A stretch of DNA of 64,000 nucleotides from Gemmatimonadota bacterium (lineage in GTDB: Bacteria > JAAXHH01), in contig VXRC01000045.1 of the NCBI GenBank assembly GCA_009838645.1, positions 1,594 through 65,593 of the forward strand, written 5' to 3'. The notes beneath the pieces were generated by a model. The model saw only the letters and a list, made by a program, of their open reading frames with translations, made no database searches and was not told where the DNA came from. How positions within the stretch are numbered: the stretch's first letter is position 1; every line of letters begins with the position of its first letter. Below, in pieces: positions 1-64,000 of this stretch. The position numbers were made by a program, and so were the translations under genes.

Positions 1-672
1 GTCGTGGCGGTCCGGGTACCCGAAGGACATTCCCATGTCGCCGGGACCCCATTCGGCGAAGGCGATGCCGGGTACGGCGAGGCTTTCGTCGACGTTGGCC
101 AGGGCGCGCTGGTTCTCGATCTTGAGACCGAGCATCAGCTCCCCATCCGGGTTCAGGGGCCAAACGTCGGCCTTCATCACGTATTCCGGCACGGGAAGTC
201 CCCAGCTGCGCGCGGCAAAGCCCTGGCCCCCCGAGCCGCGCTGGCCCACTTCGAGTCCGTCGCCCACGTCCCGGGTATGGAAGGGGTAACGGGCGGCTTC
301 CACGAAGGCCCGCACGGCGCCCGGCGTCTCCGCGTGACACAGCAGGAGACCGTGGACGCCCAGCGCCAGGAGCTGCTTGACCATCCAGGCGTTCGCCCGC
401 ATGACCGCCTCGCTGGTCCCGTTCGTGGGCAGCGTGACGATGATGCAGGGCGTCAGATGTCCGGTAGGCGCGGGACCGCCGTCCGCCAGCCCGGTCATGA
501 AGGCCTTGAGACTCGGCAGGTCGAAGAGGCCGTGTTCCATTTCGACGACGAGGTAGTCCTCCCATCTCCCGGAGGTTTCGACGCCTTTTTCGTAACTCAG
601 TTCGCCGGCGCCGCCGTAGTAAATGGGCTGACCTCGCTTGAGCAGTTCGACGGCACGGTTTACGGTGGACAT
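1..672 (-). CDS. HpcH/HpaI-family 2-keto-3-deoxy-acid aldolase (partial; C-terminal end runs off window start)
   Basis: Minus-strand frame translated by eye: MSTVNRAVELLKRGQPIYYGG...ALGVHGLLLCHAETPGAVRAFVEAARYP. First ATG (670-672) follows an in-frame TGA, with a GAGAGGA SD-like element about 7 nt upstream. The motif pattern resembles HpcH/HpaI aldolases. The listed + ORF 4..732 is its antisense shadow. Confidence 0.65.
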   Translation of the reverse strand, partial: MSTVNRAVELLKRGQPIYYGGAGELSYEKGVETSGRWEDYLVVEMEHGLFDLPSLKAFMTGLADGGPAPTGHLTPCIIVTLPTNGTSEAVMRANAWMVKQLLALGVHGLLLCHAETPGAVRAFVEAARYPFHTRDVGDGLEVGQRGSGGQGFAARSWGLPVPEYVMKADVWPLNPDGELMLGLKIENQRALANVDESLAVPGIAFAEWGPGDMGMSFGYPDRHD

Positions 673-751
673 TTCGTAGTCCTCTCTGCAAGTCGTCTGT
701 ACGTCAATTCTGAATACCAGCCGCGCTCATAGTTTCAACGAACGATGCGCT

Positions 752-1774
752 TCAAGGCAGGTCGTAGGGCAGACTGTCCAATTGGCCCGTATCTTCGGCC
801 AGACCCTTGAGGTTCTCCGCCGCCATACGCGTGAGCGGAACGCCTTCGCGGCGGGAGATGGCCTCGCTGTCGTATTCCATTTCGCCCGGAACATAGGTGC
901 GTTCCACCCCGGCGGCTTTCGGCGCTTCCCGCATGCGGCGGACAAGTTCGTCGATGCGATCGTAGTAGTCGTCCAGCGGCATCATGGCGCCGATGTCGAT
1001 GGCCATGAAGGTGTGTCCCTCGTCGCAGGTGTCGTCCGAGACCTTGGACCAGGACAGGATGTCGGTCGTGACCCCCGCGCCGGCAAGCACCCCGGCCAGG
1101 GATTCCACCAGCAATGCCAGGCCATAGCCCTTGTGCGCACTGAAAGGCGTCAGGGCGCCGGTGACAGTGTATACGCCGGGATCCGTCGTCGGAAGCCCTT
1201 CCGCATCGGTGAGCCATCCCTCCGGGAGCGGTTCGCCGCGGGCCTGGTACGAGGCCACCTTGCCACCCGCCACCGTACTCATGGCGATGTCCAGCACGAT
1301 GGGCGGCTGGGACCGGGCCGGGACGGCGTAGGAGAAGGGATTGTTGCCGATGGCCGCGCCGCGTCCGCCGGGTATGTTCATGACGACGTCAGTATTGCTC
1401 ATGGCGACGCCGATCATGGGCCGGTCCGCGTTTTCGACGGCCATGACCGTGTAGGCCGATGCCGCGCCGAAGTGGTTGCTCCGGCGTACCGTGGCCATGC
1501 CGATCCCGCACGCTGCGGCCTTGTCCATGGCCACCGTCATGCCACAGTGCGAGGCCACCATGCCCACGGCCCGGCGGGCGTCGATCCGCGCCCAGGCGGG
1601 ACCGTCGTCCATGACTTCCGGTACGGCGGTTACATCGATCCCGCCGTCGCGCATCAATTGTACGTATCGCCTCAACGCGACCGTTCCGTGCGTGAAGATC
1701 CCGCGCATGTCGGTGCGGATAAGGACATCCGCCGTCAGCCTGGCGTCCGCCCTTGAGAGTCCCGCCGCGGCCAT
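752..1774 (-). CDS. Ldh_2 family (type-2 malate/L-lactate / ureidoglycolate dehydrogenase-like) oxidoreductase
   Basis: 340-aa ORF. N-terminus LIRTDMRGIFTHGTVALRRYVQLMRDGGID and the glycine-rich core match my memory of the Ldh_2/YbiC-AllD family. Confidence 0.7.
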   Translation of the reverse strand: MAAAGLSRADARLTADVLIRTDMRGIFTHGTVALRRYVQLMRDGGIDVTAVPEVMDDGPAWARIDARRAVGMVASHCGMTVAMDKAAACGIGMATVRRSNHFGAASAYTVMAVENADRPMIGVAMSNTDVVMNIPGGRGAAIGNNPFSYAVPARSQPPIVLDIAMSTVAGGKVASYQARGEPLPEGWLTDAEGLPTTDPGVYTVTGALTPFSAHKGYGLALLVESLAGVLAGAGVTTDILSWSKVSDDTCDEGHTFMAIDIGAMMPLDDYYDRIDELVRRMREAPKAAGVERTYVPGEMEYDSEAISRREGVPLTRMAAENLKGLAEDTGQLDSLPYDLP

Positions 1775-1891
1775 CGCCGATGTACAGAAGTCCGCGAGCG
1801 GTTCGGGCGCCGTACGCAGGACGTAGAGTTGATCTTCCGATGAAGTCCGGCGGGAATCGGTAACCAGTCCGATGCCTTTCTGAAGGCGTGC

Positions 1892-2674
1892 TTAACCGTC
1901 GCCGCGGACTCCGGCGGCGACCCTTTCGAAACCACTGATCAGGTAGCTGTAGTCGCAGTCAACCTGTATCCAGTCTACGCCCCGGCTGCTCCAGCGACGG
2001 CCGAAGGCGTACTGCGATCCCATGCCCATGCCGATGGAAAGGCCCGCCTCGTGCCCCACGTCGATGATCCGCTCCATGGCGGCCACGATCTCGTCGTCTT
2101 CGAGCCGCCCCAGGGTGCCCATGGAACCGCTCAGATCCACGGGCCCGATGACCAGGCTGTCCAGGCCGGGTATGGCCGCGATGGCCTCCAGTTCACGGTA
2201 GGCCTCTGCATGTTCGATCTGGACCGAGACGAAGAGGTCCCGGTTCATGTCGTCGACATAGGCGTCGAAATCAGCAAACGCCCGTCCGTAGTTCGACGGG
2301 CGATGGGGGCCGAAACCCCGGTCTCCCGCGGGCGGGTATCGACAGGCGTCGACCACGCCTCGCACCTCGGCGGCGGAACGGACCTGCGGGACGACGATCC
2401 CGGGCGCGCCGGCGTCCAGGATGGGCTTGACATGCCCTATGGCGCTGGAAGGCACGCGGACCAGCGCGGCGGTACCCCCCGCACGCGCAGCCATCAGATG
2501 CCTTGTGACCGTCTCCAGGTTCATCGCCGTGTGCTCGGTGTCGATCCAGATGAAGTCGGCCGAATCGCACAGGGCCTCGGTCACGGCCGGATCTGTGAAG
2601 GTCACGGCGGGACCGAGACACAGTTCACCGCCGGCCAGCCGATCTCTGAATGCGCTGATTTCCCTGGAAAACAA
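1892..2674 (-). CDS. HpcH/HpaI-family aldolase
   Basis: 260-aa ORF. The segment ...LVRVPSSAIGHVKPILDAGAPGIVVPQVRSAAE...IEHAEAY... is typical of the 4-hydroxy-2-oxo-acid aldolase family. A second paralog is at 1..672. Confidence 0.7.
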   Translation of the reverse strand: MFSREISAFRDRLAGGELCLGPAVTFTDPAVTEALCDSADFIWIDTEHTAMNLETVTRHLMAARAGGTAALVRVPSSAIGHVKPILDAGAPGIVVPQVRSAAEVRGVVDACRYPPAGDRGFGPHRPSNYGRAFADFDAYVDDMNRDLFVSVQIEHAEAYRELEAIAAIPGLDSLVIGPVDLSGSMGTLGRLEDDEIVAAMERIIDVGHEAGLSIGMGMGSQYAFGRRWSSRGVDWIQVDCDYSYLISGFERVAAGVRGDG

Positions 2675-2710
2675 TCGTACTCCCTGGACGATGCTATGTC
2701 GCCACGGTCC

Positions 2711-4123
2711 CTAGACCGCACCTTTCTGCCAGGGGCCCCAGATGGCGTAAGTCAGCCCGGGCCGCTGCATGTTGACGAAGAGCGTTTCGCCGTCCGGGCT
2801 GAAGGTCGCCCCGGCGAATTCGCCCCGGTAGGCGATGCCGGCCACGTCACGAGCCACATCGAATACCCGTCCGTCCTTCGTCAGGCCCCGGATGTGCTGA
2901 ATGCCGTTCCGGTTGTCCTCGCACACGATCAGGCCGCCGCGGGGACTCACGCAGACGTTGTCGGGCGCGGCCATGAGCGAGGCGTCGGGCGATTCGAACA
3001 GGAGCGTCAGCTCGCCTTCGTCGTCACTTTCGGGGCGGTATTCCCATACCTGTCCGAGGCCTTCGTCGCCCCCGGTAGTCGCCGTGAAGAAGATGCGTCC
3101 GTTGCCGTGCCAGCACCCTTCCAGGCGGTCGAAGGCGGCGCCGCCCTTGTCAGCCCCCTCCTGGTACACCAGGTGATTGTCCAGACCTGCCCCCGCGGGA
3201 TCAGGATCTTCGATCTCGACCCAGATAACGGGCAGGGCATTGCCCATGGTCTGGCCATCGCGCGTGTCAAATCCGGGCCTGTCCTTGACGGCAAGCATGC
3301 GCAGGCGTCCTCCCCGGGCAAGCTCGCTGGGGTGATCGGGGATGTACTGGAAGAATCCGCTCGGATTGTTGTCTTCGGTCTCGTACACGATACCGGAGGC
3401 CGGATCGACGGCGATGGCCTCGTGGACGAACCGTCCCATCCCGGTCAGAGGCTCGGCCGCCACGCTCTCCTCGGCGTGAACCGGCACTTCGAAGCAGTAC
3501 CCGTGCTCCTTGTCGTACCCGCCCAGATACTGGAGCCAGCGCGCACTGAAGAACCGGTCCGTGCCCATCGTAGTCTCTTCACAGGTGATCCAGGACCCCC
3601 AGGGCGTGGGGCCGCCGGCGCAGTTATGAAGCGTACCGCCCACGCTGACGAAATCGCGGACCAGTTCGCGCGTCCGTGGATCTACAATGAGCGTGGTGAC
3701 GCCGCCGGGCGCCGTGGGATCGTAGGCCGCGTCCCGGTTGCCGATGGCTTCCACCGGTTTACCCGTATTTATCTCGTGGTTTCTCAGGAGCCGAACCATC
3801 CCGTCCATGGGAAAGGCGGCCATGCCGTCGTGGGCGGGCGGCGTGGGATGGCCGTCCGACATGAGCCCGCCTTTCTTGCCGAAAACGGTATAGGAGAATC
3901 CCTGCGGCAGTTCAAGCATGGTCTCCCCCGTGTTTTGCGAGGGCACGGGAAAAAGGGGTCCGTATCCCCCTTCCCCGCGGGGCGCAACCAGGTGGGCGTA
4001 CCCGTCGGCCATGGCTCGAGCGCGCCGGGCGATCAGGCCCTGCAGTGCCGTGGCGCCGACGGTCAGCGCGCTAGCGGATATGGCGGTGTTTCGAATGAAG
4101 GAACGGCGGGTCAGACGGGACAC
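2711..4123 (-). CDS. Tat-exported PhoX/DUF839-like beta-propeller protein (putative phosphatase)
   Basis: 470 aa. N-terminal twin-arginine signal MSRLTRRSFIRNTAISASALTVGATA. GTG start with AAAGGAG upstream. Overall composition resembles the DUF839/PhoX family; the family call is tentative. Confidence 0.45.
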   Translation of the reverse strand: MSRLTRRSFIRNTAISASALTVGATALQGLIARRARAMADGYAHLVAPRGEGGYGPLFPVPSQNTGETMLELPQGFSYTVFGKKGGLMSDGHPTPPAHDGMAAFPMDGMVRLLRNHEINTGKPVEAIGNRDAAYDPTAPGGVTTLIVDPRTRELVRDFVSVGGTLHNCAGGPTPWGSWITCEETTMGTDRFFSARWLQYLGGYDKEHGYCFEVPVHAEESVAAEPLTGMGRFVHEAIAVDPASGIVYETEDNNPSGFFQYIPDHPSELARGGRLRMLAVKDRPGFDTRDGQTMGNALPVIWVEIEDPDPAGAGLDNHLVYQEGADKGGAAFDRLEGCWHGNGRIFFTATTGGDEGLGQVWEYRPESDDEGELTLLFESPDASLMAAPDNVCVSPRGGLIVCEDNRNGIQHIRGLTKDGRVFDVARDVAGIAYRGEFAGATFSPDGETLFVNMQRPGLTYAIWGPWQKGAV

Positions 4124-4314
4124 TTTCGAGGATCTCCTTTATTGATCATACTGCGATGGCGGCGATTACCTGCGACAGCAGCGATAATCCAGCGACAACA
4201 CCGAAGCGCGAGGACGGATCGGGTCACAATCGGATCACGAAATGAATCGCTAGGCAATGTAGTCATTCCAACCCGCAAAAGCAAGACGCGTTACGTGGTA
4301 TTTCACGTCCTGCT

Positions 4315-5217
4315 TCAACCGAATTTGATGAAGACGAGTCCGGCGACGATCATCAGCACCGAACCCACTTTCAGCGCGGTGACGCGCTCCTTGAGAAAGA
4401 CGAATCCCAGCACGGCTCCGAGCACCACGGCGAACTCCCGCAGCGCGACGATGTAGCCGACCTGCCCCACGGTCATGGCGAAGAGAATCATCAGGTAGGC
4501 GGCCGTGGATCCGATGCCGATCAGCGCCGCGGGCCGCCAGGTCTCCGCGAATCCGCGCCACCGGATCCCCAGGTGACGGACCGCGACGAAGGGCGTGGCG
4601 AACAGGGCGCTCAAAAAAAACATGCCGAAGATGTATACGACGGGATGGACGATACTCACGCCCACCTTGTCGACGAGGGAGTAGCTCACGATCGTGGCGC
4701 CCACCACCAAGGCGGATGCGAATCCGCGGTTGACGGCCCTCGTGTGCCGGAAGACCGATACCCCCATCAACAGAATGCCGAAGCAGATCAGGCCGATGCC
4801 GGCCACCCCCATCGGCGTCAGTTCCTCACCGAGCAGCAGCCAACCGAGGAATCCTGTGAGTCCGATGCCCGATCCCCGGGCGATGGGGTAGACCAGAGAG
4901 ATCTCTCCGTGTTCGTAGGCCCGAGCCAGGAACAGAAAGTAGAAGGTATGGATGACGCCGGTGGCGAGCACGTAGAACCATCCGGCTTCCAGCATGGAGA
5001 TGAATCCCGCGGGCCCCATTCCAGAGGCCACGATCGCCACGAAGGGCAGAAGGAACAGGCAGCTGATCCAGAGGGACCACCAGAAGACGGTCAGATTCCC
5101 AGAGCTGCGCCGGGCGACGAAATTCCACGTGGCGTGCAGGACGGCGGACAGCAGAACGAAGACGAAGAGGTCAGTGGGCATGGACGGGTAAGTTGAACCG
5201 GCAAACACGCCTGTCAA
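4315..5217 (-). CDS. DMT/EamA-family transporter
   Basis: 300-aa highly hydrophobic ORF with about 10 predicted TM segments and a duplicated EamA-like architecture. Confidence 0.6.
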   Translation of the reverse strand: MTGVFAGSTYPSMPTDLFVFVLLSAVLHATWNFVARRSSGNLTVFWWSLWISCLFLLPFVAIVASGMGPAGFISMLEAGWFYVLATGVIHTFYFLFLARAYEHGEISLVYPIARGSGIGLTGFLGWLLLGEELTPMGVAGIGLICFGILLMGVSVFRHTRAVNRGFASALVVGATIVSYSLVDKVGVSIVHPVVYIFGMFFLSALFATPFVAVRHLGIRWRGFAETWRPAALIGIGSTAAYLMILFAMTVGQVGYIVALREFAVVLGAVLGFVFLKERVTALKVGSVLMIVAGLVFIKFG

Positions 5218-5378
5218 CGGTTTTATGGTGGCTTGACAGGCACTCGGTGCACGGCTAACTTTTTCTTCCGGAATGCATTTGTTACAAGCATCTCCTTTTG
5301 CGAAAGACAGTCGTATCCAATTCCAGTTTTTCGTATAGCACTGCCCTCATTCCTTCCAACCACCGAAAGGAACCCCCG

Positions 5379-6413
5379 ATGCCCCTGAAATTCGCGTACC
5401 TGGGCCTCTGGCACAGCCACGCCGGCATGCATATCCGCGACGCCGCGAGCCGGCCGGACGAGTTCCAGCTCGTCGGCGCATACGAGCCGGATCCCGCGAT
5501 CCGGAACACGAAGCTGGGTGACTGGGTGGCGGACCTGCCGGACATCCCCGTCTTCGATTCGATCGAGCAGGCGTTGGACAGCGATGCGGAAGCGATCATC
5601 TGCGAGGGCCGCGTCTCGGAGAACCTGGACTACGCCGAACGGGCGCTCGCGGCGGACAAGCACGTGCTTCTCGAGAAGCCGGCGGGCGTGGACATGGCCC
5701 AACTCGAGCGGCTGCACGACACGGCGCGTCGCAAGAACCTGCACCTCCAGATGGCCTACATGTGGCGATATAATCCTGCGGTCGCCGAAATGATCCGGCT
5801 CTGCAGGGCCGGCGCGCTGGGCGATCCCTTCTACTTCAGGGGGCACATCCCGAAGCCCATGGGGTACCACGCCAGGCTGGTGGAGGAACTCGACCGGTAC
5901 AAGGGTTCCCTCTATTTCGAGATGGCCGGGCACCTGGTCGACATCATGGTGACGTTTATGGGCGAGCCACGGCGGGTGGACGCCACGTTCGGGCAATTCC
6001 ACGGCGAACGAAAGCACGTGGACAACGCGGTGGTCGTCCACCGGTTCGACGGCGGCGGCCTGGGGACGATCGACACCGCGTCCATGCACGTGGAGAGCGG
6101 GCTGACCCGGCGTATCGAGTTATACGGGGCCCGGGGCACGGCCATCCATACCCCGATCGGTTCGAACAACCTGACGCTTTCGCTGGCGGATGCCTTCGAA
6201 GGCTATGCGGCGGGATGGCAGGAGGTCACCGTTCCCACGCCGCCGGGACCGCCTTCGCTGCTGACCGAACTCGCGGCCTGTATATCCGGCGCGAAGGAGC
6301 CGGACTATACCCTGGACCACGATATGGCGGTGCATCGCACCCTCTTCGCGGGGTGCGGCATCACCGATGGTTCGGCGATGACGGACGTGCCGCATTCGGT
6401 AAAAAGCGGTTGA
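5379..6413 (+). CDS. Gfo/Idh/MocA-family NAD(P)-dependent oxidoreductase
   Basis: The internal Met (MPLKFAYLGLWHSHAGMH...) is preceded by AAAGGA 8 nt upstream. The pattern EKP...A..HVLLEKP is typical of the Gfo/Idh/MocA Rossmann N-terminus. The upstream 27 codons of ORF 5298..6413 lack an RBS. Confidence 0.7.
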   Translation: MPLKFAYLGLWHSHAGMHIRDAASRPDEFQLVGAYEPDPAIRNTKLGDWVADLPDIPVFDSIEQALDSDAEAIICEGRVSENLDYAERALAADKHVLLEKPAGVDMAQLERLHDTARRKNLHLQMAYMWRYNPAVAEMIRLCRAGALGDPFYFRGHIPKPMGYHARLVEELDRYKGSLYFEMAGHLVDIMVTFMGEPRRVDATFGQFHGERKHVDNAVVVHRFDGGGLGTIDTASMHVESGLTRRIELYGARGTAIHTPIGSNNLTLSLADAFEGYAAGWQEVTVPTPPGPPSLLTELAACISGAKEPDYTLDHDMAVHRTLFAGCGITDGSAMTDVPHSVKSG

Positions 6414-6450
6414 CAGTAGCCGCGAATTCCGTATATTAATGGATAGACGA

Positions 6451-6527
<77 letters not shown>

Positions 6528-6535
6528 TGATCGAT

Positions 6536-6572
6536 CAGGGGCGGTTCCCGGACCGCCCCTGTTTTTGTTTGT
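6536..6572 (+). terminator. Rho-independent terminator downstream of tRNA-Met
   Basis: Perfect 10-bp stem caggggcggt / accgcccctg with a 6-nt loop, followed by tttttgtttg. Confidence 0.65.
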
Positions 6573-6680
6573 GCCGCTTCCGCCGTCTGGACCGCACGGC
6601 GTTGGGTCGCTTGTGGCAAGAGATCCGCGGTGAAACGCCCCAGACCGATCATACCTGAAACTTGTGGCAAAGGAACCCCG

Positions 6681-8354
6681 ATGGCTGAAATGACCGGCTA
6701 CCGGTACATCGCGGAGATGCTGCGCGGCTACGGGATCAGGGCCGTCTTCCACGTTCCCTACGTTCTGGACGGCGCCCTCGTGGAGATGGAGAAACTGGGC
6801 ATCCGGCGGATCCGGTGCCATTCCGAGAAGGCCGCCGCGTACATGGCGGACGGTTACGCGCGGGTCGCCCACGGTCCCGGTATCGCCATGGCGCAGTCCG
6901 TGGGCGCGGCCAATCTCGCCGCCGGGCTCCAGGACGCCTGGCTTGCGTGCTCCCCGGTCATCGCCGTAACGGGCCGGTGGATGCCCCACTACCTATACCA
7001 GCAGGCCTACCAGGAGATCGACCACCGCCCCCTCTACGATCCGGTCACCAAGTTCAATGCCTACGTGGACGGCGTGGAACAGATCCCCTTCCTGCTGCGC
7101 CAGGCCTTCCGCGAGGCCACCACGGGCGCGCCCCGTCCGGTCCACCTGGACTTTCTGGGCCTGTCCGGCGATCTCGCGGCGGGGTCGAAGCTCGACGCCG
7201 AGGTGACCGTGGAGCCGTCCTTCGCCCGGTATCCGGCCTTCCGGCCCGAACCGGAACCGGGTCGTGTCGCGGATGCGGCGCAGCGCATCGCGCGGTCGCA
7301 GCGGCCGGTACTGGTTGCGGGGGGAGGGGTCACCGCATCGGGCGCGAAGGCCGAGGTGGTCCGGTTGGCGGAGAAGCTCTCCGTCCCGGTGGCGACTTCC
7401 CTGAACGCCAAGGGGGCGACACCGGAGAACCACCCATTATCCGCAGGCGTGGTGGGCACCTATTCCCGCAAGTGCGCCAACGAGATCGTTTCGGAGGCGG
7501 ACCTCGTGATCTTCGTGGGCAGCCATACGGGCGGGCAGGTCAGTCACTTCTGGCAGATTCCCCGGCAGGGGACGCCGGTCATACAGATCGACGTGGACCC
7601 CGCCCAGATCGGCCGCAACTATCCCGCCGAAGTCGCCATCCAGGGCGACGCGAAGGCGACGCTGGAACGCCTCATCGAGGTCGTGGCCCCGGTCTTGGAC
7701 CGAACGGCCTGGACAGAGCGCGTGCGCGTACTCGTCGACCAATGGCGGGGCGAATTCGACGATCTGCTCAAGTCTGATGCCGTACCCATCCGCCCCGAAC
7801 GTCTGTGCCGCGAAATCACCGAATTCCTCCCACCCGACGCCATCCTCCTTTCGGACACGGGCCATGCCGGCATGTGGACGGGCGCCATGATCGAGATCAC
7901 GAACCCGGGACAGACGTACCTTCGCTGCGCCGGGTCCCTGGGCTGGGCCTTCCCCGCGGCCATGGGCGCGAAGTGCGCGGCGCCGGACCGTCCCGTCATC
8001 TGCTTCACCGGCGACGGCGGATTCTGGTACCATCTCGGGGAACTCGAGACGGCCGCCCGATTCGGGATCAACACCGTCACGGTGATCAACAACAACCGGT
8101 CCTTCAACCAGTGCCGGGACGCTTTCGAAGATGCGAGCGGCGGGCGGGACCAAGATTCAGACGACCTGTGGGTCTTTGAAGACATCGATTTCGCCGGGGT
8201 GGCCAAATCCATGGGATGCAAAGGGATACGCGTGGAAGAACCGGAGCGGATCCGGCCGGCTCTTGAAGAAGCGATGGCGGCCGACGGACCGGTTGTCGTA
8301 GACGTGGCCACCGATATCGACGCCATGGCGCCGAAAGCCTACGTACCGGAATAG
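6681..8354 (+). CDS. Thiamine-pyrophosphate-dependent enzyme (acetolactate-synthase-like family)
   Basis: Start MAEMTGYRYIAEML has AAAGGAAC upstream. Three-domain TPP-enzyme layout. The C-terminal block GSLGWAFPAAMGAKCAAPDRPVICFTGDGGFWY..NN is the TPP-binding GDG-(N)-NN motif. Confidence 0.75.
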   Translation: MAEMTGYRYIAEMLRGYGIRAVFHVPYVLDGALVEMEKLGIRRIRCHSEKAAAYMADGYARVAHGPGIAMAQSVGAANLAAGLQDAWLACSPVIAVTGRWMPHYLYQQAYQEIDHRPLYDPVTKFNAYVDGVEQIPFLLRQAFREATTGAPRPVHLDFLGLSGDLAAGSKLDAEVTVEPSFARYPAFRPEPEPGRVADAAQRIARSQRPVLVAGGGVTASGAKAEVVRLAEKLSVPVATSLNAKGATPENHPLSAGVVGTYSRKCANEIVSEADLVIFVGSHTGGQVSHFWQIPRQGTPVIQIDVDPAQIGRNYPAEVAIQGDAKATLERLIEVVAPVLDRTAWTERVRVLVDQWRGEFDDLLKSDAVPIRPERLCREITEFLPPDAILLSDTGHAGMWTGAMIEITNPGQTYLRCAGSLGWAFPAAMGAKCAAPDRPVICFTGDGGFWYHLGELETAARFGINTVTVINNNRSFNQCRDAFEDASGGRDQDSDDLWVFEDIDFAGVAKSMGCKGIRVEEPERIRPALEEAMAADGPVVVDVATDIDAMAPKAYVPE

Positions 8355-8582
8355 AACGGGCGATTGTCTTTACCGAATCGTGGTCCATATCACGCATCGT
8401 TCACGATGGTCCGTCGGACGCCCAGTCCACGGACGCCCTCCCTCCGGGCATCCCAGCCTTCCACAGAAACTGTTTCCTGTTTGTCAAATAGTTAGTACAT
8501 TACAATCAAACAGCGACGCTTTCTCAGCATTTCCAGAATCCAATACTGGCTATTACGCGATTCCAAAGGCAGGAGGTCTACC

Positions 8583-9437
8583 ATGCGCTGTCTGGTATTC
8601 GCATTTGCCATGATTTTCGCCGGATGCTCGTCGTACACCCAGCTTGGATCTGGCGGATCCGGCGACTCGCGCGGTTCAAGCACGGCGGACGGTTCGGAAA
8701 CGACAGTAGTCTGGCTGGACAGCCAGGGCGCGTTACCATCGGTCGGGTACTTCGACGTGCAGACCATCTTCAACGTGTCTGAACTGGGGCCCGGTTCCTA
8801 CATACGCGTCGCGGCCATCCACATCACGGGGACGGCGCGGGAGGCCCTCGTCAATAAGTTGCGGCTGAGCGCATCGCAGATCGGGGCGAACAGGCTGCTC
8901 ATCGTCAAGGTGGAGGAGACCAAAGAGGAAGTCTCGCTCTATTCCGAACTCGAGAACGTGGCCCGGTTTTTCTCCGGAGAGAAAGCAGACGCGGACCTGA
9001 GCAACGAAGCCTACACGCTCAGGATCGACGCGATCGCGATCCGGCAATCGGATGACCTGACAAACATTCTTCCAACCCGACAAGGGCAGGACTGGCCAAC
9101 CGTCTATCGACCCCGTTCGTCCTATGATCGGCCGACCGTTTATCGGCCCCGCCGGCCCCGCCGGCCCTATGACCGGCCGACCGTCTACCGACCGCCTCGA
9201 CGGGATAACCGTCCGATGGCGAAGCCGCCACGACGGGATGACCGGCGACCGGTGAATCCGCCGACACCAAAGGATGAACCGCCGATCGTAGCGCCGCCCC
9301 CTCCGAAGGATGACCGTCCACCCGACAGGACGCCTCCACCGAGGGACGAACCGCCCGAGATGAAACCGCCGCCACCACCTCCGGAGGAAGACAGGTCGTC
9401 CCGTAAGCAGCCCCGCATGAAGACCCATCGGCCTTGA
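8583..9437 (+). CDS. Lipoprotein with proline-rich repetitive C-terminal tail
   Basis: AGGAGG sits 7 nt upstream of the ATG. Lipobox signal MRCLVFAFAMIFAGCSS. The C-terminus carries three copies of DRPTVYRP followed by PPxKD(D/E)xPP repeats. The preceding intergenic region is AT-richer and looks promoter-like. Confidence 0.45.
   Translation: MRCLVFAFAMIFAGCSSYTQLGSGGSGDSRGSSTADGSETTVVWLDSQGALPSVGYFDVQTIFNVSELGPGSYIRVAAIHITGTAREALVNKLRLSASQIGANRLLIVKVEETKEEVSLYSELENVARFFSGEKADADLSNEAYTLRIDAIAIRQSDDLTNILPTRQGQDWPTVYRPRSSYDRPTVYRPRRPRRPYDRPTVYRPPRRDNRPMAKPPRRDDRRPVNPPTPKDEPPIVAPPPPKDDRPPDRTPPPRDEPPEMKPPPPPPEEDRSSRKQPRMKTHRP
9090..9195. repeat. In-frame imperfect tandem repeats (about 20-24 bp units ggccgaccgtctatcgacc...) inside the lipoprotein gene
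   Basis: Units at about 9093-9112, 9130-9149 and 9174-9193, plus an internal gccccgccggccccgccggccc. Confidence 0.6.
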
Positions 9438-9447
9438 TACGGTAAGG

Positions 9448-10290
9448 TCAGAAACGGGCACTTTCCGCGTCGGGGAGGATGCCGCCTTCATCCCTGGGCA
9501 GGACCGAAAGGGGCAGGGCAATAGAGGAGCCCGCATCGACCGGGAGCGTGATCCCCGTGATCCAGCGGGATTCGTCGCCGGCCAGGAAGGCGGCCGCGTT
9601 GGCCACGTCCCAGGCCGTGCCCTCGGTACCCAGCGGCGTGGAGCGCCGCCGGAGTTCCCGGTGCGCGTCCGAGAGTTCGGCGGTGAAGGACCCGTGTAGG
9701 TGCCCAGGGGCGATGCAGTTCACGCGGATCCCGTCCTTGCCGTGCTGTACCGCCATGTTGATGGTCAGGGCGATGACCCCGCCCTTGGAAGTCTCGTAGG
9801 CGACGTTGTACGACCATCCGCTCCGGAATCCGTCGATGGACGCCACGTTGATGATGGATCCTCCCCCGGAATCCATCATTGCCGGTATGGCGAACCGGCT
9901 TGCGAGCATCATGGCCTTGAGGTTCACCGCCATGATCTCGTCCCAGTGCTCCTCTTGCACGTCCACCACCGTACCCGGATGGCTGAGACCCACGTTGTTG
10001 AAGAGGATGTGCAGCCCGCCGTACCGGTCCACCGCGGTCTCGGTCATGGCCCGGCAGTCCGCCGACCGGGTCACGTCCCCGGCGAAGACCGACGCCGTGC
10101 CCCCTTCTTCCTCGATGACGGCCAGCGTCTTTCCGGCGTTCTCCGCGCTTCGGTCCGCCAGCAGCACCTTCGCGCCTTCTCGGGCGAGGAGCACGGCGGT
10201 CGCCTGCCCGGTGCCCGCCACGTCGCTATGCGCGCCCGCGCCCGTCACGACGGCCACCTTGTCGTCCAGACGGGGTTTACGAGGGTTCAT
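9448..10290 (-). CDS. SDR-family oxidoreductase
   Basis: True start MNPRKPRLDDKVAVVTGAGAH (TGxxxGxG). Downstream YxxxK is consistent with the SDR active site. Its ATG overlaps the TGA of the upstream SDR by 1 nt (TGATG). The 233 codons upstream in ORF 9448..10989 are a Gly/Arg-rich open-frame artifact. Confidence 0.8.
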   Translation of the reverse strand: MNPRKPRLDDKVAVVTGAGAHSDVAGTGQATAVLLAREGAKVLLADRSAENAGKTLAVIEEEGGTASVFAGDVTRSADCRAMTETAVDRYGGLHILFNNVGLSHPGTVVDVQEEHWDEIMAVNLKAMMLASRFAIPAMMDSGGGSIINVASIDGFRSGWSYNVAYETSKGGVIALTINMAVQHGKDGIRVNCIAPGHLHGSFTAELSDAHRELRRRSTPLGTEGTAWDVANAAAFLAGDESRWITGITLPVDAGSSIALPLSVLPRDEGGILPDAESARF

Positions 10291-11141
10291 CAGAAGATCT
10301 CCGCGCCGCCCGCCACCACCAGGTCCACGGCCGTGAGGTAGTCCGATTCCGGTGAGGCCAGGAAGGCCACCGTTTGCGCCACGTCGTCGCTCCGGGCCAC
10401 CCGTCCCAGGGGTGAAATACCGGCCTTTTCCTGGATAAACGCCCTGTGGGCTTCGCTGTTCTTCCACGATGTGCCCTGGACGGCGCCGTCGGATACGGCC
10501 TCTTCGATGAATCCCAGGCGCTCGGTATCGACCGCGGTAGGCGATACCGAGTTGACGTTGATCCCGTGGGGACCGAGTTCCTGCGCCAGGGCCTGGGTGA
10601 ACCGGATGATGGCCGCCTTGGACGCGCAGTAGGCCGAGAACCGCTTCCTCCCGATCCTGCCCGACGTGGAGGCGAGGTTGATGATCTTGCCGCCCACACC
10701 CCGCTCGATCATGTGGCGCGCAGCGGCCCGGCACATGAGGAACACGCCCTTTGCGTTGACGTTCATCTCCTTGTCCCAGGCTTCCTCTTCCATGTCGACG
10801 ACGAGCACGCGGTCCTTGCCCGGCAGGGAGCCGGCGCCGTTCACGAGGATGTCGATGCGGCCGAACCGGTCGATCCCCCCGGAAACGAGCCGTTCCACCT
10901 GGTCGGCCTGCGAGACGTCGGCCAGGATGGCCTCCGCGCTGCGCCCCGCCGCCTCGATCTCCCCGACCACGGAGGGCAGCCCCTGCCATTCCGACGAGTC
11001 GCCGGGATAGGGATTTGCGACCCGGTCGCTGACGATGACGTCGGCGCCTTCCTTCGCGAGCCGCGTGGCGACGGCCCGGCCGATGCCACGTTCCCCACCC
11101 GCGCCGGTGACCAGGGCGGTTTTGCCGTGCAGGTTGTACAT
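10290..11141 (-). CDS. SDR-family oxidoreductase
   Basis: Start MYNLHGKTALVTGAGGERGIG (Rossmann TGAGxxxGxG); SAYCASK contains the Yxxx(A)K catalytic motif. Translationally coupled to the SDR at 9448..10290. Confidence 0.8.
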   Translation of the reverse strand: MYNLHGKTALVTGAGGERGIGRAVATRLAKEGADVIVSDRVANPYPGDSSEWQGLPSVVGEIEAAGRSAEAILADVSQADQVERLVSGGIDRFGRIDILVNGAGSLPGKDRVLVVDMEEEAWDKEMNVNAKGVFLMCRAAARHMIERGVGGKIINLASTSGRIGRKRFSAYCASKAAIIRFTQALAQELGPHGINVNSVSPTAVDTERLGFIEEAVSDGAVQGTSWKNSEAHRAFIQEKAGISPLGRVARSDDVAQTVAFLASPESDYLTAVDLVVAGGAEIF

Positions 11142-11208
11142 TATTGACCTTCTGGACGGATCACTCGAGTTCTGTTTCAGACGCTCAGCAGATCTGCGAA
11201 GAAACCAA

Positions 11209-11508
11209 TCACGCCGTAAACCGCACCTGGAGACCCAGGGCACGCACGATACGAACTACCGTGGAGAATGCGGGATTGCCGTCCTCCGACAGTGCTTTGT
11301 ACAACCCTTCCCGGCTCATTCCAATCTCACGGGCCAGCCAGCTCATGTTCCCCGAACGGGCGATATCGTTCAGGGCGGCACGTATCAGGCTGCCATCTCC
11401 TGGATCTTCTTTCGCGCATGCTTCCAGGTAAAGACGAGCGTCTTCCAAGGTGCGCAGGTGCTCCGTCACTTTCCACTTTGAAAATGAAATACTCATTTCC
11501 ACCTCCAA
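11209..11508 (-). CDS. HigA-like 'addiction module antidote' HTH protein (orphan)
   Basis: 99-aa ORF. WKVTEHLRTLEDARLYLEA...IRAALNDIARSGNMSWLAREIGMSREGLYKALSEDGNPAFSTVVRIVRALGL matches the COG3636-type antitoxin family as I remember it. Local GC is lower than the flanks. No RelE/ParE-like partner fits in the 40 bp upstream. Confidence 0.55.
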   Translation of the reverse strand: MEVEMSISFSKWKVTEHLRTLEDARLYLEACAKEDPGDGSLIRAALNDIARSGNMSWLAREIGMSREGLYKALSEDGNPAFSTVVRIVRALGLQVRFTA

Positions 11509-11548
11509 CCTCTCGCCAGCCTGACGGCGTAATCTTGCCCAGTGATCC

Positions 11549-12436
11549 TCACTCGCCCTCTCTCCGCGGCCTCACCACGGTTTCGCCGTCGTCTTCCACG
11601 ATGGGGTGGTGGTAGATGTAGGGCGGTTCCAGCACGGCGCGCTGGGCCTCGGTGAGCTCCGAGGTCCATTCGGGCAGGTTTGTTTCGTAGATGCCGCCGG
11701 CGTAGTGCAGGTACTTGGGCGTGTACCGGTACAGGGCGACCCGCCGGTCGTGCTTGCCGTGCCAGGGCAGGGTGCCGTGGGCGGTGGCCTCGTTGAAAAT
11801 CACCAGGTCGCCGGCCTTCTGTACGATGTGATGGACCAGGTTCTGGTTGGCCTCCCAGGTCAGGATGTCGTCGGGACAGGGGAAGTTTGCCTTGTGGCTG
11901 CCCGGGATGACGCAGAGCCCGCCCGCGCCGAGATCCACGTCCGCCAGGGCGAACTGGCAAACGATAAGCCCCGAGCGCATGCGGCCGTTATGATAGTGGT
12001 AGTAGCGGGATCCGTTGAAAGTCGCGTTACCGGAGCCATGGATCTTTAGCCCCTCGCAACCCGCTTCGGCGACCAGCACGTCGACGCCGTGGTCAAGCTT
12101 CCAGCCGCGGCCGAAGAGGGTGTTGAGATAGGGTATGATCTTCGGATGGGCCAGGAGGTCGCGGAAGGGCTGGCACCAGGGCTGCGGCCAGGTGAGCATG
12201 CCCTCGTAGTGGCGGAAGGGGGCGTACTTGCCTTCGAAGGGCCTGCCCCGCCAGTCGCCGCTGAGTTCGTTGGGTCCGTCGTAGGAACCGAGCCGGTCGG
12301 GATTGGCGTCGAGGGCCGCGTTCAGTGCCTGTACTTCGTCCCCGTCCAGGAAACCGCGCACGTGAAGAAAGCCCTGCAGGTCGTACAGGTACTGTTCCTC
12401 TTCGCTCATGGTGGAAAAGGCCGGCGATTCGGGCAT
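11549..12436 (-). CDS. Phytanoyl-CoA dioxygenase (PhyH) family 2OG/Fe(II) oxygenase, paralog 1
   Basis: Start MPESPAFSTMSEEEQYLYDLQGF with GGGAGGA 6 nt upstream. Contains the VIPGSHK motif and distal His (EATAHGT) typical of PhyH. Confidence 0.7.
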   Translation of the reverse strand: MPESPAFSTMSEEEQYLYDLQGFLHVRGFLDGDEVQALNAALDANPDRLGSYDGPNELSGDWRGRPFEGKYAPFRHYEGMLTWPQPWCQPFRDLLAHPKIIPYLNTLFGRGWKLDHGVDVLVAEAGCEGLKIHGSGNATFNGSRYYHYHNGRMRSGLIVCQFALADVDLGAGGLCVIPGSHKANFPCPDDILTWEANQNLVHHIVQKAGDLVIFNEATAHGTLPWHGKHDRRVALYRYTPKYLHYAGGIYETNLPEWTSELTEAQRAVLEPPYIYHHPIVEDDGETVVRPRREGE

Positions 12437-12594
12437 GGGGCATCCTCCCAGAAGCCTGTTCGTTCCCATCCGATTGGCGGGCGCTGAAATCGTGTGTGTC
12501 GACGTACAAAATGAAAGCCTTCCCGGTCCGGTACGCAACAACAAAAGGAGCTTCGAGGAAGGCGCGCCGAAGGACACAAAATGCCTTGACAGCC

Positions 12595-13686
12595 ATGCCC
12601 GTCCCGGTTAACGTCCCCAAGTCCATTTCCGTGGTGAATGCCGTGGTGGTGAACGCCGTTGCGCAACCCGGAACGGACGCCGGATTTCCCCTGGAAAACC
12701 ACGCCCCAAAACCGCGGAATGCCGTGTCCGAAGAACCCGAAGTACCCGAACAGATCGAAGCGCAACAACTCGACCGTCCGACGGTACCCGAACTGGACGA
12801 GATCCTGGGCGTTCCCTTCAAGGTGCTCGACGACGGGTTCGTCCGCGTCGTGGACTACATGGGCAGCGATCATTCCATCGTACAGGCCGCCCGCGTGTCC
12901 TACGGCGTCGGTACCCGGCAGGTGCACCAGGACCGGGGGCTGATCCGCTATCTCATGCGGCATCAGCACACCACCCCCTTCGAGATGTGCGACATCAAGT
13001 TCCACCTCCGGGTGCCCATGGATTGCTGGCGGCAGTGGATCCGGCACCGGACGGCTTCGGTCAACGAGTACAGCACGCGCTACTCGCTGGCGATCGACGC
13101 GACACAGACGACGTCACCCGATGCGTGGCGGTTCCAGGCGGAGGGCAACCGCCAGGGCAGCGGCGGCTTTGTGGACACCGAGCGGGGCGCCTATTTCTCC
13201 GAGAAGGAACGGGAGCTCCAGGAGGCCGCCCGGACCCGTTACGAAGAACGTATCGAGGCCGGAATCGCCCGGGAACAGGCCCGCAAGGACCTGCCCCTGT
13301 CCACTTACACGGAAGCCTACTGGAAGGTGAATCTCCTGAACCTGCTGAGGTTCCTCTTGCTGCGCATGGATGATCACGCGCAATGGGAGATCCGCCAGTA
13401 CGCCCATCTGATCGGACACCGCATCGTGTCGGCCTGGTGTCCCATCGCATGGCAGGCCTTTCTGGATTACAGCGTGAACGCGATGCACCTGACCCGCCTC
13501 GACTGGGAAATCATCCGGGCGATCCAGGCGGGCGATAATGGAAGGGTCAACGAACTGCTGGTGGAATACCGGTTCGTTTCAAAGTCCGGCAAGCTGCGCC
13601 GCAGCCGGGAGCGGGACGAGCTCGAATCCAAGCTTCAGCAGCTGAACATGCCGGTTCCGTGGCGGTCCGGAGACGATCCCGCCTAG
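12595..13686 (+). CDS. thyX: FAD-dependent thymidylate synthase ThyX (with an N-terminal extension of about 55 aa; start uncertain)
   Basis: The ThyX motif RHR-x7-S is present as WIRHRTASVNEYSTRYS. Other ThyX-like blocks: VRVVDYMGSDHSIVQAARVSYG, LIRYLMRHQHTTPFEM, EIRQYA. The longer track ORF from 12325 overlaps the divergent PhyH gene, so a later start is needed. 12595 is the first ATG after that overlap and has a weak RBS. Confidence 0.75.
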   Translation: MPVPVNVPKSISVVNAVVVNAVAQPGTDAGFPLENHAPKPRNAVSEEPEVPEQIEAQQLDRPTVPELDEILGVPFKVLDDGFVRVVDYMGSDHSIVQAARVSYGVGTRQVHQDRGLIRYLMRHQHTTPFEMCDIKFHLRVPMDCWRQWIRHRTASVNEYSTRYSLAIDATQTTSPDAWRFQAEGNRQGSGGFVDTERGAYFSEKERELQEAARTRYEERIEAGIAREQARKDLPLSTYTEAYWKVNLLNLLRFLLLRMDDHAQWEIRQYAHLIGHRIVSAWCPIAWQAFLDYSVNAMHLTRLDWEIIRAIQAGDNGRVNELLVEYRFVSKSGKLRRSRERDELESKLQQLNMPVPWRSGDDPA

Positions 13687-13708
13687 CACGACCGGAAAGC
13701 GGTGACCG

Positions 13709-14686
13709 ATGAACCGAGGCAGACCGGAACCCGTATCCCGCAGATACGATATCGCCGACGCCGGCACGCGGCACGGTATCCTCGAAGCCCTGGAAAACCT
13801 CGGCCCGACGGAGCGCAGGACCGAAGACTGGTGCGACTGGGTACTGGCGTTCGAGGACGAAGGCGAAAGACTGGTCCTCAAGCAGTACGGGAAAGGCACC
13901 CTGATGATCCAGGGCAGGGCGGGTCATCTGCTCCAGGTGATCCTGCACGTGCTTTCACCCTTCCTGGATGAGCCCGCTGAATCGGCCGCCGATGGATCCG
14001 GCGGCGGTAATGGATCCGGCGGCGCCGGGACACGTAAGCTTCCCCTTCCCCACATCGGGACGGACGAGTCCGGCAAGGGGGATTATTTCGGTCCGCTGGT
14101 GGTCGGCGGCGTCCTGGTCGAAACCGGGACCCGGGAGCGGTTGGTGACCCTGGGCATCCGGGATTCCAAGAAGCTGGGCGACGCCACGTGCCGCAAGCTG
14201 GCGGCCGAGATCAGGCGGATCTGCGTGGGAAAATACCGCGAGGTGATCATACCGCCGGAAAGATACAACACGCTGTATGAGGAATTCCGGCGGGAAGGCC
14301 GAAATCTCAATCATCTCCTGGCCTGGGGACACGCCCGCACCATCGAGAGCCTGCTGGAAGGTACCCCGTGCCGACTGGCCGTGACGGATCAGTTCGGCAA
14401 CGAAAGCTACATTCGGTCCCGGCTCATGAAAAAGGGCCGGGAGATCGAACTCATCCAGGAACACCGGGGAGAGCGGTACCTGGCCGTCGCCGCGGCGTCC
14501 ATTCTCGCCCGGGACCGGTTCCTGGAATACCTGGAAAGGCTGTCGGGCGAAGCCGGCCTCATCCTGCCCAAGGGCGCGAGCGCGCCGGTCGTCGCCGCCG
14601 GCAGGAAATACGTCGCACGGCATGGCGTGGAAAAACTGCCTTCCGTAGCCAAGATGCACTACAAGACCACGGCCCAGGTGGTGTAA
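13709..14686 (+). CDS. rnhC: Ribonuclease HIII
   Basis: HIGTDESGKGDYFGPLVVGGV matches the RNase HIII DESGKGDYFGPL catalytic block as I remember it. The N-terminal domain of about 90 aa before it is consistent with the RNase HIII TBP-like domain. Confidence 0.7.
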   Translation: MNRGRPEPVSRRYDIADAGTRHGILEALENLGPTERRTEDWCDWVLAFEDEGERLVLKQYGKGTLMIQGRAGHLLQVILHVLSPFLDEPAESAADGSGGGNGSGGAGTRKLPLPHIGTDESGKGDYFGPLVVGGVLVETGTRERLVTLGIRDSKKLGDATCRKLAAEIRRICVGKYREVIIPPERYNTLYEEFRREGRNLNHLLAWGHARTIESLLEGTPCRLAVTDQFGNESYIRSRLMKKGREIELIQEHRGERYLAVAAASILARDRFLEYLERLSGEAGLILPKGASAPVVAAGRKYVARHGVEKLPSVAKMHYKTTAQVV

Positions 14687-14715
14687 ACCCAGGTAGTGTA
14701 AACCCAGGTAGTGTA
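14671..14715. repeat. 3 x 15-bp tandem repeat (cccaggt[a/g]gtgtaaa) spanning the rnhC stop
   Basis: Units at 14671-14685, 14686-14700 and 14701-14715. Each unit encodes TQVV plus a TAA stop in the rnhC frame. Confidence 0.85.
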
Positions 14716-14737
14716 AACCCATAGAAACGCGGACCGC

Positions 14738-16237
14738 ATGCGACAGACCACGCTATACGCCCACACGAAATTCCAGATCGCGCCGGTCGATCCGAGGATC
14801 TTCGGAGGATTCCTGGAGCATATCGGCAGGGCCGTCTACGAAGGCGTGTACGACCCGGACTGCACGCACGCGGACGAAGATGGGTTCCGCACGGACGTGA
14901 TGGATGCAATGAAACGTCAGGCTATGACCGTCATGCGGTATCCCGGCGGCAACTTCGCGTCCGGTTATCACTGGATGGACGGCGTGGGTCCGCAGAAGCT
15001 GCGTCCCACCGTGCGCGAACTTGCCTGGCAGAGCGTCGAGCCGAACGCTTTCGGTACCGACGAGTTCATCCGTCTGTGCCACAAGATGGACTGGCAGCCC
15101 ATGCTCACGGTCAACCTCGGCACGGGCTCGCCCGAGGAAGCCCGGAACTGGGTCGAGTACTGCAACTGTCCCGCGGGCACGAACTTCGCCGACATTCGTG
15201 TGGGCAACGGGGAGGAGATGCCCTACGACGTCGGCCTGTGGTGCCTGGGCAACGAGATGGACGGCCACTGGCAGCTCGGCCATGTGCCGGCGGACCAGTA
15301 CGCGATCCGGGCCCAGCAGGCCGCGAAGATGATGAAGGACGCGGACCGGCGGATCGAATTGGTCGCCTGCGGCTCCTGCTCCGTGGACATGTTCGACACC
15401 TACATGGAATGGGACCGGCAGGTCCTCGATTACCTGGGTGATTACGCCGACTATATCAGCCTGCATCGTTACGTGGGCAACCCGAAGGACGATACGCCGG
15501 ACTACCTGGCGGTCACGAACTCCATCGACCGGCAGATCGAGGAGATGGACGCGGTATGTCGTTTCGTCCAGGCCAGGCGCCGGAGCGACAAGCGCACGTA
15601 CCTGTGCTTCGACGAATGGAATGTCTGGTACAAGAACCGCGAAACGGACGGTGAAGGGAAGTTCGCGCCGCACCTCGTGGAGGAGGTCTACAACCTCGAA
15701 GACGCCCTCGTCGTTTCCGGTTTCCTGAACAGCTTCGTGCGCCACGCCGACTCGGTCCGCATCGCGAACATCGCCCAGATCGTCAACGTTATCGCGCCGC
15801 TGATCACCCGGGGAGACGACCTGCTCGTGCAGTCCATCTACCACCCCTTTACCATGTACGCGCCGCGACAGGAAGGCACGTCACTCCGGACCTTCGTGGA
15901 CGGCGCGGGATACATGAGCGAAAGCTACGGGCGGGTGAACTACATCGACGCCGCCATGATCCAGAACGACCGTAAACTGCATGTCTTCGTCACGAACCGC
16001 AGCACGGACACCGACGTGCCCCTGCGTATCGTGCTCGAAGACCGGCGGATCGAATCGCTGGTCAGCGCCGAGATACTCACCGGAGGCCAGGACCCGAAGG
16101 CGGCCAATTCGTTCGAGCAACCCGACCTGGTCGGGAAGCGGCCCTACCAGGAGATCAAGGTCGCCGGGGGCAGGTGCCAGTGTTTTCTTCCCCCGCTGTC
16201 CTTCGCGGCGATGACCTTCGAACTCGAGAAGTGGTAG
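14738..16237 (+). CDS. GH51 alpha-L-arabinofuranosidase
   Basis: N-terminal IFGGFLEHIGRAVYEGVY and the catalytic-region GNEMDG...W motif are typical of GH51 AbfA-type enzymes. 499 aa. Confidence 0.75.
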   Translation: MRQTTLYAHTKFQIAPVDPRIFGGFLEHIGRAVYEGVYDPDCTHADEDGFRTDVMDAMKRQAMTVMRYPGGNFASGYHWMDGVGPQKLRPTVRELAWQSVEPNAFGTDEFIRLCHKMDWQPMLTVNLGTGSPEEARNWVEYCNCPAGTNFADIRVGNGEEMPYDVGLWCLGNEMDGHWQLGHVPADQYAIRAQQAAKMMKDADRRIELVACGSCSVDMFDTYMEWDRQVLDYLGDYADYISLHRYVGNPKDDTPDYLAVTNSIDRQIEEMDAVCRFVQARRRSDKRTYLCFDEWNVWYKNRETDGEGKFAPHLVEEVYNLEDALVVSGFLNSFVRHADSVRIANIAQIVNVIAPLITRGDDLLVQSIYHPFTMYAPRQEGTSLRTFVDGAGYMSESYGRVNYIDAAMIQNDRKLHVFVTNRSTDTDVPLRIVLEDRRIESLVSAEILTGGQDPKAANSFEQPDLVGKRPYQEIKVAGGRCQCFLPPLSFAAMTFELEKW

Positions 16238-16259
16238 GCCGCGACGTCCCATCCATCCC

Positions 16260-17660
16260 ATGACCGCATCTGCCAAACCCCGGAAACTGACCCGCCGCGA
16301 AGCCCTGAAAATCAGCGGCGGCGCCCTGCTCGGCGGCGGCGCCCTGCTCGGCGCGGCCGTGTCCAGCTGCGGCGGCGGCGGTGACGACGGGACGGGCCGA
16401 ACCGGCCAGGCCGGCCAGGCTGACCGGACGACCGTGCGTTTCATGACGGCCCAGACGCTGGAGAAGCACCGGTCTCTGGAACCGCTCATCGCGGAATTCA
16501 TGGAGATCCATCCCGGGATCCGGATCGAACACATCAAGGTGCCCTGGGACCAGGCCCATTCGAAGTATCTCACCGCAATCCTGGGGGGCGCGCCGCCCGA
16601 CGTCATGACCATTCCCAGCTGGTGGGTGACCGAGTTCCGGGCCATGGGCGCCCTCGAGGACCTCGGACCCTGGGTGCGGGACTGGCCCCATCTCCAGGGC
16701 TACTCGGAACAGGTGAAGAGGCTGACCAGGGCGACCATGGCCTTCGACGGGGACCAGGTATTCGGCCTGCCCACGGAGGTGGCCGTCCGCTCCATGTTTT
16801 ACCGCACCGAGTGGCTCGACGAACACGGCCTGGCGCCGGCGGAGACACGCGAGGAGTGGCGTGTGCTGCTTGAAAAGATAACGGATCCCTCCCGCCAGCG
16901 TTACGGTTACGCGCTTCGGGGGGCCCGGGGCGGTTTCTGGTCGTGGTGGGCCATCGCCCAGGAATTCGCCGGGTCGAACGCCTGGTTCGACGAAGACCAC
17001 CGGTGCATCATCAACAGTCCGGACCACGTGGCGGGCTTGTCCTACTGGAACGACCTCTACCAGGACGGCCTCGCGCCACCCGACTCGCTGAACTGGGGCT
17101 TCAACGAACTGGTCCAGGGATTCTGGTCGGGGCTTTGCGGCACGATGGAGCAGGACCCCGAGGTCGTCCGGACCTGCCTGGAGCACGGCCTGGACGAAGA
17201 CAGCCTCGCCATCACGGTCATGCCCGCCGGTCCCAGGGCCCGCGTGGCTCTTTCCGACGGGGGATATACGTCCATGTCGTCGGCTTCCCCGCACAAGGAC
17301 GAAGCCTGGACGTTTCTCGGCTGGCTGATGGCGCCCGATCAGCGGCTCAGGTACTGCAGGGACGTCAACATGATCCCGCCCTTCGCCGACGCGATGGAGG
17401 ACCCTGCATTCGGTCAGGGTCTCTACCGGTCTTTCGTGGAAATGGTCACGGATCCGTCCATCCTGCAGAACTGGTATCCCAACTACCTGCCGGAGATGGG
17501 GGAGTTTCTGGAGGTGCGGGTGACCGAGGAGCACCAGAAGATGCTGCTGCGGCGACAGTCTCCCCGGGAGACGCTCGACCGGCTGTCCGACTTCCTGACC
17601 CGGGCGCAGAGGAAGTACGTGGACCGGTACGGCCCGGATTCGCCGAGGCCGCCGGAGTAG
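16260..17660 (+). CDS. Sugar ABC transporter substrate-binding lipoprotein (family 1 SBP), paralog A
   Basis: Tat/lipobox-like N-terminus TRREALKISGGALLGG...SSCGGGG. Overall SBP_bac_1-like pattern (PWDQ..., W..F...G...L). Confidence 0.7.
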   Translation: MTASAKPRKLTRREALKISGGALLGGGALLGAAVSSCGGGGDDGTGRTGQAGQADRTTVRFMTAQTLEKHRSLEPLIAEFMEIHPGIRIEHIKVPWDQAHSKYLTAILGGAPPDVMTIPSWWVTEFRAMGALEDLGPWVRDWPHLQGYSEQVKRLTRATMAFDGDQVFGLPTEVAVRSMFYRTEWLDEHGLAPAETREEWRVLLEKITDPSRQRYGYALRGARGGFWSWWAIAQEFAGSNAWFDEDHRCIINSPDHVAGLSYWNDLYQDGLAPPDSLNWGFNELVQGFWSGLCGTMEQDPEVVRTCLEHGLDEDSLAITVMPAGPRARVALSDGGYTSMSSASPHKDEAWTFLGWLMAPDQRLRYCRDVNMIPPFADAMEDPAFGQGLYRSFVEMVTDPSILQNWYPNYLPEMGEFLEVRVTEEHQKMLLRRQSPRETLDRLSDFLTRAQRKYVDRYGPDSPRPPE

Positions 17661-17736
17661 CGCGACAACAGACCTTTCCGTGCGAAAGCGCGTTGGACCG
17701 TGCAAGCGACCGATTCGCTGTTGTGAGACCCACACG

Positions 17737-19125
17737 ATGCCTCATCACGCCAGACCCCTCAGGAGAATCCGTCACCTCACCCGCCGCGACATGCTGCGGC
17801 TCGGCGGAACCGCCGCCGCGGGCGCGGCCGTCCTGGGCTGCGGAGGCGGGGACGAACGCCGGACCGTCTCGGTCTTCAGCCCGATGGGCGAGGTGAAGAA
17901 CCAGGCCCTCGCCCGTCAGGTAGACCGCTTCATGGCCTCGCGAGACGACCTGCGCGTGGAAGTGATGCCCGTGCCGTGGGACCAGGGCCACGCCAAGCTG
18001 CTCACCATGATCGCCGGCGGCAACCCGCCCGACGTGATCACGGCGACCGGCCAGTGGATGGCCGAGTTCCGGGCCATGGGCGCCATCGAGGACCTGACGT
18101 CCTGGCATGCGTCATGGCCCCACCGCGACGCCTTCACGCGGACGGCGCTGCTCCGGTGCGAGAGCAGCACGGCCATCGAGGACGGCCGGGTCTACGGCCT
18201 GCCCCTGGAATTGACGACGCGGGCCATGTTCTACCGCAGGCGGTGGCTGGACGAGCAGGGACTGGAACCCGCGGCGACGCGGGCCGGCTGGCGCGCGTTG
18301 CTGGAGCGGATCACCGACCGGGACCGGGGCCGTTACGGCTATGCCCTACGCGGGGCCCGCGGGGGCTTCTGGACCTGGTGGCCCATCCTGGAGGAGTTCT
18401 CCGGCACAAACGAATGGTTCGACGGGGACCAGCACTGCATCATCAACAGCCCGGAGCACGTGGAAGGACTGACCTACTGGAACGATCTCTACCGGGACGG
18501 GCTGGCGCCGGCGGACGCGGTGAACTGGGGATACAACGAACTGGTGCAGGGATTCTGGTCCGGGATCTGCGGCTGCATCGAGCAGGACCCGGAAGTGGTG
18601 CGCACCTGCCTGGATCACGGCATGGACGAGTCGACCCTGGTCACAGCGCCCATGCCCGCCGGGCCCCGGGCCCACGTGGCCTCCAACGACATCTGGATCC
18701 TCTCCATATCCAGGGAGGCGAAGAACCCCGACGGCGCCCTGGCGTTCTACGAGTGGATGATGGCACCGGAGCAGCTCATCGCCTACAGCAAGGACGCGAG
18801 CGTGCTGCCGACGGTGAAACAGGGCATGGACGACCCCTACTTCGGCCAGGGGTTCCTGCGCCCCTTCATGGACATGGCCACCGATACGAGGCTCCTGCAG
18901 AACTGGTACCCGAGCTACCTGCCCGAAATGGGTGAATTCATCGAGGTGCTGGTCACCGAGGAACAGCAGAAGATGCTCCTCGGCCGACAGTCGCCGCGGG
19001 AAACACTCGACCGGCTGGCGGACTTCCTGGGCCGGGCCCAGCGGCGTTACGTGGAACGCCACGGACCCGATACGCCGCGGCCGCCCAGGCTGTCCGAGCC
19101 GTCCGAGCAACCCCTCTCGCCATGA
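17737..19125 (+). CDS. Sugar ABC transporter substrate-binding lipoprotein, paralog B (tandem duplicate)
   Basis: About 60-70% identical by eye to paralog A across its length (for example VPWDQGHAKLLTMIAGGNPPDV versus VPWDQAHSKYLTAILGGAPPDV). Start chosen at MPHHARPLRRIRHLTRRDMLRLGG to include the RR signal. Confidence 0.65.
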   Translation: MPHHARPLRRIRHLTRRDMLRLGGTAAAGAAVLGCGGGDERRTVSVFSPMGEVKNQALARQVDRFMASRDDLRVEVMPVPWDQGHAKLLTMIAGGNPPDVITATGQWMAEFRAMGAIEDLTSWHASWPHRDAFTRTALLRCESSTAIEDGRVYGLPLELTTRAMFYRRRWLDEQGLEPAATRAGWRALLERITDRDRGRYGYALRGARGGFWTWWPILEEFSGTNEWFDGDQHCIINSPEHVEGLTYWNDLYRDGLAPADAVNWGYNELVQGFWSGICGCIEQDPEVVRTCLDHGMDESTLVTAPMPAGPRAHVASNDIWILSISREAKNPDGALAFYEWMMAPEQLIAYSKDASVLPTVKQGMDDPYFGQGFLRPFMDMATDTRLLQNWYPSYLPEMGEFIEVLVTEEQQKMLLGRQSPRETLDRLADFLGRAQRRYVERHGPDTPRPPRLSEPSEQPLSP

Positions 19126-20003
19126 AGAAGGCCGATCCCTACCTGCTCCTGGCGCCGGCCTACCTGCTCATCGCGGGATTCCTGTTCTACCCCATGGCCA
19201 CGGTGTTCCTGCTTTCACTGCGGGAATACCAGCTCATGGATCCCCTCAATACGCCCTTCGTCGGATTGGACCAATACGCCATCATGCTCGGGGACGAGTA
19301 CTTCTGGCGGAGCCTGTGGAACTCCGTGGTCTGGGTGGTCGTATCGCTGTGCTTCCAGTTCCTGCTCGGTTTCTGCCTGGCGCTGCTGCTCAACAGCGCG
19401 CGGTTCAGGGGCCGGGGGATCTTCCAGGCCATCGTCTTCGCGCCGTGGGCGGTTTCGGGCTTCCTGATCGCCATCATCTGGGCCTGGCTGCTGAACGGGG
19501 AATTCGGGCTGGTCAACGACCTGCTCATCCGTGCCGGCCTGCTGGATCAGAAAGTCGGGTTCCTGTCCCGCGAGGAGACGGCGCTCCTCTCCTGCGTGCT
19601 CGCCAATATCTGGTTCGGGGTCACCTTCTTCGCCGTCATGCTCTTCGCCGCCCTGCAGGCCATCCCGCCGAGTCTGTACGAAGCGGCCGACATGGACGGC
19701 GCCACGGCCTGGCAGTCCTTCTGGCGCGTCACCGCGCCCATGGTGAAACCGGCCATCGTCATCACCATTCTGCTCCGGGCGATCTGGATCTTCAACTGGG
19801 CGGACCTGATCTGGGTCATGACCGGGGGCGGTCCGGCCGGGGCTTCCCGCACCCTGGCGCTCTACGTGTTCCAGAAGGCCTTCCTGGGCCTGGATTTCGG
19901 GTATTCGGCCGCCCTGGGCGTGGCGCTGACCGTGGTCTCCCTGGCCTTCACCGCCGTATTCCTCCGCGTCACCCGGTTCTACGGCGACGAGGCCGCCATT
20001 TGA
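19122..20003 (+). CDS. Sugar ABC transporter permease (MalF/UgpA-like)
   Basis: 293 aa with 6 TM segments and the EAA-type loop EAADMDGATAWQSFWRVTAPMVKP. Start overlaps the SBP stop. Confidence 0.75.
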   Translation: MKKADPYLLLAPAYLLIAGFLFYPMATVFLLSLREYQLMDPLNTPFVGLDQYAIMLGDEYFWRSLWNSVVWVVVSLCFQFLLGFCLALLLNSARFRGRGIFQAIVFAPWAVSGFLIAIIWAWLLNGEFGLVNDLLIRAGLLDQKVGFLSREETALLSCVLANIWFGVTFFAVMLFAALQAIPPSLYEAADMDGATAWQSFWRVTAPMVKPAIVITILLRAIWIFNWADLIWVMTGGGPAGASRTLALYVFQKAFLGLDFGYSAALGVALTVVSLAFTAVFLRVTRFYGDEAAI

Positions 20004-20026
20004 GGCAGCTATTAAAGGCAGGGACG

Positions 20027-20860
20027 ATGATCCGTATGCATCCATTGCGCCGAGGGGTTCAGTTCACCGGACTGTGCGCGTTCTTCCTCTTCGCCGTTTT
20101 TCCCGTGTACTGGATGGTGGCTACTTCCCTTACGCCGGCGCAGGACCTCTTTGTATGGCCCCTTCGGTATTTCCCGGCGGCGCCGACGCTGGAACACTAC
20201 GCCGAGGTCTTCCTGCGCACCGACATCCCCCGGTTTTTCACCAACAGCCTCACGGTCGCCAGCCTGGCTTCGGCCTGTACGCTCACCGTGTCCGTGCTGG
20301 GAGGCTACGCCCTGGCGCGCTACCGGTTCCGGGGACGCCAGGTCACCCTCCTGGTCTTCCTGGCGACCCAGATGATGCCCGTGGTAGTGCTCATCGTCCC
20401 GCTCTTCATCATCTTCCGGATACTCGGCCTGCTCGACACGCTCTACAGCCTGATGATCGTTTATACCGTGTTGAACATCCCCTTCTGCACGCTCATGATG
20501 CAGGGCTTCTTCGCGGGTGTCCCATCGGAACTCGAAGAGGCCGCCATGGTGGACGGGTGCAACCGGATGGGCGCGATCCTGCGCGTGGCCGTGCCGCTGG
20601 CCCGTCCCGGGCTGATCGCCACCTTTCTCTTCGCCTTCATCGGCGCATGGAACGAACTGCTCTTCGCGGTGATGTTCCTGAACTCGGAATCCACCTTCAC
20701 CCTGCCCGTGGGCCTGTACAACTTCATCAGCAAGTACGACGTCCACTGGGGCCGCATGATGGCCGGCGCCACGCTGGCGCTGCTTCCCGCGCTGGCCGTG
20801 TTCGCCTTCGTGCAGCGGTACATGGTCAGGGGATTGGCCCTGGGGGCGGTGAAGGGATAG
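20027..20860 (+). CDS. Sugar ABC transporter permease (MalG/UgpE-like)
   Basis: 277 aa with the EAA loop EEAAMVDGCNRMGAILRVAVPLARPG. Start MIRMHPL is preceded by AAAGGCAGGGA. The longer track ORF from 18932 is an open-frame artifact. Confidence 0.75.
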   Translation: MIRMHPLRRGVQFTGLCAFFLFAVFPVYWMVATSLTPAQDLFVWPLRYFPAAPTLEHYAEVFLRTDIPRFFTNSLTVASLASACTLTVSVLGGYALARYRFRGRQVTLLVFLATQMMPVVVLIVPLFIIFRILGLLDTLYSLMIVYTVLNIPFCTLMMQGFFAGVPSELEEAAMVDGCNRMGAILRVAVPLARPGLIATFLFAFIGAWNELLFAVMFLNSESTFTLPVGLYNFISKYDVHWGRMMAGATLALLPALAVFAFVQRYMVRGLALGAVKG

Positions 20861-20880
20861 GGGTTAAGGGAGGCGTTAAA

Positions 20881-21699
20881 TCAGGGCAGCAGGACCGGGC
20901 GCACCCAGACGAGGTACAGCTGTTCGCCGGAGCGGATCACCTGGTTGACGGTCAGCAGCCCGTAGGCTTCGCGAGCCGATGATCCGGTGAGCGTGCGGTA
21001 TCCCCGCGGACGCTTCCCCGTCACCTCGGCCAGGTCGATCGAATCCAGCGGCCAGTCCACGGCTTCACCGGACTGGTCCGCCATGTACCGGGGCAGAAGC
21101 TGCACGGCGATCTCGACGCGGTCGGGGACGAAGGGTTCGGCCCTCGGGTGGGTGAACCCTGCGAGGAAGAGGTTGAACTTGTACATGGCGTTCCACGCCG
21201 GCGCGATCACGTCGTTGACGGAACGGGCCTTGAGCAGCGCGGGCGAGTAGGTGTGCAGGCTCGGCGGGGAGTGCATGCCGATCCAGATGGTCACCTTGTC
21301 GTTGTTGTCGCGATAGGGCTCCTGTATGCTTCTGGCGTAGGTCAATTCGTTATCGAGCCATTCGTTGGTCAGGCTCGACAGGCCGAAGGTGGTCTGCATG
21401 ACCAGGTACAGTCCGGGCACTTCCTCATCTACCAACCGGACGTAGCGGTGCAGCGCCTGGGCATCGTCGTCCCGGAAAACGACGAGGCCGTTGCCGTAGA
21501 TCACGATCTGCGGCGTACGCGAAAGGAAAACCTCGTGCACGGTGGTCGATGCACGTACCATTTTACGCCAGATCGCCGGATCGCCTTCGGATCCATGGGC
21601 TGTGGGGGCGCCGAGGAGTGCCGCCAGCGCCATCAGGACGCCTGGAATCAAGTTATTGAGTGTGCCGGTCCTGCCGGTCCTGCCAAATACGTTATTCAT
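20881..21699 (-). CDS. Hypothetical secreted protein
   Basis: Predicted signal peptide MNNVFGRTGRTGTLNNLIPGVLMALAALLGAPTAHG. GGGAAG sits 7 nt upstream of the ATG at 21699. No recognisable family. Confidence 0.45.
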   Translation of the reverse strand: MNNVFGRTGRTGTLNNLIPGVLMALAALLGAPTAHGSEGDPAIWRKMVRASTTVHEVFLSRTPQIVIYGNGLVVFRDDDAQALHRYVRLVDEEVPGLYLVMQTTFGLSSLTNEWLDNELTYARSIQEPYRDNNDKVTIWIGMHSPPSLHTYSPALLKARSVNDVIAPAWNAMYKFNLFLAGFTHPRAEPFVPDRVEIAVQLLPRYMADQSGEAVDWPLDSIDLAEVTGKRPRGYRTLTGSSAREAYGLLTVNQVIRSGEQLYLVWVRPVLLP

Positions 21700-21725
21700 A
21701 AACTGTCTTCCCAATTCCGATACTC

Positions 21726-21884
21726 ATGCGTTGCAATCGTTGCGACCGAAAGATGATCGAGGAAAAGCGCAGCTTTCACAAGCAGCGCAAGTGGCGGTGT
21801 CCTAACTGCGGCCGTAGCCGGTTTCAGCGGAACAGGTCACGGAGATGGTCCGCACGGTCCGCGAAGTACCGCCGTGGGGACTGA
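21726..21884 (+). CDS. Possible 52-aa basic zinc-ribbon peptide (CxxC...CxxC)
   Basis: Translated by eye: MRCNRCDRKMIEEKRSFHKQRKWRCPNCGRSRFQRNRSRRWSARSAKYRRGD. Lies in a locally lower-GC gap between two minus-strand genes. No clear SD. Too short for the ORF track. Confidence 0.2.
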   Translation: MRCNRCDRKMIEEKRSFHKQRKWRCPNCGRSRFQRNRSRRWSARSAKYRRGD

Positions 21885-21894
21885 ACATTCCGCT

Positions 21895-22818
21895 TCAACT
21901 TCCCACCTGCTCCGCATGCTCTTCGTAGGTCGCCCGGTGCTCGGGATCGATCTTGATGAGCATGTCGTAGGCTTCCCTGGAAGATTCCGCATCGGGCACT
22001 TCGGTGGGTGATTCCGCGCTGAAAACATCCGCCAGCTGCAGGTAGTGGGCGTTCAGGAACTCACTCAGCCACTTGTCTCTCGGGTTCTTCTCGTGGATTT
22101 CCGCCATTAAATCCACGGCCTCTCGGCAGAGGGTGCGGGCCTCCACCAGCTTGTTGTCCTTTTGTGACGCCAACCCCCGGTAGTACCGGTTCCGGACCAG
22201 GCGGTAGGGCCTGTAGCCTTCGGCCAGAATCCCGTCGATCAGGTCCAGCCGTTCGTCCCACCCCCGCTGGAATTCGCGGCTGAACCGGCCGTCCAGCGCG
22301 ATGGCGTTGGCACGCTGGAAATGGCTCTGGCCGCCGAACTCCGTGTACTTGTCCAGCGCGTGTCCGATCATGATGTGCACGTAGTAGTCGATCAGCCACG
22401 TCAGGGCGTTGAACTGTTGGTCGTCATGTTGCAGAAAGTCTTCCCGTTCGTACTCGAAAAACCACCACCGGTCCAGGTACTTCAGGTCCGTTCCGCTGTA
22501 CACGGTCAGGCGCGAGCCGTACTGGGTCTTTACCGCGCTGCCCATGAAGGCCAGAATGGCTTCGATGCCCACGTGTACCGGCTCGGGCAGGTCCTCTTCC
22601 AGCCAGTCCCATTCTTCGATGTAGTCGGCGAGCGTAAGGCCGAAGTCCGCCATCTGCTCGCGGTGCAGGACGGGCAGGGCTTCCAGGTGCGCCATGACGT
22701 CGGCTCTCACCTGTTGCCCGCGGGCCTCCTGCGGTGGAATCGCCAGCAGGCAGAGCGCCAGTACGCCGGCCGGTATCCACGGTCTTTTCCGACTCTTTCG
22801 GCGGTTCATCACATCCAT
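21895..22818 (-). CDS. Hypothetical secreted protein
   Basis: Start chosen at MDVMNRRKSRKRPWIPAGVLALCLLAIPPQEARG (signal-peptide-like). The upstream part of ORF 21895..23025 has no RBS. No family recognised. Confidence 0.4.
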   Translation of the reverse strand: MDVMNRRKSRKRPWIPAGVLALCLLAIPPQEARGQQVRADVMAHLEALPVLHREQMADFGLTLADYIEEWDWLEEDLPEPVHVGIEAILAFMGSAVKTQYGSRLTVYSGTDLKYLDRWWFFEYEREDFLQHDDQQFNALTWLIDYYVHIMIGHALDKYTEFGGQSHFQRANAIALDGRFSREFQRGWDERLDLIDGILAEGYRPYRLVRNRYYRGLASQKDNKLVEARTLCREAVDLMAEIHEKNPRDKWLSEFLNAHYLQLADVFSAESPTEVPDAESSREAYDMLIKIDPEHRATYEEHAEQVGS

Positions 22819-23063
22819 GCGCAGGCTCCCGGCATACGGGGTACCGCTACAGCCGTCGTTTGTCGAAAAACTAACCGCGGGAACGCGGCGTGTCAAGCCT
22901 ATCCCGCACCGCCGCAGCCGCGGTGCCCGCCCTGGCGCGAGCCTTGACACCCGGGTCCCGGGACTGTATTTTGGCCGTCCATAGCGGATGGTGACACGGA
23001 CGATCGGTCCGGTGCGGCCAGGCAAGCGGGGCCACGGGGCCGATCAGCGTTTCGGAAGGGTGC

Positions 23064-24791
23064 ATGTTCGGACAATCCCTGGCGGAAACCCTCGCCCGCG
23101 AACGCGGGACCATATACAAGAAACCGGGCGGCAAGGCCGTTCGTATCGCCCTGGTGTACCCCAATACCTACTACCTGGGTATGTCGAACCTGGGGTTCCA
23201 GACCATCTACCGTCACCTCAACGAACGGGACGACGTCGTCTGCGAACGCGCCTTTCTCCCGGAACCCTCCGGCCTTGAAGCCCTGTCCAGGTCCCGGAAA
23301 CCGCTGGTTACGCTCGAATCCGGGCTGCCGCTCGGTTCGTGCGACATCGTGGCCTTCTCCGTATCTTTCGAAAACGACTATCCCAACCTGGTCCGCATCC
23401 TGGAACTCGCCCGCGTGCCGGTGCTCGCGGCAAGGAGGACGCGCTTCGATCCGATCGTGCTGATCGGCGGCGCGATTACCTACATCAACCCGGAGCCCCT
23501 GGCGGATTTCGCCGACGTGATGGTCATCGGCGACGGCGAAGAGGCGGCTTACGCCTACATAGACCGCTACCTCGCGGACCAGGGACTGGACCGGGAACGC
23601 CATCTCGCCCGTACCATGTCGCTGGCGGGCATGTATGTACCTTCCCTGCAGACCGCTTCCCCCGGTGACCGGGAGGGACCGGCGGATTCCGCGCGGATCG
23701 CCAAGCAGCAGGTGCGCGATTTCGAGGACTATCCCGCCCATTCCGCCGTCCTCACGCCCGACACCGAGTTCGGCGACATGCTGCTTATAGAGATTTCCCG
23801 GGGGTGTCCCCGCCGGTGCCGTTTCTGCGCCGTGAGTTACGTCTATCCGAAGTTCCGCGCCCTGAAGCCGGATACCATACTCGACGTCATCCGGTCCAAG
23901 AACGCGTCCCTGGCGCGCGACGGCAAGGAGGGGCTGAAGGCCGTGGGCCTGGTCAGTTCGGCCATGTGCGACTATCCCCACCTCGACGAACTCTGTGCGG
24001 GCCTGGAGGAAACCGGTCTCCGCGTAGGCGTTTCGTCGGTTCGGGTCGACCTGGTCCCGGACAGCCTGCTCAGCCTGATGCTGAAGACGGGGCTGCGTAC
24101 CATGACCATCGCGCCGGAGGCCGGATCGGAAAGGCTGCGCAAGGCGATCAACAAGCCTATATCCTCGGAAGAAATCCTGACCGGCGCACGAAGGATTCTG
24201 GAGAAGGGCATCAAGCACCTCAAGGTGTACTACATGGTCGGCCTGCCGACGGAGACCGACGAGGACATCGAGGAACTCATCGAGATGACGCGCCGGCTTG
24301 CCCGCCTGCAGCGGGACTGCGGGGAACCGGGTGGACGGCTGCGGTTGAGCATCAACCCCTTCGTGCCGAAAGCGTTGACGCCATTCCAGTGGAGTCCCAT
24401 GGCGTCTCCGAAGGAGGTCAAGCGCAAGTTGAACCGCATACAGAAAGCCCTGCGCGGCACGGCGGGGGTGGACGTCAAGCACGAGAGCCTGAAGTCCGCC
24501 TACTTCGAGGCCATCCTGTCCCGCGGCGGCCGGGAACTGAGCGGATTCCTGATGGAAACCGCGCGGCGGGAAGGCGACTGGAAACGCGCCGCGGCGGAGC
24601 TGGGGATGGATACCTCGCAGTATCTCGGGGACATGGCGGACCTGCGGTCGCTTCCCTGGGATTTCATATCGACGGAGAAGGAGAACCACCGGATCCAGTG
24701 GGAGTACCGGAAGAGTCACCAACTGCCTTATCGCAAACGGCAGCCCGCGCCCAGCGCCGGCCGGCCGGATGCGGGGCATCCCGCGGTCTGA
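23064..24791 (+). CDS. B12-binding-domain radical SAM protein
   Basis: N-terminal B12-binding-like domain (IALVYPNTYYLGMSNLGFQTIY), then the radical-SAM cysteine triad SRGCPRRCRFCAV. 575 aa. Confidence 0.75.
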   Translation: MFGQSLAETLARERGTIYKKPGGKAVRIALVYPNTYYLGMSNLGFQTIYRHLNERDDVVCERAFLPEPSGLEALSRSRKPLVTLESGLPLGSCDIVAFSVSFENDYPNLVRILELARVPVLAARRTRFDPIVLIGGAITYINPEPLADFADVMVIGDGEEAAYAYIDRYLADQGLDRERHLARTMSLAGMYVPSLQTASPGDREGPADSARIAKQQVRDFEDYPAHSAVLTPDTEFGDMLLIEISRGCPRRCRFCAVSYVYPKFRALKPDTILDVIRSKNASLARDGKEGLKAVGLVSSAMCDYPHLDELCAGLEETGLRVGVSSVRVDLVPDSLLSLMLKTGLRTMTIAPEAGSERLRKAINKPISSEEILTGARRILEKGIKHLKVYYMVGLPTETDEDIEELIEMTRRLARLQRDCGEPGGRLRLSINPFVPKALTPFQWSPMASPKEVKRKLNRIQKALRGTAGVDVKHESLKSAYFEAILSRGGRELSGFLMETARREGDWKRAAAELGMDTSQYLGDMADLRSLPWDFISTEKENHRIQWEYRKSHQLPYRKRQPAPSAGRPDAGHPAV

Positions 24792-24847
24792 CCCCTGGAC
24801 GGAGAAGCCGGGGTCAAACCATCATTTCAAGTCAGTGGAGGCGAAAG

Positions 24848-25465
24848 ATGCGTATTCCGGGTCTATTGATGGCCGCTTTTTCCATGTTGTTCCTGGCCGC
24901 GTCCTGCGGCGAATCGTCCGACCAACCCGAAACCAGCGGAGAACCCGCAAACATGTTGATCATCGAAACCACCCTGGGCACTATAAAATGCGAATTGTAC
25001 CCGGACAAGACGCCCATGACCGTGGACATCATCTCGAGCCTGGCCGAAGGCACGCGGGAGTGGATCCACCCGGTTACCAAAGAGACCATGACCGGCACGC
25101 CTTACTATGACGGCGTGATCTTTCACCGGGTCATTCCGAACTTCATGATCCAGACCGGCGATCCGGCCGGCACCGGCAATGGCAGCCCGGGATTCGTGTT
25201 CGATGACGAATTGCGCGAGGAACTGCGTTTCGACCAGCCCGGCCGCCTGGCCATGGCGCATCGCGGCCCCAACACCAACGGCGGACAGATCTTCATCACG
25301 GTGGCGCCTACGCCCCATCTCGACATGGTACATACCATCTTCGGCCAGGTCGTGGAGGGACAGGAAGTGGCCGACGCCATTTCGGAGGTGTCCACGAACC
25401 AGTCGCGGCCCGTTGAAGAGGTCAGCATCATCAAAATGACCGTGGTCCGAGGGGAGGGCGAGTAA
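24848..25465 (+). CDS. Peptidyl-prolyl cis-trans isomerase, cyclophilin type (lipoprotein)
   Basis: Start MRIPGLLMAAFSMLFLAASCG with GGAGG upstream. Cyclophilin blocks are present: FHRVIPNFMIQTGDP, GRLAMAHRGPNTNGGQIFIT. The N-terminal 348 codons of ORF 23804..25465 are artifact. Confidence 0.8.
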   Translation: MRIPGLLMAAFSMLFLAASCGESSDQPETSGEPANMLIIETTLGTIKCELYPDKTPMTVDIISSLAEGTREWIHPVTKETMTGTPYYDGVIFHRVIPNFMIQTGDPAGTGNGSPGFVFDDELREELRFDQPGRLAMAHRGPNTNGGQIFITVAPTPHLDMVHTIFGQVVEGQEVADAISEVSTNQSRPVEEVSIIKMTVVRGEGE

Positions 25466-25468
25466 AGG

Positions 25469-26158
25469 ATGAGACGGATACGAATCACCGCGATGACCGC
25501 CGCGCTGGCGGTGCTCGTCGCCTGGTCCGCATGGGCCGCGGCGAGTCCGCCCGCCCAGTCGAACGACGCGGCGAATCCGCCCGCCCAGTCGAACGACGCG
25601 TCGTCGTCGGAGACCGGCGAACTGGCCTCCCAGGCCCTGGGGCCGGGGACCTACGCCGTGTTCCAGACCAACATGGGCGTCATCATTTGCAAGCTCTTCG
25701 ACCGGCTGGCGCCCGCCACCGTGGATAACTTTATCGGGCTCGCCGAGGGCACCCGGGCCTTCAAGGACCCCAGAACCGGGCGGGAGGTAAAGCGCCCGTT
25801 CTACGACGGGACCCTCTTTCACCGGGTCATACCCAACTTCATGATCCAGGGCGGTGATCCCACGGGCACGGGTCAGGGCGGCCCGGGATATGAGATCAAG
25901 GGCGAAATCCGGGGTTCGCTGCGCTTCGACCGTCCGGGCCGGCTGGCCATGGCCAACGCTGGATCGCCGGATACCGCGGGCAGCCAGTTCTTCATCACCC
26001 ACGGTCCGAAGTCATACCTGGACGGAGGCTATACCATCTTCGGCCAGGTCATGAAGGGCCAGGAAGTGGTCAACGCCATCGGCCGCGTGCAGACGCGGAG
26101 CGACCGGCCCCTTTTCGATATCGTGCTGGAGAAACTGACCATAGAGCGGGTGCAGTAA
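25469..26158 (+). CDS. Peptidyl-prolyl cis-trans isomerase, cyclophilin type (second tandem copy)
   Basis: Contains FHRVIPNFMIQGGDPTGTG and GRLAMANAGSPDTAGSQFFIT. Signal peptide, then duplicated SPPAQSNDA / NPPAQSNDA. Confidence 0.8.
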   Translation: MRRIRITAMTAALAVLVAWSAWAAASPPAQSNDAANPPAQSNDASSSETGELASQALGPGTYAVFQTNMGVIICKLFDRLAPATVDNFIGLAEGTRAFKDPRTGREVKRPFYDGTLFHRVIPNFMIQGGDPTGTGQGGPGYEIKGEIRGSLRFDRPGRLAMANAGSPDTAGSQFFITHGPKSYLDGGYTIFGQVMKGQEVVNAIGRVQTRSDRPLFDIVLEKLTIERVQ

Positions 26159-26193
26159 GACCGGCCGAACCACGGACTACAGGGGGAATCGGC

Positions 26194-27042
26194 ATGAGGT
26201 GCGCATTCCGTGGGCATGCAGGTTTGAGAAGAGCGCTCCCGCTGCCGTGGTTAAGCGCCCGGGCGCTCCCGCTGGCGTGGTTAAGCGCCGCCTGGCTGGT
26301 CCTTGCTCCTCCGGGCGACCTGAAGGCCTTCGAACCGGCCACACCCCACCTGGACGCCTTCCTGGCCGGACTGGAACAGCGCGAGCCGCAGCCCGTTCCC
26401 CGGGGGTTGCGCGCCTTTGCCGGCGATTCCACGGCCCTCCGGCTGAACGCGGCGGACTTGATTGACATGTTTACCGCCGCGGAACAGGATACGCTCACGC
26501 TGTTGCGGGTCAACGTGGTCCTGGCCCGGTGGATCGCCGAACGAAACGTACCCCTCTATGCCGACGGGGAGGCGATCGACGAAGCGCTGACGAAGGGGTT
26601 TTCCCTGGGCCTCACCTTTCCCCTCCACCACGTCGCGTACCTCTTTTTCAGCCCCGACGCCGCCCGGTCAGGCGATTTCCTGGTCCACATCCGCGCGCTC
26701 TACGACATGAACTACACGTTCCGCTTCGACCGGGACATCCTGAACGCCGACGTGATCGTCCACGGCGCCGAGACCGCGTACACCGATGACGGCGGTCCCA
26801 GGACGAGCTACCTGGTGAAGCTGGCTCTGCACGACGAACTGGAATGGGCGAGGTACACCGACTTCGAGGGCCTGTCGGGCCGGAAGCGGGGCGTGGCGGG
26901 GTTCTTCCAGCGGGTTTTCTTCTTCATTCCCAAGACCCTGGACGGCCTGGAACTCTGGGACGGACACCTCAAGATCAAGGCCTTCGTGGACCAGAACATC
27001 GAAGACTTCGAACGGCTGGAGCGCTACCACGTGAGACGCTAG
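26194..27042 (+). CDS. Hypothetical protein with duplicated N-terminal segment
   Basis: AGGGGGA sits 6 nt upstream of the ATG. LRRALPLPWLSARALPLAWLS is encoded by a 30-bp tandem duplication. No family recognised. Confidence 0.5.
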   Translation: MRCAFRGHAGLRRALPLPWLSARALPLAWLSAAWLVLAPPGDLKAFEPATPHLDAFLAGLEQREPQPVPRGLRAFAGDSTALRLNAADLIDMFTAAEQDTLTLLRVNVVLARWIAERNVPLYADGEAIDEALTKGFSLGLTFPLHHVAYLFFSPDAARSGDFLVHIRALYDMNYTFRFDRDILNADVIVHGAETAYTDDGGPRTSYLVKLALHDELEWARYTDFEGLSGRKRGVAGFFQRVFFFIPKTLDGLELWDGHLKIKAFVDQNIEDFERLERYHVRR

Positions 27043-27075
27043 CCTTCCTGGCCGGGATCGCTACCGCGTGAGGCG

Positions 27076-28353
27076 TTAGTCATCCTGGACGCCGTCCTGG
27101 CCGTCTTCCTGGCCGGGATGGATTCCGCCTAAGGGAATGCGGCGGGCGAAGAGGTACCAGGCGACCACGATCAGGATACCGGCCGCCCCCGCCATGAAGG
27201 CCACCAGGCGGGCCGCCAGGGCGTCCAGCAACAGGCCCGTCCCCAGGGTCGAAATGGAGAACGCCAGGGTGAACAGGCCGTGGTCCGCGGCGAATACCCT
27301 CCCGCGGTAGTCTTCGTTCACCACGAGTTGAAGCCCCAGGGAAGAATAGACCCACATCACCATGCTGCCCGCGGCGGCGAGGATGATGCAGACTGCCGCC
27401 AGCCAGATGGACGGGGCCTGCGAGAACAGGATGAAGAAGGCACCGTAGCCGATGAGTCCGACCAGGATGCCCGTCCTCAACTGACCCAGGCGGACCGTGT
27501 CGAAGAACTTGATGAACACGGCGCCCAGGAGCGTCCCGATCCCCCGGGCCGTGTACAGGATGGCGATGCCCGTGTCGCCCGCGCGGTAGACCTGTCCCCC
27601 GAACACGGCGTAGAGCAGCACGGCGCCGCCCCCGGCGAGTCCCCAGGTGGCCTTGCCCGGCAGGTAGACCCGCGTGGGCCGGTCGCGCCCGATATACTTC
27701 ATGCCTTCGATGAAATCCGACAGGAACCGTACCGGCTGCCCCGCGCCGGACGCGGCGGGAATGGCGATCCGGGCCACGAAAACCGCCGATACCACGAAAC
27801 TGAAGGCGTTCAGCTGAAAGGCGGCGGACCGGCCCAGGTGATCGGCGACCAGGCCGCCCACGGCGGAACCGATGGTCAGCATGGCGGCCCAGGTCGTGCT
27901 GGACAGGGCATTGGCCGCCAGCAGCGCCTTGCCCCGGGCGATGCTCGGTAGTGCGGCCGTCCGCGTCACGTCGAAGAAGGGCTGCAGGCCGGACAGCAGC
28001 GCCATGAAGAGGTACAGCATCCAGACGTCGTCCGCCGTTTCGACCAGCAGGAATCCCAGGGCGACGCCGGCTCGGAGGATATCGGCCGTAATCATCACCC
28101 GCTTGCGGTCGTACCGTTCGGCGACGACGCCGGCCAGCGGGGTCATCAGGAAGGGGGGCAGCATCTGGCAGATCGTGACGATGCCCAGGGCGAGACCGGA
28201 GCCGGTCAGGGCGAGGGTCAGGCCCAGCACGGCGATGGTATTGAACCAGTCTCCCGCGTTGGATACGACCTGCGACAGCCAGACGAACCGGTAGGTCCGG
28301 TTCTCCCTGAGCAACCGGGTGTACGAGAGGGCCGAACCTGTTTTTGTCGTCAC
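27076..28353 (-). CDS. MFS transporter
   Basis: 425 aa with about 12 TM segments. N-terminal WLSQVVSNAGDWFNTIAVLGL is typical of DHA3/EntS-like MFS members. Confidence 0.7.
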   Translation of the reverse strand: MTTKTGSALSYTRLLRENRTYRFVWLSQVVSNAGDWFNTIAVLGLTLALTGSGLALGIVTICQMLPPFLMTPLAGVVAERYDRKRVMITADILRAGVALGFLLVETADDVWMLYLFMALLSGLQPFFDVTRTAALPSIARGKALLAANALSSTTWAAMLTIGSAVGGLVADHLGRSAAFQLNAFSFVVSAVFVARIAIPAASGAGQPVRFLSDFIEGMKYIGRDRPTRVYLPGKATWGLAGGGAVLLYAVFGGQVYRAGDTGIAILYTARGIGTLLGAVFIKFFDTVRLGQLRTGILVGLIGYGAFFILFSQAPSIWLAAVCIILAAAGSMVMWVYSSLGLQLVVNEDYRGRVFAADHGLFTLAFSISTLGTGLLLDALAARLVAFMAGAAGILIVVAWYLFARRIPLGGIHPGQEDGQDGVQDD

Positions 28354-28454
28354 GGGCCAGACCTGCGGTTGACAAGGGCGGGTGGTCCGTATACCCTTCG
28401 GTTAATCACTTTGATGGTAAGACTGCGGTTGGAGATGTTACAGGAGGCATGCTG

Positions 28455-28733
28455 ATGAGCAAGCTGAAGTCGATCATGCACAACCGGACACACGGCCACC
28501 TGGGGGAAACGCGACGCGACTGCACCGACTGCGTCCACGTCATGCCCGGCATGCACGGAGACGAGGTGACCTGCGAGATCTATACCTTCAAGTACGAGGC
28601 CTACAAGGTCCCGAGGCGAAGCTCCCTCTCGCCCTCCTTCGCGAACGACTGCGGATTCTACCAGGCCATGACGCCGGTGCAGAAGGCGGAATCGGAACGG
28701 AAATTCAGGGAATTCTACAAGCGCCTGAAGTGA
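28455..28733 (+). CDS. Small Cys/His-rich hypothetical protein
   Basis: GGAGG sits 7 nt upstream of the second ATG. Contains CTDCVHVMPGMHGDEVTC. No family recognised. Confidence 0.35.
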   Translation: MSKLKSIMHNRTHGHLGETRRDCTDCVHVMPGMHGDEVTCEIYTFKYEAYKVPRRSSLSPSFANDCGFYQAMTPVQKAESERKFREFYKRLK

Positions 28734-28814
28734 ATGGACGGCATCCGGCGGCGATACGCCCGCCGGGACCGCGAGGGCCTGGCCGGCCCTCAGCTCGAGC
28801 TGACGCGCGCGCCG

Positions 28815-30065
28815 CTACTCGTTCATGGACTTGAGGAAATTCACGTTCGTCGGCGTCCGGGAGAGGCGCTCGGTCATCAGTTCCATGGCTTCCACGGGTC
28901 CCAGGCCGTCCAGGAACTTCCGCAGGATCTTCACCTTGCCCAGGATGTCCGGTTCAAGGAGGAGTTCCGCCTTGCGGGTGGACGACGCGCTCAGGTCGAT
29001 CGCCGGGAAGATCCACCGGTTCGCCAGCTTGCGGCTGAGCTCCAGTTCCATGTTGCCCGTGCCCTTGAATTCCTCGAAGATTCCCTCGTCCATCCGGCTG
29101 CCGGTCTCGATCAGCGCCGTGGCCACGATGGTGAGGCTCCCGCCTTCCTCGATGTTCCGCGCCGCGCCGAAGAAACGCCGCGGCTTCTGCAGCGCGTTGG
29201 CGTCGATACCGCCGGACAGGATCTTGCCGCTGTGGGGCGTCACCGCGTTGTGGGCCCGCGCCAGGCGCGTGATGCTGTCGAGCAGGATGACCACGTCCCG
29301 GCCGTGTTCCACCAGGCGCTTGGCCTTCTCGAGGACCATGTCCGAGACCGCCACGTGGCGCTCCGGCGGCTCGTCGAAGGTGGAGCTGATCACCTCGCCC
29401 TTGACCGAGCGTTCCATGTCGGTCACCTCTTCCGGCCGTTCGTCAATGAGCAGGACCATGAGCACCACCTCGGGGTGATTGTCCGTGATGGCGTTGGCGA
29501 TCTCCTGCAGCAGCATGGTCTTCCCGGCCTTCGGCGGCGACACGATCAGTCCGCGCTGCCCCTTGCCGATCGGCGTCAGCAGGTCCATGACCCGCGTCGG
29601 CAGCTTGTCCTTCATGTATTCGAGCTGGAAGCGCTCGAGCGGGTAGATGGGCGTCAGGTTGTCGAAGAGCGTCCGTTCCTTGCTTGCCTCGGGATTGTCG
29701 AAGTTGACCGTGTCCACCCTGAGCAGCGCGAAGAAGCGCTCCCCGTCCTTGGGTGGCCGGATCTGTCCCGAGATGGTATCCCCGGTGCGCAGGTCGAAGC
29801 GCTTGACCTGGGACGGCGCCACGTAGATGTCGTCGGGGCCGTGCAGGTAGCTGTAGTCCGGCGACCGGAGAAACCCGCAGCGGTTGTCCGGCAGCACCTC
29901 GAGTACGCCCTCGCCGAAGATCACGCCTTCCTTCTCCGTCTGCGCCTGGAGAATGCTGAAGATCAGTTCCTGTTTCCGCAGGCCCGTATAGCTCTGCAGG
30001 TCGAGCTCCTGGGCGATGGAGTACAGGTCCGGCAGGGTCTTTGTCTTGAGTTCCAGGATGTGCAT
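28815..30065 (-). CDS. rho: Transcription termination factor Rho
   Basis: 416 aa. N-terminal [24 protein letters not shown], Walker A PPKAGKT, RecA-like core and C-terminal ...[18 protein letters not shown] all match Rho closely. Confidence 0.95.
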
Positions 30066-30444
30066 GCTTCCTTCCCTTTGTAAAAAACGTTCGGTGAACT
30101 CCCGTGAACGTCCGCCGTCCGGGCGTTCCTTAAGGCGCCGATTCCCGCGACGCGTCGTGGGGAGTGTTTTTGAAGTCAGACTGGGTTGTGAACATGGTGT
30201 GCGGCGGAAACGTCGGCTTGCGAACGGGTCGTTTCCGGCAGTCGGGCCCGGGCGTGCCGCGCCTGGAGACGCGCGGCTTTTCTGGTTCTGGTTATGCCAT
30301 CAGGATACGGGCAAACGCAACTTGCCTTGGTGATGGGGTAATCCCGTAGAATGCGGTACCGGCCGTCATGAATCTTGTTCTAAGGAAGAATCGGCTTTCC
30401 AATGAGGAATCAATCAGGGGAACGTGCAAGGATCGGGTTGCCGC

Positions 30445-30482
30445 CGAGTCGGCGACACGGGTAAATATACGGGTTTATGTCG
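30445..30482 (-). promoter_or_regulatory. Putative sigma70-type promoter for rho (TTGACA-N16-TATATT on minus strand), giving a leader of about 370 nt
   Basis: Minus-strand reading finds TTGACA at about 30482-30477 and TATATT at about 30450-30445. The 485-bp gap between dppC-like and rho is non-coding. Confidence 0.3.
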
Positions 30483-30550
30483 TGCTGTCAAGTCCCAAGC
30501 CCACTTTTTTTTGTGAATGCGTACATTGCCGGGCCCTTCCGCGGAGCGGC

Positions 30551-31837
30551 CTACTCGTTCATTTTGGGGTCGAGGGCGTCACGGAGTCCGTCGCCCATCA
30601 GCTGGAATCCGAGCATGGTGAGGGCGATCATGATGGCCGGAAAAGTCGCCAGGTGCCAGTAGGACCGGATGTAGTTGGCGTTCTCGCCGACCATCTGCCC
30701 CCAGCTCGGCGTGGGCGGGCTGATGCCGATGCCGATGAAGCTCAGGCCGGCCTCCGCGAAGATGGCCGACGGGATGCCCAGAGCGAGGGCCACGATCAGC
30801 GGTGTCAGGCTGTTCGGCAGGATGTGGGTCACGACGATGCGCAGGTGGCTGCCGCCCATGGCCTTGGCCGCCCGGACGAACTCCTTCTCCTTCAAAGACA
30901 GAATCTGCCCCCTCAGGAGACGGCATACCCCGACCCATCCGGTCACCCCGATGGCGACGAAGATGTTGAAGAGCCCAGCGCCCAGCCACGACATGATCAG
31001 GATGATGAAGAGCAGCCCCGGAAAGGCCGACATGATGTCGACCCCCCGCATGATGACGCTGTCCACGCGGCCGCCGGCGTACCCCGCCAGCGCGCCCAGG
31101 GGAACGCCGATGGCGAAGATGATGGCCTGCACGAGGACGCCCACCGTCATGGAGATCTCCGCGCCGTAGATGACCCGGCTGAAGAGGTCGCGGCCCAGGC
31201 CGTCCGTGCCGAAGGGAAACATCCACGACGGTTCCTGCCAGGCGACCAGGAAGTTCTGCTTGGTGTAGTGCAGGGGCGCGATCCAGGGCGCGAGCAGCGC
31301 CGTGTTGCTCAGCAGCAGCACCAGGAAGAGTCCCACCAGGGAGAGCTTGTTGCGGGAGAAACGCCGCGTGGCGTCCGCCCAGAGCCCGCTGTCGTGTTTC
31401 TTGAAATACCGGTAGGCCCGCGGCCAGAGCAAGGTGAACTCCGTGGCCAGCGCGACGCGGAAGATCTGTCCCGCCCAGGAGAAGAAGGGCTCGAGGCCGT
31501 CCCAGCTCATGGACTCCGACAGGCTTTCGGGGATGTCCTCCGTGCCGTAGGGGTACTGGTCCATCCAGGGGCCGAGGAGCCACCACGCCGCGAGCAGGGC
31601 GACGACGCCCGCGGCCACGAAGTAGGACTTGCGCTGGACCACCGTGTGGCAGAAGGACGCCCATCTTCCGGTTTCGTCCCGGTGTCCCAGGCGGTGCATA
31701 CGGGGCAGGTAGAGCACCAGCTGGATCGCCAGGGCGATCCGCCCCACCTCGAGGATCATGGTGTCCCAGCTCCATCCCAGGATCGCGCCGAGGACCCAGA
31801 CGATGCCGACTTCGCCCGTTGTGCCGATCGGATCCAT
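30551..31837 (-). CDS. Peptide/nickel ABC transporter permease (DppC/OppC-like) with N-terminal extension of about 130 aa
   Basis: C-terminal 300 aa is a typical OppC-type permease, with an EAA-like loop near VRAAKAMGGSHLRIVVTHILPN. ATG at 31837 has AGGAAGGA 6 nt upstream. Confidence 0.7.
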   Translation of the reverse strand: MDPIGTTGEVGIVWVLGAILGWSWDTMILEVGRIALAIQLVLYLPRMHRLGHRDETGRWASFCHTVVQRKSYFVAAGVVALLAAWWLLGPWMDQYPYGTEDIPESLSESMSWDGLEPFFSWAGQIFRVALATEFTLLWPRAYRYFKKHDSGLWADATRRFSRNKLSLVGLFLVLLLSNTALLAPWIAPLHYTKQNFLVAWQEPSWMFPFGTDGLGRDLFSRVIYGAEISMTVGVLVQAIIFAIGVPLGALAGYAGGRVDSVIMRGVDIMSAFPGLLFIILIMSWLGAGLFNIFVAIGVTGWVGVCRLLRGQILSLKEKEFVRAAKAMGGSHLRIVVTHILPNSLTPLIVALALGIPSAIFAEAGLSFIGIGISPPTPSWGQMVGENANYIRSYWHLATFPAIMIALTMLGFQLMGDGLRDALDPKMNE

Positions 31838-31839
31838 GC

Positions 31840-33150
31840 CTAATCCTTCCTATACCGGATGCGGGGGTCCACCAGCGCGTACATGAGGTCCGTGATGACG
31901 TAGATCACGACGATGAGCGACGACCAGAGCAGGGCCGTGGACATGATCATGGGGTAGTCCCGGGCGAACACGCTCGTGGTGAAGTACCGCCCCAGGCCGG
32001 GGATCCGGAAGATCGTCTCGATGAAGAAGGACCCCGTGATCAGGTTGGCCATCATCGGTCCCGCGATGGTCAGCAGGGGGATCAGGGCGTTCTTGAACAC
32101 GTGCACCACCACGACCGAGATTTCGGTGAGGCCCTTGGCCCGGGCGGTGCGCACGTAGTCGGCCCGGATGGCCTCGATCATGTTCGACCGGGTATACCTC
32201 GCCACCACGGCCATGTCTCCGAGGGACAGGGCGATCACCGGCATGACCCAGTCCTTGGGCGAATTCCAGCCTCCCGTTTCGAAGAGGTGCAGCCACAGGG
32301 AAAAGACGACCGTCAACCCGACGGCGACGACGAAACTGGGCGTGACGATGCTGAATACGGCCGTGAGCGAGGCGACGTAATCGATCCAGGTGTTCTGGTA
32401 TACCGCCGCGAGAATGCCCAGCAGCAGTCCGCCGGTGAGGGCCACGATCAGGGCCATGCTGCCCAGGTGGACGGAGACGGGCCAGGCCTGGGCGATGAGC
32501 TCCTGGCAGGTCTTGCTCTGGTGCTGGAAGGAATAGCCGAAGTCGCCCCGCACGACATTGCTCACCCAGGAGATGTACTGGATGTGCAGCGGCTGGTCGA
32601 GGTTGTACTTCCGCATCAGGTTGGCGCGGACCTCGGGCGTCAGCGGTATGCCGCCGGTCTCTCCGCCCGCGTCGAAGGGACCGCCGGGCACGGCGTGCAT
32701 GATGGAGAAGGTGATGACGGAGACGGCGAAGAGTACGGGGAAGATCCAGAGTATGCGGCGGACCAGGTACCGGAAGCCCAGGTTCAGTCCGAGGAGGAAA
32801 ATGCTGGTGACCGCGAGCATGATCAGCGTGCGGATCAGCATGACGTTCTGGGAGTCGGTGCCCCACAGCGCCAGGCTTACGGCCGCCAGCGCGATGGCCC
32901 GCGCGGCCAGGTTCGGCACGCGAAACCGCCGCAACAGGGTGGAAGCGGCGACGAACAGGAGGAGCCAGAGCGTCGCGAGGGCGGTATTGAATACGCCGAG
33001 CTGCGGCGCCGCGACGGCCAGGGCGACGATGGTGATCAGCGTCTGGACGCCCTTGACGAAGGCCGCGTCAAGCTTGCGCCGGTTACCCCAGTATCCCGCG
33101 GCCAGGACGAGCAGCAGCCACAGGACGCCAATGATCCCTAAAACGGGCAT
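31840..33150 (-). CDS. Peptide/nickel ABC transporter permease (DppB/OppB-like) with extra N-terminal TM segments of about 110 aa
   Basis: The canonical DppB start-like block FRYLVRRILWIFPVLFAVSVITF sits 110 aa into the ORF. EAA-like loop ADYVRTARAKGL. Start uncertain. Confidence 0.65.
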   Translation of the reverse strand: MPVLGIIGVLWLLLVLAAGYWGNRRKLDAAFVKGVQTLITIVALAVAAPQLGVFNTALATLWLLLFVAASTLLRRFRVPNLAARAIALAAVSLALWGTDSQNVMLIRTLIMLAVTSIFLLGLNLGFRYLVRRILWIFPVLFAVSVITFSIMHAVPGGPFDAGGETGGIPLTPEVRANLMRKYNLDQPLHIQYISWVSNVVRGDFGYSFQHQSKTCQELIAQAWPVSVHLGSMALIVALTGGLLLGILAAVYQNTWIDYVASLTAVFSIVTPSFVVAVGLTVVFSLWLHLFETGGWNSPKDWVMPVIALSLGDMAVVARYTRSNMIEAIRADYVRTARAKGLTEISVVVVHVFKNALIPLLTIAGPMMANLITGSFFIETIFRIPGLGRYFTTSVFARDYPMIMSTALLWSSLIVVIYVITDLMYALVDPRIRYRKD

Positions 33151-33388
33151 CCGATCGTCTGATCCTTTGCTTGTGCAGGAGAATCACTTGCGATACCGCG
33201 ATTCGAGGGATGAGGAAACTGCCTGGTGGGGCGAGCCCGTCCGACTGGCCGCGGCGCCAACGGAGTCCGGCTCCGCTGGATGCCAGACAACCTAAGGTCC
33301 ACCGGGGATTCTGTCAACGTATTTCGGTCGCTCCCACGGGGCAAAAACCTGTTGATTCGCCGGGCCGTTTTGTTGTTTCATAGGGGTT

Positions 33389-34081
33389 ATGGAATACCTG
33401 TACAATGGATTACAGGAAGCGGTCCGCCTGCTGTTCACGGGCGAATCCGGCGTGTACACCATCGTCGGCGTTTCCGTTTTCGTCGCGGTGTCCGCGATCC
33501 TACTGGCCTCCGTGATGGGACTGCCCGCGGGCTACCTGCTCGCCACCCGCCGGTTCCGGGGCCAGCGCTTCGTGACCACGGTACTCAATACGATGCTGGC
33601 CATGCCGACCGTGGTGATCGGCCTCTTCGTCTACTCCCTGATCTCCCGGCGCGGCCCGCTCGGCTTCATGGAACTGTTGTATACACCGGGCGCCATGATC
33701 ATCGGCGAGACGCTCCTCGCCCTGCCCATCGTGGCCGCCTTCACCCTCTCGGCCTTTCGTGCCGTGGATTCCCGGATCACGGAGACGGCCCTTACGCTGG
33801 GCGCCACGACGGCTCAGACCGCCCGCACCCTCATTTCGGAGGCCCGGTTCGGCATCATGGCGGCGGTGGTGGCCGCCTTCGGGCGGGTCATCGCCGAGGT
33901 GGGCGCGGCCATGATGCTGGGCGGCAACATCAAGGGAAGCACGCGGACCATGACGACGGCGATCGCCCTGGAGAGCAACAAGGGGGAGTTCGGCCTGGCC
34001 ATCGCCCTCGGGATCATCCTGCTGCTTACGGCGTTCGGCGCGAACATTCTCTTTCACTGGCTGCAGGGGTTCGACGACTGA
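33389..34081 (+). CDS. ABC transporter permease of the ModB/TupB-like (small anion) type
   Basis: 230 aa with 5-6 TM segments and a loop ETALTLGATTAQTARTLISEARFG resembling the EAA motif of molybdate/tungstate-type permeases. Confidence 0.55.
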   Translation: MEYLYNGLQEAVRLLFTGESGVYTIVGVSVFVAVSAILLASVMGLPAGYLLATRRFRGQRFVTTVLNTMLAMPTVVIGLFVYSLISRRGPLGFMELLYTPGAMIIGETLLALPIVAAFTLSAFRAVDSRITETALTLGATTAQTARTLISEARFGIMAAVVAAFGRVIAEVGAAMMLGGNIKGSTRTMTTAIALESNKGEFGLAIALGIILLLTAFGANILFHWLQGFDD

Positions 34082-35277
34082 TGGCCGATCCGATGACGGC
34101 CGATCCGATGACGGCCGATTCGAAGACGACAGGTCCGAAGACGACAGGTCCGAAGACGTCCGGTCCGATTATCGTGGGCGAGCACCTGGCGCACCGGCAC
34201 GGTTCCGGGTTTCATCTGCAGATCGAAAACCTCGCCCTGTACGCCGGAAGGACCTATGCCGTCTACGGAGCGAACGGATCGGGCAAGTCCACGCTTTTGA
34301 ACATCCTCGCCTTGCTGACCCTGCCGCAGGAGGGCCGGATCCTCTTCGAAGGCCGGCCCGTGAACGGGGCTGATCCGGGCCGCAGCCGTCAGTACCGCCG
34401 CCGCGTCACGCTGCTCATGCAGCACGTGTACCTGTTCCGGTCCACCGTATTCGAGAACGTGGCGTCCGGCCTGCGGTTCCGCGGCATGGCGAAGGAGGCC
34501 ATCGAAGCACGCGTGACCGGCATGCTGGACAAGGTGGGCCTTCGCCAATTCGCCCACCGGCCCGCCCACAGCCTGTCGGGCGGAGAAGCGCAGCGCGCGG
34601 GACTCGCCCGGGCCCTGGTCACGGACCCCGACGTCCTGCTGCTTGACGAGCCCACGGCCAGCGTGGACGCGACGCACGGGAAACAGATCGAGGCGATTCT
34701 CGCGGAGACGTGCCGCCATCGGCGCATGACCGTCGTGCTGTCGACGCACCAGTACGACCAGGCCTATCGCATCGCCGACGAAGTGCTGATCATGCGCGAC
34801 GGGCGGATGCTCGAGAAGGGACCGGAGAACGTCTTCAAGGGCCACATCGAGGAATCGGCCGACGGCCCGGTCGTAATATTGGACGGCGGTGTGACCCTGC
34901 GATCGGACACGACCGCGCGCGGACCGGCCCACATCGTCATCTCTTCGCAGGAGATCCGGCTGGCGAAGTCGCCGGCGAAGCCACCGCGCACGCCGGACGC
35001 CGAAAATACGCTCACGGGCGTCGTGAATACGCTCATGGGTGTCGTGACCGCCGCCGCGGTGGACGGAGACCGCATACGCCTGGACGTGGACGCCGGTCCG
35101 CGCCCGGACGCGGAGGCTGGCCCGAACTCGGATGCGGCGTCCGGACCGCGCGCGGATGCGCCGTCCGGCCTTCGCCTGACCGTCCACGTGGCGCGGGCGT
35201 CTTTTTCGGACATGGGCATCACTGTCGGGGATACGGTGCATGCCGCCATCGACGCCTCGGCCGTCCGGGCTTCATGA
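34081..35277 (+). CDS. ABC transporter ATP-binding protein with C-terminal TOBE/MOP-like domain; N-terminal tandem peptide repeats
   Basis: Walker A GANGSGKST, signature LSGGEAQR, Walker B LLLDEP. Start overlaps the permease stop (TGATG). The N-terminus ADPMTADPMTADSKTTGPKTTGPKTSGP comes from 15-bp tandem repeats. Confidence 0.7.
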   Translation: MADPMTADPMTADSKTTGPKTTGPKTSGPIIVGEHLAHRHGSGFHLQIENLALYAGRTYAVYGANGSGKSTLLNILALLTLPQEGRILFEGRPVNGADPGRSRQYRRRVTLLMQHVYLFRSTVFENVASGLRFRGMAKEAIEARVTGMLDKVGLRQFAHRPAHSLSGGEAQRAGLARALVTDPDVLLLDEPTASVDATHGKQIEAILAETCRHRRMTVVLSTHQYDQAYRIADEVLIMRDGRMLEKGPENVFKGHIEESADGPVVILDGGVTLRSDTTARGPAHIVISSQEIRLAKSPAKPPRTPDAENTLTGVVNTLMGVVTAAAVDGDRIRLDVDAGPRPDAEAGPNSDAASGPRADAPSGLRLTVHVARASFSDMGITVGDTVHAAIDASAVRAS

Positions 35278-35299
35278 ACGACCAACCACGGAGGAACCA

Positions 35300-36205
35300 A
35301 TGACCACCCGGGAACCATCAAGCCTGGTCATGGGCAAGGACGAGTTGCTGATGGACGGGAAGTACCTGTCCACGCTCCGGGAAGCGAACGAACTGCTGGA
35401 CGACGCGGAAGCACTGCGGGAACGAATGGCCGAGGACGGCTACCTGCTCATCCGCGGCCTTCACGATCCGGATAAGGTCGCCGAAGCCCGCAGGGTCGTG
35501 CTGGAGAATCTCCAGGCCAACGACCAGATCGATCCGGGCTATCCCCTCGACCTGGGAGTGGCTGCGCCGGGCAAGCGGGGCGCCTTCTTCGGCGGCGCCA
35601 AGCGGGTGACGCACACGGACGAGTTCCTCGCCGTGGTCAATTCCCCCGAAATCATGGGGTTCTTCGAGCGGTTCCTGGGCGGCCCCGTCCTCACCTTCGA
35701 CTATAAATGGCTGCGGGCCGTGGGCCCGGGCGACAATACCGGGGCGCATTACGACATGGTCTACATGGGCCGGGGCACCCCGAACCTGTATACCGTGTGG
35801 ACCCCCCTGGACGACGTGTCCTTCGACATGGGCCCCCTGGTCATCCTGGCCGGCTCCCACCAGTTCGAGGCCGTCAAGGAGACCTACGGCCAGATGGACG
35901 TGGACCGTGACCACGTGACGGGCCACTTCACCAACGAGCCCATCGAGATGGTCGACCAGTACGGGGGCCAGTGGCAGACGAGCGAATTCCGGATGGGGGA
36001 CGTGATCGTCCTCGGCATGTACACCATGCACGGCTCCGTCAACAACACGTCGAACCGGTTCCGCATCAGCACCGATACCCGCTACCAGCTGGCCAGCGAG
36101 CCCGTCGACCACCGATGGGTCGGCGAAAACCCCGTCGCCCATTACGCGTGGACCGAAGGGAAGACCGTTTCCATGGAGGAGATGCGGCGGAAGTGGAAGG
36201 TCTAG
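35300..36205 (+). CDS. PhyH-family dioxygenase, paralog 2
   Basis: GGAGGA sits 6 nt upstream of the ATG. HxD in GAHYDMV, ILAGSHQF, and distal His YTMHGSV. Confidence 0.7.
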   Translation: MTTREPSSLVMGKDELLMDGKYLSTLREANELLDDAEALRERMAEDGYLLIRGLHDPDKVAEARRVVLENLQANDQIDPGYPLDLGVAAPGKRGAFFGGAKRVTHTDEFLAVVNSPEIMGFFERFLGGPVLTFDYKWLRAVGPGDNTGAHYDMVYMGRGTPNLYTVWTPLDDVSFDMGPLVILAGSHQFEAVKETYGQMDVDRDHVTGHFTNEPIEMVDQYGGQWQTSEFRMGDVIVLGMYTMHGSVNNTSNRFRISTDTRYQLASEPVDHRWVGENPVAHYAWTEGKTVSMEEMRRKWKV

Positions 36206-36253
36206 CGCGGATCGATCGGTTGTTCCGTCCCACCCAACCAGCGGAAAGACGCC

Positions 36254-39200
36254 TTGCACCTTAAACGAACCCTTTTCGGCCCTCTTGCCGGCCTGGTCCT
36301 GCCGCTCGCAATATTCGCGGTCTCCGCGTGCCAGACGTCGGGCGTCCGCGAGCGCGTGGCATACCTGGCCGAACCCATCGGCGACGGCCAGGTGGCCGCC
36401 GTGGTCGACTCGGTGCGGATCCGGCAGACCATCACCGACCTGGTGTCCTTCGGCTCGCGGGTGGCTGGCTACCCGGGCGCCACCGAAGCGGCCCACTACC
36501 TGGTCGGCCGCATGCGGGAGATGGGGCTGGAGGACGTGGAGCTGGAGGAGTTCGTTGCCTCCGTCCCCCATGACGAGGGCGGCGAACTGGCCCTCCTCGA
36601 CGACGCGGCCCTGGAATCCCGGACGATACCCATACACGCCGTGTGGCCCAATCTGGTCCGCACCTCTACGACGCCGCCAGGCGGGATCACCGGTAAGCTA
36701 TACTACGTGGGCAACGGCGAATGGGAGGATTTCAACGACATCGATCCCACCGGCGCCGTCTTCCTGATGGATTTCAATTCCGGCGTCAACTGGCAGCGGG
36801 CCGCCCAGCTCGGCGCCGGCGCCGTGATCTTCGTGGAACCCGACAACACCACGCGGGTGGACGGCGAGGAGAAGTATCTCCAGGTCCCGGTGGACTTCCC
36901 CCGGTTCTGGATGGCGAAGGAACAGGCCCGGCCCCTCGTCGCATACCTTGAAGAAAACGGCCCCCTGACCGTCCGGGCAAAGGGCCGCATGACGTGGAAA
37001 CGCCTTCCCGCTTACAACGTGCTGGGCAAGATCACGGGCACCCACCCGATGCTCAAGGACGAAGTCATCGTACTCGAGTCCTACTACGACTCCATGTCGC
37101 CCGTGCCGGCGGTGTCTCCGGGCGCGAACCAGGCCTCGGGCGCGGCCGCGCTCCTGGAGATCGCCCGGTACTTCGCCGCCCACCCGCCGGCCCGCACCGT
37201 GTATTTCCTGGCGACCTCGGGGCATTTCCTTTCCCTGAGCGGCGTGGACGACTTCACGAACCGCCATACGCGCAAGACGTCCTATTTCGCGGAGAAGCTC
37301 GACGAACCGATCGACATGAAGCTCTTCGCCGGCATCGATCTCTCCAGCGCCCGGGACCAGATCGGGGTCGCCTACGCAGGCATCCTCTTCGCCGGGAACT
37401 CCTTCGAGAAACAAAGGTTCTTCACGCCCTTCGGCCGTACCTTCATGGGGTACGCGGACGAAGTGATCCGGCGCGGCTTTTTCCCAAACGACGCGTTGAT
37501 GAACGTCATCACGCCGTCCCAAGGCATCCTGAGCACGGAGTTCTTCCCCGCGGGCAACATCGCCCTCGACGCGGAACTGGTCTTCTGGACGGGGTTTCCC
37601 GCCCTTACCTTCGCCACCGTGTTCGACGTGCGGGAGTACGTGGACACCCCCCTCGACGAAATCGACCGGGTGAACATCCGCAACGTATACACTCAGACCT
37701 TGCTGCTTTCGGAACTGTTCGGCAGGGCCGTCAACGACGCCATGCTCTTTCCGGATTTCAAGATGCAACTCGAAGACCGGTTCGTGCGGGGCCGCATCCG
37801 GGTGGTCGAATTCGATCCCCGGGAAGACTACATCCCGAGCAAGCCCAAGCCGGGGGCCGTGGTCCGCTTCCGCCGCTACAACAAGACCATCAGCGGGGTG
37901 AAGAACGAGATCTTCGTCGTGGCCGACAGCACCGGCGTGGCCGAGAGCACCGCGCTGGAGGCGGGCCGGACCTACCCGACGGAAGGTTTCGTCATGGACC
38001 CCGAGACGGGGGAAATCATCTACGCGCCGGACCGGGGTCCCTACGGCGAAGGCGCCTACCCGCTCGAGATCACGATGGACTGGGTGGACAAGGAGAAACC
38101 CACGGTGGTCTTCCGGTCCGACGCGACCAACCTCTACGACCTGGTGGACCCCCGGTTCCTGACCCGGCTCAACGAGGCGGTGGTGCTGGACGAATCGGGC
38201 AATCCGCCCCTGGAATGGGGCATGACCTTCCAGGAAGCCGGCTGGACCACGGGTTTCTCCTACGAGGAGGACACGGCCGTCGTCTTCACGCCGCCCGATA
38301 GCCGGTTCAAGGTCACCATGTCCACCGGCCTGTTCGGCCGCCGCCTGATCCTGACCAATGCCGACGAAGCAAACCCGGAGGGGGTCGGCTTCGAGTCGGG
38401 GGTCGGCGCCATCCCGCTGACTTCCTACCAGGTGGCGCGCGACATGTGGCACCTGGACGAGGCGCGGATCGGCGCGCTCAGATCCGTCGGCGTGAACAAC
38501 ACCCGGCTGGACGATTTCCACCGCGAGTCGGGCCGCCTGCTGGACCTGGCCGAAGCGGCCCGGCAGGCCCTGCAGTGGGACCGGTTCATCAAGTACGCCC
38601 GGGCCGCGTGGGGATACGAGTCCAGGGCCTACCCCGACGCGACGGGAACCGCCAACGACGTCGTGGAGGGCGTGCTCTTCTACATGGTACTGGTGATCCC
38701 CTTCGCCTACGCCCTCGAGCGGCTGCTCTTCGGCTTCGCCAATATCTATAAGCGGATCGGCGCCACGGCCGGCATCTTCCTCGCGGCGTACGGGGTGCTG
38801 CGCTTCACCCACCCGGCCTTCCAGATCACCACGGCGCCCGACATCGTCCTCCTCGCCTTCATGACCTTCGTACTCGCCGCCGTGGTCATCTGGCTCATAT
38901 CCCAGCGGTTCAGCCAGACCATGAGGGAGGTCCGGCAGCATGCCCACAGCGTCCAGACCACCGACGTGCGGCGCTCGAGCGCCCTGGGCACGGCCTTCGC
39001 CCTAGGCATCGGCAACATGCGCAAGCGCAAGGCCCGGACGCTTTTGACCTGCGCCACGCTGGTCCTGCTGGTCTTCACCGTGCTTTCCTTCACTTCCGTG
39101 CAGACCTTTCTCCGGATCCAGAAGGTGAGCACCGACACGGAGGCCGCCTACACGGGTTTCCTCGTACGGAACCCCAACTGGGCGCCGCTCCAGAAGCAGA

Positions 39201-40930
39201 CGCACCAGTACGTGCGTTCCGAGTTCGGGTCGACCGAGGCCGAGGACCGGGGCATCACCATCGTGCCGAGGTCCTGGTACGCCGGCGCTTCGCCCGGGGT
39301 GAAAACCTACATCAAGGCGGAGCATGCCGGGGCCAATGGGGCCATCCATTCCACCTACGCCTCGGGCATCCTGGGCGTGATGCCGGACGAACGGATAGTC
39401 AGCGGGCTGGACCGGGCCCTGATATCGGGCCGGTGGTTCGAAGGCGACGAGCGCGACGTGTGCATCATTCCCACCGAAATGGCGCGGCTGCTGGGGATGG
39501 CGGAAGGGGCCGACGGCCCGGCAACGACGGACGGTAACGGCGGCCCGGTGAGGGCTGAAGGGTCCGGCGGCCCGCGGGAGATCCGCATTTTCGGCAAGCC
39601 CTTTACGGTCATCGGCATATTCGATTCAGCCGTGATGGACCAGATCACCGACCTGGACGGCGAACCGCTCACTCCCGTCGACTACACGGCGACCGGACGC
39701 GATCTGCTCACGGAAATCGCCCTGATGGACTACGAGGAAGAACCGGTGGAGATGGTCCGGTTCGAACACCTCCCCGCGGCGAACCTGATCCTCGCGCCGC
39801 AGGCCTATGTGAACGACCTGGGCGGAACCCTGAGGTCCGTGGCGGTCCGGTTCCCGACGGAGGATGCGGCCGAAGCCCGCCTTGACCGCTTCATGCAGCG
39901 CCTGGGGATCCCCGTGGTGGCCTCAGTCGGCGGCGAGGTCGCGGTGCACAGCGCCATGTCGCTGAGTTCCCTGTCCGGCCTGGGCAACCTGTTCATCCCC
40001 ATGGTCGTCGCCGCCCTCATCATCCTGAACACCATGATGAACGCCGTCTACGAGCGCTTCAGCGAGATCGGGGTATACAGCGCCGTGGGCCTGGCGCCGG
40101 CCCATATCGGCGCGCTCTTCATGGCCGAGGCGGCCATGTACGCCGTCATAGGGGGCATGTCCGGCTACCTCATCGGCCAGACCGTGGCCCTGGGCATCAC
40201 GGAATACCAGTTGCTCGCGGGACTCACGCTGAACTACTCGTCTCTCTCCGCCGTGGCCTCCACGGCCATGGTCATGGCAGTGGTCATGCTGTCGACGATC
40301 TATCCAGCGCGGCAGGCCTCCCAGATGGCCGTCCCGGACGTCAACCGGCAGTGGTCCTTCCCCGATCCCGAGGGAGACGACTGGCGTTTCGAGTTCCCCT
40401 TCACCATCAGCCGGAAGGAGACACTCGGCCTCTGCGCCTACCTGACGCGGTTCTTCGAGTCGTACGGCGAGAGCACCCTGGGCAGCTTCATGACGGACGA
40501 GGTGGCGCTGATTGGGACGAACGGATCTGCTCCGGCAGCAGGGCGATCGGGCGGCCGGACGGCCAGCGCCGGTCCGGGTGAGATGCGGGTGTCCGATGCC
40601 GGTCCGGACACGTCCACCTACGAAATCAGCATGAAGACCTGGCTGGCGCCTTACGACACGGGGGTCAGCCAACGCGTGTCCCTCCACGCGACCCCCGCCG
40701 AGGAAGAACACGATCTGTACGCGGTGTGGGTGCACATCTACCGTCTGAGCGGCGACGTGGATTCATGGCAACGGCTCAACCGGCGTTTCCTGAATGTGCT
40801 GCGCAAGCAGTTCCTGGTATGGCGCACCGTGGACCAGGAGGTCAAGACGGTCTACGCGGACGAGGGGCGAGAGATGATCGCGGCAACGACGGGAGAAGCT
40901 GTCGTGGGAGACGCGGGACAGGTATCATGA
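36254..40930 (+). CDS. Giant fusion protein: lipoprotein signal + PA domain + M28-like (likely non-catalytic) ectodomain + tandem FtsX/MacB-type permease repeats
   Basis: 1558 aa. N-terminal lipobox LAIFAVSACQ. PA-domain block GKLYYVGNGEWEDF...GAGAVIFVEPDN. M28-like block SYYDSMSPVPAVSPGANQASGAAALLEIARYF, where the usual Asp of GA-ND-SG is Q. Three TM helices at about aa 800-870. A second FtsX repeat follows: TM at TLLTCATLVLLVFTVLSF, a loop of about 330 aa, then NTMMNAVYERFSEIGVYSAVGL...YLIGQ (FtsX signature). Confidence 0.6.
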   Translation: MHLKRTLFGPLAGLVLPLAIFAVSACQTSGVRERVAYLAEPIGDGQVAAVVDSVRIRQTITDLVSFGSRVAGYPGATEAAHYLVGRMREMGLEDVELEEFVASVPHDEGGELALLDDAALESRTIPIHAVWPNLVRTSTTPPGGITGKLYYVGNGEWEDFNDIDPTGAVFLMDFNSGVNWQRAAQLGAGAVIFVEPDNTTRVDGEEKYLQVPVDFPRFWMAKEQARPLVAYLEENGPLTVRAKGRMTWKRLPAYNVLGKITGTHPMLKDEVIVLESYYDSMSPVPAVSPGANQASGAAALLEIARYFAAHPPARTVYFLATSGHFLSLSGVDDFTNRHTRKTSYFAEKLDEPIDMKLFAGIDLSSARDQIGVAYAGILFAGNSFEKQRFFTPFGRTFMGYADEVIRRGFFPNDALMNVITPSQGILSTEFFPAGNIALDAELVFWTGFPALTFATVFDVREYVDTPLDEIDRVNIRNVYTQTLLLSELFGRAVNDAMLFPDFKMQLEDRFVRGRIRVVEFDPREDYIPSKPKPGAVVRFRRYNKTISGVKNEIFVVADSTGVAESTALEAGRTYPTEGFVMDPETGEIIYAPDRGPYGEGAYPLEITMDWVDKEKPTVVFRSDATNLYDLVDPRFLTRLNEAVVLDESGNPPLEWGMTFQEAGWTTGFSYEEDTAVVFTPPDSRFKVTMSTGLFGRRLILTNADEANPEGVGFESGVGAIPLTSYQVARDMWHLDEARIGALRSVGVNNTRLDDFHRESGRLLDLAEAARQALQWDRFIKYARAAWGYESRAYPDATGTANDVVEGVLFYMVLVIPFAYALERLLFGFANIYKRIGATAGIFLAAYGVLRFTHPAFQITTAPDIVLLAFMTFVLAAVVIWLISQRFSQTMREVRQHAHSVQTTDVRRSSALGTAFALGIGNMRKRKARTLLTCATLVLLVFTVLSFTSVQTFLRIQKVSTDTEAAYTGFLVRNPNWAPLQKQTHQYVRSEFGSTEAEDRGITIVPRSWYAGASPGVKTYIKAEHAGANGAIHSTYASGILGVMPDERIVSGLDRALISGRWFEGDERDVCIIPTEMARLLGMAEGADGPATTDGNGGPVRAEGSGGPREIRIFGKPFTVIGIFDSAVMDQITDLDGEPLTPVDYTATGRDLLTEIALMDYEEEPVEMVRFEHLPAANLILAPQAYVNDLGGTLRSVAVRFPTEDAAEARLDRFMQRLGIPVVASVGGEVAVHSAMSLSSLSGLGNLFIPMVVAALIILNTMMNAVYERFSEIGVYSAVGLAPAHIGALFMAEAAMYAVIGGMSGYLIGQTVALGITEYQLLAGLTLNYSSLSAVASTAMVMAVVMLSTIYPARQASQMAVPDVNRQWSFPDPEGDDWRFEFPFTISRKETLGLCAYLTRFFESYGESTLGSFMTDEVALIGTNGSAPAAGRSGGRTASAGPGEMRVSDAGPDTSTYEISMKTWLAPYDTGVSQRVSLHATPAEEEHDLYAVWVHIYRLSGDVDSWQRLNRRFLNVLRKQFLVWRTVDQEVKTVYADEGREMIAATTGEAVVGDAGQVS

Positions 40931-41460
40931 AAGGCGACGGCAACGGAAGCCCCGGTGGTCCTAGTAGTTCCGGAAATCCCGGAGGCACCGGAGGCCCCGC
41001 TGGCCCCGGAGGCCCCTGGCTCAGGACGCTCATGGACCAGAACGTACGGGTCATGACCCCGGGATCCGCCACGGAGGATCGCGTCACGGTCATCGAGGCC
41101 GTCGAACCGCCCCACAGCCCGCCGCCCGTATTCACCCGGCACGCCTTCATCGAGATGTTCCTGGTCGTCAAGGGCGCCTTGACCTTCCAGTTCCTCCACG
41201 AAAGCGCCTTCGTGCTCGAAGCCGGAGAGATGGTAACGGTTCCCGGATGGAAACCCCATTCGTTCTGGAACGACGGTGATGATCCCGCCCGAATCATGCT
41301 GATCTGCACGCCCGCGGGACTGGATCGGTTCTTCGAGGCTTCCGACCGGTTGTTGCGGCGCATTCCCGTCGATACGTCCGATCCTGAGGAGTTGAAAGGG
41401 GAGATGGCCTGCCTGCGGGAAGAGTTTGGGCTGGAACACGTGGCGCCGCCGCCGGGGTGA
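40927..41460 (+). CDS. Cupin-domain protein with Gly-rich N-terminus
   Basis: Start overlaps the stop of the giant gene (ATGA). Cupin-like core VTVPGWKPHSFWNDGDDPARIMLI. Confidence 0.5.
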   Translation: MKGDGNGSPGGPSSSGNPGGTGGPAGPGGPWLRTLMDQNVRVMTPGSATEDRVTVIEAVEPPHSPPPVFTRHAFIEMFLVVKGALTFQFLHESAFVLEAGEMVTVPGWKPHSFWNDGDDPARIMLICTPAGLDRFFEASDRLLRRIPVDTSDPEELKGEMACLREEFGLEHVAPPPG

Positions 41461-41488
41461 CAGGGTCTGCGGTGCCAGGTGGGCGGTC

Positions 41489-41869
41489 CTACCAGACAGC
41501 CTTCTCGTAAAAACTGCGGAGCACGTTGTCCGAAGTCACCAGCGGGGAGTTGTGCAGAGAAGCCGTGGCTACGATCGTCCGGTCGACAGGATCCCGGTGA
41601 TTCCAATCCAGTTGCAGATTCCTGATCCAGGTACTCAGATCCACGGGCAGTATTTCCACCCGACTGGTTTGCTCCAGGTTTTCCAGGTATTCCCCGCCGG
41701 AAAGTGGCAGTACAAGCCCGCCCCGCTCCACTTTGATCCCGATCTCCCAAATCGATATCGAACTGACGCCTACGCGGTCGGCCTGTGAGATGGCCTGTTC
41801 GGCGGTTTTGGACAGGCGGCCCGGATCCAGCGTCCAGAATATCAGTGAGGACGTATCCAGTACGACCAT
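41489..41869 (-). CDS. vapC: PIN-domain toxin VapC
   Basis: 126 aa. Begins MVVLDTSSLI (beta1 Asp). Also SIWEIG, HRDPVDRTIVATA, LVTSD, the PIN acidic tetrad pattern. Confidence 0.75.
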   Translation of the reverse strand: MVVLDTSSLIFWTLDPGRLSKTAEQAISQADRVGVSSISIWEIGIKVERGGLVLPLSGGEYLENLEQTSRVEILPVDLSTWIRNLQLDWNHRDPVDRTIVATASLHNSPLVTSDNVLRSFYEKAVW

Positions 41870-42099
41870 TACGCTTCATCCCATTCGTCGGTGGTGGGCG
41901 TGTTGATGTCCTCGTGGTAGACGACTTTCCCGCGTAGTTTCTCGAACACCCTGTCAACCGGTTGCTTTGTTCCAATGGGCCGAATGCGCAGCACCGGACG
42001 CCGGTAGTGCGTCACGATCAGCTCCTCACCCGATTCCTCGATTTCCCTGAAGACCTGGAGCATGTTGGCCTTGAGCTTGCTTTTTGAGATGGTCGGCAT
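41869..42099 (-). CDS. Phd/YefM-family antitoxin
   Basis: 76 aa: MPTISKSKLKANMLQVFREIEESGEELIVTHYRRPVLRIRPIG. Its stop overlaps the vapC start. Confidence 0.7.
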   Translation of the reverse strand: MPTISKSKLKANMLQVFREIEESGEELIVTHYRRPVLRIRPIGTKQPVDRVFEKLRGKVVYHEDINTPTTDEWDEA

Positions 42100-42119
42100 G
42101 TGGTCCTCGGGTGATATAA

Positions 42120-42150
42120 AATGACTATGGTCATGTCTATGGTCATATAG
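42120..42150 (-). promoter_or_regulatory. Putative TA-operon operator: two direct repeats CTATGGTCAT 2 nt apart within an AT-rich promoter
   Basis: Sequence gatataaaatgaCTATGGTCATgtCTATGGTCATatag lies immediately upstream of the antitoxin start. Confidence 0.35.
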
Positions 42151-42200
42151 TAAGGTCTGTTTCGATATTCGTCAACCTTAATTAGAGGAGAATCTTAGGA

Positions 42201-43355
42201 CTACACGTCCACGGGCCGCAGATCCAGGGCCAGATCGCGGAAGTCCTTCACCCGGTGGAGGGTGATCAGGTTGGTGTCGTGCTGGTTCTTGCCGCCCCGG
42301 GCGGTGCGGGCGACGACCAGGAGATCGTCTCCGGAGATAACCTGCGAGGCGTAGCTGAAGGACTCCACCATGCTCCTGCTCATGGCCACGCAGCCGGCCT
42401 GGAACCAGTTGAGCGCGTCCACGCTGTACATGAGCATCAGGATGCGCCGCTCGTTGCCCGGGGGACCGCTGAAACCGATGCGGCGAAGGGGTTCCCGGTC
42501 CTGCCACGGGTTGGTGGACAGGGTCACGGTCGTCCAGTACAGGCCATCTTTCTCGTCGTGGACGATCTGGAATTTGCACTGGGCGCCCGGCATGGGGTGG
42601 AACTGGACGAACCGGTAGTCCAGGGTCTCGCCGTCGTCCTCGACTCGGCCGATGGAGGCCAGGCTCGACGTCGTGTGGCCGTCGACGATCGTGCGCATGA
42701 TCATCCGGATCTCGCCGTCCACCCGTACGATGTTGCCTTCCAGGAAGCTGTCGGCCGGCACCTTGTCCTCCCCGCTCTCCGGATACCTTCGTTGAGAAAG
42801 CACGTCCGGGATGCCCGGGAACCGGACGTGGTTGGATATGCGCCAGGCCGCCGGATCGAGCAGATCGCGCGACAGGTCGCCGGCCACCACCAGCGACTTC
42901 CAGTCGAAGCGGCTCGGCGCGTCGCAGGTCTCGAAGGCCCGGTAGGCGTAGCCGTTGTGGATTAGCACCGGCGTGGGCGCACAGTGGTGCCTGCCCTCGA
43001 AGAGCGTGACCGGTCCTTCCCAGGTGAGGCCACCGTCTCGGGATCGGCCGATGACGATATCCCGGCTCCTCCGCCGGTTGCCGATGAGGTAGGCATCGTC
43101 TTCGTAAGACCAGATGGTTGCCCAGATGAAGTCCAGGTTAGCCGCGAGGGTCCACGTGGCGCCGTCGTCGTCGCTGATCAGCACTTCGGTCTGATCCGGC
43201 ACGCGTTCCTTGAGCGGGCTGGGGCGAAACCACTCGTAACTGGCGAGCAGGCGTCCCGAGCGCATCCGGGCGATCGAGGGCGAACCGGCGTACACGTTCT
43301 CCGGATCGGGCGATGAGGCCAAAACGAGGTAGTCGTCGGCGAGCTGTTGGTTCAT
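42201..43355 (-). CDS. BNR/Asp-box repeat protein, sialidase-like (GH33-like beta-propeller), cytoplasmic
   Basis: Asp-box motifs SDDDGATW and SRDGGLTW. No signal peptide. 384 aa. Confidence 0.6.
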   Translation of the reverse strand: MNQQLADDYLVLASSPDPENVYAGSPSIARMRSGRLLASYEWFRPSPLKERVPDQTEVLISDDDGATWTLAANLDFIWATIWSYEDDAYLIGNRRRSRDIVIGRSRDGGLTWEGPVTLFEGRHHCAPTPVLIHNGYAYRAFETCDAPSRFDWKSLVVAGDLSRDLLDPAAWRISNHVRFPGIPDVLSQRRYPESGEDKVPADSFLEGNIVRVDGEIRMIMRTIVDGHTTSSLASIGRVEDDGETLDYRFVQFHPMPGAQCKFQIVHDEKDGLYWTTVTLSTNPWQDREPLRRIGFSGPPGNERRILMLMYSVDALNWFQAGCVAMSRSMVESFSYASQVISGDDLLVVARTARGGKNQHDTNLITLHRVKDFRDLALDLRPVDV

Positions 43356-43583
43356 TTTTCAAGAGCTCCGGGAGGATGAGATGGACAGTCGGTCTGTGGG
43401 ATTGAATATCGATTTTACCGGGAAGGAATGGCCTTGTCAACATAGCCATTGATCTGAACATAGCCCTTGATCTGTTCCGCCCACCTTATGTATCATAGAA
43501 CCGATCACCGAAATCCCCATCGCAATCTTTCTGAATAGTCCGAATTAAAGCAACTGAACCGGGTAAGCCGGGAGGATACGCAC

Positions 43584-44765
43584 ATGGCTGGTAGAACTCA
43601 CCTGTCCCGCAGAGACGTGCTGATCAAGGGAGGAATCGCGACAGCCGGCATGACGCTGCTGCCTTCCCACGTGCTGGCCCAGTTGGACCAACTGGCGCGG
43701 GACGAAACGCCTGTAAACTGGATCGACGAATTCGGGCCGCCCCGAAGCCCCGATTTCGTGCTGCTGGACTGGAATGGCCTGGAGTCGTGGATTACACCCG
43801 TGGAACAGTTTTTCTCGGCCAGCCACTATCCTGAACCGACTGTCGACGGTGATACCTACAGTCTCGAAATCACGGGCGCGGTGAGACAGAGGCTCAACCT
43901 GAGCCTGGAGGAGATCAAATCCATGCCGCGCAGGGACCTCGACTTCACCCTCGAATGCTCGGGCAACCGGGGCGTTCCCGTCTTCCGAGGCGGGGTGTAC
44001 AACGCCCGGTGGACCGGCACGCCGCTGGCGCCGATCCTGGAGCGGGCGGGGATGTGGGATAATGGCATGGAGGTGGTTTTCTTCGGGCATGACGAAGGGG
44101 AGGAGGTCATCACGCCCCGCCGCAGCGAGCCGCTGACCATGAAGCAGAACTTCGCCCGTTCGCTCACCATGGCGCAGGCCATGGACCCGGACATCCTGCT
44201 GTGCTACGAGGTGAACGGCCAGACGCTGCCGCCGAAGCACGGCTACCCCCTGCGCCTTATCGTACCCGGCTGGTACGGGATTACCCAGGTGAAGTGGCTG
44301 AAACGCATCGAAGTGCGCACCACCCGGTACATGGGCCGCTTCATCTCGCGGGATTACGTCACGATCCGCGAGGAGACTCACAACGGAGAGACCGTGTGGC
44401 GCCAGGAGTCCGTGGGCAGAGGCCGCATCAACTCCGTCACGGCGCGGGTCACCCGGGTTGGTCCCCTGCACCGGATCTACGGCGCGGTCTGGGGCGAACC
44501 GCTCAGGGCGGTGCAGGTGCGCATCGACGACGGTCCGTGGCAGACGGCGGAGATCATCGAGGGAGAGGACGCCGAGTACGCCTGGAAGTTCTGGCGCCTG
44601 GACTGGGACCGCCCATCTCCCGGCGAGCATACGATCACGTCGCGGGGCGTAACGACGGCCGGCACGGTGCAGCCGGCGCCGGACGACCCCTACCTGGCCG
44701 GCAAGAAGACCTACTGGGAGAGCAACGGACAGGTAACCCGTACGATACGGACCTTCGAAAGCTAG
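43584..44765 (+). CDS. Sulfite-oxidase-family molybdopterin oxidoreductase with Tat signal
   Basis: Tat motif SRRDVLIKGGIATAGMTLL. Moco-binding region CSGNRGVP...WTGTPL, HGYPLRLIVPGWYGITQVKWLKRIEV. C-terminal dimerisation-like domain. Confidence 0.7.
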   Translation: MAGRTHLSRRDVLIKGGIATAGMTLLPSHVLAQLDQLARDETPVNWIDEFGPPRSPDFVLLDWNGLESWITPVEQFFSASHYPEPTVDGDTYSLEITGAVRQRLNLSLEEIKSMPRRDLDFTLECSGNRGVPVFRGGVYNARWTGTPLAPILERAGMWDNGMEVVFFGHDEGEEVITPRRSEPLTMKQNFARSLTMAQAMDPDILLCYEVNGQTLPPKHGYPLRLIVPGWYGITQVKWLKRIEVRTTRYMGRFISRDYVTIREETHNGETVWRQESVGRGRINSVTARVTRVGPLHRIYGAVWGEPLRAVQVRIDDGPWQTAEIIEGEDAEYAWKFWRLDWDRPSPGEHTITSRGVTTAGTVQPAPDDPYLAGKKTYWESNGQVTRTIRTFES

Positions 44766-44783
44766 GGAACCGTTTCCCGATCC

Positions 44784-45914
44784 ATGATCATCGATTCCCA
44801 CGCGTACTGCTTTCCGCCGGGTGACGCGAAAGCCGGGTATGGCGATGCCCGGGACCACCTACAGTGGATGCAGGCCGAACACGCGGTCCATCACCAGCCG
44901 GCCTGGCGGGTCCGGGACCGGGTCCCCGCTTCGTCGGAGGCGATCGCGCCGGCGGCGCCCGGCGACTGGTCCACGCTCCCCGACGTGGATTTCCGCGTCG
45001 ATCGTACCCACGGCCGCGTGGTGTGGACGATCGACGGCGAAGACTACACCAAGCAGTTCTACCCGCCCCACCTGCGCAATCTCGAATACACGCCTGGCGA
45101 CCTGATCGCCGAGATGGACTACGCGGGCGTGGACGCCGCCCTGCTTCATACCAATCCCATGCTGTGCCGCGACAGCGCCTTTCAGGCCGCGTGTGTCGAA
45201 GCCGCCCCGGACCGCCTGTACTCCATGGCACCCGTGGACGAGTGGCGCATCGCCGCGAAAACGGACCGGGTGATCGAAGAGATCGAACGGGCCGTGCGGG
45301 ATCACGGGCTGCACGCCGTCAAGTTCAATGCCTCGCTGGCCTACCGCGGGAGCGGGAAGCCGTGGAGCCACGGCGCCTACCAGCCGTTCTGGGACGCCGT
45401 GACCGCGTTGAACGTCCCGGTTTTCTTCACCCTCGGTGCCGGACCCGTCCTCGGCTACCATGCCGACCTCACGCAGGGGTACTTAGGCGAACTCGCCGTG
45501 CTCATGGACTGGATGGACCGGTACCCGGACACGGTCTGCAGCATCACTCACGGTTTCCCCTGGCGCATGTTCATAGACGGCGACCGCCTGGTTCTGCCGG
45601 ACGGCCTGTGGAGACCCTTCGAAAACCCCAACCTCAGCCTGGAAGTTTGCTTTCCCGTGCGGATCGGCGATCTGTTCGACTATCCCTATCGCGAGGTCTG
45701 GGCCGCGCTGGAGGAGATGGTCGGCCGGATCGGGTCGGACCGGTTGCTGTGGGGCACGGACATGCCCTTCCAGAACCGGTTCTGCACTTACCGCCAGTCC
45801 CGGGACTGGATCGAGAAGTACGCGGATTTCCTAAGCGAGGCGGACCTGACCGCGATCATGGGCGGTACCGCCGCGCGCATACTGGGCATCGCCAGCACCC
45901 GCAAGTTTACATAA
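44784..45914 (+). CDS. Amidohydrolase-2 (PF04909-like) family metal-dependent hydrolase
   Basis: N-terminal MIIDSHAY (metal-binding HxH context), and the late block WGTDMPF typical of ACMSD/LigI-type amidohydrolases. Confidence 0.6.
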   Translation: MIIDSHAYCFPPGDAKAGYGDARDHLQWMQAEHAVHHQPAWRVRDRVPASSEAIAPAAPGDWSTLPDVDFRVDRTHGRVVWTIDGEDYTKQFYPPHLRNLEYTPGDLIAEMDYAGVDAALLHTNPMLCRDSAFQAACVEAAPDRLYSMAPVDEWRIAAKTDRVIEEIERAVRDHGLHAVKFNASLAYRGSGKPWSHGAYQPFWDAVTALNVPVFFTLGAGPVLGYHADLTQGYLGELAVLMDWMDRYPDTVCSITHGFPWRMFIDGDRLVLPDGLWRPFENPNLSLEVCFPVRIGDLFDYPYREVWAALEEMVGRIGSDRLLWGTDMPFQNRFCTYRQSRDWIEKYADFLSEADLTAIMGGTAARILGIASTRKFT

Positions 45915-45927
45915 CACGGAGGATTCC

Positions 45928-46914
45928 ATGCACGTCGGCACCCAGCAGTTCAGCACGGCGGACGAAGACCTCGAGTATCTCGCCCGTCACGGCGTTTTCA
46001 ACAAGAACGAGAACAACATCACCTTTCACCGCGAATACGGTTGGGACGTGGAGGAACTGGCGGCGAAGAAGGAGAAGTGCGCCCGGTTCGGGATCGACAT
46101 GGAGATGGTGGCGCTTCCCATCGCCCAGTTCAACGTGGACGGCGGCCAGGTGCCCAACTACATGCTGGGCAACTACGAAGAGGGCGACAAGGAAATCGAG
46201 CTGGTCTGCAACATGGTGCGCCAGGCCGCGGAAGCGGGTATCCCCGCGATCAAATACTACCTGTGCGAGATGGAGAACCAGCGCACCGAGAGCGATCCGC
46301 CCGGCCGCGGGGGGTCGATCTACAGCACCTGGCACCTGGAGAAGGCGAAGGACCGGCCGGCCAGGTACGACGAGCCCGTGACCGCCGAGATGAACTGGGC
46401 CCGCATCACCTACTTCCTGGAGCGGGTGATCCCCGTGGCGACGGAGTGCAAGGTCCGCATGGCCTGCCATCCCTGCGACCCGTGGCTGCCGCCCGGGTAC
46501 CGGTGCGTGGACCGTGTGCTGGGTGGCTTCGATGGTTTCATGCAGTTCATCGAGATCTGCCCCAGCCCCTATCACGGCGTCAACCTCTGCCTGGGCTGCA
46601 TGGCGGAGAGTTCTCTCGATCCCCTCAACGAGGTGCCGGACATCATCCGTTACCTCGGATCGCGCAAGAAGATCTTCCTCTGCCACTTCCGCAACATCGT
46701 GGGCGGGCGCAACAAGTTCCAGGAGGTCTGGCCGGACGAAGGCGTGATGAACATGCACCGCAACATGCAGGCGCTCAAGGAGGTCGGCTACGATCACATG
46801 TGCGTGCCGGACCACGCGCCGGGACACAAGGATCCGGACAGCTACCGGCAGGCCTTCGCCTACGAGTTCGGCTACATCCGGGCCATGATCCAGGCCGTGA
46901 TGGACAAGGGGTAG
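45928..46914 (+). CDS. UxuA-like (mannonate dehydratase family) TIM-barrel protein
   Basis: Blocks resembling E. coli UxuA: AGIPAIKYYLCEMENQRTE, VATECKVRMACHPCDP, IFLCHFRN, CVPDHAPGH. Family assignment from memory. Confidence 0.5.
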   Translation: MHVGTQQFSTADEDLEYLARHGVFNKNENNITFHREYGWDVEELAAKKEKCARFGIDMEMVALPIAQFNVDGGQVPNYMLGNYEEGDKEIELVCNMVRQAAEAGIPAIKYYLCEMENQRTESDPPGRGGSIYSTWHLEKAKDRPARYDEPVTAEMNWARITYFLERVIPVATECKVRMACHPCDPWLPPGYRCVDRVLGGFDGFMQFIEICPSPYHGVNLCLGCMAESSLDPLNEVPDIIRYLGSRKKIFLCHFRNIVGGRNKFQEVWPDEGVMNMHRNMQALKEVGYDHMCVPDHAPGHKDPDSYRQAFAYEFGYIRAMIQAVMDKG

Positions 46915-47036
46915 GGCCACCCGGTTCTTCAGAATATACTCAACCATCTAATCGGTATTTGACCGGCAATAGCTTGTCGAAATACGTTGCCACGTATGTT
47001 TTAATTTCAAACAATATATCGAATATTATTGACAAT

Positions 47037-47065
47037 CATGTTCGATTTTTGTATATGTTCTATTA
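47037..47065 (+). promoter_or_regulatory. Near-consensus sigma70 promoter TTGACA-N17-TATATG upstream of islet 1's first gene
   Basis: ttgacaatcatgttcgatttttgtatatg, then GAGGGAGGTGAGTA-ATG (strong SD) at 47106. Confidence 0.35.
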
Positions 47066-47105
47066 CGTATCGCCAACCGATCCACCACTGCGAGGGAGGT
47101 GAGTA

Positions 47106-48338
47106 ATGGATCTCAGAGAGCTCGGACAAAGACTGCGTTATGCGCGGGAGTTCAGGGGGCTCAGTCAACAGGCGACAGCGAAAGCCATTGGTGTGACAAG
47201 AACGGCAATTACTCAGATGGAGTCCGGTAACCGGTCAGTTTCGACACTGGAACTGTCAAAACTCGCTGAGTGTTTTAGACGACCGATAAGCTACTTTTTT
47301 CAGGAGACTACCGAGGAAGAAGATATACTAATCTCGCTATACCGAATTGCACCTAATTTGAAAAGCAATCGTGCAATTCGAAATCGAGTTGGTCAGTGCC
47401 TAGACCTCTTTCGAGAAGGCTTGGCCATGAAAAAGATCCTCGGTATAGAATCCCGTGCAGGTCTACCCGTGTATGATATTCAACCCCCTCGAACCAGAGG
47501 CGATGCTATTACCCAGGGCAATAAGGCTGCTACAGAAGAGAGGCGTCGGTTAGGCATAGGTGAGTCTCCGATTCACAATATCACGGAGCTAATTGTGTCG
47601 CAGGGAATCTGGGCTTCCGATGCAAAACTGCCACAAGAGATGTCGGGACTTTTTGTTAATCATAGCTCATTTGGATTGGCGATTGTCGTTAACTCAGATC
47701 ATTCGCGAGGTCGGAAACAGTTTTCCTATGCACATGAATATGCCCATGCACTTATGGACAGGGATGGGAATCTAGCGGTCTCCAGTAGAGAAAACTCGTC
47801 CGAACTGGTGGAAGTACGAGCAAACGCATTTGCCGCGTCTTTTTTAATGCCTGCAGGAGGCGTATACGAAGAACTAAAGGACTTGGATACGGATTTCCCT
47901 TACCAAAGGGTTCATACCGTATACGATGCTGCCCGTGGAGAGCCATTAGAAGGAGTCATACGTACGTCACCAAGTTCGCGTGGCGTGACCTATAAAGACG
48001 TGGCGAAAATAGCACATCGTTTTGGGGTTAGTTATCAGGCAGCACTATATCGAATGAAAAGTCTAAGGATAGTATCTGACCAGGAAATGGACCGTCAGAT
48101 GGCATTAGAAGATCTAGGTAAGGAGTTTCTCAATGAGTTAAGCGATTCCGAAAGTGTAGAAAGAAGGGATTTGAAAAAACCATCTGATCGAGAACTGCGC
48201 TTTGAAGTGGCTGGTCTTGCAATTGAGGCCTTCCGAAGAGATTGTATCTCCCAAGGCCGACTTCTAGAACTAAGTAAGTTGCTAAAAATAGATGGTCAGC
48301 AATTTATCGACTTTGCATTGAAGGCGCGTGGGAATTGA
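47106..48338 (+). CDS. Fusion of XRE-family HTH and ImmA/IrrE (M78) zinc metallopeptidase domains
   Basis: N-terminal HTH LRYAREFRGLSQQATAKAIGVTRTAITQMESGNR. HExxH in FSYAHEYAHALMD. 410 aa. Confidence 0.75.
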   Translation: MDLRELGQRLRYAREFRGLSQQATAKAIGVTRTAITQMESGNRSVSTLELSKLAECFRRPISYFFQETTEEEDILISLYRIAPNLKSNRAIRNRVGQCLDLFREGLAMKKILGIESRAGLPVYDIQPPRTRGDAITQGNKAATEERRRLGIGESPIHNITELIVSQGIWASDAKLPQEMSGLFVNHSSFGLAIVVNSDHSRGRKQFSYAHEYAHALMDRDGNLAVSSRENSSELVEVRANAFAASFLMPAGGVYEELKDLDTDFPYQRVHTVYDAARGEPLEGVIRTSPSSRGVTYKDVAKIAHRFGVSYQAALYRMKSLRIVSDQEMDRQMALEDLGKEFLNELSDSESVERRDLKKPSDRELRFEVAGLAIEAFRRDCISQGRLLELSKLLKIDGQQFIDFALKARGN

Positions 48339-48340
48339 AA

Positions 48341-48862
48341 ATGTGTATGGTGAAAAACAAGCCCAAGATCGTAATGGATTCAACAGTGATAGTCAGTCTA
48401 TTACGTACAGATCGCTTAGCAATATTCAGCCGATTTGCCCACGGTCGTCTGCTGATAACAAACCATGTATTAGTGGAGATAACAAACTGTTTCCCCGATC
48501 AATTGAAGTCATTTGAGTATCTGGTTGATCGCGGGATTTTAAAGCAGATCTCTGTCAGTAACAAGGACGAACTGTTGGTGTTCCGTGATCTATGTAAACT
48601 AAACACGTTGGGTATTGGTGAATGCGCTGCCATTGCGGTTGCTGTAACAGGAAATCGAATCTTGGCGATAGATGGTAGATGTGCCTCAAGTCAAGCCAGA
48701 AGGATGCAACCAGATCTTCGCATTTTAAGCACCAAGAATCTAATGGATACTTTGCTTAAGAATAACGTGATGGATGAAAACAGACTCAAGACAGCATTAA
48801 ATGCACCATTTAATACGAGTTCCGACCGACCCCCAAACACAGGCGTCGTGGAGTCTTCTTAG
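48341..48862 (+). CDS. PIN-like domain protein (resembles DUF3368/COG2405-type PIN nucleases)
   Basis: KIVMDSTVIV (beta1 Asp), VLVEIT, LGIGECAAIAVAV...LAIDGR pattern. ATG lies 3 nt after the stop of the HTH-ImmA gene. An alternative TTG start at 48335 overlaps that stop. Confidence 0.5.
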   Translation: MCMVKNKPKIVMDSTVIVSLLRTDRLAIFSRFAHGRLLITNHVLVEITNCFPDQLKSFEYLVDRGILKQISVSNKDELLVFRDLCKLNTLGIGECAAIAVAVTGNRILAIDGRCASSQARRMQPDLRILSTKNLMDTLLKNNVMDENRLKTALNAPFNTSSDRPPNTGVVESS

Positions 48863-48928
48863 ATTGTCAACTGTTTACCTTTTGAAGTCAGTCTGATTAG
48901 AAACCATTGACTCGGTAGATGACAAATT

Positions 48929-49849
48929 ATGCCCGATAGCAAAAAGTTTTACGTTCTTGCTTTGGATGGTGGCGGTACAAGAGGGGTATATTCCGCGCAA
49001 CTTCTTTCCAAGCTTGAAACGACATTGGGACGTAGTATCAGAGACTGTTTCCATCTTATAGCTGGATCAAGCACCGGTTCAATTGTAGCGGGTGCGGCTG
49101 CAACAGGTATAAAGATGGAAAAAACCGTTGGTTTTTTTGAGAAATCGGCCAAAAGGGTATTCAAGAAACGTTTTTATCGATGTGGATTAACAAAAAGTAA
49201 GTACCGAAATGAGCAACTTAGGGAAGTTATTACAGATTCACTTCCTTCAATAACTCTTGGCGAAATTGAAACACCGCTGATGATAACTGGTTCCGATACG
49301 AGTACCGGCAAAGCGAGGGTATTCAAGTCAAGATACTTAAAGCAACTTGGAGAACCTTACGTAATGGATGGGAACTTGCTATTGAGCAAAGTGATTCTAG
49401 CTTCGTGTTCCGCACCAACATTTTTCGATCCAACAGATATCGATGGTCATCTAGTTGTCGATGGCGGTCTCTGGGCTAACAATCCTTCGATCATATCGCT
49501 TTCCGAAGCTATTTCGAAATTCAACAGGGAGGTAAAAGATGTCAAAATCCTATCCATAGGGACAGGACAGAAAACCGAAAGCATATACGCTAGACAGAAG
49601 CACTGGGGATTACTTACAGGATGGGGTGGGGTCAAACTCGTTACGTATTTCCTTGACCTGCAGTCTCAAGCTTCCAAGAACATGGCCGAGTTAGTCCTTG
49701 GTAACAACTATCTTCGTCTTAACCCATCGATAGGAGACTGGAACCTGGACGATACAGAGCACTTGGAAAACCTACGGTCTCTTGCTGACATGGATTACTC
49801 GTACAATGTAGATGCAATAAAAGCTTTTACAATTCCCGATGGAGGTTAA
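48929..49849 (+). CDS. Patatin-like phospholipase (CapV-like candidate effector)
   Basis: Oxyanion hole LDGGGTRG, nucleophile elbow AGSSTG (GxSxG), and catalytic Asp in VVDGGLWANNP. Confidence 0.85.
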   Translation: MPDSKKFYVLALDGGGTRGVYSAQLLSKLETTLGRSIRDCFHLIAGSSTGSIVAGAAATGIKMEKTVGFFEKSAKRVFKKRFYRCGLTKSKYRNEQLREVITDSLPSITLGEIETPLMITGSDTSTGKARVFKSRYLKQLGEPYVMDGNLLLSKVILASCSAPTFFDPTDIDGHLVVDGGLWANNPSIISLSEAISKFNREVKDVKILSIGTGQKTESIYARQKHWGLLTGWGGVKLVTYFLDLQSQASKNMAELVLGNNYLRLNPSIGDWNLDDTEHLENLRSLADMDYSYNVDAIKAFTIPDGG

Positions 49850-49851
49850 AA

Positions 49852-51471
49852 ATGAAACATCCTCAATACTTTGTTGATTTCCTAAAAAATGAAGTCAACC
49901 TGAATCCGGATAGGCTTGAAACACTCAAAAGTAGGTCTAGTGCAGTAGGTAAATACCTGCGCGACAACCTGGGTTTATATCGAAAGACGGAACGACAGGG
50001 ATCGTATGCTACTGAAACGATAATTAAACCAGTTAACAATCATGAATATGACGCAGACTTGCTTCTTTACATGAAGTATGATGCGGACAAAGTACCTCGG
50101 GAATACATAGAGGATGTTTACAGTTGCCTGAAGAAGAATAAAACCTACAAGGATAAGATCCACAGAAAGACCCACTGCGTTATAATTGACTATACAGGGG
50201 ATTTCCATCTGGATCTCGTCCCTTGTATTGAAAGCAACGGTAGCTCATATGTGTGTAACAGACAGACTAACAAGTACGAACTCACAGATGGGACTGGTTA
50301 TAGGGACTGGTTCATTGGTAAATCCAGAAAGACAAATGGTCACTTAAAACGAGTGGTAAGATTGCTGAAGTACCTAAGGGACATTAAGCAGACCTTTTCA
50401 ATACCCTCGATTGTATTGACGACTCTTGTCGCAAGGGAAGTACTAGAGTGGGGTGACGAGAACCGCTATAGTGATATTCCAGAAACATTGAAAACAATAT
50501 CTAATAGGATCAACGGTTTTCTACAAGCCAACCACTACTTACCTTCAATCGCTAATCCCGTCATTCCATCAGAAAACCTCGCCACAAACTGGAGCCAAGA
50601 TCAGTATACGAACTTCAGAAGCAAATTCGATCTATACAATAGTAAAATCAATGATGCTTACGCTGAAAATGACCACAACGAAAGTGTTAAAAAATGGCGA
50701 AGTGTTTTCGGTGAGAAATTCGGTAAGCTTAATGGTACAAACACGTACAGGAGTGCATTGGGTACTACAGGAATTACCTCATCCGTGACCCCTAGGAAGC
50801 AGCACGCTGGTTTGCACGAGATTGCCAGAGAATTCCCACTTAATGATAACCAGATACAGAGATTATTGGACCAGTTTCCACGTTTACGTTATGAACCAGA
50901 ACCAAAAAGGATCGTCGGTGGAATTGACTTCTGCGCCTATTACGACACAAAGTCGGGGAAACTTGAAATTGGCGACTTAGAAGATGCACGAACACATCCT
51001 CTGTTTATTTGCGATAGTTATGAAATCAAAATATGCTTGAATTCTGTGGATCTAAATGGCTGGCCAGCTGTTTATGAATCTGGTGGCAGACATTACGAGA
51101 TTGCTACCCGGTACAGAATACCTGAAGTTGATCTACATTTCTATCCGAATAGTGGTGCCTGCTGTCTTGGAATAAGAAGATCACGTCCAAGTACACGATT
51201 TGATGTCATACAGTTTGTAGCTGACCTGGTTATCCCGTTTCTATACCGACTTTCTTATGTAGATAAGTTCGGGTTGGAAGCTGCACGTAGGGATCTTTGG
51301 GGTGAGTATTCCCATTCGGATGGTATACAGGAGTATATAACAGAAATGTTAGTATACGCTGGTAAAAACCCAGGACGGAATACCAGTTGTCCGTGCGGAA
51401 GTGGAAAGAAATACAAAAACTGCCATATGAATGAGGTAGAGCATACATTGAATGCAGTAAATAGCCTGTGA
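49852..51471 (+). CDS. SMODS/CD-NTase-like nucleotidyltransferase with C-terminal extension of about 200 aa ending in a SEC-C zinc motif
   Basis: Pol-beta NTase motifs RQGSYATETIIKPVNNHEYDADLLLYM (GS...DxD) and third acidic residue in DFHLDLVPC. Downstream IPSIVLTTLVAREV resembles the CD-NTase hpShhLEhL helix. C-terminus SCPCGSGKKYKNCH. GGAGG sits 6 nt upstream, and the gene starts 3 nt after the patatin stop. Confidence 0.6.
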   Translation: MKHPQYFVDFLKNEVNLNPDRLETLKSRSSAVGKYLRDNLGLYRKTERQGSYATETIIKPVNNHEYDADLLLYMKYDADKVPREYIEDVYSCLKKNKTYKDKIHRKTHCVIIDYTGDFHLDLVPCIESNGSSYVCNRQTNKYELTDGTGYRDWFIGKSRKTNGHLKRVVRLLKYLRDIKQTFSIPSIVLTTLVAREVLEWGDENRYSDIPETLKTISNRINGFLQANHYLPSIANPVIPSENLATNWSQDQYTNFRSKFDLYNSKINDAYAENDHNESVKKWRSVFGEKFGKLNGTNTYRSALGTTGITSSVTPRKQHAGLHEIAREFPLNDNQIQRLLDQFPRLRYEPEPKRIVGGIDFCAYYDTKSGKLEIGDLEDARTHPLFICDSYEIKICLNSVDLNGWPAVYESGGRHYEIATRYRIPEVDLHFYPNSGACCLGIRRSRPSTRFDVIQFVADLVIPFLYRLSYVDKFGLEAARRDLWGEYSHSDGIQEYITEMLVYAGKNPGRNTSCPCGSGKKYKNCHMNEVEHTLNAVNSL

Positions 51472-51514
51472 TATTTCTGAGAAATAAGGCTAAGATACTT
51501 CCGGAGTATTAAAA

Positions 51515-52312
51515 GTGATCTCAAAACGCATACTACCCGGCGAGCGCCTCGACGACGCCCAAATGGACGTGATTCTCGAGGACTTTTGCAGGAATGGTGT
51601 CACCCTCATTCCCGGGGTGCTGACGAGGGAAGAAATCGACGCACTCCGCGAGGTCACGGACCGTTGCTTCAACGATCCCGTCCTGGCCGGCACCGATTAC
51701 TTGAGCGGCCAGGGAGACGGATTCGTGCTGCGGAACACGCTGGAGCTGGACGCGGTGTTCGTGGACATGCTGATCCGTGAACCCATCCTGAGCCTGGCCG
51801 AGGCGGTCGTGGGGGAGGACTGCAAGTTCTGCGGTCAGAACGTGATCCGCAACGCGCCGGGACAGGCGATCGATCTGTGGCACGTGGACGACCGGGTGGA
51901 GTTCCCGCTGCCGGACGACGTGCCCCGCCACGACCCACGCATCCGCATGCCCGTGCAGTGGTTCACCATCCAGATGGCGCTCACCGACATCGACACGGTC
52001 GAGGACGGCCCGACGCAGTTCGTCCCGGGCAGCCACTATTCCGGCAGGGACCCCAACAGCCAGGAAAACCCCGAGTTCGATGGACGAGGGCCGGTATCGG
52101 TCTTCTGCAAGGCAGGAGACGTCTACCTGCAGAACAACCAGTGCTGGCACCGGGGTGCGCCGGTTACGTCGAACCGGATGCGCTACGTCTTCCAGTCCCA
52201 GTATGCCGCCCGCTGGGCCCACCGGCGATTTTCCGAATACCACCACGTTCCCGTACCGCCCACGGTGCTGTCCCGGGCGTCCGACCGGTTGCGCGGCGTG
52301 CTGGGCGTGTGA
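51515..52312 (+). CDS. PhyH-family dioxygenase, paralog 3 (GTG start)
   Basis: HxD in LWHVDDRVE, FVPGSHYS, distal His NQCWHRGAP. High GC resumes here. Confidence 0.65.
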   Translation: MISKRILPGERLDDAQMDVILEDFCRNGVTLIPGVLTREEIDALREVTDRCFNDPVLAGTDYLSGQGDGFVLRNTLELDAVFVDMLIREPILSLAEAVVGEDCKFCGQNVIRNAPGQAIDLWHVDDRVEFPLPDDVPRHDPRIRMPVQWFTIQMALTDIDTVEDGPTQFVPGSHYSGRDPNSQENPEFDGRGPVSVFCKAGDVYLQNNQCWHRGAPVTSNRMRYVFQSQYAARWAHRRFSEYHHVPVPPTVLSRASDRLRGVLGV

Positions 52313-52362
52313 CGTAACGGACTCCGGCCTAGCCCCGGCATCGACCGGGTGTGCTTGGTGGA

Positions 52363-53577
52363 TTAGTGCACGATGGTCTCGAACTGCGCGGGCAGCGCCA
52401 CCTCGAGGAGTTCGAGGTCGGTCGAACGGTCTGTGAGCGACGTCTTCGTGTGCGGAGGAATGACGTAGGCGTCCCCTGCCTCGAGCCTGTGGGCAACCTG
52501 GTTTTCCCCGTTCAGCGTCACCTCCCCTTCCATGACGAAGGTGAAGAGGATATCGCCCGTGTGGCTAGTGACCTGTTCGCCGCCACCAGAGGAGCGGCCG
52601 TCCGGGCCGCCATCCGTGCCACTTCCACTCGCGTCGCTTCCACTCGCGTCGCCGCCGGCCGCACCGCTGTCCGCGCCATCCGTCGCCCGGGCGACCTGCA
52701 CCGAGGCCACGCCGTCCGTCGCCTTTCCGATGCCCGTTTCCCTCGCTTCGAACCCAGCAATTCTCCACGGTTCCCACACCGCGTCCTTGAGCTGGTGGCG
52801 GCAGAAGGTCTGACCGCCGAAGACGCGGTCGGGATTCAGCACCTGGGTCGGCAGCTCGACCTCGTGGTCGATAGTGGTCACGTGGTCAGCCGGGACGCCG
52901 ATCTCGATCACCTGGAGGTTCTCGGACGATTCGAGCACACGGTGCCGTATTTCCGGGGGCTGGATCACGCAGTCCCCGGCCTTCAGCATGAAGGGCGGCC
53001 CCTGGTCCTCGTAGACGAGCTTCACCTCGCCCCGGTAGGCGAAGATCAACTGGAATCCCACGGTGTGGTAGTGCACGACGTCGGGTACGGGTCCGGCGTC
53101 GGGTATCCGGATGTGGGAGGCGATGATGCTCCCACCCAGGCGGCCTGGTACCAGGTCGCGGTAGTGCATGCCCGCTCGGCCGATCACCCAGGGCGTGTTG
53201 TCCTTGAGCCTCCGCACGAGGAAGGCGTGCTGTGTCGGCGGGATCTCGAGCGGCGGATCGGCCTGTACGATCTCGATTCGGGTGCCGTTCGGCGCGGTGA
53301 GTTCGGTCTCGCCGCCAGCGAGGGCCGCCGGATCGCGGCACAAGATCCGCAGCGTGCCCGGTGGTTCGGAGGCATCCTGCTCCAGCCGGATGGTGAGTCC
53401 GTGGCCGGAGAGGACGGAGACCGTCGGGTAGTCGGCTGGGTAGATCTTGTCCATGCGGAACCCGAGGGTCTTCATGAAGAACCCCAGGTCCGCGGTCAGG
53501 TCCTCGGACGGCAGCCGGATCTCGGCGCCCTGGATATTGTCCGCGCGGTTGGATTGTTTGTCGTCATGTAACTGCAT
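52363..53577 (-). CDS. VOC/cupin-domain protein with Gly/Ser/Asp-rich insertion
   Basis: GAAGGAG sits 7 nt upstream of the ATG. Cupin-like strands (DILFTFVMEGEVTL...GDAYVIPP). Low-complexity insert DGADSGAAGGDASGSDASGSGTDGG comes from a 15-bp tandem repeat. Confidence 0.45.
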   Translation of the reverse strand: MQLHDDKQSNRADNIQGAEIRLPSEDLTADLGFFMKTLGFRMDKIYPADYPTVSVLSGHGLTIRLEQDASEPPGTLRILCRDPAALAGGETELTAPNGTRIEIVQADPPLEIPPTQHAFLVRRLKDNTPWVIGRAGMHYRDLVPGRLGGSIIASHIRIPDAGPVPDVVHYHTVGFQLIFAYRGEVKLVYEDQGPPFMLKAGDCVIQPPEIRHRVLESSENLQVIEIGVPADHVTTIDHEVELPTQVLNPDRVFGGQTFCRHQLKDAVWEPWRIAGFEARETGIGKATDGVASVQVARATDGADSGAAGGDASGSDASGSGTDGGPDGRSSGGGEQVTSHTGDILFTFVMEGEVTLNGENQVAHRLEAGDAYVIPPHTKTSLTDRSTDLELLEVALPAQFETIVH

Positions 53578-53589
53578 CGGCCTGCTCCT

Positions 53590-54711
53590 TCAACCTTTGA
53601 ATCGATACTTCTCCACGACGTCCATGTTCAGCTCCGTTCCCAGCCCGGGTTTCTCGGGAAGCCGGAAGTAGCCGCTTTCCACGACCGGCGGATCGGTCAG
53701 CAGGTCGTCGCGCCAGGGGGCGTCCCACTTTTCGTCCACGAACTCGAGCACCAGGGCGTTCGGGATGTTGGCCATGACGTGGAGGCTCGCAGTCGTCGAC
53801 AATGCGCTGTTCGGATTGTGGGGCGAGACCTGCATATAGTAGCTTTCGGCCATGGCGGCGATCTTCTTGGTCTCCATGATGCCGCCCGTGCGCACCACGT
53901 CCGGCATGATCATGTCGACGGCCTGGGCGGCGATCAGGTCCCGGAAGCCGAAGCGCGTGTACCGGCGCTCGCCCACGCACACCGGCACGTTGACCGACGC
54001 CGTCACCCGGGCCAAGGCGTCGATGTTCTCCGGGTGGACGGGCTCCTCGTAGAACAGCAGGCCGATTTCCTCCAGCCGGTTGCCGATGCGGATCGCGGCG
54101 CTCGTGGTGTACCGGCATCCCACGTCGGTGCAGAGGTCCACCTCGTCGCCCACGGCCTCGCGGCACCGGCGCATGTGTTCCAGTGCGAGCTTTTCTTCGC
54201 GAAGCGTGACGGAACGCGGTGAATCGATACGCTCCCCGTTGGCCAACTGGTCGGCGGGGAAGTACGCCTTGATGGCGGTAACGCCCTTCTCGGCCAGCGC
54301 CGCGCATTCCTCCGGGTTGGACGCATGGCTGTAGAACCGGATGCGGTCGCGGCACGGTCCGCCGATGAGGTTGTAGATGGGCTGCCCGGTGACCTTGCCC
54401 ACGATGTCCCACAGGGCGATCTCGATGCCGCTGACGGCCGCGATGACCGCGCCGGTCTGCCCGATCTGCTCCAGGGCGTAGTACATGCGATGGTACAGGT
54501 ACTCGATGTGGAAGGGATTTTCGCCGATGATGAGCTTGCCCAGTTCCTCCACGGATTGGGCGATGATCGTACCGCCCGGCCAGTTCGTGGCGTCCCCCAG
54601 GCCCACGACGCCCTCGTCGGTATGGACCTGGACGAAGATCCATGGCGATCCGATGTCCCGGGTTTTGCGCCAGGACTCTACCAGATGAACTTTCACATCG
54701 GTGATTTTCAC
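53590..54711 (-). CDS. Enolase-superfamily MR/MLE enzyme (acid-sugar dehydratase-like)
   Basis: GTG start with GGAGGA 5 nt upstream gives MKITDVKVHLVESW... Typical MR/MLE N-terminal capping domain plus a barrel with metal ligands (...DVGCRY..., EEP, ...D...). 373 aa. Confidence 0.75.
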   Translation of the reverse strand: MKITDVKVHLVESWRKTRDIGSPWIFVQVHTDEGVVGLGDATNWPGGTIIAQSVEELGKLIIGENPFHIEYLYHRMYYALEQIGQTGAVIAAVSGIEIALWDIVGKVTGQPIYNLIGGPCRDRIRFYSHASNPEECAALAEKGVTAIKAYFPADQLANGERIDSPRSVTLREEKLALEHMRRCREAVGDEVDLCTDVGCRYTTSAAIRIGNRLEEIGLLFYEEPVHPENIDALARVTASVNVPVCVGERRYTRFGFRDLIAAQAVDMIMPDVVRTGGIMETKKIAAMAESYYMQVSPHNPNSALSTTASLHVMANIPNALVLEFVDEKWDAPWRDDLLTDPPVVESGYFRLPEKPGLGTELNMDVVEKYRFKG

Positions 54712-54761
54712 AGACTTCCTCCGGGCGTCATCCAGGCTGCGCGCGGTTCGAGCCGCCGCCC

Positions 54762-55565
54762 TCAGTCCCGCCGCAGGTGGCTGAACTCCGGTTTGGGACC
54801 GCCCTCTTCCCGGTCCCACTGCCACAGTTCCGTGTAGGGAGACTGGGCCTGGAAACCAAAGATGACCGGTCCGTCCTCGCCCGCCCGTTCGAGCACGTCG
54901 GGCTTCACCACGCGGGCCATCTCGTATTCGCACTTGGTCCAGCGGCGCCGCCAGGGGCTGAGCACCGCGTAACGCGGCTCGTCCGTCTGGTTCTTCGTCG
55001 TGCCGTGCCAGGTGTTCACGTCGAAAAGCACCAGCGATCCTTCCGGGGCCACGGCGGTCCGGGCATTGTCGTAGGCCGAGTCGGGCACGTCCAGGTACTC
55101 GTAGCGGTGGCTGCCGGGAACGAACTCGGTGGCGCCGTTGAGTTCAGTGAAGGGACTCAGGCAGAAGATCACGTTGAGCGCGATCGAATGGCTGGTGATC
55201 CGCCGGCCTTCGTCGGCTTCGGGCATGGAAGCCTCGCGGTTGTGGCCGGTAATGCCGCTGTCGGAATGCAGGCCGTGACCGCCCTCTCCGGGCATCACGA
55301 CCGACCCGTACACGGCGCTCAGGAGCGCGTCGGAACCCAGGAAGTGGCGGACCAGCCGCAACAGGTCGGGCAGCTGGTAGAACCGCTCGAAGACCCGTGC
55401 CTTGTTGAACAGCCACTCGAAACTGCCCCGTTCCTTGTCGGGGTAACGGGCCTTCAGTTCCCTGCGCGCTTCGGCGCACTCGTCCGCGGTCAACTGGTCC
55501 GTCAGGATGGTGTAGCCCTCGACCTTCAGGTCCAGCACATGGCTTTCAAATTCCGCCTCTGTCAT
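54762..55565 (-). CDS. PhyH-family dioxygenase, paralog 4
   Basis: GLHSDSG (HxD), FVPGSHRY, NTWHGTT. Confidence 0.7.
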   Translation of the reverse strand: MTEAEFESHVLDLKVEGYTILTDQLTADECAEARRELKARYPDKERGSFEWLFNKARVFERFYQLPDLLRLVRHFLGSDALLSAVYGSVVMPGEGGHGLHSDSGITGHNREASMPEADEGRRITSHSIALNVIFCLSPFTELNGATEFVPGSHRYEYLDVPDSAYDNARTAVAPEGSLVLFDVNTWHGTTKNQTDEPRYAVLSPWRRRWTKCEYEMARVVKPDVLERAGEDGPVIFGFQAQSPYTELWQWDREEGGPKPEFSHLRRD

Positions 55566-55599
55566 GCCATGGTCCCTCTTACCTTGTAAATGTCAGAGT

Positions 55600-56415
55600 C
55601 TAACGTCCTGCCAGATCGTCGCCCAGGTCGGTCGCGTCCACCTTGCCCTTCTCCAGGCTCACGCCGACAACGAATAGTTCGAGGTCTTCGCCGGTATGGT
55701 TGTAGATGCCGTGGGCTCCGCCCATGCGATTCGGGATAGCGTCCCCGCGGACGACCTCCTCCGTCTCGTCATTCACCGTCATCCGGCCCCGGCCGTTCAT
55801 TATCATATAGGCCTCATCGACGATCTCGTGCCGGTGGTAACCTACGGAAGTGCCTGGCGGCAGCAGTATGTGGCAGAGATACTCGAAATTCGTCTGGAAA
55901 TCCCGGCTGCCCCATACCTCCCGAAAAAACACTTCGCCCTTGCCGCCGTGGTGCCGTCGAGGTTTCAGCAGGGCGCGGTCGAAACACCCCACGGGCAGGC
56001 GATCCGTGGATTCCAGCTCGACCCCGATGCGCGGGTCGTCGAAATCCTCGTGCTTCGGTTTGCGGACCGTATCCACGCAGTGAAAATTGAAGAACCAGGT
56101 ATCCCGGTCCGTGTGGTTGTAGATGCCGTGGGACTCGCCCGAGCGCAGGGGCACCGCGGCGCCGCCGACGACTTCGGCCGTGCGGCCGTTGTGGGTGAAT
56201 TGCGCGGCGTTGTCGATGGTAACGAAAATTTCTTCCGCGTAGGTGTGGCTGTGCTGACCTATGCCGCTGCCAGGCGGGAAAATCACCGAGTGGATGAACG
56301 TCCACGGCGATTCGAAGTCACGTTCGCTGAAGCCGGGGTTGAAGTAGCTTGCCGCGGCGCCGCCGTGGCTAACGCCCAGGTGCATCTCTTCACGCCTGGT
56401 ATGGGTAATCCGCAT
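55600..56415 (-). CDS. Bicupin protein
   Basis: Two cupin-2-like repeats: ...HSHTYAEEIFVTIDNAAQF...GESHGIYN and ...YHRHEIVDEAYMIMNGRGRM...GGAHGIYN. Confidence 0.55.
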   Translation of the reverse strand: MRITHTRREEMHLGVSHGGAAASYFNPGFSERDFESPWTFIHSVIFPPGSGIGQHSHTYAEEIFVTIDNAAQFTHNGRTAEVVGGAAVPLRSGESHGIYNHTDRDTWFFNFHCVDTVRKPKHEDFDDPRIGVELESTDRLPVGCFDRALLKPRRHHGGKGEVFFREVWGSRDFQTNFEYLCHILLPPGTSVGYHRHEIVDEAYMIMNGRGRMTVNDETEEVVRGDAIPNRMGGAHGIYNHTGEDLELFVVGVSLEKGKVDATDLGDDLAGR

Positions 56416-56506
56416 GCTGGCCGCTCCGGACTCCCGGCGATATCCTCATCCGGGGGTGTGAGCCTGCAGGAACTTCAAGGGGCATCAACCTCAAAGGGCA
56501 TCAACC

Positions 56507-57310
56507 TCAAAGGACCACTTCCTCGACAGGCTGCGTGCCGGTCTCGTAGGCGGGCCGCCACCGGTCGTGGGCCATGGACTCTTCCTCGCTCAGCCCGCAC
56601 AGCCAGTTCCAGGTGTGGATGCGGCGCCTCAGGTCCCGGTAGGATTCCACCCCGCTCGTGTAAGGCGCGGCCGGGCGATCCCGGTACGCGGGGATTTCTT
56701 CCGAATCGATCAGCCAGTCGCGCCGTCGCGGTTCCGAATTGCGGAAGTAGGAGAACTTGATCATGCTGCGGGGCTTGTGATTGAGTTTGGGACCGGCCCG
56801 GTGCCAGATGCCGTACCGGGTAATGGCCACGGTGCCGGCCTTCACGACGAGCGAAAGTTGCCCCATAAGATCGCCATAGTGGGCCAATGCGTCGCGATTG
56901 ACCGCCCGGCAGTGGGAGCCGGGCAGGATCATGGTCGGCCCGTCCTCGATATTCACGTCCTGCGGATAGTAGTAGCACTGGAGTTCGTTGATCTCGTAGC
57001 CGAGTCCTGATATGCCGTCCGAATGCCAGTCCTGTCCCGAGACCGGCTGGTCTATGAGATGGTGATGTCCCCCCGTCGGCATAAGGAAGTTGGGACCAAG
57101 GAGCGAACGAATTACGCCCGCCAACCGGGGATGGAGCAGCACTTCGCGGATGAAATCGGGTGAACCGACCGTTTCCTTCGCGGGGCCTTGTTGCAAGTTG
57201 CGGCACCGCTCGTTGTAATCGGGATCCACCATCTCGTCGAGCACGACATAGCCCTTTGCCACGAAATCCATCACGTCGTCATCGGTCATCGTCGGTTTGA
57301 TCTCCGCCAT
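56507..57310 (-). CDS. PhyH-family dioxygenase, paralog 5
   Basis: GAGGAGG sits 7 nt upstream. DWHSDGIS (HxD), ILPGSHCR, IWHRAGPK. Confidence 0.7.
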   Translation of the reverse strand: MAEIKPTMTDDDVMDFVAKGYVVLDEMVDPDYNERCRNLQQGPAKETVGSPDFIREVLLHPRLAGVIRSLLGPNFLMPTGGHHHLIDQPVSGQDWHSDGISGLGYEINELQCYYYPQDVNIEDGPTMILPGSHCRAVNRDALAHYGDLMGQLSLVVKAGTVAITRYGIWHRAGPKLNHKPRSMIKFSYFRNSEPRRRDWLIDSEEIPAYRDRPAAPYTSGVESYRDLRRRIHTWNWLCGLSEEESMAHDRWRPAYETGTQPVEEVVL

Positions 57311-57322
57311 CGGTAAGCCTCC

Positions 57323-57685
57323 TCAGTTCCACTTCTCGAGTATGAAATCGAAACCTACGTAGTCGTTTTCGAGGTCCTTGTATTCGTAGAGCTTATTGAT
57401 GGGGTACTGCACCACGCGCCATCCGTCGGCGACCGCTTCCAGGACGGATTCGTATGGCGGCTCGTCGCCCGGCAACTTGAGCTCGGGCCCCTCGCCCGGG
57501 ACGAATACCGCCCAGCCGACGATCCCGGACCGCATGTTGATCGACCGGGCCGTCAGGTACATGATCCTGAGCGGCCGCTGGTTTTCTATCAGCCCTTCAA
57601 GTTGTTCCAGGTCCCCGTAATCCAGCCCCTTCTCTTCCAATTTCTTACGACTTTCGGCAATCCATTGCCTGATTTCCGATTGCAT
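57323..57685 (-). CDS. Small hypothetical protein (first gene of the minus-strand cluster)
   Basis: 120-aa ORF ending 12 nt before the PhyH-5 start. Moderate GC. No family recognised. Confidence 0.4.
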   Translation of the reverse strand: MQSEIRQWIAESRKKLEEKGLDYGDLEQLEGLIENQRPLRIMYLTARSINMRSGIVGWAVFVPGEGPELKLPGDEPPYESVLEAVADGWRVVQYPINKLYEYKDLENDYVGFDFILEKWN

Positions 57686-57907
57686 GTCATATGCCTTTAT
57701 GTATCAGCGTGATGTCCGATATCTACAAGTGTATATGTAAGGGGAATCCGGTGTGGCTGTCCCGGATTGTAAAGGCGAAACAGGCACCATGTCAAGCATG
57801 ATTGAAGATTCCCGTCACCGGCATCCGCAATCCGCGACGGGCTTGACAGCAACACCCCGACCCCGTAAGTTCCCAAGAATCTGAAAACCGTTTTCCAGGA
57901 TAGCCAA

Positions 57908-58657
57908 ATGTCCACTTCACAGCCCCTGAACGCCCAGCAGATCGCCTACTTCAAGCTGAACGGCTACCTGGTGCTGAAGAACGTCTTCGACGAGCAGACC
58001 CTGGAGGCATGGCGGCGGCAGATCTGGCGGGCGCTCGATGGCTGCCTGGAGGACCCCGCGACCTGGCCCCGGGAGACAAGCGGTCTCGACGGATACGAAT
58101 ACGATCCGCCCGAGTCGGCCCTCGTGCACCATCCCTGCATGATGTCGATCATCGACCAGCTCAGCGGGGGACACTTCGTCGCGGGCGATGGCATACCGAT
58201 CATACGCTGGCCCGAACCGGAGCGGACGTTCGAAATCCCCAAAACAGGCCATATCGACGCCTACGGCGGTCGCTGGCTGCCCTTCATGATCGGCGCGACG
58301 ACTTATCTATACGACGTGGAACCCGGCGGCGGCGCCCTCATCTACTGGCCGGGAAGCCACCACGCCGCCCACAGGTACTTCCTGGAGCATCCCTCGCATG
58401 TGGACGGGAGTTTCCTGGAGATCGAGGGATTCTCCTGGGATGTGTTCTGCGACAACCCGGCCACCGGCGGCCGGGAATTCACCGCGAAGGCCGGCGACGT
58501 GGTGCTCTGGCACTCCTACCTGACGCACAATGGATCGGAGAACACCAGCCATTCGCCGCGTTTCGCCCTGTTCGCCCGCTGGAACCACGAGAAACACCTG
58601 GACCAGGCCTTCCGGTACGAGATTCCCGAAGACCTGTGGAAGTACTGGGCGGTGTGA
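57908..58657 (+). CDS. PhyH-family dioxygenase, paralog 6
   Basis: N-terminal QQIAYFKLNGYLVLKNVF, HIDAYGG, YWPGSHHA, LTHNGSEN. Confidence 0.7.
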   Translation: MSTSQPLNAQQIAYFKLNGYLVLKNVFDEQTLEAWRRQIWRALDGCLEDPATWPRETSGLDGYEYDPPESALVHHPCMMSIIDQLSGGHFVAGDGIPIIRWPEPERTFEIPKTGHIDAYGGRWLPFMIGATTYLYDVEPGGGALIYWPGSHHAAHRYFLEHPSHVDGSFLEIEGFSWDVFCDNPATGGREFTAKAGDVVLWHSYLTHNGSENTSHSPRFALFARWNHEKHLDQAFRYEIPEDLWKYWAV

Positions 58658-58713
58658 GCCGGCGACAAACGTGGTGTTGCAGTTAGCCAGTAACTAAAAA
58701 GCGGATATTGCAA

Positions 58714-60072
58714 ATGGATCTACGCAAACTAATCTTGGAAGACGTGAGATGTTTCGGCGGACGTCAAGAATTCGACATCCGGCCAATTACGTTTTTAGTT
58801 GGTGAGAATAGCACTGGTAAGTCCACTGCGCTTGGCTGTTTTCAAATTATCCATGATTTCATTTTTAGTAATGAAATTGGATTGAATTTCAACGTGGAAC
58901 CATATTCGATGGGTTCGTTTACGGACATCGTTAGGAGGTCTAGACCCGGTAAGACTCATTTTCGGATCGGCGTCGGATTTCAATCAGAATCATCACAAAG
59001 CGATCTGGAGTACATGCTGGTACTTTCAGCTAAAAACCGTGGATCCGAGCCAACCATACAAGAGCAGAACGTCCGTATGTCGAAAGGTGAGGTTACGTTT
59101 ATCGAAAGATCAGCTGGAGATGGTGTAGATGGCATGCAATCAGAGTACTTAAAAGGATTTGAAATAACTGATCCTCCATCTAAGGAAGGTTTTCAGAAAA
59201 CTACTGTTGTATCTGGAAGGTACCACTTGGACAAAACAGTCTTGGATTTACTGTTACCGATCAATAGATACCGACATTTGACGGCCAAGTGGCGTCCAGA
59301 GTCCATGCACGTCTTGGTTAATCTCGGCGAAAAACCTCCCGGACCCTTCGGCGGAGATTGGAATAAGTTGTTTGGGAAAGATCACTTGCTTCCATCTGAA
59401 GCATATAGTTTTGCTCCGATAAGAACTAATCCATTACGTACCTACGATCCATTAAGGGAAGATATGGATCCTGCCGGCAGCGACATCCCCATGGTTATCA
59501 GGAACATGTTTATAACCGAAAGAGACAGATGGGAAAAACTCAAAGGAAACCTTGTCGCATTCGGCAAATCATCAGGATTGTTTTCTGATGTCAATGTGAG
59601 AGTACTTGGCAATTCCTCAGGTGACCCGTTTCAAATACAGATTAAGGTAAATGGCCCCAAAGTGAATATGAAAGATGTAGGACATGGAGTGAGCCAGATT
59701 CTTCCAATACTTGTACGTATACTCGACAGTCCTCGGAACATGGTTTTCCTGATGCAGCAACCTGAGGTCCATCTGCATCCTAAGGCACAGTCAGAGTTGT
59801 CGTCTATTCTCGTTGAAGCAGTAAAGCAAAAGAAACATAGATTCGTCATAGAAACACATAGCGATCACCTGGTAAATCGGGCGCGAATCGAAATCATGAA
59901 AGGAACAATCGATCCACAGGATGTTTCGCTGATATACCTTGAACCTGTTGGTAACCGGGTCAGTGTCCATAACATTCAGTTTGATAAACTGGCGAATCTG
60001 TTGAATGTTCCTCAAGGATATAGGGATTTTTTCATCGATGAATCGGATAAGCTACTCGGTTTATCCAAGTGA
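58714..60072 (+). CDS. AAA_21/OLD-like family ATPase (abortive-infection-type ABC-like ATPase)
   Basis: Walker A FLVGENSTGKST. Walker B/D-loop MVFLMQQPEVHLHP. H-loop IETHSDH. Lies in low-GC islet 2. An alternative TTG start is at 58708. Confidence 0.75.
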   Translation: MDLRKLILEDVRCFGGRQEFDIRPITFLVGENSTGKSTALGCFQIIHDFIFSNEIGLNFNVEPYSMGSFTDIVRRSRPGKTHFRIGVGFQSESSQSDLEYMLVLSAKNRGSEPTIQEQNVRMSKGEVTFIERSAGDGVDGMQSEYLKGFEITDPPSKEGFQKTTVVSGRYHLDKTVLDLLLPINRYRHLTAKWRPESMHVLVNLGEKPPGPFGGDWNKLFGKDHLLPSEAYSFAPIRTNPLRTYDPLREDMDPAGSDIPMVIRNMFITERDRWEKLKGNLVAFGKSSGLFSDVNVRVLGNSSGDPFQIQIKVNGPKVNMKDVGHGVSQILPILVRILDSPRNMVFLMQQPEVHLHPKAQSELSSILVEAVKQKKHRFVIETHSDHLVNRARIEIMKGTIDPQDVSLIYLEPVGNRVSVHNIQFDKLANLLNVPQGYRDFFIDESDKLLGLSK

Positions 60073-60082
60073 AAGTGGAGAC

Positions 60083-60496
60083 ATGTGTCTTATCTTGGAT
60101 GCAAATAAGTTTAGTGATTACTTGAACCCCGAAGATGAAAACATGGAACCAGTTAGAAGGTGGATGAAATCCAAAGGTAAATTGGTTTACTCTCCAACAG
60201 AGAAACTAAAGCAGGAGTTAGACAGGCATAAAAAGATGAGACTGCAGATTGACGAATACCGCAAAAACGGTAGTCTTAAACAATATCCTGCACAAGAAGT
60301 TGAAAGGGTTAAAGACAGGTTACCCTCATTACAGTCAGATGATCCTGATATTATCGCTTTAGCACAAGTAGCAGAAGTTGGCCTGTTGGTTTCAGGTGAT
60401 ACTGACTTGCATGCGGATTTCAAAGCAGTAATTGGAGGGAGTGTGTATCAGACGAGAAAACACAGCCGCTTGTTGAGAAGAGATACCTGTCCTTGA
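60083..60496 (+). CDS. Small PIN/TOPRIM-like putative nuclease partner of the ATPase
   Basis: MCLILDANKF (N-terminal Asp), SPTEKL, DPDIIALAQVAEVGLLVSGDTDLHADF (C-terminal acidic motif). Begins 10 nt after the ATPase stop. An alternative in-frame start at 60038 would overlap the ATPase. Confidence 0.4.
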   Translation: MCLILDANKFSDYLNPEDENMEPVRRWMKSKGKLVYSPTEKLKQELDRHKKMRLQIDEYRKNGSLKQYPAQEVERVKDRLPSLQSDDPDIIALAQVAEVGLLVSGDTDLHADFKAVIGGSVYQTRKHSRLLRRDTCP

Positions 60497-60545
60497 TCCC
60501 CATTGCTGCCACCACTTCTATTTCATCAAAACACTCACTTCCCCC

Positions 60546-61373
60546 ATGACCTCCGCCCCCCGCTACCTCACCCAGGATCAACTGGCTCAGTTCTGGTCCG
60601 AAGGCTACCTCGTCCTGAAGGGCACGCTGGATGATGAGGTCGTCAATAACGCCCGTGGCTTTCTGCTGGACCTGATCCCGCGCGACCTGGTCATTCCGGA
60701 CCACTATCACGCGAACCACGCTCGGTTCAAGCCCCATAATCCGGACGGAAACGGCAGTTTTTTCGAGCCTGCCATGCTGCCCCTGCTGCAGAACGAGGGG
60801 CTGTATGGCGCAGCCGTAGATATCCTGGAGACCGAATACATCCAGGTCTGGGACGGCTCTGCGGGGATCACCCTGAGAAACCGTGCCATGGAGGGGCGGC
60901 TCCAGAACCTCCACCTGGACGCCGTACCCAAGGGTCCGGAGGAGTTGAACGAGGGCTTCTTGCGTACGGGAATCGGCATCGGCGGATGCTATTACCTCAA
61001 CAATGTGGAAGACAACGGCGGCGGCATCCACGTGGTGCCCGGCGCGCCGAACCGCGTTCGGGAGATCATGCTGGACGAGCCGGACGGGCTCAAGCGCAAC
61101 GACGGCTGGGGCAAAATCGTCGATTTCAGGTCGTCCATGGAGGTCACGGGGGACGCCGGCGATTACGTGCTCATGCACCACCTGATGCCCCACTCGGCGA
61201 GCGCCAATCACAATGCCTCGCCGAGAATCGCCCAGTTCACCCGTCTTCAACCCCTGTCGGAAGAAGAGGCCCGGCAGGCACCCGGCCCTGATCGGCCGTT
61301 GAGTGCGGACGCCCTGGCCACGCTGACTCCGCTGGGGCGCAAAATGTTCCGGCTGGATCCCTGGATCGGGTAA
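60546..61373 (+). CDS. PhyH-family dioxygenase, paralog 7
   Basis: QLAQFWSEGYLVLKG, NLHLDAVP (HxD), HVVPGAPN (variant of PGSH), LMPHSAS. Confidence 0.65.
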   Translation: MTSAPRYLTQDQLAQFWSEGYLVLKGTLDDEVVNNARGFLLDLIPRDLVIPDHYHANHARFKPHNPDGNGSFFEPAMLPLLQNEGLYGAAVDILETEYIQVWDGSAGITLRNRAMEGRLQNLHLDAVPKGPEELNEGFLRTGIGIGGCYYLNNVEDNGGGIHVVPGAPNRVREIMLDEPDGLKRNDGWGKIVDFRSSMEVTGDAGDYVLMHHLMPHSASANHNASPRIAQFTRLQPLSEEEARQAPGPDRPLSADALATLTPLGRKMFRLDPWIG

Positions 61374-61379
61374 CCTCAA

Positions 61380-63362
61380 GTGCCGCAACGGGATCGGATG
61401 AACGCCATGTCCTCTGAACCACCCCGGTCAAGGGGCACTGCGGCCATTACCCTGCGGGCCGGGGTCATCGGTCTCGCGCTCTCAGCCGTGGTCGCCTTCT
61501 GGGGACAGTTCTCCGCCGATCACGCCGGATACAACTATTCCACCTACGCCCATCTCCCCGCGGCGCTGCTGATCCCCTTCCTGATCCTGATCCTGGGTCC
61601 CCACGTCCTGCTCAAGCGACTGTCACCCCGGTACGCCCTGACGACGTCCGAACTGATCGTGGTCTTTGCCATGGGCATGATCGGTTCGATGGTGCCCGAC
61701 TGGGGCATGACGAGGTACCTGGTCTCCCTCATCACCGGGCCCTTCTACCATTCGAGCCCCGAGAACCGCTGGGCGGAAACGTTCTTCGACACGCTGCCCG
61801 CGTGGCTCGTGATCAGTGACAAGACCGACGCGGTCAGGGTTTTCTACGAAGGCGCCGCGCCGGGTTACCGGATCCCCTGGATGGCCTGGATCTCGCCCCT
61901 GCTGTGGTGGATGTCGTGTTTCGGCGCCCTGATGTGGACTGGCGCATGCATCGTGGTCATCCTGAGGAAGCAGTGGGTGAGCCACGAACGGCTGCGCTTT
62001 CCCCTGGGGGAGGTGGCGCTCAACCTGATGGGCGTGGGGAAGGACCGGGACGAACCGCCCATGGTCCGCACGACCGCCTTCCGGATCGGCGCCGGCCTGT
62101 CGCTGGCCGTCGTGTGCTGGAACATCGCATCCTACTGGGACATCGTTACGCCCGTCCCAATCATGGGCCCGGACCTGCTGCAAGTAAAGGTCCATCCGTC
62201 GATCCCGGATCTTCCCATCCGGCTGAACGTCTTCGTGCTCTGCTTCGCCTTCTTCATCAATGCCGAGATCCTCCTCAGCCTGTGTTTCTTCCTGCTGTTC
62301 ACCACGCTGCAGCGGGGCGTGCTGAATATGCTCGGGGTCACGGCGGCGACGACCATGTCGCCGACCGGCCTCGTGGGCACCCAGTCCATCGGCGCTCTGA
62401 TCGCCCTGGTGGCGTGGGGACTGTGGATGGCGCGCCGGCACCTGGCCGCCGTGGCCCGGCGGGCGTTCCGCAGGGATCCGTCGGTGGATGACAGCGGGGA
62501 GTTCTTCTCGTACCGGCTGGCGGTCTTCGGCCTGGTCTTCGGCCTGCTCTACCTGCTGGCCTGGCTGTACAGCATCGGCATGTCCCTGCCGGTCAGCCTG
62601 ATCCTCCTGGCGGTCCTCTTCACCATCTATCTCGGCATGGCCCGGATCGTCGCGGAGGCGGGACTTGTCGCCATGGACCTGCCGGTGAACGCCAACAACT
62701 TCACCGCGGGCATCATCGGCGCCGACAACCTGGACCCCTCCACGATCACCGCCCTGGGCATGACGAACGCCTTCGCCCGGAACTGGCGGACCTTCACCAT
62801 GATCGGGCTGTCCCACGCCGCCTACCTGCAGCGCTGGATGGCGCCGGCCACCCGGCATCTCTTCCTCTGGATATGCCTGGCCTTCGGCGTCAGCGTGGTG
62901 ACTTCCCTCTACTATTACATCAGCGCGGGATACGCCGTCGGCGCCGACAATCTCCTTTCCAAGCCGGGCGACCTCGTGCCCTTTTTCTACAACACGATCA
63001 TGACGTGGAACAGCAGCGTAAGCAGCGTATCGGACCTGGAACTGATCTTCTTCGGGAACGGCATCGTCCTGTACATGTTGATGATCCTCGGACGATTCCT
63101 GTTCCTCTGGTGGCCGCTCCATCCCATTGGCCTGGTCGCCGTGGCCGCGGACACTGTGCGATTCATGTTCCTGCCGTTCTTCCTGGCCTGGCTCATCCAG
63201 GTGATCCTGCTGCGTATGGGTGGAGGGGCGCTTTACCGAAGGGCGCAGCCGCTCTTTCTCGGCATCCTGGTGGGGTATGTCCTCGGCATGGCCCTCTCTT
63301 TCCTCGTGGACAGCCTGTGGTTTCCGGCGGCGCCGCACCAGTTCGAGTCGTTCATCAATTAA
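61380..63362 (+). CDS. Large polytopic membrane protein (about 14 TM), unknown function
   Basis: 660 aa, very hydrophobic, no soluble domains. GTG/ATG start ambiguous (61380, 61398 or 61407). Adjacent to a sulfatase. Confidence 0.5.
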   Translation: MPQRDRMNAMSSEPPRSRGTAAITLRAGVIGLALSAVVAFWGQFSADHAGYNYSTYAHLPAALLIPFLILILGPHVLLKRLSPRYALTTSELIVVFAMGMIGSMVPDWGMTRYLVSLITGPFYHSSPENRWAETFFDTLPAWLVISDKTDAVRVFYEGAAPGYRIPWMAWISPLLWWMSCFGALMWTGACIVVILRKQWVSHERLRFPLGEVALNLMGVGKDRDEPPMVRTTAFRIGAGLSLAVVCWNIASYWDIVTPVPIMGPDLLQVKVHPSIPDLPIRLNVFVLCFAFFINAEILLSLCFFLLFTTLQRGVLNMLGVTAATTMSPTGLVGTQSIGALIALVAWGLWMARRHLAAVARRAFRRDPSVDDSGEFFSYRLAVFGLVFGLLYLLAWLYSIGMSLPVSLILLAVLFTIYLGMARIVAEAGLVAMDLPVNANNFTAGIIGADNLDPSTITALGMTNAFARNWRTFTMIGLSHAAYLQRWMAPATRHLFLWICLAFGVSVVTSLYYYISAGYAVGADNLLSKPGDLVPFFYNTIMTWNSSVSSVSDLELIFFGNGIVLYMLMILGRFLFLWWPLHPIGLVAVAADTVRFMFLPFFLAWLIQVILLRMGGGALYRRAQPLFLGILVGYVLGMALSFLVDSLWFPAAPHQFESFIN

Positions 63363-63468
63363 GCTGATTCCCGGGGAACCGCACTGATCGTCACCGGCGC
63401 GAGCCGGATCCGCCGAATCGGAATCCCGATGGAAACAGGGACACCCTGAAACCGACGAGGACGCAAAC

Positions 63469-64000
63469 ATGGCCGAATCCAAACGTCCCAATCTCCTCTT
63501 CATCATGGACGACCAGCACCGCCACGACTACCTGTCGGCCGCGGGCGCGTCGTTCCTGAACACGCCGAACCTGGACCGCCTGGCAAGCCGCGGGATCCGT
63601 TTCACGCAATGCATCACCAACGCCCCGGTCTGCGCCCCCGCGCGCATCGGCCTGGCCAGCGGATACCAGCCCGCGCGGCTGGGGTGCCTCGACAACAACT
63701 GCTACCTGCCCCGGCATATCACGCCCTATTACGCCCGGTTGCGGGACGCGGGGTACCGGGTCGGTTGCGTGGGCAAACTCGACCTGGCCAAGCCGGACCC
63801 CTACAACGGCCGCCGCGGCGACCGGCCCCGGGTCTTCGGCTGGGGCTTCACCCATCCCGTGGAGTGCGAGGGCAAGATGCACGCGGGCATGGCGGACGAA
63901 CCGCGCGGGCCTTACGGCTTCTGGTTAAAGGAACAGGGGTTGTTCGAAGCCTTCCGGGCGGATTACGCAGCCCGCCAGGCGCGGGGATGGATCGAGGACG
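63469..64000 (+). CDS. Sulfatase (formylglycine-dependent), N-terminal part; continues beyond window
   Basis: PNLLFIMDDQHRHDYL and the CxPxR signature in PVCAPAR. Confidence 0.75.
   Translation, partial: MAESKRPNLLFIMDDQHRHDYLSAAGASFLNTPNLDRLASRGIRFTQCITNAPVCAPARIGLASGYQPARLGCLDNNCYLPRHITPYYARLRDAGYRVGCVGKLDLAKPDPYNGRRGDRPRVFGWGFTHPVECEGKMHAGMADEPRGPYGFWLKEQGLFEAFRADYAARQARGWIED

What the first reader, a model, noticed from the sequence alone, without database searches (positions are those of the whole stretch)
36254..40930. 1558-aa fusion of a PA + M28-like ectodomain with tandem FtsX/MacB-type permease repeats
The N-terminus is a lipoprotein-type signal. It is followed by a PA domain and an M28-like peptidase fold in which the canonical zinc-bridging Asp of the GA-[ND]-D-SG block is Gln (GANQASG), suggesting a binding rather than hydrolytic role. 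After about 800 aa come three TM helices. Then a second full FtsX unit follows: TM, an extracytoplasmic loop of about 330 aa, then three TMs with the NAVYERFSEIG...GL signature. So the PA/M28-like module appears to replace the periplasmic loop of the first FtsX repeat. No ATPase is adjacent. A Gly-rich cupin gene overlaps the stop codon. I do not know of a characterised homologue with this architecture.
Basis: partly seen in the sequence, partly recalled or inferred. Interest (0 to 1): 0.7.

Follow-up and report, generated by a model that had tools for sequence, protein, structure and literature searches.

The report
Dead-peptidase ectodomain fused to FtsX permease
This is a real 1558-residue envelope protein that joins a catalytically disabled aminopeptidase-like outer domain to a single MacB/FtsX-type membrane module; it belongs to a large, unstudied family that usually sits beside oligopeptide-transporter-like membrane proteins, which suggests an undescribed envelope system.

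Summary
The ORF 36254-40930 (+) is a real, intact gene. More than 300 full-length relatives are colinear with it. At least 595 species genomes carry the family, and its C-terminal domain defines 1,394 clusters at 50% identity.

Confirmed:
- A lipoprotein-type signal.
- Three TM helices after about residue 794.

Not confirmed: the "first FtsX repeat".
- The three-TM bundle shows no profile similarity to FtsX (hhalign probability 0.2%).
- It has no coupling helix.
- The N-terminal segment is a cleavable signal in most relatives.

New findings:
- A conserved cytoplasmic C-terminal alpha/beta domain that is not an ATPase.
- A near-obligate neighbour: in 50 of 74 loci an OPT-superfamily-like polytopic membrane protein (DUF6785, or an ~800-aa family) lies directly adjacent. 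In this window the DUF6785 gene is 20 kb away (61380-63362).
- In 5 of 80 loci the operon also holds a short FtsX and a LolD-type ATPase.

Best reading: an uncharacterised type VII ABC-like mechanotransducer with a pseudo-peptidase receptor fused in cis. It is a new variant of a known kind, and its function is inferred.

The parts
36254..40930 (+). Whole gene, 1558 aa: signal, pseudo-M28/PA ectodomain, beta domain, helical stalk, 3-TM bundle, FtsX unit, C-terminal domain
   Evidence: ORF list; GC3 0.88; full-length homologues
36254..36331 (+). Lipoprotein-type signal peptide with lipobox VSAC (Cys26)
   Evidence: Sequence. Lipobox in 37 of 117 family members; the other clades carry what looks like an SPase-I signal
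36386..37738 (+). M28 aminopeptidase-like domain with an inserted PA (apical) domain, residues ~45-495. Substituted active-site positions: Tyr277, Gln293, Gly323, His324. Invariant: Asp279, Asp362
37766..38368 (+). Beta-rich extracytoplasmic domain, residues ~505-705; fold not identified
   Evidence: AF2 model, pLDDT mostly >90; conserved in the family
38420..38632 (+). Periplasmic helical region, residues ~723-793. Its last helix (775-825) runs on into the membrane
   Evidence: AF2 secondary structure
38633..38944 (+). Three-TM bundle (794-825, 831-852, 862-897); not FtsX-like by sequence
   Evidence: Hydropathy; AF2; hhalign probability 0.1-0.2% against the FtsX region
38972..39091 (+). Amphipathic N-terminal helix and TM1 of the FtsX unit (907-946)
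   Evidence: AF2; conserved AFxLG(I/V)(S/G/A)NM(K/R) motif
39101..39970 (+). MacB-like periplasmic core domain (950-1239), with a lineage-specific Gly-rich insert at ~1080-1107
39980..40327 (+). FtsX TM2, coupling helix (VYERFSEIGVYSAVGLAP), TM3, TM4
40379..40906 (+). Conserved cytoplasmic C-terminal alpha/beta domain (~1376-1551; strand-helix-4 strands-2 helices); not an ATPase
61380..63362 (+). DUF6785+DUF6784 polytopic membrane protein. This is the family-typical partner, unlinked by 20 kb in this genome
   Evidence: Pfam 2.4e-105; 33% identity to the genes that directly flank relatives of the fusion
40927..41460 (+). Cupin_2 gene. A possible ATG overlaps the stop codon (ATGA). A clade-specific neighbour only
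35240..36205 (+). PhyH-family dioxygenase, 48 nt upstream. A clade-specific neighbour only

Best explanation
The gene encodes a member of a large, uncharacterised family of inner-membrane envelope proteins. They are built on one type VII ABC (MacB/FtsX/LolC-type) permease module.

Shown:
- A lipid-anchored or signal-cleaved ectodomain consisting of a PA + M28 aminopeptidase fold. It has lost the di-zinc site and the catalytic glutamate in every member examined, but keeps an invariant His/Asp/Asp/Glu pocket.
- A beta-rich domain and a helical stalk.
- Three extra TM helices.
- A complete FtsX unit: TM1, a MacB-like periplasmic domain, TM2, a coupling helix, TM3 and TM4.
- A conserved cytoplasmic alpha/beta domain.
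- Conserved adjacency to OPT-superfamily-like polytopic membrane proteins.
- In a minority of operons, a short second FtsX plus a LolD-type ATPase.

Inferred:
- As in other type VII systems, the FtsX module acts as a mechanotransducer rather than a trans-membrane pump.
- A LolD/FtsE-type ATPase engages the nearly invariant coupling helix. In this genome it would be encoded elsewhere.
- The resulting movements of the periplasmic domain are passed to the fused pseudo-peptidase. That domain acts as a receptor or clamp for a peptide-like or protein ligand, not as a hydrolase.
- The ligand is handled together with the OPT-like membrane partner (hand-over or gating).

The arrangement parallels FtsEX-EnvC, where a degenerate peptidase-like domain is the effector, but here the effector is fused in cis.
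For: Gene and family:
- The gene is real and the fusion is conserved: more than 300 homologues of 1450-1630 aa.
- At least 595 species genomes carry it, across Gemmatimonadota, Latescibacterota, Omnitrophota, Nitrospirota, Planctomycetota and others.
- The C-terminal domain defines 1,394 clusters at 50% identity.

Folds:

Active site, in 117 sequences:
- The bridging-Asp position is Q, M, S or N, never D.
- The catalytic-Glu position is A, G or S, never E.
- The His97 position is Tyr in 104.
- His324, Asp279 and Asp362 are invariant.

Coupling helix: the V-Y-E-R-x-x-E-I-G...G-L-A-P columns are 99-100% conserved. This matches the role of the major coupling helix described in PMC5985334.

Partners:
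- In 50 of 74 loci a DUF6785-superfamily gene lies within 300 nt on the same strand; 57 of 74 have one within the locus.
- The two partner families are related: hhalign probability 89.9%, E 1.7e-6.
- The ~800-aa family touches Pfam OPT just under its cutoff: 23.5 against 25.8 bits, covering profile positions 134-620 of 623.

ATPase:
- L014, L015, L048, L059 and L086 carry a 216-aa FtsX and a LolD/YbbA/MacB-type ATPase in the same operon.
- Their fusion proteins still carry the C-terminal domain.
Against: - No LolD/FtsE-type ATPase lies within this 64-kb window. Its only ABC ATPase is a TOBE-bearing importer type beside a TupB-like permease.
- 75 of 80 related loci also lack a short FtsX and a LolD/FtsE-type ATPase in the operon. 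ATP dependence is therefore inferred, not shown.
- In the window's own clade neither partner family is adjacent. The clade-specific neighbours (PhyH, cupin) say nothing about function.
- The ligand is unknown.
- The OPT relationship is sub-threshold and seen in only 4 of 31 members.
- The invariant His/Asp/Asp/Glu pocket could still bind one metal, so some catalytic activity cannot be excluded.
- No coordinates or PAE were available, so inter-domain contacts were not examined.
Confidence: 0.5

Rival explanations
1. ATPase-independent scaffold. The FtsX module has lost its motor. The protein is a static or pmf/ligand-gated scaffold that tethers a pseudo-peptidase receptor to OPT-like transporters. 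The conserved C-terminal domain (KA1/START-like) binds membrane lipid or the coupling helix in place of an NBD.
For: - No cognate ATPase gene lies in 75 of 80 related loci, and none lies in this window.
- The C-terminal domain is as conserved as the TM core and is confined to this family.
- Its weak structural neighbours are lipid- or ligand-binding folds.
Against: - Where a dedicated LolD-type ATPase is present, the C-terminal domain is retained. It is therefore not simply an NBD substitute.
- The canonical ER..EIG coupling-helix motif is almost invariant across the family.
Confidence: 0.25
2. One reading: a duplicated FtsX permease (like YbbP, BceB or ADOP) in which the PA/M28 module replaces the periplasmic domain of repeat 1.
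For: - The topology is formally compatible: an N-terminal hydrophobic segment, an ectodomain, then three TMs.
- A long helix (775-825) runs from the ectodomain into the membrane, rather like a MacB stalk helix.
- A weak NCBIfam ADOP hit is confined to the C-terminal unit.
Against: - Pfam and NCBIfam detect a single FtsX stretch.
- hhalign of 795-900 against 1235-1362 gives probability 0.1-0.2%.
- The first cytoplasmic loop is only about 6 residues, with no coupling helix.
- The N-terminal segment is a lipoprotein signal here and looks like a cleavable SPase-I signal in most relatives. In the model it is followed by a low-confidence linker, residues 27-38.
Confidence: 0.07
3. An active membrane-anchored M28 aminopeptidase, as database names suggest, that trims peptides for uptake by the neighbouring OPT-like transporters. 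The FtsX part would be a mere anchor.
For: - His324, Asp279, Asp362 and Glu441 are invariant or nearly so.
- The partners are oligopeptide-transporter-like.
- Sources name relatives 'M28 family peptidase'.
Against: - The general-base Glu is Ala or Gly in all but one of 117 sequences (Ser in that one).
- The bridging Asp is never Asp.
- His97 is Tyr or Phe in 110 of 117.
- Known M28 relatives with such losses (transferrin receptor; GPAA1) are non-proteolytic (established knowledge).
- An anchor role would not explain the conservation of the whole FtsX unit and its coupling helix.
Confidence: 0.1
4. Artefact: a frameshift, a misassembly, or a chance long ORF in GC-rich DNA.
For: None found.
Against: - GC3 is 0.88.
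- Hundreds of colinear full-length homologues come from independent assemblies, including closed chromosomes.
Confidence: 0.01

Closest known systems
FtsEX-EnvC, and FtsEX-PcsB/RipC/CwlO (type VII ABC systems that control extracytoplasmic hydrolases)
   Same: - A four-TM FtsX fold with a periplasmic domain and a coupling helix.
- The extracytoplasmic effector is a peptidase-like module. In EnvC it is a degenerate, non-catalytic one (PMC7668044; established knowledge).
- The logic is mechanotransmission rather than transport (PMC12646458).
   Different: - The effector here is M28/PA-like, not LytM or CHAP.
- It is fused in cis, N-terminal to the permease, through three extra TMs.
- The periplasmic domain is MacB-like.
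- There is an added cytoplasmic C-terminal domain.
- The ATPase gene is usually not linked.
- The partners are OPT-like membrane proteins, not amidases.
MacB, LolCDE, YbbAP-TesA, HrtBA, YtrEF (other type VII ABC transporters)
   Same: - In L059-type operons a short FtsX plus one ATPase gene suggests a LolC/LolE-like heterodimer.
- The theme of a partner that defines the function is shared.
   Different: - No MacA-like adaptor or TolC was seen among the conserved neighbours.
- There is one FtsX unit per chain, unlike YbbP and BceB.
- There is no fused NBD, unlike MacB.
- Seven TMs in total, with a large non-MacB ectodomain.
Non-catalytic M28-fold ectodomains: transferrin receptor 1 and GPAA1 (and nicastrin, by recall)
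   Same: - A PA/M28-type fold with lost metal or catalytic residues, used as a membrane-tethered binding platform.
   Different: - Those proteins are eukaryotic and unrelated in their TM parts.
- None is joined to an ABC-type permease.
PA-domain M28 aminopeptidases (B. subtilis YwaD, Aneurinibacillus AM-1 aminopeptidase, PaAP, GCPII)
   Different: Those enzymes keep the His/Asp/Glu/Asp/His ligands and the Glu base. This family has Tyr/Gln/His at three ligand positions and Ala or Gly at the base.
OPT oligopeptide transporter family (PF03169), as the relative of the partner proteins
   Same: The ~660-800-aa neighbour family aligns to nearly the whole OPT profile just under its cutoff. DUF6785 is related to that neighbour family.
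   Different: - The hits are sub-threshold and appear in only 4 of 31 members.
- No solved relative was found.
- Transport activity and substrate are unknown.

Membership tests
Type VII ABC transporter permeases (MacB/FtsX/LolC superfamily) | Four-TM FtsX fold | tested here: met
   [not shown]
Type VII ABC transporter permeases (MacB/FtsX/LolC superfamily) | Extracytoplasmic domain between TM1 and TM2 containing the Porter subdomain, with or without Sabre | tested here: met
   [not shown]
Type VII ABC transporter permeases (MacB/FtsX/LolC superfamily) | Major coupling helix between TM2 and TM3 | tested here: met
   A short helix at 1269-1277 between TM2 and TM3 in the AF2 model. The ER..EIG motif is 99-100% conserved. 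The role of this helix is taken from PMC5985334.
Type VII ABC transporter permeases (MacB/FtsX/LolC superfamily) | Cognate NBD (LolD/FtsE/MacB-type ATPase), fused or encoded alongside | tested here: not met
   No NBD is present in the protein. The only ABC ATPase in the 64-kb window is an importer type with a TOBE domain beside a TupB-like permease. A LolD-type ATPase lies in the operon in 5 of 80 related loci. An ATPase encoded elsewhere in this genome could not be searched for.
Type VII ABC transporter permeases (MacB/FtsX/LolC superfamily) | Dimeric assembly (homo- or heterodimer of FtsX units) and ATP-driven mechanotransmission | not testable with these tools
   This needs biochemistry or cryo-EM. 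The short FtsX gene in L059-type operons hints at heterodimers.
Peptidase family M28 (co-catalytic zinc aminopeptidases) | M28 alpha/beta fold | tested here: met
   [not shown]
Peptidase family M28 (co-catalytic zinc aminopeptidases) | Five zinc ligands (His, bridging Asp, Glu, Asp, His) and the general-base Glu | tested here: not met
   Alignments to YwaD and AAP give His->Tyr277, Asp->Gln293 and Glu-Glu->Gly323-His324. Family-wide there is never an Asp at 293 and never a Glu at 323. Only the Asp179-equivalent (Asp362) is kept. The last His appears to be replaced; that mapping comes from reading the motif only.
Peptidase family M28 (co-catalytic zinc aminopeptidases) | PA (protease-associated) insert, as in YwaD, PaAP and the GCPII subgroup | tested here: met
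   phmmer alignments run through the PA region of YwaD and 2ek8. 350-401 residues align with PA-containing structures. There is no Pfam PA hit in this protein; PF02225 is recorded for homologue P0117.
Duplicated FtsX permeases (YbbP, BceB, ADOP) | Two FtsX domains in one chain | tested here: not met
   A single FtsX stretch is found. hhalign of the three-TM bundle against the FtsX region gives probability 0.1-0.2%. The ADOP hit scores 17 bits against a cutoff of 622.

The most novel reading that the evidence does not exclude
The family is the core of a previously unrecognised, widespread envelope machine of diderm phyla (Gemmatimonadota, Latescibacterota, Zixibacteria, Omnitrophota and others). 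In it a type VII ABC-like mechanotransducer, carrying its own pseudo-aminopeptidase receptor, is physically coupled to OPT-superfamily transporters. This would be a new way of linking extracytoplasmic ligand capture to a secondary transporter. The unique C-terminal domain might act as a new cytoplasmic input in place of, or in addition to, a dedicated ATPase.
Probability: 0.3. Interest if true: 0.8.

Novelty: new variant of a known kind. Interest (0 to 1): 0.58.

Why it matters
Type VII ABC systems are defined by the partner they drive: EnvC, LolA, MacA-TolC or TesA. Each new partnership has revealed a new envelope function (PMC12646458).

This family has several unusual features:
- The partner is fused in cis and is a dead M28/PA aminopeptidase.
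- The genomic partners are OPT-like polytopic proteins with no known function or structure (DUF6785/DUF6784 and a family with no Pfam model).
- The ATPase is usually unlinked.

The family is large: 1,394 clusters at 50% identity and at least 595 species. Some genomes carry up to three paralogues. It is concentrated in poorly cultivated phyla.

Working out its ligand would assign function to at least three uncharacterised protein families at once. It would also test whether FtsX-type modules can work with secondary transporters or without a dedicated ATPase.

Tried and rejected
- **Tandem-FtsX model.** Rejected by hhalign, by the single Pfam/NCBIfam stretch, and by the signal-peptide analysis.
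- **The upstream ABC ATPase as the missing motor.** Rejected. It carries a TOBE domain and sits beside a TupB-like importer permease. That synteny is confined to close relatives.
- **PhyH and cupin as functional partners.** Rejected as clade-specific synteny, seen only in the loci at 67-83% identity.
- **Rosetta-stone fusions with DUF6785 among very long relatives (2.1-3.1 kaa).** None found. The extra length is N-terminal Ig-like repeat arrays or coiled-coil inserts.
- **A second paralogue after the window's DUF6785 gene.** Not there; a sulfatase-like ORF follows.
- **Pairwise BLAST between the ~800-aa partner and DUF6785.** No similarity. Only the profile-profile comparison shows the relationship.
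- **PDB sequence searches with both partner families.** No hits.
- **Literature.** Nothing for DUF6785, for FtsX + M28, or for Peptidase_M28 + FtsX. The ADOP search was uninformative because the term was too loose.
- **AFDB fold search.** The library was unavailable.
Full report

The window has an uninterrupted ORF at 36254..40930 on the + strand (TTG start, 1558 codons). Its GC at codon positions 1/2/3 is 0.64/0.45/0.88, the same signature as the other real genes of this 64% GC window. A protein search returned more than 300 relatives. The top ones are 80-96% identical over 98-100% of the length (1512-1590 aa). One is named 'M28 family peptidase [Gemmatimonadota bacterium]'. The ORF is therefore not split by a frameshift and is not a chance ORF. 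The organism is a Gemmatimonadota bacterium.

**2. Anatomy**

- **Signal.** Residues 1-26 form a lipoprotein-type signal (KR, hydrophobic core, VSAC).
- **M28 + PA domain.** Residues ~45-495 are an M28 aminopeptidase fold with an inserted PA domain.
  - Pfam Peptidase_M28 scores 7.3e-11.
  - phmmer aligns residues 59-341 to the PA-containing aminopeptidase YwaD, and also to 2ek8.
- **Beta-rich domain.** Residues ~505-705 form a confident beta-rich domain of unidentified fold.
- **Stalk and three-TM bundle.** Helices at 723-800 lead into three TM helices at 794-825, 831-852 and 862-897.
- **FtsX unit.** After a short cytoplasmic linker comes a canonical FtsX unit: an amphipathic helix and TM1 (907-946), a periplasmic domain (950-1239), TM2, a short coupling helix (1269-1277), TM3 and TM4 (to 1358).
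  - Pfam FtsX scores 3.9e-13.
- **Topology.** The layout is self-consistent. The ectodomain is outside, three TMs bring the chain inside, the FtsX unit has the usual N-in/C-in topology, and the basic residues lie on the cytoplasmic loops.

**3. The active site**

Residue-by-residue alignments to YwaD and to the Aeromonas enzyme show three changes:
- AHYDS against SYYDS.
- GANDNGSG against GANQ-ASG.
- FGAEELGLLG against ATSGHFLSLSG.

I counted the same columns in 117 full-length family members:

| Position in M28 enzymes | Residue here | Family-wide |
|---|---|---|
| His97 equivalent | Tyr277 | Tyr 104, Phe 6, His 5, Asn 2 |
| Bridging Asp | Gln293 | Gln 97, Met 11, Ser 5, Asn 4; never Asp |
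| General-base Glu | Gly323 | Ala 67, Gly 49, Ser 1; never Glu |
| Glu ligand | His324 | invariant His |

Asp279 and Asp362 are invariant, and Glu441 is present in 110 of 117. The surviving invariant His/Asp/Asp/Glu set points to a conserved pocket, for a ligand or perhaps for a single metal. That last point is inference.

**4. Is there a first FtsX repeat? No.**

- Pfam and NCBIfam find one FtsX stretch only.
- A profile-profile comparison of the family sub-alignments for 795-900 and 1235-1362 gives probability 0.1-0.2%.
- The first cytoplasmic loop of the three-TM bundle is about 6 residues. The major coupling helix that characterises FtsX TM2-TM3 (PMC5985334) therefore cannot be there.
- The N-terminal hydrophobic segment that would have to serve as 'TM1' is a lipobox signal in this clade (37 of 117 sequences). 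In the Latescibacterota-type clades it looks like an ordinary signal with an A-x-A|EVDF cleavage site. In the model it is followed by a low-confidence linker.

The protein has one FtsX unit preceded by an unrelated three-TM bundle.

**5. Distribution**

They include Gemmatimonadota, Latescibacterota, Omnitrophota, Nitrospirota, Planctomycetota and Ratteibacteria. Zixibacteria and Armatimonadota appear in the protein search.
- Some chromosomes hold two or three paralogues (OZ241838.1, OZ244937.1).
- The C-terminal domain alone finds 1,394 cluster representatives (50% identity) at E<=1e-3. It is always at the C-terminus of long proteins of 1450-3050 aa.
- The longest relatives add N-terminal Ig-like repeat arrays or coiled-coil inserts, not partner fusions.
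- The whole length is conserved, including the three-TM bundle, the coupling helix and the C-terminal domain.

**6. Genomic context**

I used six loci found by exact-protein look-up and 80 loci from the genome scan. I ran tblastn with candidate neighbours and clustered all ORFs against each other.

- **Two polytopic membrane-protein families dominate.**
  - A ~660-810-aa family with no Pfam model lies immediately downstream (49 loci, median gap 21 nt).
  - A ~650-aa DUF6785+DUF6784 family is usually immediately upstream (36 loci).
  - Of 74 loci with a complete fusion ORF, 50 have one of them within 300 nt on the same strand and 57 have one within the locus.
  - Of the 17 without either, 8 belong to the window's own clade and 3 are short contigs.
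- **The two families are related to each other.** They show no pairwise similarity, but hhalign of the family alignments gives probability 89.9%, E 1.7e-6, over 383 columns.
- **A link to OPT transporters.** Members of the first family match Pfam OPT just below its cutoff. L014 scores 23.5 against 25.8 bits (E 2.7e-5), covering profile positions 134-620 of 623. L068 has E 4.9e-5. Four of 31 members match.
- **No solved relatives** were found for either family.
- **Other recurrent downstream genes** are a ~330-aa protein (27 loci), a PqqD-like protein (29 loci) and a PAP2-like membrane protein (23 loci).
- **A minority with an ATPase.** In five loci (L014, L015, L048, L059, L086) the operon runs: fusion, OPT-like protein, PqqD-like protein, a 216-aa FtsX with almost no ectodomain, then a 243-aa ATPase. 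The ATPase's best NCBIfam matches are LolD, YbbA, DarD, DevA, MacB and FtsE. The fusion protein in L059 keeps the C-terminal domain (52% identity from TM2 to the end).

**7. The window itself**

- The gene sits between a PhyH-family dioxygenase (35240-36205, 48 nt upstream) and a cupin.
- For the cupin, an in-frame ATG at 40927 overlaps the TGA stop (ATGA). The Gly-rich N-terminus is not conserved, and the homologue in L004 is called 112 nt further on.
- This PhyH/cupin context, together with the upstream pair, is shared only by close relatives at 67-83% identity. It is therefore synteny, not independent evidence.
- The upstream pair is a TupB-like permease (33389-34081; NCBIfam TupB 1.2e-62) and an ABC ATPase with a TOBE domain (to 35277; best NCBIfam match WtpC, well below that model's cutoff). 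That is an oxyanion importer, not a type VII motor.
- No LolD-type ATPase and no short FtsX occur in the 64 kb.
- The window does contain the family-typical partner, 20 kb downstream: a DUF6785+DUF6784 protein at 61380-63362 (Pfam 2.4e-105; 33% identical to the genes that flank distant relatives). It is itself preceded by a PhyH-like gene.

**8. How it most likely works**

- *Shown:* the domain anatomy, the loss of the catalytic residues, the type VII fold with an intact and nearly invariant coupling helix, the partner association, and the occasional cognate ATPase.
- *From established knowledge:* type VII ABC systems use ATP-driven movements of the stalk and periplasmic domain to do work outside the membrane. 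Their function is set by a partner protein (PMC12646458; PMC5985334).
- *Inference:* this family is such a mechanotransducer, with the extracytoplasmic partner fused in cis. The dead PA/M28 module would act as a receptor or clamp for a peptide-like ligand. The ligand would be handled together with the OPT-like membrane protein. The motor would be a LolD-type ATPase, encoded in the operon in a few lineages and elsewhere in most, including here.
- I put this at about 0.5.
- *Main rival (0.25):* most members have dispensed with the ATPase, and the family-specific C-terminal domain provides another kind of input. The coexistence of that domain with a dedicated ATPase in L059-type operons argues against a simple replacement.
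- *Less likely:* an active aminopeptidase (0.1) and the tandem-FtsX model (0.07).

**9. Comparison and novelty**

- The protein passes the structural tests for the type VII permease superfamily: fold, periplasmic domain and coupling helix.
- It fails the 'cognate NBD alongside' test locally.
- It has the M28 fold and PA insert but fails the defining metal-ligand test, so it should not be filed as a peptidase.
- It is not a duplicated FtsX permease.
- The closest functional analogy is FtsEX-EnvC, where a degenerate peptidase-like domain is the effector. The closest analogies for the ectodomain are the transferrin receptor and GPAA1.
- No paper in the searchable library mentions DUF6785 or combines FtsX with M28.
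- The sequences are already in databases under generic automated names. The architecture, the partners and the function are undescribed.
- I rate it a new variant of a known kind, with interest 0.58: a large, conserved, uncharacterised system, but with function inferred only.

Noticed in passing
window 47106-51471: Low-GC island (GC 0.43-0.47 against ~0.64). It encodes an HTH+Peptidase_M78 protein, a 175-aa ORF, a patatin-like phospholipase, and a SMODS/DncV-like nucleotidyltransferase with a SEC-C motif. This looks like a CBASS-type anti-phage island, probably acquired horizontally.
   Followed up: partly
window 35240-36205, 51515-52312, 57908-58657, 60546-61373: Four PhyH-family (2OG/Fe dioxygenase) paralogues lie within 64 kb. 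One sits directly upstream of the M28-FtsX gene and another directly upstream of the DUF6785 gene. Whether this pairing means anything is unknown.
   Followed up: no
window 61380-63362 (+): DUF6785+DUF6784 polytopic membrane protein (Pfam 2.4e-105). In other phyla this family directly flanks relatives of the fusion gene. It is distantly related to a second partner family that has no Pfam model and, through that family, to OPT transporters. A sulfatase-like ORF follows it.
   Followed up: yes
L059 12158-15962 (also L014, L015, L048, L086): An operon variant: fusion, then a 663-aa OPT-like protein, a PqqD-like protein of 122 aa, a minimal FtsX of 216 aa with a ~35-aa ectodomain, and a LolD-type ATPase of 243 aa. 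The ATPase is 86-96% identical among these loci, while the short FtsX is only 57-58% identical between the most distant of them.
   Followed up: partly
L001 17200-19152 and equivalents in ~25 Latescibacterota-type loci: Conserved downstream genes of unknown role: a ~330-aa soluble protein with no family match, a PqqD-like peptide-chaperone-type protein, and a PAP2-like membrane protein. NusG_II and Hpre_diP_synt_I genes recur upstream.
   Followed up: partly
P0124, P0133, P0134 (2769-3053 aa); P0142, P0157, P0196, P0243 (2075-2451 aa): Giant family members. Some have long N-terminal arrays of Ig-like repeats before the M28 domain. Others have several-hundred-residue coiled-coil or charged inserts inside it. 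The ectodomain is a variable platform on a constant membrane core.
   Followed up: partly
window 39491-39574 and 40550-40640 (residues ~1080-1107 and ~1433-1462): Two Gly/Ala/Pro-rich low-complexity inserts, one in the periplasmic domain and one in the C-terminal domain. They are specific to this lineage, fall as gaps in the family consensus, and have low pLDDT.
   Followed up: no
window 33389-35277 and 43584-44765: A TupB-like permease plus a TOBE-bearing ABC ATPase (a tungstate/molybdate-type importer with no binding-protein gene identified nearby), and a molybdopterin oxidoreductase 8 kb downstream.
   Followed up: partly
OZ241838.1 (L009 and L021); OZ244937.1 (L055, L073, L075): Single chromosomes carry two or three divergent paralogues of the fusion gene, about 45% identical to the window protein. 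In OZ241838.1 a window-type copy without an adjacent partner coexists with a copy that has DUF6785 next to it.
   Followed up: no

Follow-up and report, generated by a model that had tools for sequence, protein, structure and literature searches.

The window (i.e., the whole 64,000-nt stretch of Gemmatimonadota DNA that was analyzed) contains an islet of low GC content between a UxuA-like gene (45,928–46,914) and a PhyH gene (51,515–52,312). In 400-nt windows, GC content was 0.39–0.48 from ~46,900 to ~51,500 and 0.60–0.68 on either side, with 0.65 regained by 51,600, which bears out the abrupt fall in base composition around a 4.6-kb block reported in an earlier note on this DNA; in 1-kb bins, the lowest GC content of the 64-kb window was that of the islet, together with another patch located at 59–60 kb. 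The islet contains, as also reported, four tightly spaced, co-oriented genes, all on the + strand: g1 (47,106–48,338; 410 aa), g2 (48,335–48,862; 175 aa), g3 (48,929–49,849; 306 aa), and g4 (49,852–51,471; 539 aa). The reading frames of g1 and g2 share 4 nt (an alternative ATG start for g2, at 48,341, is located 2 nt past g1), and g2 is translationally coupled to g1; g2 and g3 are separated by 66 nt (41 nt in the related locus L003), while the spacing between g3 and g4 is 2 nt and not 3 nt as initially given. No terminator-like sites were found within the islet (0 vs. ~4 expected). Between g2 and g3, neither a terminator-like site nor a σ70-like promoter was detected with a σ70 scan that lacks validation for Gemmatimonadota, and the 3′ end of g2 may house an internal promoter. 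Judged by its gene content, the islet is a genuine four-gene anti-phage locus.

The first gene, g1, encodes an XRE-HTH domain (aa 10–64; Pfam HTH_3, 3.7e-13) and an M78/ImmA/IrrE-type zinc peptidase domain (aa 167–263, with HEYAH at 210; Pfam Peptidase_M78, 2.3e-18), followed by a C-terminal region of ~150 aa. This protein matched the PADLOC models for RmrA (8.7e-31, the best match), capP (9.2e-18), and capH (1.9e-07), suggesting that it is like a CapH–CapP fusion or like RmrA; more than 2,500 clusters of g1 homologues presented a length of 410–412 aa. Relating g1 to CapH/CapP, as previously proposed, is reasonable: M78-type regulators recur beside this CBASS subfamily. By direct sequence reading, we identified a putative g1 promoter/operator (47,007–47,057, + strand) with a −35 element (TTGACA, 47,029–47,034), a 17-nt spacer, and a −10 element (TATATG, 47,052–47,057). 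A TGTTCGA half-site (47,039–47,045) is located in the spacer and an inverted half-site, TCAAACA (47,007–47,013), is located upstream; the inverted repeat was also detected as such, and no second operator was found inside the islet. These elements are kept in five syntenic relatives, and the pattern TTGACA-N4-5-TGTTCGA-N5-7-TATAxT also precedes g1 homologues of unrelated bacteria across phyla; this conservation supports TGTTCGA as a candidate operator over g1's own promoter, to which g1 would bind.

The second gene, g2, encodes a PIN-like protein of the COG2405/DUF3368 family (precomputed Pfam PF11848), which matched the PADLOC candidate PDC-S70 (5.4e-07 for g2 in the window, 5.2e-20 and 5.6e-14 for g2 of relatives) and none of the PADLOC RmrT models. 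In alignments, three acidic residues (E48, E96, and D113) do not vary, and D15 is replaced only in L003, by Glu. A g2 profile search found a g2 copy after each full-length (410–412 aa) g1 homologue examined; g1–g2 is thus a conserved pair (HTH–M78 plus DUF3368 PIN-like). Overall, the neighbors of this pair include CBASS types I–III, 6a/6e systems, and restriction-like genes. Individual pairs adjoin type III CBASS (L169, L175), type I CBASS (L112), 6a (L173), 6e (L172), and DUF2188/MTase-helicase genes (L170), while L167 and L174 present no recognizable defence neighbor, indicating that the pair can stand alone. The systematic adjacency of g1–g2 to other defence operons suggests a regulatory role beyond that of a simple toxin–antitoxin (TA) module.

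Comparison by blastn with L003, L166, L167, and L168 showed that DNA synteny with the host flanks stops at the g1 stop codon; the hypervariable segment (g2 plus cargo, 48,339–51,514) has as its exact limits the stop codon of g1 and the start codon of PhyH. Relatives at this site keep g1 and differ in g2 and cargo; the cargo is CBASS in the window and L003, a methyltransferase–HNH gene (600–604 aa) in L166 and L168, and nothing in L167. The block is therefore not a single 4.6-kb insertion, as had been proposed, since g1 is a fixed resident in five related genomes and only g2 and the cargo vary.

The third gene, g3, encodes a protein with GGGTRG, GSSTG, and DGG motifs (at 14, 46, and 178, respectively) that matched Pfam Patatin (3e-28) and the PADLOC CBASS phospholipase effector (3.7e-80), and that passes the NCBIfam model CBASS_lipase (“CBASS cGAMP-activated phospholipase”; 226 bits vs. 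a curated cut-off of 200); g3 is predicted to be a CapV-type patatin phospholipase acting as CBASS effector. The CBASS identity that had been assigned to the locus is confirmed by this cut-off and by the PADLOC CBASS cyclase match of g4 (1.7e-115). Pfam matches of g4 include SMODS (1.1e-29), DncV-like NTFase (7.7e-11), and SEC-C (2e-08). Its CD-NTase domain (aa 1–295; 49,852–50,736, + strand) is supported by PADLOC, PDB sequence matches (CD-NTases, including SmCdnG), and Foldseek (CD-NTases for all of the top 50 hits), and its catalytic residues G50-S51, D67, D69, and D121 represent invariant columns. The long extra C-terminal domain noted previously is indeed present and was identified as E2-like plus SEC-C. 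The E2-like (UBC-fold) domain (aa 332–505; 50,845–51,366, + strand), supported by HMM, by its fold, and by its homologues among stand-alone CBASS E2 genes, contains H429-F-Y-P-N, C437-C438-L-G (C438 codon at 51,163–51,165), and H488; H429, C438, and H488 show no variation across the 112 fusions, suggesting that catalysis is under selection. It is followed by a SEC-C zinc knuckle (C513-P-C515 … C524-H525; 51,376–51,429, + strand), for which PDB matches were SecA C-terminal peptides and whose Cys/His ligands are kept in 111 of the 112 fusions. The g3–g4 pair is an E2-only (“type II short”) CBASS in which cyclase and E2 are fused, an architecture that is widespread (112 of the 120 best homologue clusters of g4 are fused) and already noted in earlier literature. 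Separate patatin, cyclase, and E2-SEC-C genes are found in the close relatives L001, L006, L086, and L090, and g4 resembles unfused relatives more closely than it does the large fused group, in its cyclase half as well as in its E2 half, suggesting that fused and split forms interconvert and presumably work in the same way.

An alignment of the 112 fused and 8 unfused relatives revealed a tail motif in g4, P314-R-K-Q-H-A319 (50,791–50,808, + strand). Unfused cyclases end with …PRKPYA-X, seven of the eight stopping one residue past Ala; in 104 of the 112 fused proteins the motif is internal, lies as far from the cyclase core as the actual chain end does in unfused relatives, and is followed by a hypervariable linker. 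P314 and A319 are conserved in 95% and 94%, respectively, and both AF2 models present an ordered tail lying against the E2 domain (pLDDT ~84 and 92), with disordered flanks. The Serratia marcescens enzyme SmE2 removes the residues that follow the C-terminal Gly of its cyclase, or a GFP fused there, and forms a thioester/isopeptide (published work; mLife 2026). PRKQHA is thus a predicted E2 recognition and cleavage site, and its internal retention suggests self-cleavage and thioester formation by the fusion. The predicted conjugation residue in fusions is Ala, or Ser in a few, while characterized systems have Gly. The g4 cyclase also lacks the “E2-binding motif” of a helix and three strands that E2-associated CdnG is reported to have, so recognition may differ. 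Our literature search on the internal tail motif, the SEC-C end, and experiments on any fused cyclase–E2 found none described.

We consider it probable (roughly 0.6) that the islet is one operon joining a regulator module to an E2-type CBASS and working as follows. Bound to the TGTTCGA operators over its own σ70-like promoter, g1 would hold a co-transcribed g1-g2-g3-g4 low; upon DNA damage or in the presence of phage-derived ssDNA, its peptidase domain would cut the HTH part and induce the operon, by analogy with CapP/CapH, IrrE/DdrO, and ImmA/ImmR. The E2 domain (C438, H429, H488) would then cut the g4 chain after Ala319, in cis or between copies, and would form a cyclase~E2 thioester and subsequently isopeptide links, as with the separate Serratia CdnG and E2, so that cyclase activity may be primed or tuned without E1. 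CapV patatins are activated by cyclic nucleotides and kill via the membrane; the g4 product would activate g3 in this way, leading to membrane destruction and abortive infection. The PIN-like nuclease g2, always found with g1, is most likely a toxin/effector restrained by g1, as in Rosmer-like TA systems.

A tentative alternative is that two independent defence modules share a hotspot, with g1–g2 representing a Rosmer-like TA/abortive-infection pair (ImmA-protease/HTH antitoxin and PIN toxin) and the CBASS genes having their own promoter, outside g1 control. This would fit the best match of g1 to RmrA, the stand-alone status of PDC-S70 among PADLOC defence candidates, the prediction of HTH–DUF955 plus COG2405 PIN genes as TA modules, the pairing of the ImmA antitoxin hub with PIN-like toxins, the presence of g1–g2 in L167 and L174 without another defence gene, and the free exchange of cargo beside the pair; in addition, no M78 gene is located near 40 of the 47 (~85%) CBASS loci of this clade. 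However, M78 regulators recur specifically upstream of E2/SEC-C-type CBASS in independent genomes, as split CapH/CapP-like genes (L177) or HTH-M78 plus DUF3368 (L178) before other patatin and cyclase–E2 operons, and before the unfused E2 operons L006, L086, and L090. The neighbors of g1–g2 are operon types that Lau et al. list as shown or proposed to be under CapH/CapP-like regulators, which favors g1 as a regulator, and the lack of RmrT matches for g2 and of terminator- or promoter-like sites in the g2–g3 gap also speaks against independent modules. Against the single-operon reading, the operon under regulation diverges from g1 in nearly every relative; in the window, CBASS is downstream and co-directional, so control would depend on read-through from the g1 promoter. 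The independent-module and single-operon readings are not mutually exclusive.

As for g4, we regard it as possible, if doubtful, that the fusion is never cleaved, its peptide bond being a hard-wired tether that replaces the covalent conjugate, with an E2 Cys that works exclusively in trans, toward other copies or different targets, or with an E2 domain whose role is purely structural or regulatory. The authors of mLife 2026 take natural CD-NTase–E2 fusions as a hint of a covalent cyclase-E2 unit, the full-length AF2 model presented two well-folded domains with a flexible linker (pTM 0.57), and Ala/Ser in place of Gly at the tail would agree with such a tether; against it stand the invariant H429, C438, and H488, the placement of the tail at the unfused C-terminal distance before a hypervariable spacer, the removal by SmE2 of a whole GFP placed after the tail, and the apparent interconversion of fused and split forms. 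Far less probable is the minimal type I CBASS (capV-dncV) of the earlier note, taken here with a cyclase whose extra C-terminal domain would be a sensor; patatin followed by cyclase after a 2-nt gap does represent the capV-dncV order, and sister cyclases (440–480 aa) of the same clade have a different C-terminal domain that is not E2 and are paired with patatin in operons of two genes, but this layout is refuted by the E2-like domain of g4, and published classification places cyclase-associated E2 in type II (E2-only) CBASS.

The earlier statement that no described layout matches the locus goes too far. Lau et al. (2022) reported CapH–CapP fusions in 15 CBASS systems and in one DISARM operon, where the fusion adjoins a “vapC-like gene”; Matelska (2017) predicted three-component TA modules in which a COG2405/DUF3368 PIN gene comes after an HTH–DUF955 fusion; the ImmA/Rosmer zone of Ernits (2023) likewise includes HTH–DUF955 and PIN pairs; and CD-NTase–E2 fusions, which as summarized in mLife 2026 have the same domain architecture as g4, are credited there to Burroughs (2015). 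Each component having a described relative, the locus is a variant of interest and not a new kind of system. Like CapH/CapP, g1 combines an XRE HTH with an M78/DUF955 zinc peptidase, and the associated systems are shared (CBASS types I–III, 6a, 6e, DUF2188, and DISARM-like operons); unlike CapH/CapP, g1 is located upstream on the CBASS strand with a PIN gene in between, and no divergent promoter is shared with CBASS. RosmerTA and the HTH–DUF955 plus PIN (COG2405/DUF4411) modules (Millman 2022; Matelska 2017; Ernits 2023) present the two-gene layout of g1–g2, in which a small toxin-like gene comes after that of an HTH-peptidase, and the ImmA hub has documented PIN-like partners; in contrast to RosmerTA, g2 matches only PDC-S70, its toxin role is putative, and the pair is systematically found beside other defence operons. 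The E2-CBASS of S. marcescens (CdnG–E2; PDB 8hsb/8yjy; Yan et al. 2024; mLife 2026) likewise consists of a CD-NTase and a small E2-like enzyme without E1 or JAB protein. Both share a His…Cys…His arrangement (H429/C438/H488 in g4, H87/C101/H152 in SmE2) and a small residue that is conserved close to the C-terminal end of the cyclase and precedes residues that are trimmed (predicted for g4), while SmE2 was not reached from the g4 E2 profile by sequence alone. By comparison with the Serratia system, g4 combines cyclase and E2 in one polypeptide, has Ala (PRKQHA) instead of Gly at the tail, carries a SEC-C zinc knuckle on its E2, and lacks the helix/β-sheet E2-binding motif; its cyclase, unlike CdnG, has patatin-linked cyclases (PADLOC PDLC00793/00787) as nearest sequence relatives, and the effector is a patatin in the window and 2TM-SAVED in Serratia.

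A block of low GC content with sharp edges (GC 0.39–0.48, as compared to 0.60–0.68 on either side) extends from ~46.9 to 51.5 kb of the window, between a UxuA-like gene and a PhyH gene. Four open reading frames, all on the + strand, fill this islet: g1 (47106-48338), encoding a protein with HTH_3 and Peptidase_M78 domains; g2 (48335-48862), encoding a PIN-like protein that matches PADLOC PDC-S70; g3 (48929-49849), encoding a patatin; and g4 (49852-51471), encoding a protein with Pfam matches to SMODS, a DncV-like NTFase, and SEC-C. The genes g1 and g2 overlap by 4 nt, a gap of 66 nt separates g2 from g3, and only 2 nt separate g3 from g4. An earlier note, made from the sequence alone, had described an abrupt low-GC block with four co-oriented, tightly spaced genes; the GC calculation and gene layout bear this out, and all sequence motifs quoted there were recovered in the islet proteins. 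The note's view that the layout is undescribed needs correcting, given the CapH–CapP fusions of Lau et al., the cyclase–E2 fusions credited to Burroughs et al., and the predicted HTH–DUF955/PIN toxin–antitoxin (TA) systems; the islet is put together from known modules, and it is their co-directional layout that is unusual.

The CBASS identity proposed for g3 and g4 agrees with the model matches of both cyclase and effector. The cyclase part of g4 matches SMODS (1.1e-29) and, over its first 312 residues, a PADLOC cyclase model (1.7e-115); it adopts the CD-NTase fold, and its catalytic residues (G50, S51, D67, D69, and D121) are invariant and conform to the GS…[DE]xD…D pattern. The patatin encoded by g3 scores 226 bits against NCBIfam CBASS_lipase (curated cut-off 200) and 3.7e-80 against the PADLOC CBASS effector model; g3 is the predicted CBASS effector, which the nucleotide signal would activate. 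The same note had assigned the module to type I and had left the long C-terminal domain of the nucleotidyltransferase without a name. The domain is indeed present, but it is identifiable as an E2: residues 332-531 of g4 match three PADLOC CBASS E2 models (2.4e-21, 5.6e-17, and 4e-13), and the core H429-F-Y-P-N…C437-C438-L-G is followed by a SEC-C zinc knuckle. Type I systems consist of cyclase and effector and are free of ancillary regulators of the E1/E2/JAB or HORMA/Trip13 kind, whether as genes or as domains, which the fused E2-like domain contradicts, while a cyclase-associated E2-like protein with a catalytic Cys, as found here, is what characterizes E2-CBASS. Neither E1 (ThiF-like) nor JAB/Cap3 matches were found in any of the four islet genes. 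Because the C-terminal domain of g4 is an E2, g3–g4 is an E2-only ("type II short") CBASS rather than type I.

Many sister cyclases of the same clade (440-480 aa; e.g., L093, L099, L103, and L112, L114, all loci in other genomes) carry a different C-terminal domain of ~130-170 aa and usually lie in a two-gene operon with a patatin. That these extensions might also be E2 domains was considered and rejected, as these cyclases match PADLOC cyclase model PDLC00793 over the whole of its length, extension included, and no E2 model matches them.

The cyclase–E2 fusion is a common architecture, found in 112 of the best 120 homologue clusters, and H429, C438, and H488 are invariant in all 112 fused homologues. 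A structural model of g4 residues 308-539 was of high confidence (pLDDT 90.6, pTM 0.89). An assembly or frameshift artefact could also join two reading frames; this explanation was rejected, since the identical protein is encoded on three contigs and the architecture is shared by the 112 clusters. A hypothetical protein annotated in a Gemmatimonadetes MAG has exactly the g4 sequence. According to the mLife 2026 paper, CD-NTase–E2 fusions were first noticed by Burroughs et al. (2015). Close relatives of the g4 cyclase exist without the fusion, as proteins of 313-329 aa that share 55–61% identity with its NTase part. At locus L001, such an unfused cyclase has a separate gene of 234 aa directly behind it, whose product is 45% identical to the g4 C-terminal domain (2e-62) and matches the same PADLOC E2 models; the split order patatin, cyclase, E2-SEC-C also occurs in L006, L086, L090, L091, and L092. 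For both halves of g4, unfused relatives are nearer than the main group of fusions, which means that fusion or fission occurred more than once. In a scan of genome contigs, the 20-aa SEC-C motif dominated the matches when the alignment was used at full length (one true relative, L006, among 80 loci), and the metagenome scan was rerun with a trimmed alignment; a PDB profile search with the E2 domain reached only SEC-C peptides. The unfused operon of L086 contains two E2-SEC-C genes (4934-5596 and 8978-9703), one ~2 kb upstream and one directly after the cyclase, which match the window E2 domain at 5e-68 and 1e-67, with an M78 gene further upstream. Some stand-alone E2s (the C-termini of those in L001 and L086) have two tandem SEC-C knuckles; g4 has one.

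In seven of eight unfused cyclases, a single residue follows a C-terminal …P-[RKP]-K-[PLF]-Y-A motif; in the eighth, seven residues follow the Ala. In the fusions this tail motif is retained internally (PRKQHA319 in g4; 104 of 112 fused proteins, with A319 conserved in 94% and P314 in 95%) and is followed by a spacer variable in length and sequence and then by the E2 domain. Both AF2 models show the PRKQHA tail as an ordered short strand (pLDDT ~84 and 92) with disordered residues on either side. In Serratia marcescens, SmE2, the stand-alone E2 partner of the cyclase CdnG, is a cysteine protease that cuts off the residue behind a conserved Gly of the cyclase, or even a GFP fused there, and then forms a thioester at C101 as well as isopeptide links, among them chains of cyclase to cyclase (Yan et al. 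2024; mLife 2026). Read from the retained tail motif, its order in the AF2 models, and the SmE2 precedent, the simplest interpretation is that the natural fusions would undergo self-cleavage behind the Ala, with loading of the cysteine in their own E2 domain. Of the type II branches, E2-only CBASS is understood least, including how the E2 recognizes, trims, and conjugates the cyclase, and natural fusions with an internal cleavage motif offer a simple one-protein system in which cleavage, thioester formation, and the Ala-for-Gly replacement are addressable in a single construct; self-processing of the single-chain cyclase–E2 is a point worth testing.

The protein encoded by g1 (HTH_3 3.7e-13, Peptidase_M78 2.3e-18, HEYAH at residue 210) matches the PADLOC models capP (9.2e-18) and capH (1.9e-07) as well as fifteen models of RmrA, its top-scoring family (best 8.7e-31, over aa 8-256); its nearest PDB relative is 9vzy. 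Its family comprises proteins of 410-412 aa, with >2,500 clusters at ≤1e-20. A PIN-like gene encoding ~150-240 aa follows the g1 homologue in every full-length g1 context examined, including L168 and L174, where the annotation had not called it. A word-indexed homologue search with g2 returned only g2 itself and a PDB profile search with g2 returned nothing; relatives were gathered from the surroundings of g1 homologues and with a profile built locally. Conserved D/E/E/D motifs run through the alignment of the g2-like proteins, which match the PADLOC defence-island candidate PDC-S70 (down to 5.2e-20); g2 itself keeps the PIN-like acidic residues and, among PADLOC models, matches PDC-S70 only, with no match to RmrT models. 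The HTH-M78 and PIN pair appears to be one very large family, which the literature places under two names, a Rosmer-like TA and a CapH–CapP fusion: the pair fits the predicted HTH–DUF955 plus COG2405 PIN "three-component TA" (Matelska 2017) and the ImmA/Rosmer zone of TA networks (Ernits 2023), and Lau et al. reported 15 CBASS systems with a CapH–CapP fusion, besides one fusion in a DISARM operon, where a vapC-like gene is adjacent.

Beside homologous g1-g2 pairs of independent genomes we found type III CBASS (L169 and L175, the latter also with a type ISP restriction enzyme), a patatin type I CBASS (L112), a 6a E2/JAB system (L173), a 6e multi-ubiquitin and E1 system (L172), and DUF2188 together with methyltransferase, helicase, and nuclease genes (L170); no recognisable system was found in L167 and L174. 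Lau et al. tied CapH/CapP-like regulators to these same operon types. Upstream of E2/SEC-C-type CBASS operons, M78 regulators recur; they include a split CapH/CapP-like pair (L177) and an HTH-M78 gene with DUF3368 (L178), and M78 genes are also found there in L006, L086, and L090; across the wider cyclase clade, an M78 regulator is present at 7 of 47 CBASS loci. In L178, the patatin and cyclase–E2 operon lies in a defence island (1-2207 and 10008-11626) that also contains an AbiEii gene, a REase-ARP/PDDEXK gene, and a gene for a >1,140-aa protein uniting Prok-E2_A, ThiF, Prok-JAB, and Patatin domains.

Upstream of g1 (window 47007-47057), we identified a putative promoter (TTGACA–17 nt–TATATG) whose spacer includes TGTTCGA, while TCAAACA lies 32 nt upstream as an inverted half-site; these elements are kept in five syntenic relatives. 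The arrangement TTGACA-N4-5-TGTTCGA-N5-7-TATAxT, with a second half-site 30–42 nt upstream, also precedes the g1 homologues of L169 (Amorphus), L170 (Sphingopyxis), L173, L174, and L175, and a Rhizobium plasmid (L171) carries the variant TGTCCGA. In L169 and L175, the predicted operator lies in the intergenic region common to the divergent CBASS operon. Such conservation between Gemmatimonadota and the homologues of L169, L170, L173, L174, and L175 is unusual for a repressor operator. In the window, TGTTCGA overlaps the g1 promoter. Because no second site was found before g3 in the g2–g3 gap and no terminator-like site was found in the islet (~4 expected), control of the CBASS genes by g1 would be exerted via read-through from the g1 promoter, a plausible but hypothetical route.

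The earlier note read the islet as a single insertion between the UxuA-like and PhyH genes and proposed a search for an allele in which these two genes abut. No empty site was found among the five syntenic relatives, all of which carry g1. DNA homology with L003, L166, L167, and L168 spans the host genes and g1, stops at 48,336-48,340, at the g1 stop codon, and resumes at 51,515/6, at the PhyH start codon. Between these points, the window and L003 carry the patatin and cyclase–E2 genes, L166 and L168 carry a methyltransferase–HNH gene encoding 600-604 aa, and L167 carries a 72-aa ORF alone. Measured against the window at this one site, host genes share 89–98% amino acid identity, g1 63–81%, the CBASS proteins ~65%, and g2 33–42%. 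The marks of a mobile genomic island (integrase or transposase, att repeat or tRNA target, and empty site) are missing: none of the four islet genes encodes a recombinase, no flanking direct repeats were found, and the sole tRNA is 40 kb away, with no tRNA target near the islet. Rather than arising from one insertion, the islet is a locus whose content is hypervariable.

The methyltransferase of L166 (7030-8844, − strand) and L168 (6883-8685, − strand) is fused to a weakly matching HNH_4 domain and has a weak PADLOC mad2 match (2.6e-11); it may represent an uncharacterised single-gene defence or modification system. Also in L166, the UxuA-like gene beside g1 (3814-4808) is called in two pieces (275 and 55 aa, as compared to 328 aa elsewhere), which could reflect a frameshift or sequencing error. 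Elsewhere in the window, a second low-GC islet (58708-60496, within a patch at ~57-61 kb; GC down to 0.44) lies between two PhyH-like genes and contains a gene for a 454-aa AAA_15/AAA_21 ABC-type ATPase (PADLOC NsnB 7.2e-45, PDC-M55A 2e-41, and AriA 5.2e-22) and a 163-aa ORF that lacks annotation; this islet is probably a further small defence cargo. Smaller GC dips (0.52-0.57) at 41600-42400 and 43200-43800, upstream of a molybdopterin-oxidoreductase-like gene, are probably intergenic or regulatory regions.

Taken together, these results are compatible with a more far-reaching joint reading to which we give roughly one chance in three (0.35). The g4 protein would be a self-processing zymogen, a whole E1-free ubiquitin-like conjugation system in one polypeptide: much as ubiquitin is freed from its fusion precursors, it would cut itself after Ala319 and thereby load the cysteine of its E2 domain. 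For the g1-g2 pair, the reading proposes a portable docking module that senses damage and whose TGTTCGA operator spans phyla; recombination, with the g1 stop codon as the exact boundary here, would swap downstream or divergent defence cargo beside it, and the PIN-like g2 would co-diversify as a second effector or toxin. The operator, PIN-partner, and cargo-exchange results may shed light on how genomes come to exchange defence cargo when no recombinase is involved. A cross-phyla operator, a near-constant PIN partner, and cargo exchange at one site also give handles on whether the pair acts as regulator, as toxin system, or in both ways; its role as regulator or anchor for exchangeable defence cargo is worth testing.

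Compared with known systems, the tail position and trimming pattern predicted for g4 are analogous to those of the E2-CBASS cyclase C-terminus, but the residue differs: where E2-CBASS cyclases have a conjugated C-terminal Gly, g4 has Ala319 (94% Ala and a few Ser among the fused proteins), internal through the fusion. The helix/sheet motif by which CdnG is described to bind its E2 is also absent from the g4 cyclase, and E1-independent cleavage and covalent cyclase–E2 linkage in g4 are predicted by analogy. The g1 protein combines the HTH and M78 peptidase of an RmrA-type antitoxin of RosmerTA, and equally the XRE-type HTH and M78/DUF955 zinc peptidase with HExxH of CapH/CapP. In RosmerTA, RmrA neutralises the toxicity of a neighbouring RmrT; in CapH/CapP systems, the promoter region of the controlled operon contains an operator, cleavage of the HTH protein is stimulated by ssDNA or DNA damage, and the peptidase carries a GAF domain at its C-terminus. 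The proposal that an HTH and ImmA-type peptidase act as CBASS regulators is consistent with these domains and the capH/capP matches, and gene placement in the window differs: CapH/CapP lie upstream on the opposite strand, while g1 is on the same strand as the CBASS genes with g2 between them. The opposite-strand upstream placement of CapH/CapP is found in the relatives L112, L169, L173, L175, L177, and L178.

What the first reader, a model, noticed from the sequence alone, without database searches (positions are those of the whole stretch)
47106..48862. Fused HTH-XRE/ImmA-IrrE protease followed by a coupled PIN-like gene at the head of the island
CBASS CapH (HTH) and CapP (ImmA/IrrE) are normally separate. 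Here one 410-aa protein has both domains plus a third segment of about 120 aa. Its stop is 3 nt from the ATG of a PIN-like (DUF3368-like) ORF. DUF3368 proteins usually act as toxins paired with UPF0175 antitoxins. Pairing with a protease-repressor instead suggests either a novel TA-like or sensor pair, or a regulatory cassette, in front of the patatin/NTase genes.
Basis: partly seen in the sequence, partly recalled or inferred. Interest (0 to 1): 0.6.

Follow-up and report, generated by a model that had tools for sequence, protein, structure and literature searches.

The report
Protease-repressor antitoxin plus PIN toxin cassette
A DNA-binding repressor fused to a zinc protease, followed by a tightly coupled PIN-type nuclease gene, heads a CBASS anti-phage operon; the pair is real, but it is a member of a widespread kind of toxin-antitoxin/regulator module that is already described, so it is a solid but fairly ordinary find.

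Summary
ORF1 (47106-48338, 410 aa) is one protein with an XRE helix-turn-helix, an M78/IrrE zinc peptidase (HEYAH + Glu236), an IrrE-type internal HTH and a C-terminal helical bundle. ORF2 (48341-48862, 173 aa) starts 2 nt after its stop and is predicted to have a VapC-like PIN fold.

The pairing is not new. In 76 of 78 informative genome loci from many phyla, an ORF1 homologue is directly followed by an ORF2-family gene. The promoter and its TGTTCGAT operator are also conserved. The same layout was predicted as a toxin-antitoxin module in 2017, overlaps RosmerTA (RmrA), and matches M. tuberculosis VapBC52 (2026), whose antitoxin cuts itself on ssDNA and releases a PIN toxin.

The cassette occurs alone, on plasmids and in prophage-like contigs. 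In 20 of 80 loci, however, a CBASS operon lies divergently upstream, the CapH/CapP layout. Lau et al. already listed CapH-CapP fusions with type II-short phospholipase CBASS.

The window is a variant. CBASS lies downstream on the same strand, with no terminator and no second operator, so it is probably co-transcribed.

Caveat: the window's ORF2 has lost a 93%-conserved Asp (Gly112) and the family's C-terminal motif, so it may be attenuated.

Verdict: new member of a known kind; modest interest.

The parts
47018..47063 (+). Operator cluster. Three copies of the TGTTCGAT motif: 47018-25 on the minus strand (1 mismatch), 47039-46 (exact) and 47056-63 (1 mismatch). They overlap the promoter spacer.
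   Evidence: The motif is enriched in the regions upstream of ORF1 homologues: ATCGAAC is present in 50 of 85. Its position is fixed, 10-11 nt after the start of TTGACA, about -67 from the ATG, with a second site 31-44 nt upstream. In the window the three clustered sites are the only ones in the ORF1 leader, and the ORF2-patatin spacer has none. The 8-mer alone is not enriched window-wide: 56 matches against 46 expected. That the ORF1 HTH binds here is inferred.
47029..47057 (+). Putative sigma-70-type promoter of the cassette: -35 TTGACA (47029-34), a 17-nt spacer containing TGTTCGAT, and -10 TATATG (47052-57). A Shine-Dalgarno sequence, AGGGAGG, lies at about 47093-47099.
   Evidence: TTGACA, TGTTCGA and GTATAT are invariant or nearly so in five Gemmatimonadota loci whose surrounding spacer has diverged. 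TTGACA sits at about -75 to -83 in most of the 85 loci. The consensus scanner did not call it, because the -10 lacks the final T.
47106..48338 (+). ORF1, 410 aa: repressor/antitoxin with a fused zinc peptidase.
- XRE HTH, aa 1-65 (47106-47300).
- Disordered acidic linker, aa 66-73.
- Invariant L78-x-R80 (47337-47345).
- Helical region, aa 74-149.
- M78 peptidase core, aa ~159-258, with H210-E-Y-A-H214 (47733-47747) and E236 (47811-47813).
- IrrE-type HTH, aa 296-333 (47991-48104).
- C-terminal helical bundle, aa 362-407 (48189-48326).
   Evidence: Domain hits. Full-length homologues at 50-81% identity in many phyla, with H210, E211 and E236 invariant and H214 nearly so. Model and secondary structure. 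Structural matches to CapP (7t5t), IrrE (3dti) and ssDNA-bound PprI (8sln). Closest solved sequence is 9vzy_A, which I identify as VapB52.
48341..48862 (+). ORF2, 173 aa (alternative TTG start at 48335): PIN-fold protein of the COG2405/DUF3368-like type, the putative RNase toxin. D13 (48377-79), E46 (48476-78), E94 (48620-22) and D111 (48671-73) are present. Gly112 (48674-76) replaces the conserved Asp. The C-terminal ~25 aa have diverged from the family.
   Evidence: 227 representative relatives at E<=1e-3. Alignment A1. Model at pLDDT 87.9. Foldseek matches only VapC/PIN structures. PADLOC PDC-S70 at 5e-7. Column counts and the lost C-terminal motif.
48863..48928 (+). 66-nt spacer between ORF2 and the patatin gene. 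It has no terminator-like hairpin, no consensus promoter and no TGTTCGAT site.
   Evidence: The spacer is not conserved with the 41-nt spacer of locus L004. Co-transcription is inferred, not shown.
48929..49849 (+). Patatin-like phospholipase, the CBASS effector (CapV-like). It is associated cargo, not part of the two-gene cassette.
   Evidence: NCBIfam CBASS_lipase 6.1e-67, above the cut-off. Pfam Patatin 3e-28. PADLOC phospholipase effector 3.7e-80.
49852..51471 (+). CD-NTase (aa 1-~312) fused to an E2-like domain (aa ~332-531) with a C-terminal SEC-C zinc motif. Associated cargo: a type II-short-like CBASS.
   Evidence: Pfam SMODS 1.1e-29 and SEC-C 2e-8. PADLOC cyclase 1.7e-115 and E2 2.4e-21.

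Best explanation
ORF1 and ORF2 form an autonomous, horizontally mobile, two-gene toxin-antitoxin-type sensor cassette. It is of the same kind as M. tuberculosis VapBC52 and the RosmerTA group.

**Proposed mechanism (inferred).**
- ORF1 binds the TGTTCGAT operators over its own promoter through its N-terminal XRE HTH and keeps transcription low.
- ORF1 also holds the ORF2 PIN nuclease inactive, probably through its N-terminal domain and its conserved C-terminal helical bundle.
- A phage- or damage-derived signal, most likely single-stranded DNA, switches on the IrrE/CapP-type zinc peptidase.
- The peptidase cuts ORF1 itself at the HTH-peptidase junction, near the invariant L78-x-R80.
- That single cut removes the repressor from the promoter and releases the PIN toxin.

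**Link to CBASS.** In this window the patatin gene and the CD-NTase-E2 gene lie directly downstream on the same strand. There is no terminator and no second operator. The same event would therefore also raise CBASS expression. The cassette would do in cis what separate CapH and CapP do elsewhere.

**Shown versus inferred.** Shown: the domain architecture, the gene coupling, conservation of the pair and its operator, and the recurrent link to CBASS. Inferred: repression, toxicity, neutralisation, the ssDNA trigger, self-cleavage and co-transcription.
For: **Architecture of ORF1.**
- HTH plus M78 peptidase, with H210, E211 and E236 invariant and H214 nearly so.
- The model has an IrrE-type HTH and a C-terminal helical bundle, and no GAF domain.
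- Structural neighbours are CapP, IrrE and ssDNA-bound PprI.
- The closest solved sequence is 9vzy_A: E 2.3e-12 with the single sequence and 6.4e-16 with the family profile. Its H/H/C/E positions match the published VapB52 numbering.
- VapB52 has the same NTD-peptidase-HTH-CTD layout, self-cleaves on ssDNA and releases a PIN toxin (PMC13273310).
- The invariant L78-x-R80 lies within about one residue of VapB52's 'FR' cleavage motif.

**ORF2.** It has a PIN fold with D13, E46 and E94 in register.

**Coupling and conservation of the pair.**
- The gap is 2 nt, or a 4-nt overlap with the TTG start.
- An ORF2-family gene directly follows the ORF1 homologue in 76 of 78 informative genome loci across phyla.
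- The same holds on plasmids and in 19 of 22 viral or prophage contigs.

**Autonomy.**
- The pair occurs alone at the same chromosomal site in L007, and with a different neighbour in L006 and L008.
- Outside the CBASS-linked loci, the neighbours are heterogeneous.

**Autoregulation.** The promoter and the TGTTCGAT operator are conserved at a fixed position across phyla.

**Link to CBASS.**
- 20 of 80 loci carry a CD-NTase operon. In all 20 it is upstream and divergent.
- Lau et al. list CapH-CapP fusions with type II-short phospholipase CBASS.
- In the window there is no terminator in the island and no operator or promoter in the ORF2-patatin spacer.
Against: - No experiment exists here. Toxicity, neutralisation, DNA binding, self-cleavage and the trigger are all inferred by analogy.
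- Sequence similarity to VapB52 is remote, limited to three short matched stretches.
- ORF2 belongs to a different PIN subfamily (DUF3368/COG2405-like) from VapC52 (DUF4411). The ORF2 family profile finds no significant solved relative by sequence.
- ORF1 lacks the cysteine-switch Cys of CapP and VapB52; a Leu sits at that position. It also lacks a GAF domain. Its activation chemistry may therefore differ.
- The window's ORF2 has Gly at the 93%-conserved second Asp and has lost the family's C-terminal W..HRF..F motif. These changes are seen only in the window and L004 lineage, so the toxin arm may be weakened or dead here.
- The co-directional layout with CBASS is seen only in this lineage. 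The 66-nt spacer could hide a promoter type that the scanner does not recognise.
- The 8-mer operator by itself is not rarer than chance in the window. Its significance rests on its position and on conservation across loci.
Confidence: 0.6

Rival explanations
1. The cassette is purely a CBASS regulator. ORF1 is a fused CapH-CapP that gates CBASS transcription on DNA damage. ORF2 is not a toxin but an accessory factor of the defence system, for example a second nuclease effector or an RNA-processing factor.
For: capP and capH HMM hits. CapP is the best structural match. 20 of 80 homologous loci have CBASS in the canonical divergent CapH/CapP position. Lau et al. already classed such fusions as CBASS regulators. 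In the window's lineage ORF2 has lost a conserved Asp and the C-terminal motif, as if the toxin function were dispensable.
Against: 60 of 80 genome loci, the two plasmid examples and all 22 viral contigs have the pair without any CD-NTase nearby. Locus L007 has the pair alone at the very same chromosomal site. ORF2 is retained next to ORF1 regardless of the neighbours. The closest characterised system with this architecture is a genuine TA pair.
Confidence: 0.12
2. The cassette and CBASS are independent neighbours in a defence island. ORF1/ORF2 is a self-contained TA/abortive-infection module. CBASS has its own promoter and is not controlled by ORF1.
For: Downstream neighbours of the pair in other genomes are a mixed bag of restriction-modification genes, PADLOC candidate (PDC) systems and other defence genes. 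The same chromosomal site carries different cargo in sister genomes. The ORF2-patatin spacer is 66 nt and is not conserved with L004.
Against: All 20 CBASS-linked loci have the same upstream, divergent geometry with a shared 95-215 nt control region. That is hard to explain without functional coupling. In the window there is no terminator, promoter or operator between ORF2 and the patatin gene.
Confidence: 0.2
3. In this genome the cassette is a decaying remnant. ORF2 is an inactive PIN relic, and ORF1 survives as an orphan autoregulator with little current role.
For: Gly112 replaces the conserved Asp, and the family's C-terminal motif is lost. ORF2 is only 42% identical to its L004 counterpart, against 81% for ORF1. 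ORF2 is fragmented in about 9 other loci while ORF1 stays intact.
Against: ORF2 is an intact reading frame with a confidently predicted PIN core (pLDDT above 90 for most of residues 10-130) and three in-register acidic residues plus D111. An identical copy occurs in three metagenome samples. The coupled start is preserved.
Confidence: 0.08

Closest known systems
VapBC52 of Mycobacterium tuberculosis (NAR 2026, PMC13273310; PDB 9vzy)
   Same: - The antitoxin is about 410-415 aa, with an N-terminal XRE-type HTH, an IrrE/CapP-like zinc peptidase (HEXXH plus Glu), an internal HTH and a C-terminal helical domain.
- It is paired with a PIN-fold toxin.
- The published mechanism (ssDNA-activated self-cleavage at the HTH-peptidase junction, which frees the toxin) is the model adopted here.
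- 9vzy_A is the closest solved sequence to ORF1.
   Different: - Homology is only remote, limited to short matched stretches.
- ORF1 has no cysteine-switch Cys.
- The toxin belongs to a different PIN subfamily: COG2405/DUF3368-like rather than DUF4411.
- I saw no mention of an adjacent defence operon in the parts of the VapBC52 paper that I read. This family is linked to CBASS in 25% of loci.
RosmerTA (RmrT/RmrA) anti-phage toxin-antitoxin systems (Millman 2022; Ernits 2023, PMC10440598)
   Same: RmrA is an HTH plus ImmA/M78 peptidase antitoxin paired with varied toxins. ORF1 matches 15 PADLOC RmrA models, the best at E 8.7e-31. NetFlax reports PIN-like partners for this antitoxin node.
   Different: The RmrA match covers only residues ~8-260, not the C-terminal 150 aa. 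ORF2 matches no PADLOC RmrT model; it hits only the candidate family PDC-S70. Anti-phage activity of this family is untested.
CapH + CapP regulators of CBASS, and the 'CapH-CapP fusions' listed by Lau et al. 2022
   Same: - An HTH repressor plus an ssDNA-activated IrrE-type peptidase next to CBASS.
- CapP is the best structural match to ORF1.
- 20 of 80 homologous loci have the canonical divergent layout.
- Fusions were recorded for 15 CBASS systems; the four listed rows that I read were type II-short phospholipase CBASS, the type in this window.
   Different: - One polypeptide instead of two.
- No GAF domain and no cysteine switch.
- An obligatory PIN partner gene.
- In the window the cassette is co-directional with CBASS and upstream of it, not divergent.
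- Most family members are not next to CBASS.
HTH-DUF955(COG2856)-PIN 'three-component' systems predicted by Matelska et al. 2017 (PMC5499597)
   Same: This is exactly the gene pattern: a fused HTH-DUF955 gene upstream of a COG2405/DUF3368 or DUF4411 PIN gene. The same self-cleavage hypothesis was proposed there.
   Different: That work was a prediction from gene neighbourhoods. It reported no operator, no CBASS link and no delineation of this family.
ImmR/ImmA (ICEBs1) and DdrO/IrrE (Deinococcus)
   Same: An M78 peptidase cleaves an XRE-type repressor on DNA damage to de-repress genes. The peptidase fold and HEXXH chemistry are the same.
   Different: Repressor and protease are separate proteins, there is no toxin partner, and they control mobile-element or repair genes.

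Membership tests
VapBC52-like TA (HTH-IrrE-peptidase antitoxin + PIN toxin) | Antitoxin with an N-terminal XRE HTH, a central HEXXH zinc peptidase with a downstream Glu ligand, an internal HTH and a C-terminal helical domain | tested here: met
   Pfam HTH_3 and Peptidase_M78. H210, E211 and E236 invariant and H214 nearly so. The model shows an HTH at 296-333 and helices at 362-407. 9vzy_A is the best PDB sequence hit.
VapBC52-like TA (HTH-IrrE-peptidase antitoxin + PIN toxin) | Partner is a PIN-fold nuclease with the conserved acidic active site | tested here: inconclusive
   The fold is met: all top Foldseek hits are VapC/PIN. D13, E46 and E94 are in register, but the 93%-conserved second Asp is Gly112, with D111 retained.
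VapBC52-like TA (HTH-IrrE-peptidase antitoxin + PIN toxin) | Antitoxin gene directly upstream of the toxin gene, translationally coupled, with the pair conserved as a unit | tested here: met
   The gap is 2 nt, or a 4-nt overlap. The pair is conserved in 76 of 78 informative genome loci and in 19 of 22 viral contigs.
VapBC52-like TA (HTH-IrrE-peptidase antitoxin + PIN toxin) | Cysteine-switch residue between HEXXH and the Glu ligand | tested here: not met
   VapB52 C229 aligns to Leu in ORF1, and there is no Cys between residues 215 and 235. About two thirds of CapPs also lack it.
VapBC52-like TA (HTH-IrrE-peptidase antitoxin + PIN toxin) | Toxin arrests growth; antitoxin neutralises it; ssDNA triggers antitoxin self-cleavage | not testable with these tools
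   This needs expression, pull-down and in vitro cleavage assays.
RosmerTA | RmrA-type antitoxin (HTH plus M78 peptidase) | tested here: met
   15 PADLOC RmrA models hit, the best at E 8.7e-31 over residues 8-256. PADLOC models carry no curated cut-off.
RosmerTA | Partner matches a known RmrT toxin family | tested here: not met
   There is no RmrT hit for ORF2, only PDC-S70 (5e-7) and PDC-S05 (0.055).
RosmerTA | Protects against phage | not testable with these tools
   This needs plaque assays.
CapH/CapP CBASS regulator | XRE-type HTH repressor plus IrrE-family peptidase | tested here: met
   capP 9.2e-18 and capH 1.9e-7. 7t5t (CapP) is the top structural hit and 7t5u (CapH N-terminal domain) is also among the hits.
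CapH/CapP CBASS regulator | Two separate genes; CapP carries a C-terminal GAF domain | tested here: not met
   ORF1 is a single ORF in every homologue. Its C-terminus is all-helical with no GAF domain. Fusions were nevertheless counted as a CapH/CapP variant by Lau et al..
CapH/CapP CBASS regulator | Encoded upstream of, and on the opposite strand to, the regulated defence operon | tested here: not met
   In the window CBASS is downstream on the same strand. The feature is met in 20 of 80 homologous loci.
CapH/CapP CBASS regulator | Represses the CBASS promoter and releases it on DNA damage | not testable with these tools
   There is only indirect support: a conserved operator over the cassette promoter, and no terminator or second operator before the patatin gene.
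COG2405 / DUF3368 (PF11848) PIN family | Match to the family model or reference structure | tested here: inconclusive
   The collection's precomputed Pfam lists PF11848 without a weak or faint mark for this protein and its relatives. The local 2025 Pfam copy returned no PF11848 hit, only PIN at E 0.13. The best target-normalised TM-score (0.73, rmsd 3.1) is to 2mdt, the COG2405 reference structure.
   The upstream partner is the HTH-M78 protein in all loci. Matelska et al. already list HTH-DUF955 as a partner of COG2405.

The most novel reading that the evidence does not exclude
The proteins catalogued as 'CapH-CapP fusions' next to CBASS would in fact be antitoxins of an always-present PIN toxin. 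The cassette would then be a two-armed sensor. One ssDNA-triggered self-cleavage would both switch on the neighbouring CBASS operon and unleash an RNase toxin as a parallel or back-up abortive-infection arm. In lineages such as this window, where CBASS has moved into the cassette's own operon, the toxin arm is being lost (Gly112, lost C-terminal motif). That would be a TA module caught in the act of being domesticated into a pure immune regulator.
Probability: 0.3. Interest if true: 0.55.

Novelty: new member of a known kind. Interest (0 to 1): 0.3.

Why it matters
The result places an unnamed but very widespread gene pair in a known mechanistic class. ORF1 has at least 2,595 homologues at E<=1e-10, and ORF2's family has 227 representative clusters. 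In the two plasmid records examined, PGAP calls ORF1 homologues 'XRE family transcriptional regulator' and ORF2 homologues 'hypothetical protein'.

The analysis also gives testable handles: a conserved operator (TGTTCGAT in the promoter spacer), a candidate cleavage site (L78-x-R80) and catalytic residues.

The recurrent link with CBASS, always in the same geometry, suggests that some TA antitoxins double as damage-responsive gates for neighbouring immune operons. If confirmed, this would connect the TA and immune-regulation fields and would refine how 'CapH-CapP fusions' are annotated. It is not a new principle.

Tried and rejected
- **ORF2 homologue search.** The word-index search found only ORF2 itself. 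The exhaustive HMMER search was needed to find the family.
- **DUF3368 assignment.** The local Pfam copy did not reproduce the precomputed PF11848 hit. NCBIfam and PHROGs gave nothing for ORF2. The ORF2 family profile found no significant solved structure by sequence; PIN 1o4w scored only E 0.14, alongside chance CARD-domain hits.
- **PrpR/RamB-type metabolic regulator for ORF1.** Rejected. Only the HTH region matches RamB (E 2.9e-5 against a cut-off of 700 bits). PrpR is a weak structural hit behind CapP and IrrE.
- **GAF domain for the third segment.** Rejected, because the segment is all-helical.
- **Frameshift as the cause of ORF2's odd C-terminus.** Rejected. The family motif is absent from all three frames.
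- **Second operator or promoter before the patatin gene.** None found. An 8-mer (TTGACAAT) shared by the cassette promoter and the spacer, seen by eye, was judged too weak to use.
- **Gene calling in high-GC loci.** My first two ORF-based gene callers picked shadow ORFs. I replaced them with a codon-position GC filter.
- **Third conserved gene.** Apart from CBASS in 25% of loci, no upstream family recurs in more than 2 of 95 neighbours, and no downstream family in more than 3 of 128.
- **ORF1-ORF2 complex prediction.** Not possible, because the structure tool folds single chains only.
- **EMBO J version of Lau et al.** Not held. I used the bioRxiv version and its Table S1.
Full report
**Observation.**

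The region lies in a low-GC island (42-48% GC, about 46920-51510) inside a 63-68% GC genome. A source record for the identical ORF1 protein assigns it to a Gemmatimonadetes MAG. The island holds four co-directional genes:
- ORF1, 47106-48338, 410 aa.
- ORF2, 48341-48862, 173 aa.
- A patatin-like CBASS phospholipase, 48929-49849.
- A CD-NTase, 49852-51471.

ORF1's TGA ends at 48338 and ORF2's ATG is at 48341. A TTG at 48335 would overlap the stop by 4 nt.

ORF1 carries Pfam HTH_3 (residues 10-64, E 3.7e-13) and Peptidase_M78 (167-263, E 2.3e-18). It hits PADLOC RmrA (8.7e-31), capP (9.2e-18) and capH (1.9e-7). It hits the NCBIfam spr1629 repressor/antitoxin model below its cut-off.

The evidence on ORF2 is mixed at the sequence level. 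The local Pfam copy gives only a sub-threshold PIN hit (E 0.13). The collection's own precomputed annotation gives PF11848/DUF3368. PADLOC gives the candidate family PDC-S70 (5e-7).

**ORF2 is a PIN-fold protein, with a blemish.**

An exhaustive HMMER search found 227 representative relatives at E<=1e-3, mostly about 170 aa long. In an alignment of 70 of them, D13, E46, E94 and a 'DD' pair are nearly invariant. 15 of the 70 hit PF01850.

The AlphaFold model (pLDDT 87.9) matches only PIN/VapC structures by Foldseek. The best E-value is 7.8e-5 (5ed0_A). The best target-normalised TM-score, 0.73, is to 2mdt. Matelska et al. list 2mdt as the COG2405/DUF3368 structure.

The window's protein keeps D13, E46, E94 and D111. 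It has Gly at position 112, where 65 of 70 relatives have Asp. It also lacks the family's C-terminal W..HRF..F motif. Among 72 ORF2 copies in the fetched loci, 'DG' and 'DS' occur only in the window and its closest relative L004. No alternative frame restores the motif.

**ORF1 is a four-part protein of a very conserved family.**

More than 2,595 homologues score E<=1e-10. More than 100 are full length (410-412 aa) at 50-81% identity. H210, E211 and E236 are invariant and H214 is nearly so. L78, R80 and many C-terminal residues are also invariant.

The AlphaFold model (pLDDT 80) shows these parts:
- An XRE HTH at residues 3-56.
- A disordered linker at 66-70.
- Long helices at 74-149.
- The peptidase core at 159-258.
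- A beta hairpin at 268-285.
- A three-helix HTH at 296-333.
- After a disordered loop, three helices at 362-407.

There is no GAF domain. Foldseek's best hits are CapP (7t5t, 5.2e-6), IrrE (3dti), ssDNA-bound PprI (8sln) and PrpR. The N-terminal domain matches C-proteins, HipB and the CapH N-terminal domain.

By sequence, the closest solved chain is 9vzy_A: E 2.3e-12 with the single sequence and 6.4e-16 with the family profile. I identify 9vzy_A as VapB52, because its His/His/Cys/Glu positions equal the published H216/H220/C229/E245 plus one. The Cys of that 'cysteine switch' aligns to Leu in ORF1.

**The pair is a conserved, autonomous, mobile module.**

A scan of one genome per species returned 80 loci. 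They come from Gemmatimonadota, Alpha- and Gammaproteobacteria, Latescibacterota, Binatia, Spirochaetia, Acidobacteriota, Nitrospinaceae and others.
- Two of the 80 loci are cut off by a contig end.
- In 76 of the other 78, an ORF2-family gene starts within a few bases of the ORF1 stop. Many overlap it by 4 nt.
- In about nine of those loci ORF2 is broken into pieces while ORF1 is intact.

The pair also sits on conjugative or mobilisable plasmids. In the two plasmid records examined, PGAP calls the genes 'XRE family transcriptional regulator' and 'hypothetical protein'. It is present in 19 of 22 IMG/VR contigs that carry a full-length ORF1 relative.

Three sister Gemmatimonadota genomes carry the pair at exactly the same chromosomal site, between an AP-endonuclease/UxuA-like gene and a PhyH gene. 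The cargo differs:
- L004: patatin plus CD-NTase.
- L006 and L008: an opposite-strand methyltransferase-HNH gene.
- L007: no defence cargo; only one small (72-aa) opposite-strand gene was called downstream.

The flanking genes are 92-98% identical to the window's. ORF1 is 66-81% identical, ORF2 34-42%, and the CBASS genes about 65%. Island alleles are therefore being exchanged at a fixed hotspot.

**A conserved promoter and operator.**

Upstream of ORF1, five Gemmatimonadota loci share TTGACA, then TGTTCGA in the spacer, then GTATAT and AGGAG. Across 85 loci, ATCGAAC (the reverse complement of GTTCGAT) is the most enriched 7-mer, present in 50 of 85. TGTTCGAT lies 10-11 nt after the start of TTGACA, about -67 from the ATG. 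A second copy lies 31-44 nt further upstream, in either orientation.

In the window the sites are at 47018-25 (minus strand), 47039-46 and 47056-63. Taken across the whole window the 8-mer is not rarer than chance (56 matches against 46 expected). The argument therefore rests on its position and on conservation across phyla. This points to autorepression by the ORF1 HTH, which is an inference.

**Relation to CBASS.**

Iterated HMM searches found a CD-NTase in 20 of the 80 genome loci. In all 20 it is upstream of ORF1 and on the opposite strand. PADLOC found at least 13 patatin effectors, cyclase models of several kinds, and HORMA (type III) partners. That is the geometry Lau et al. describe for CapH/CapP. 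Their Table S1 marks 15 rows 'CapH-CapP fusion'; the four I read are all type II-short phospholipase CBASS.

In the remaining loci the upstream neighbours are heterogeneous, with no family in more than 2 of 95 proteins. Downstream neighbours are assorted restriction-modification genes, PADLOC candidate systems and other defence genes.

The window and L004 are the only cases with CBASS downstream on the same strand. There is no terminator-like hairpin anywhere in the island. There is no consensus promoter and no operator in the 66-nt ORF2-patatin spacer. Read-through from the cassette promoter is therefore the simplest reading, but it remains an inference.

**Mechanism proposed.**

The proposal is by analogy with VapBC52 (PMC13273310). 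There, the N-terminal and C-terminal domains of the antitoxin clamp a PIN dimer. ssDNA activates the IrrE-type peptidase. Self-cleavage at an 'FR' motif at the junction frees the toxin.

I propose that ORF1 represses its own promoter, holds ORF2 inactive, and cuts itself near the invariant L78-x-R80. That motif aligns within about one residue of 'FR'. The cut would occur when ssDNA or a related signal appears. It would release the PIN nuclease and, in this window, also raise CBASS transcription.

None of these biochemical steps is shown here. The missing cysteine switch and the missing GAF domain mean the activation details could differ. Gly112 and the lost C-terminal motif mean the toxin arm may be attenuated in this lineage.

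**Comparison with what is known, and novelty.**
- The gene pattern was described and interpreted in 2017: a fused HTH-DUF955 gene followed by a COG2405/DUF3368 or DUF4411 PIN gene.
- The antitoxin class is RosmerTA's RmrA, with PIN-like partners noted by NetFlax.
- The CBASS link was noted by Lau et al., together with a vapC-like gene beside such a fusion in a DISARM locus.
- A member of the class now has a structure and a mechanism.

What this analysis adds:
- Delineation of a specific, highly conserved family.
- Its operator.
- The strict geometry and the 25% frequency of its CBASS linkage.
- The co-directional, possibly toxin-attenuated variant in this window.

I therefore rate it a new member of a known kind, with modest interest (0.3). 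The most novel reading still open is that these 'fusion regulators' are dual-output TA sensors being domesticated into pure immune regulators (probability about 0.3).

Noticed in passing
window 49852-51471: The CBASS cyclase is a 539-aa fusion: a CD-NTase (aa 1-~312), an E2-like domain (PADLOC E2, aa 332-531, E 2.4e-21) and a C-terminal SEC-C zinc motif (CPCGSGKKYKNC). In other CBASS-linked loci of the same cassette family a gene matching this C-terminal part is separate (247-259 aa) and lacks the SEC-C motif. L004 has the same fusion.
   Followed up: partly
window ~46915-51514; loci L004, L006, L007, L008: The island sits at a fixed hotspot between an AP-endonuclease/UxuA-like gene and a PhyH gene. 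The flanking genes are 92-98% identical between genomes. Island genes are only 34-81% identical, and the cargo differs: CBASS, a methyltransferase-HNH gene, or nothing. No integrase or tRNA gene appeared in the gene lists of the island; I did not run a tRNA search. This suggests allele exchange by flanking homology.
   Followed up: partly
loci L014, L032, L035, L043, L054, L058, L060, L072, L076: In about nine of the 80 genome loci the PIN gene is split or truncated while the ORF1 homologue is intact. This could be toxin decay that leaves an orphan regulator, or indel errors in long-read MAG assemblies. I did not distinguish between the two.
   Followed up: no
window 47397-47399 (Cys98); alignments A2/A6, positions 98 and 102: The ORF1 family has two nearly invariant cysteines (C98 and C102, in 'RCVxLCREG') in the helical region ahead of the peptidase. 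It has none at the CapP/VapB52 cysteine-switch position. The window and L004 keep C98 but have Phe at 102. Whether these act as an N-terminal, MMP-like cysteine switch is unknown.
   Followed up: no
L088 (Sphingopyxis plasmid pSFD01, NZ_AP017899.1) 4613-11221: On this plasmid the cassette is flanked divergently by a DUF2188 gene and an Abi-family fragment. A DNA methyltransferase and a DEAD/DEAH helicase follow downstream. Lau et al. also found DUF2188 operons next to CapH/CapP-like genes.
   Followed up: no
window ~58714 onward (from L001 11963-12111): About 7 kb downstream of the island, a 452-aa gene with AAA_15/AAA_21 domains (the ATPase type found in AbiEii-, OLD- and Septu-like systems) begins among PhyH and cupin genes. 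It was not examined.
   Followed up: no
L109 5288-5797 (IMG/VR contig): In one viral contig the ORF2-family gene lies on the opposite strand, convergent with the ORF1 homologue. It is the only such case among about 100 loci.
   Followed up: no
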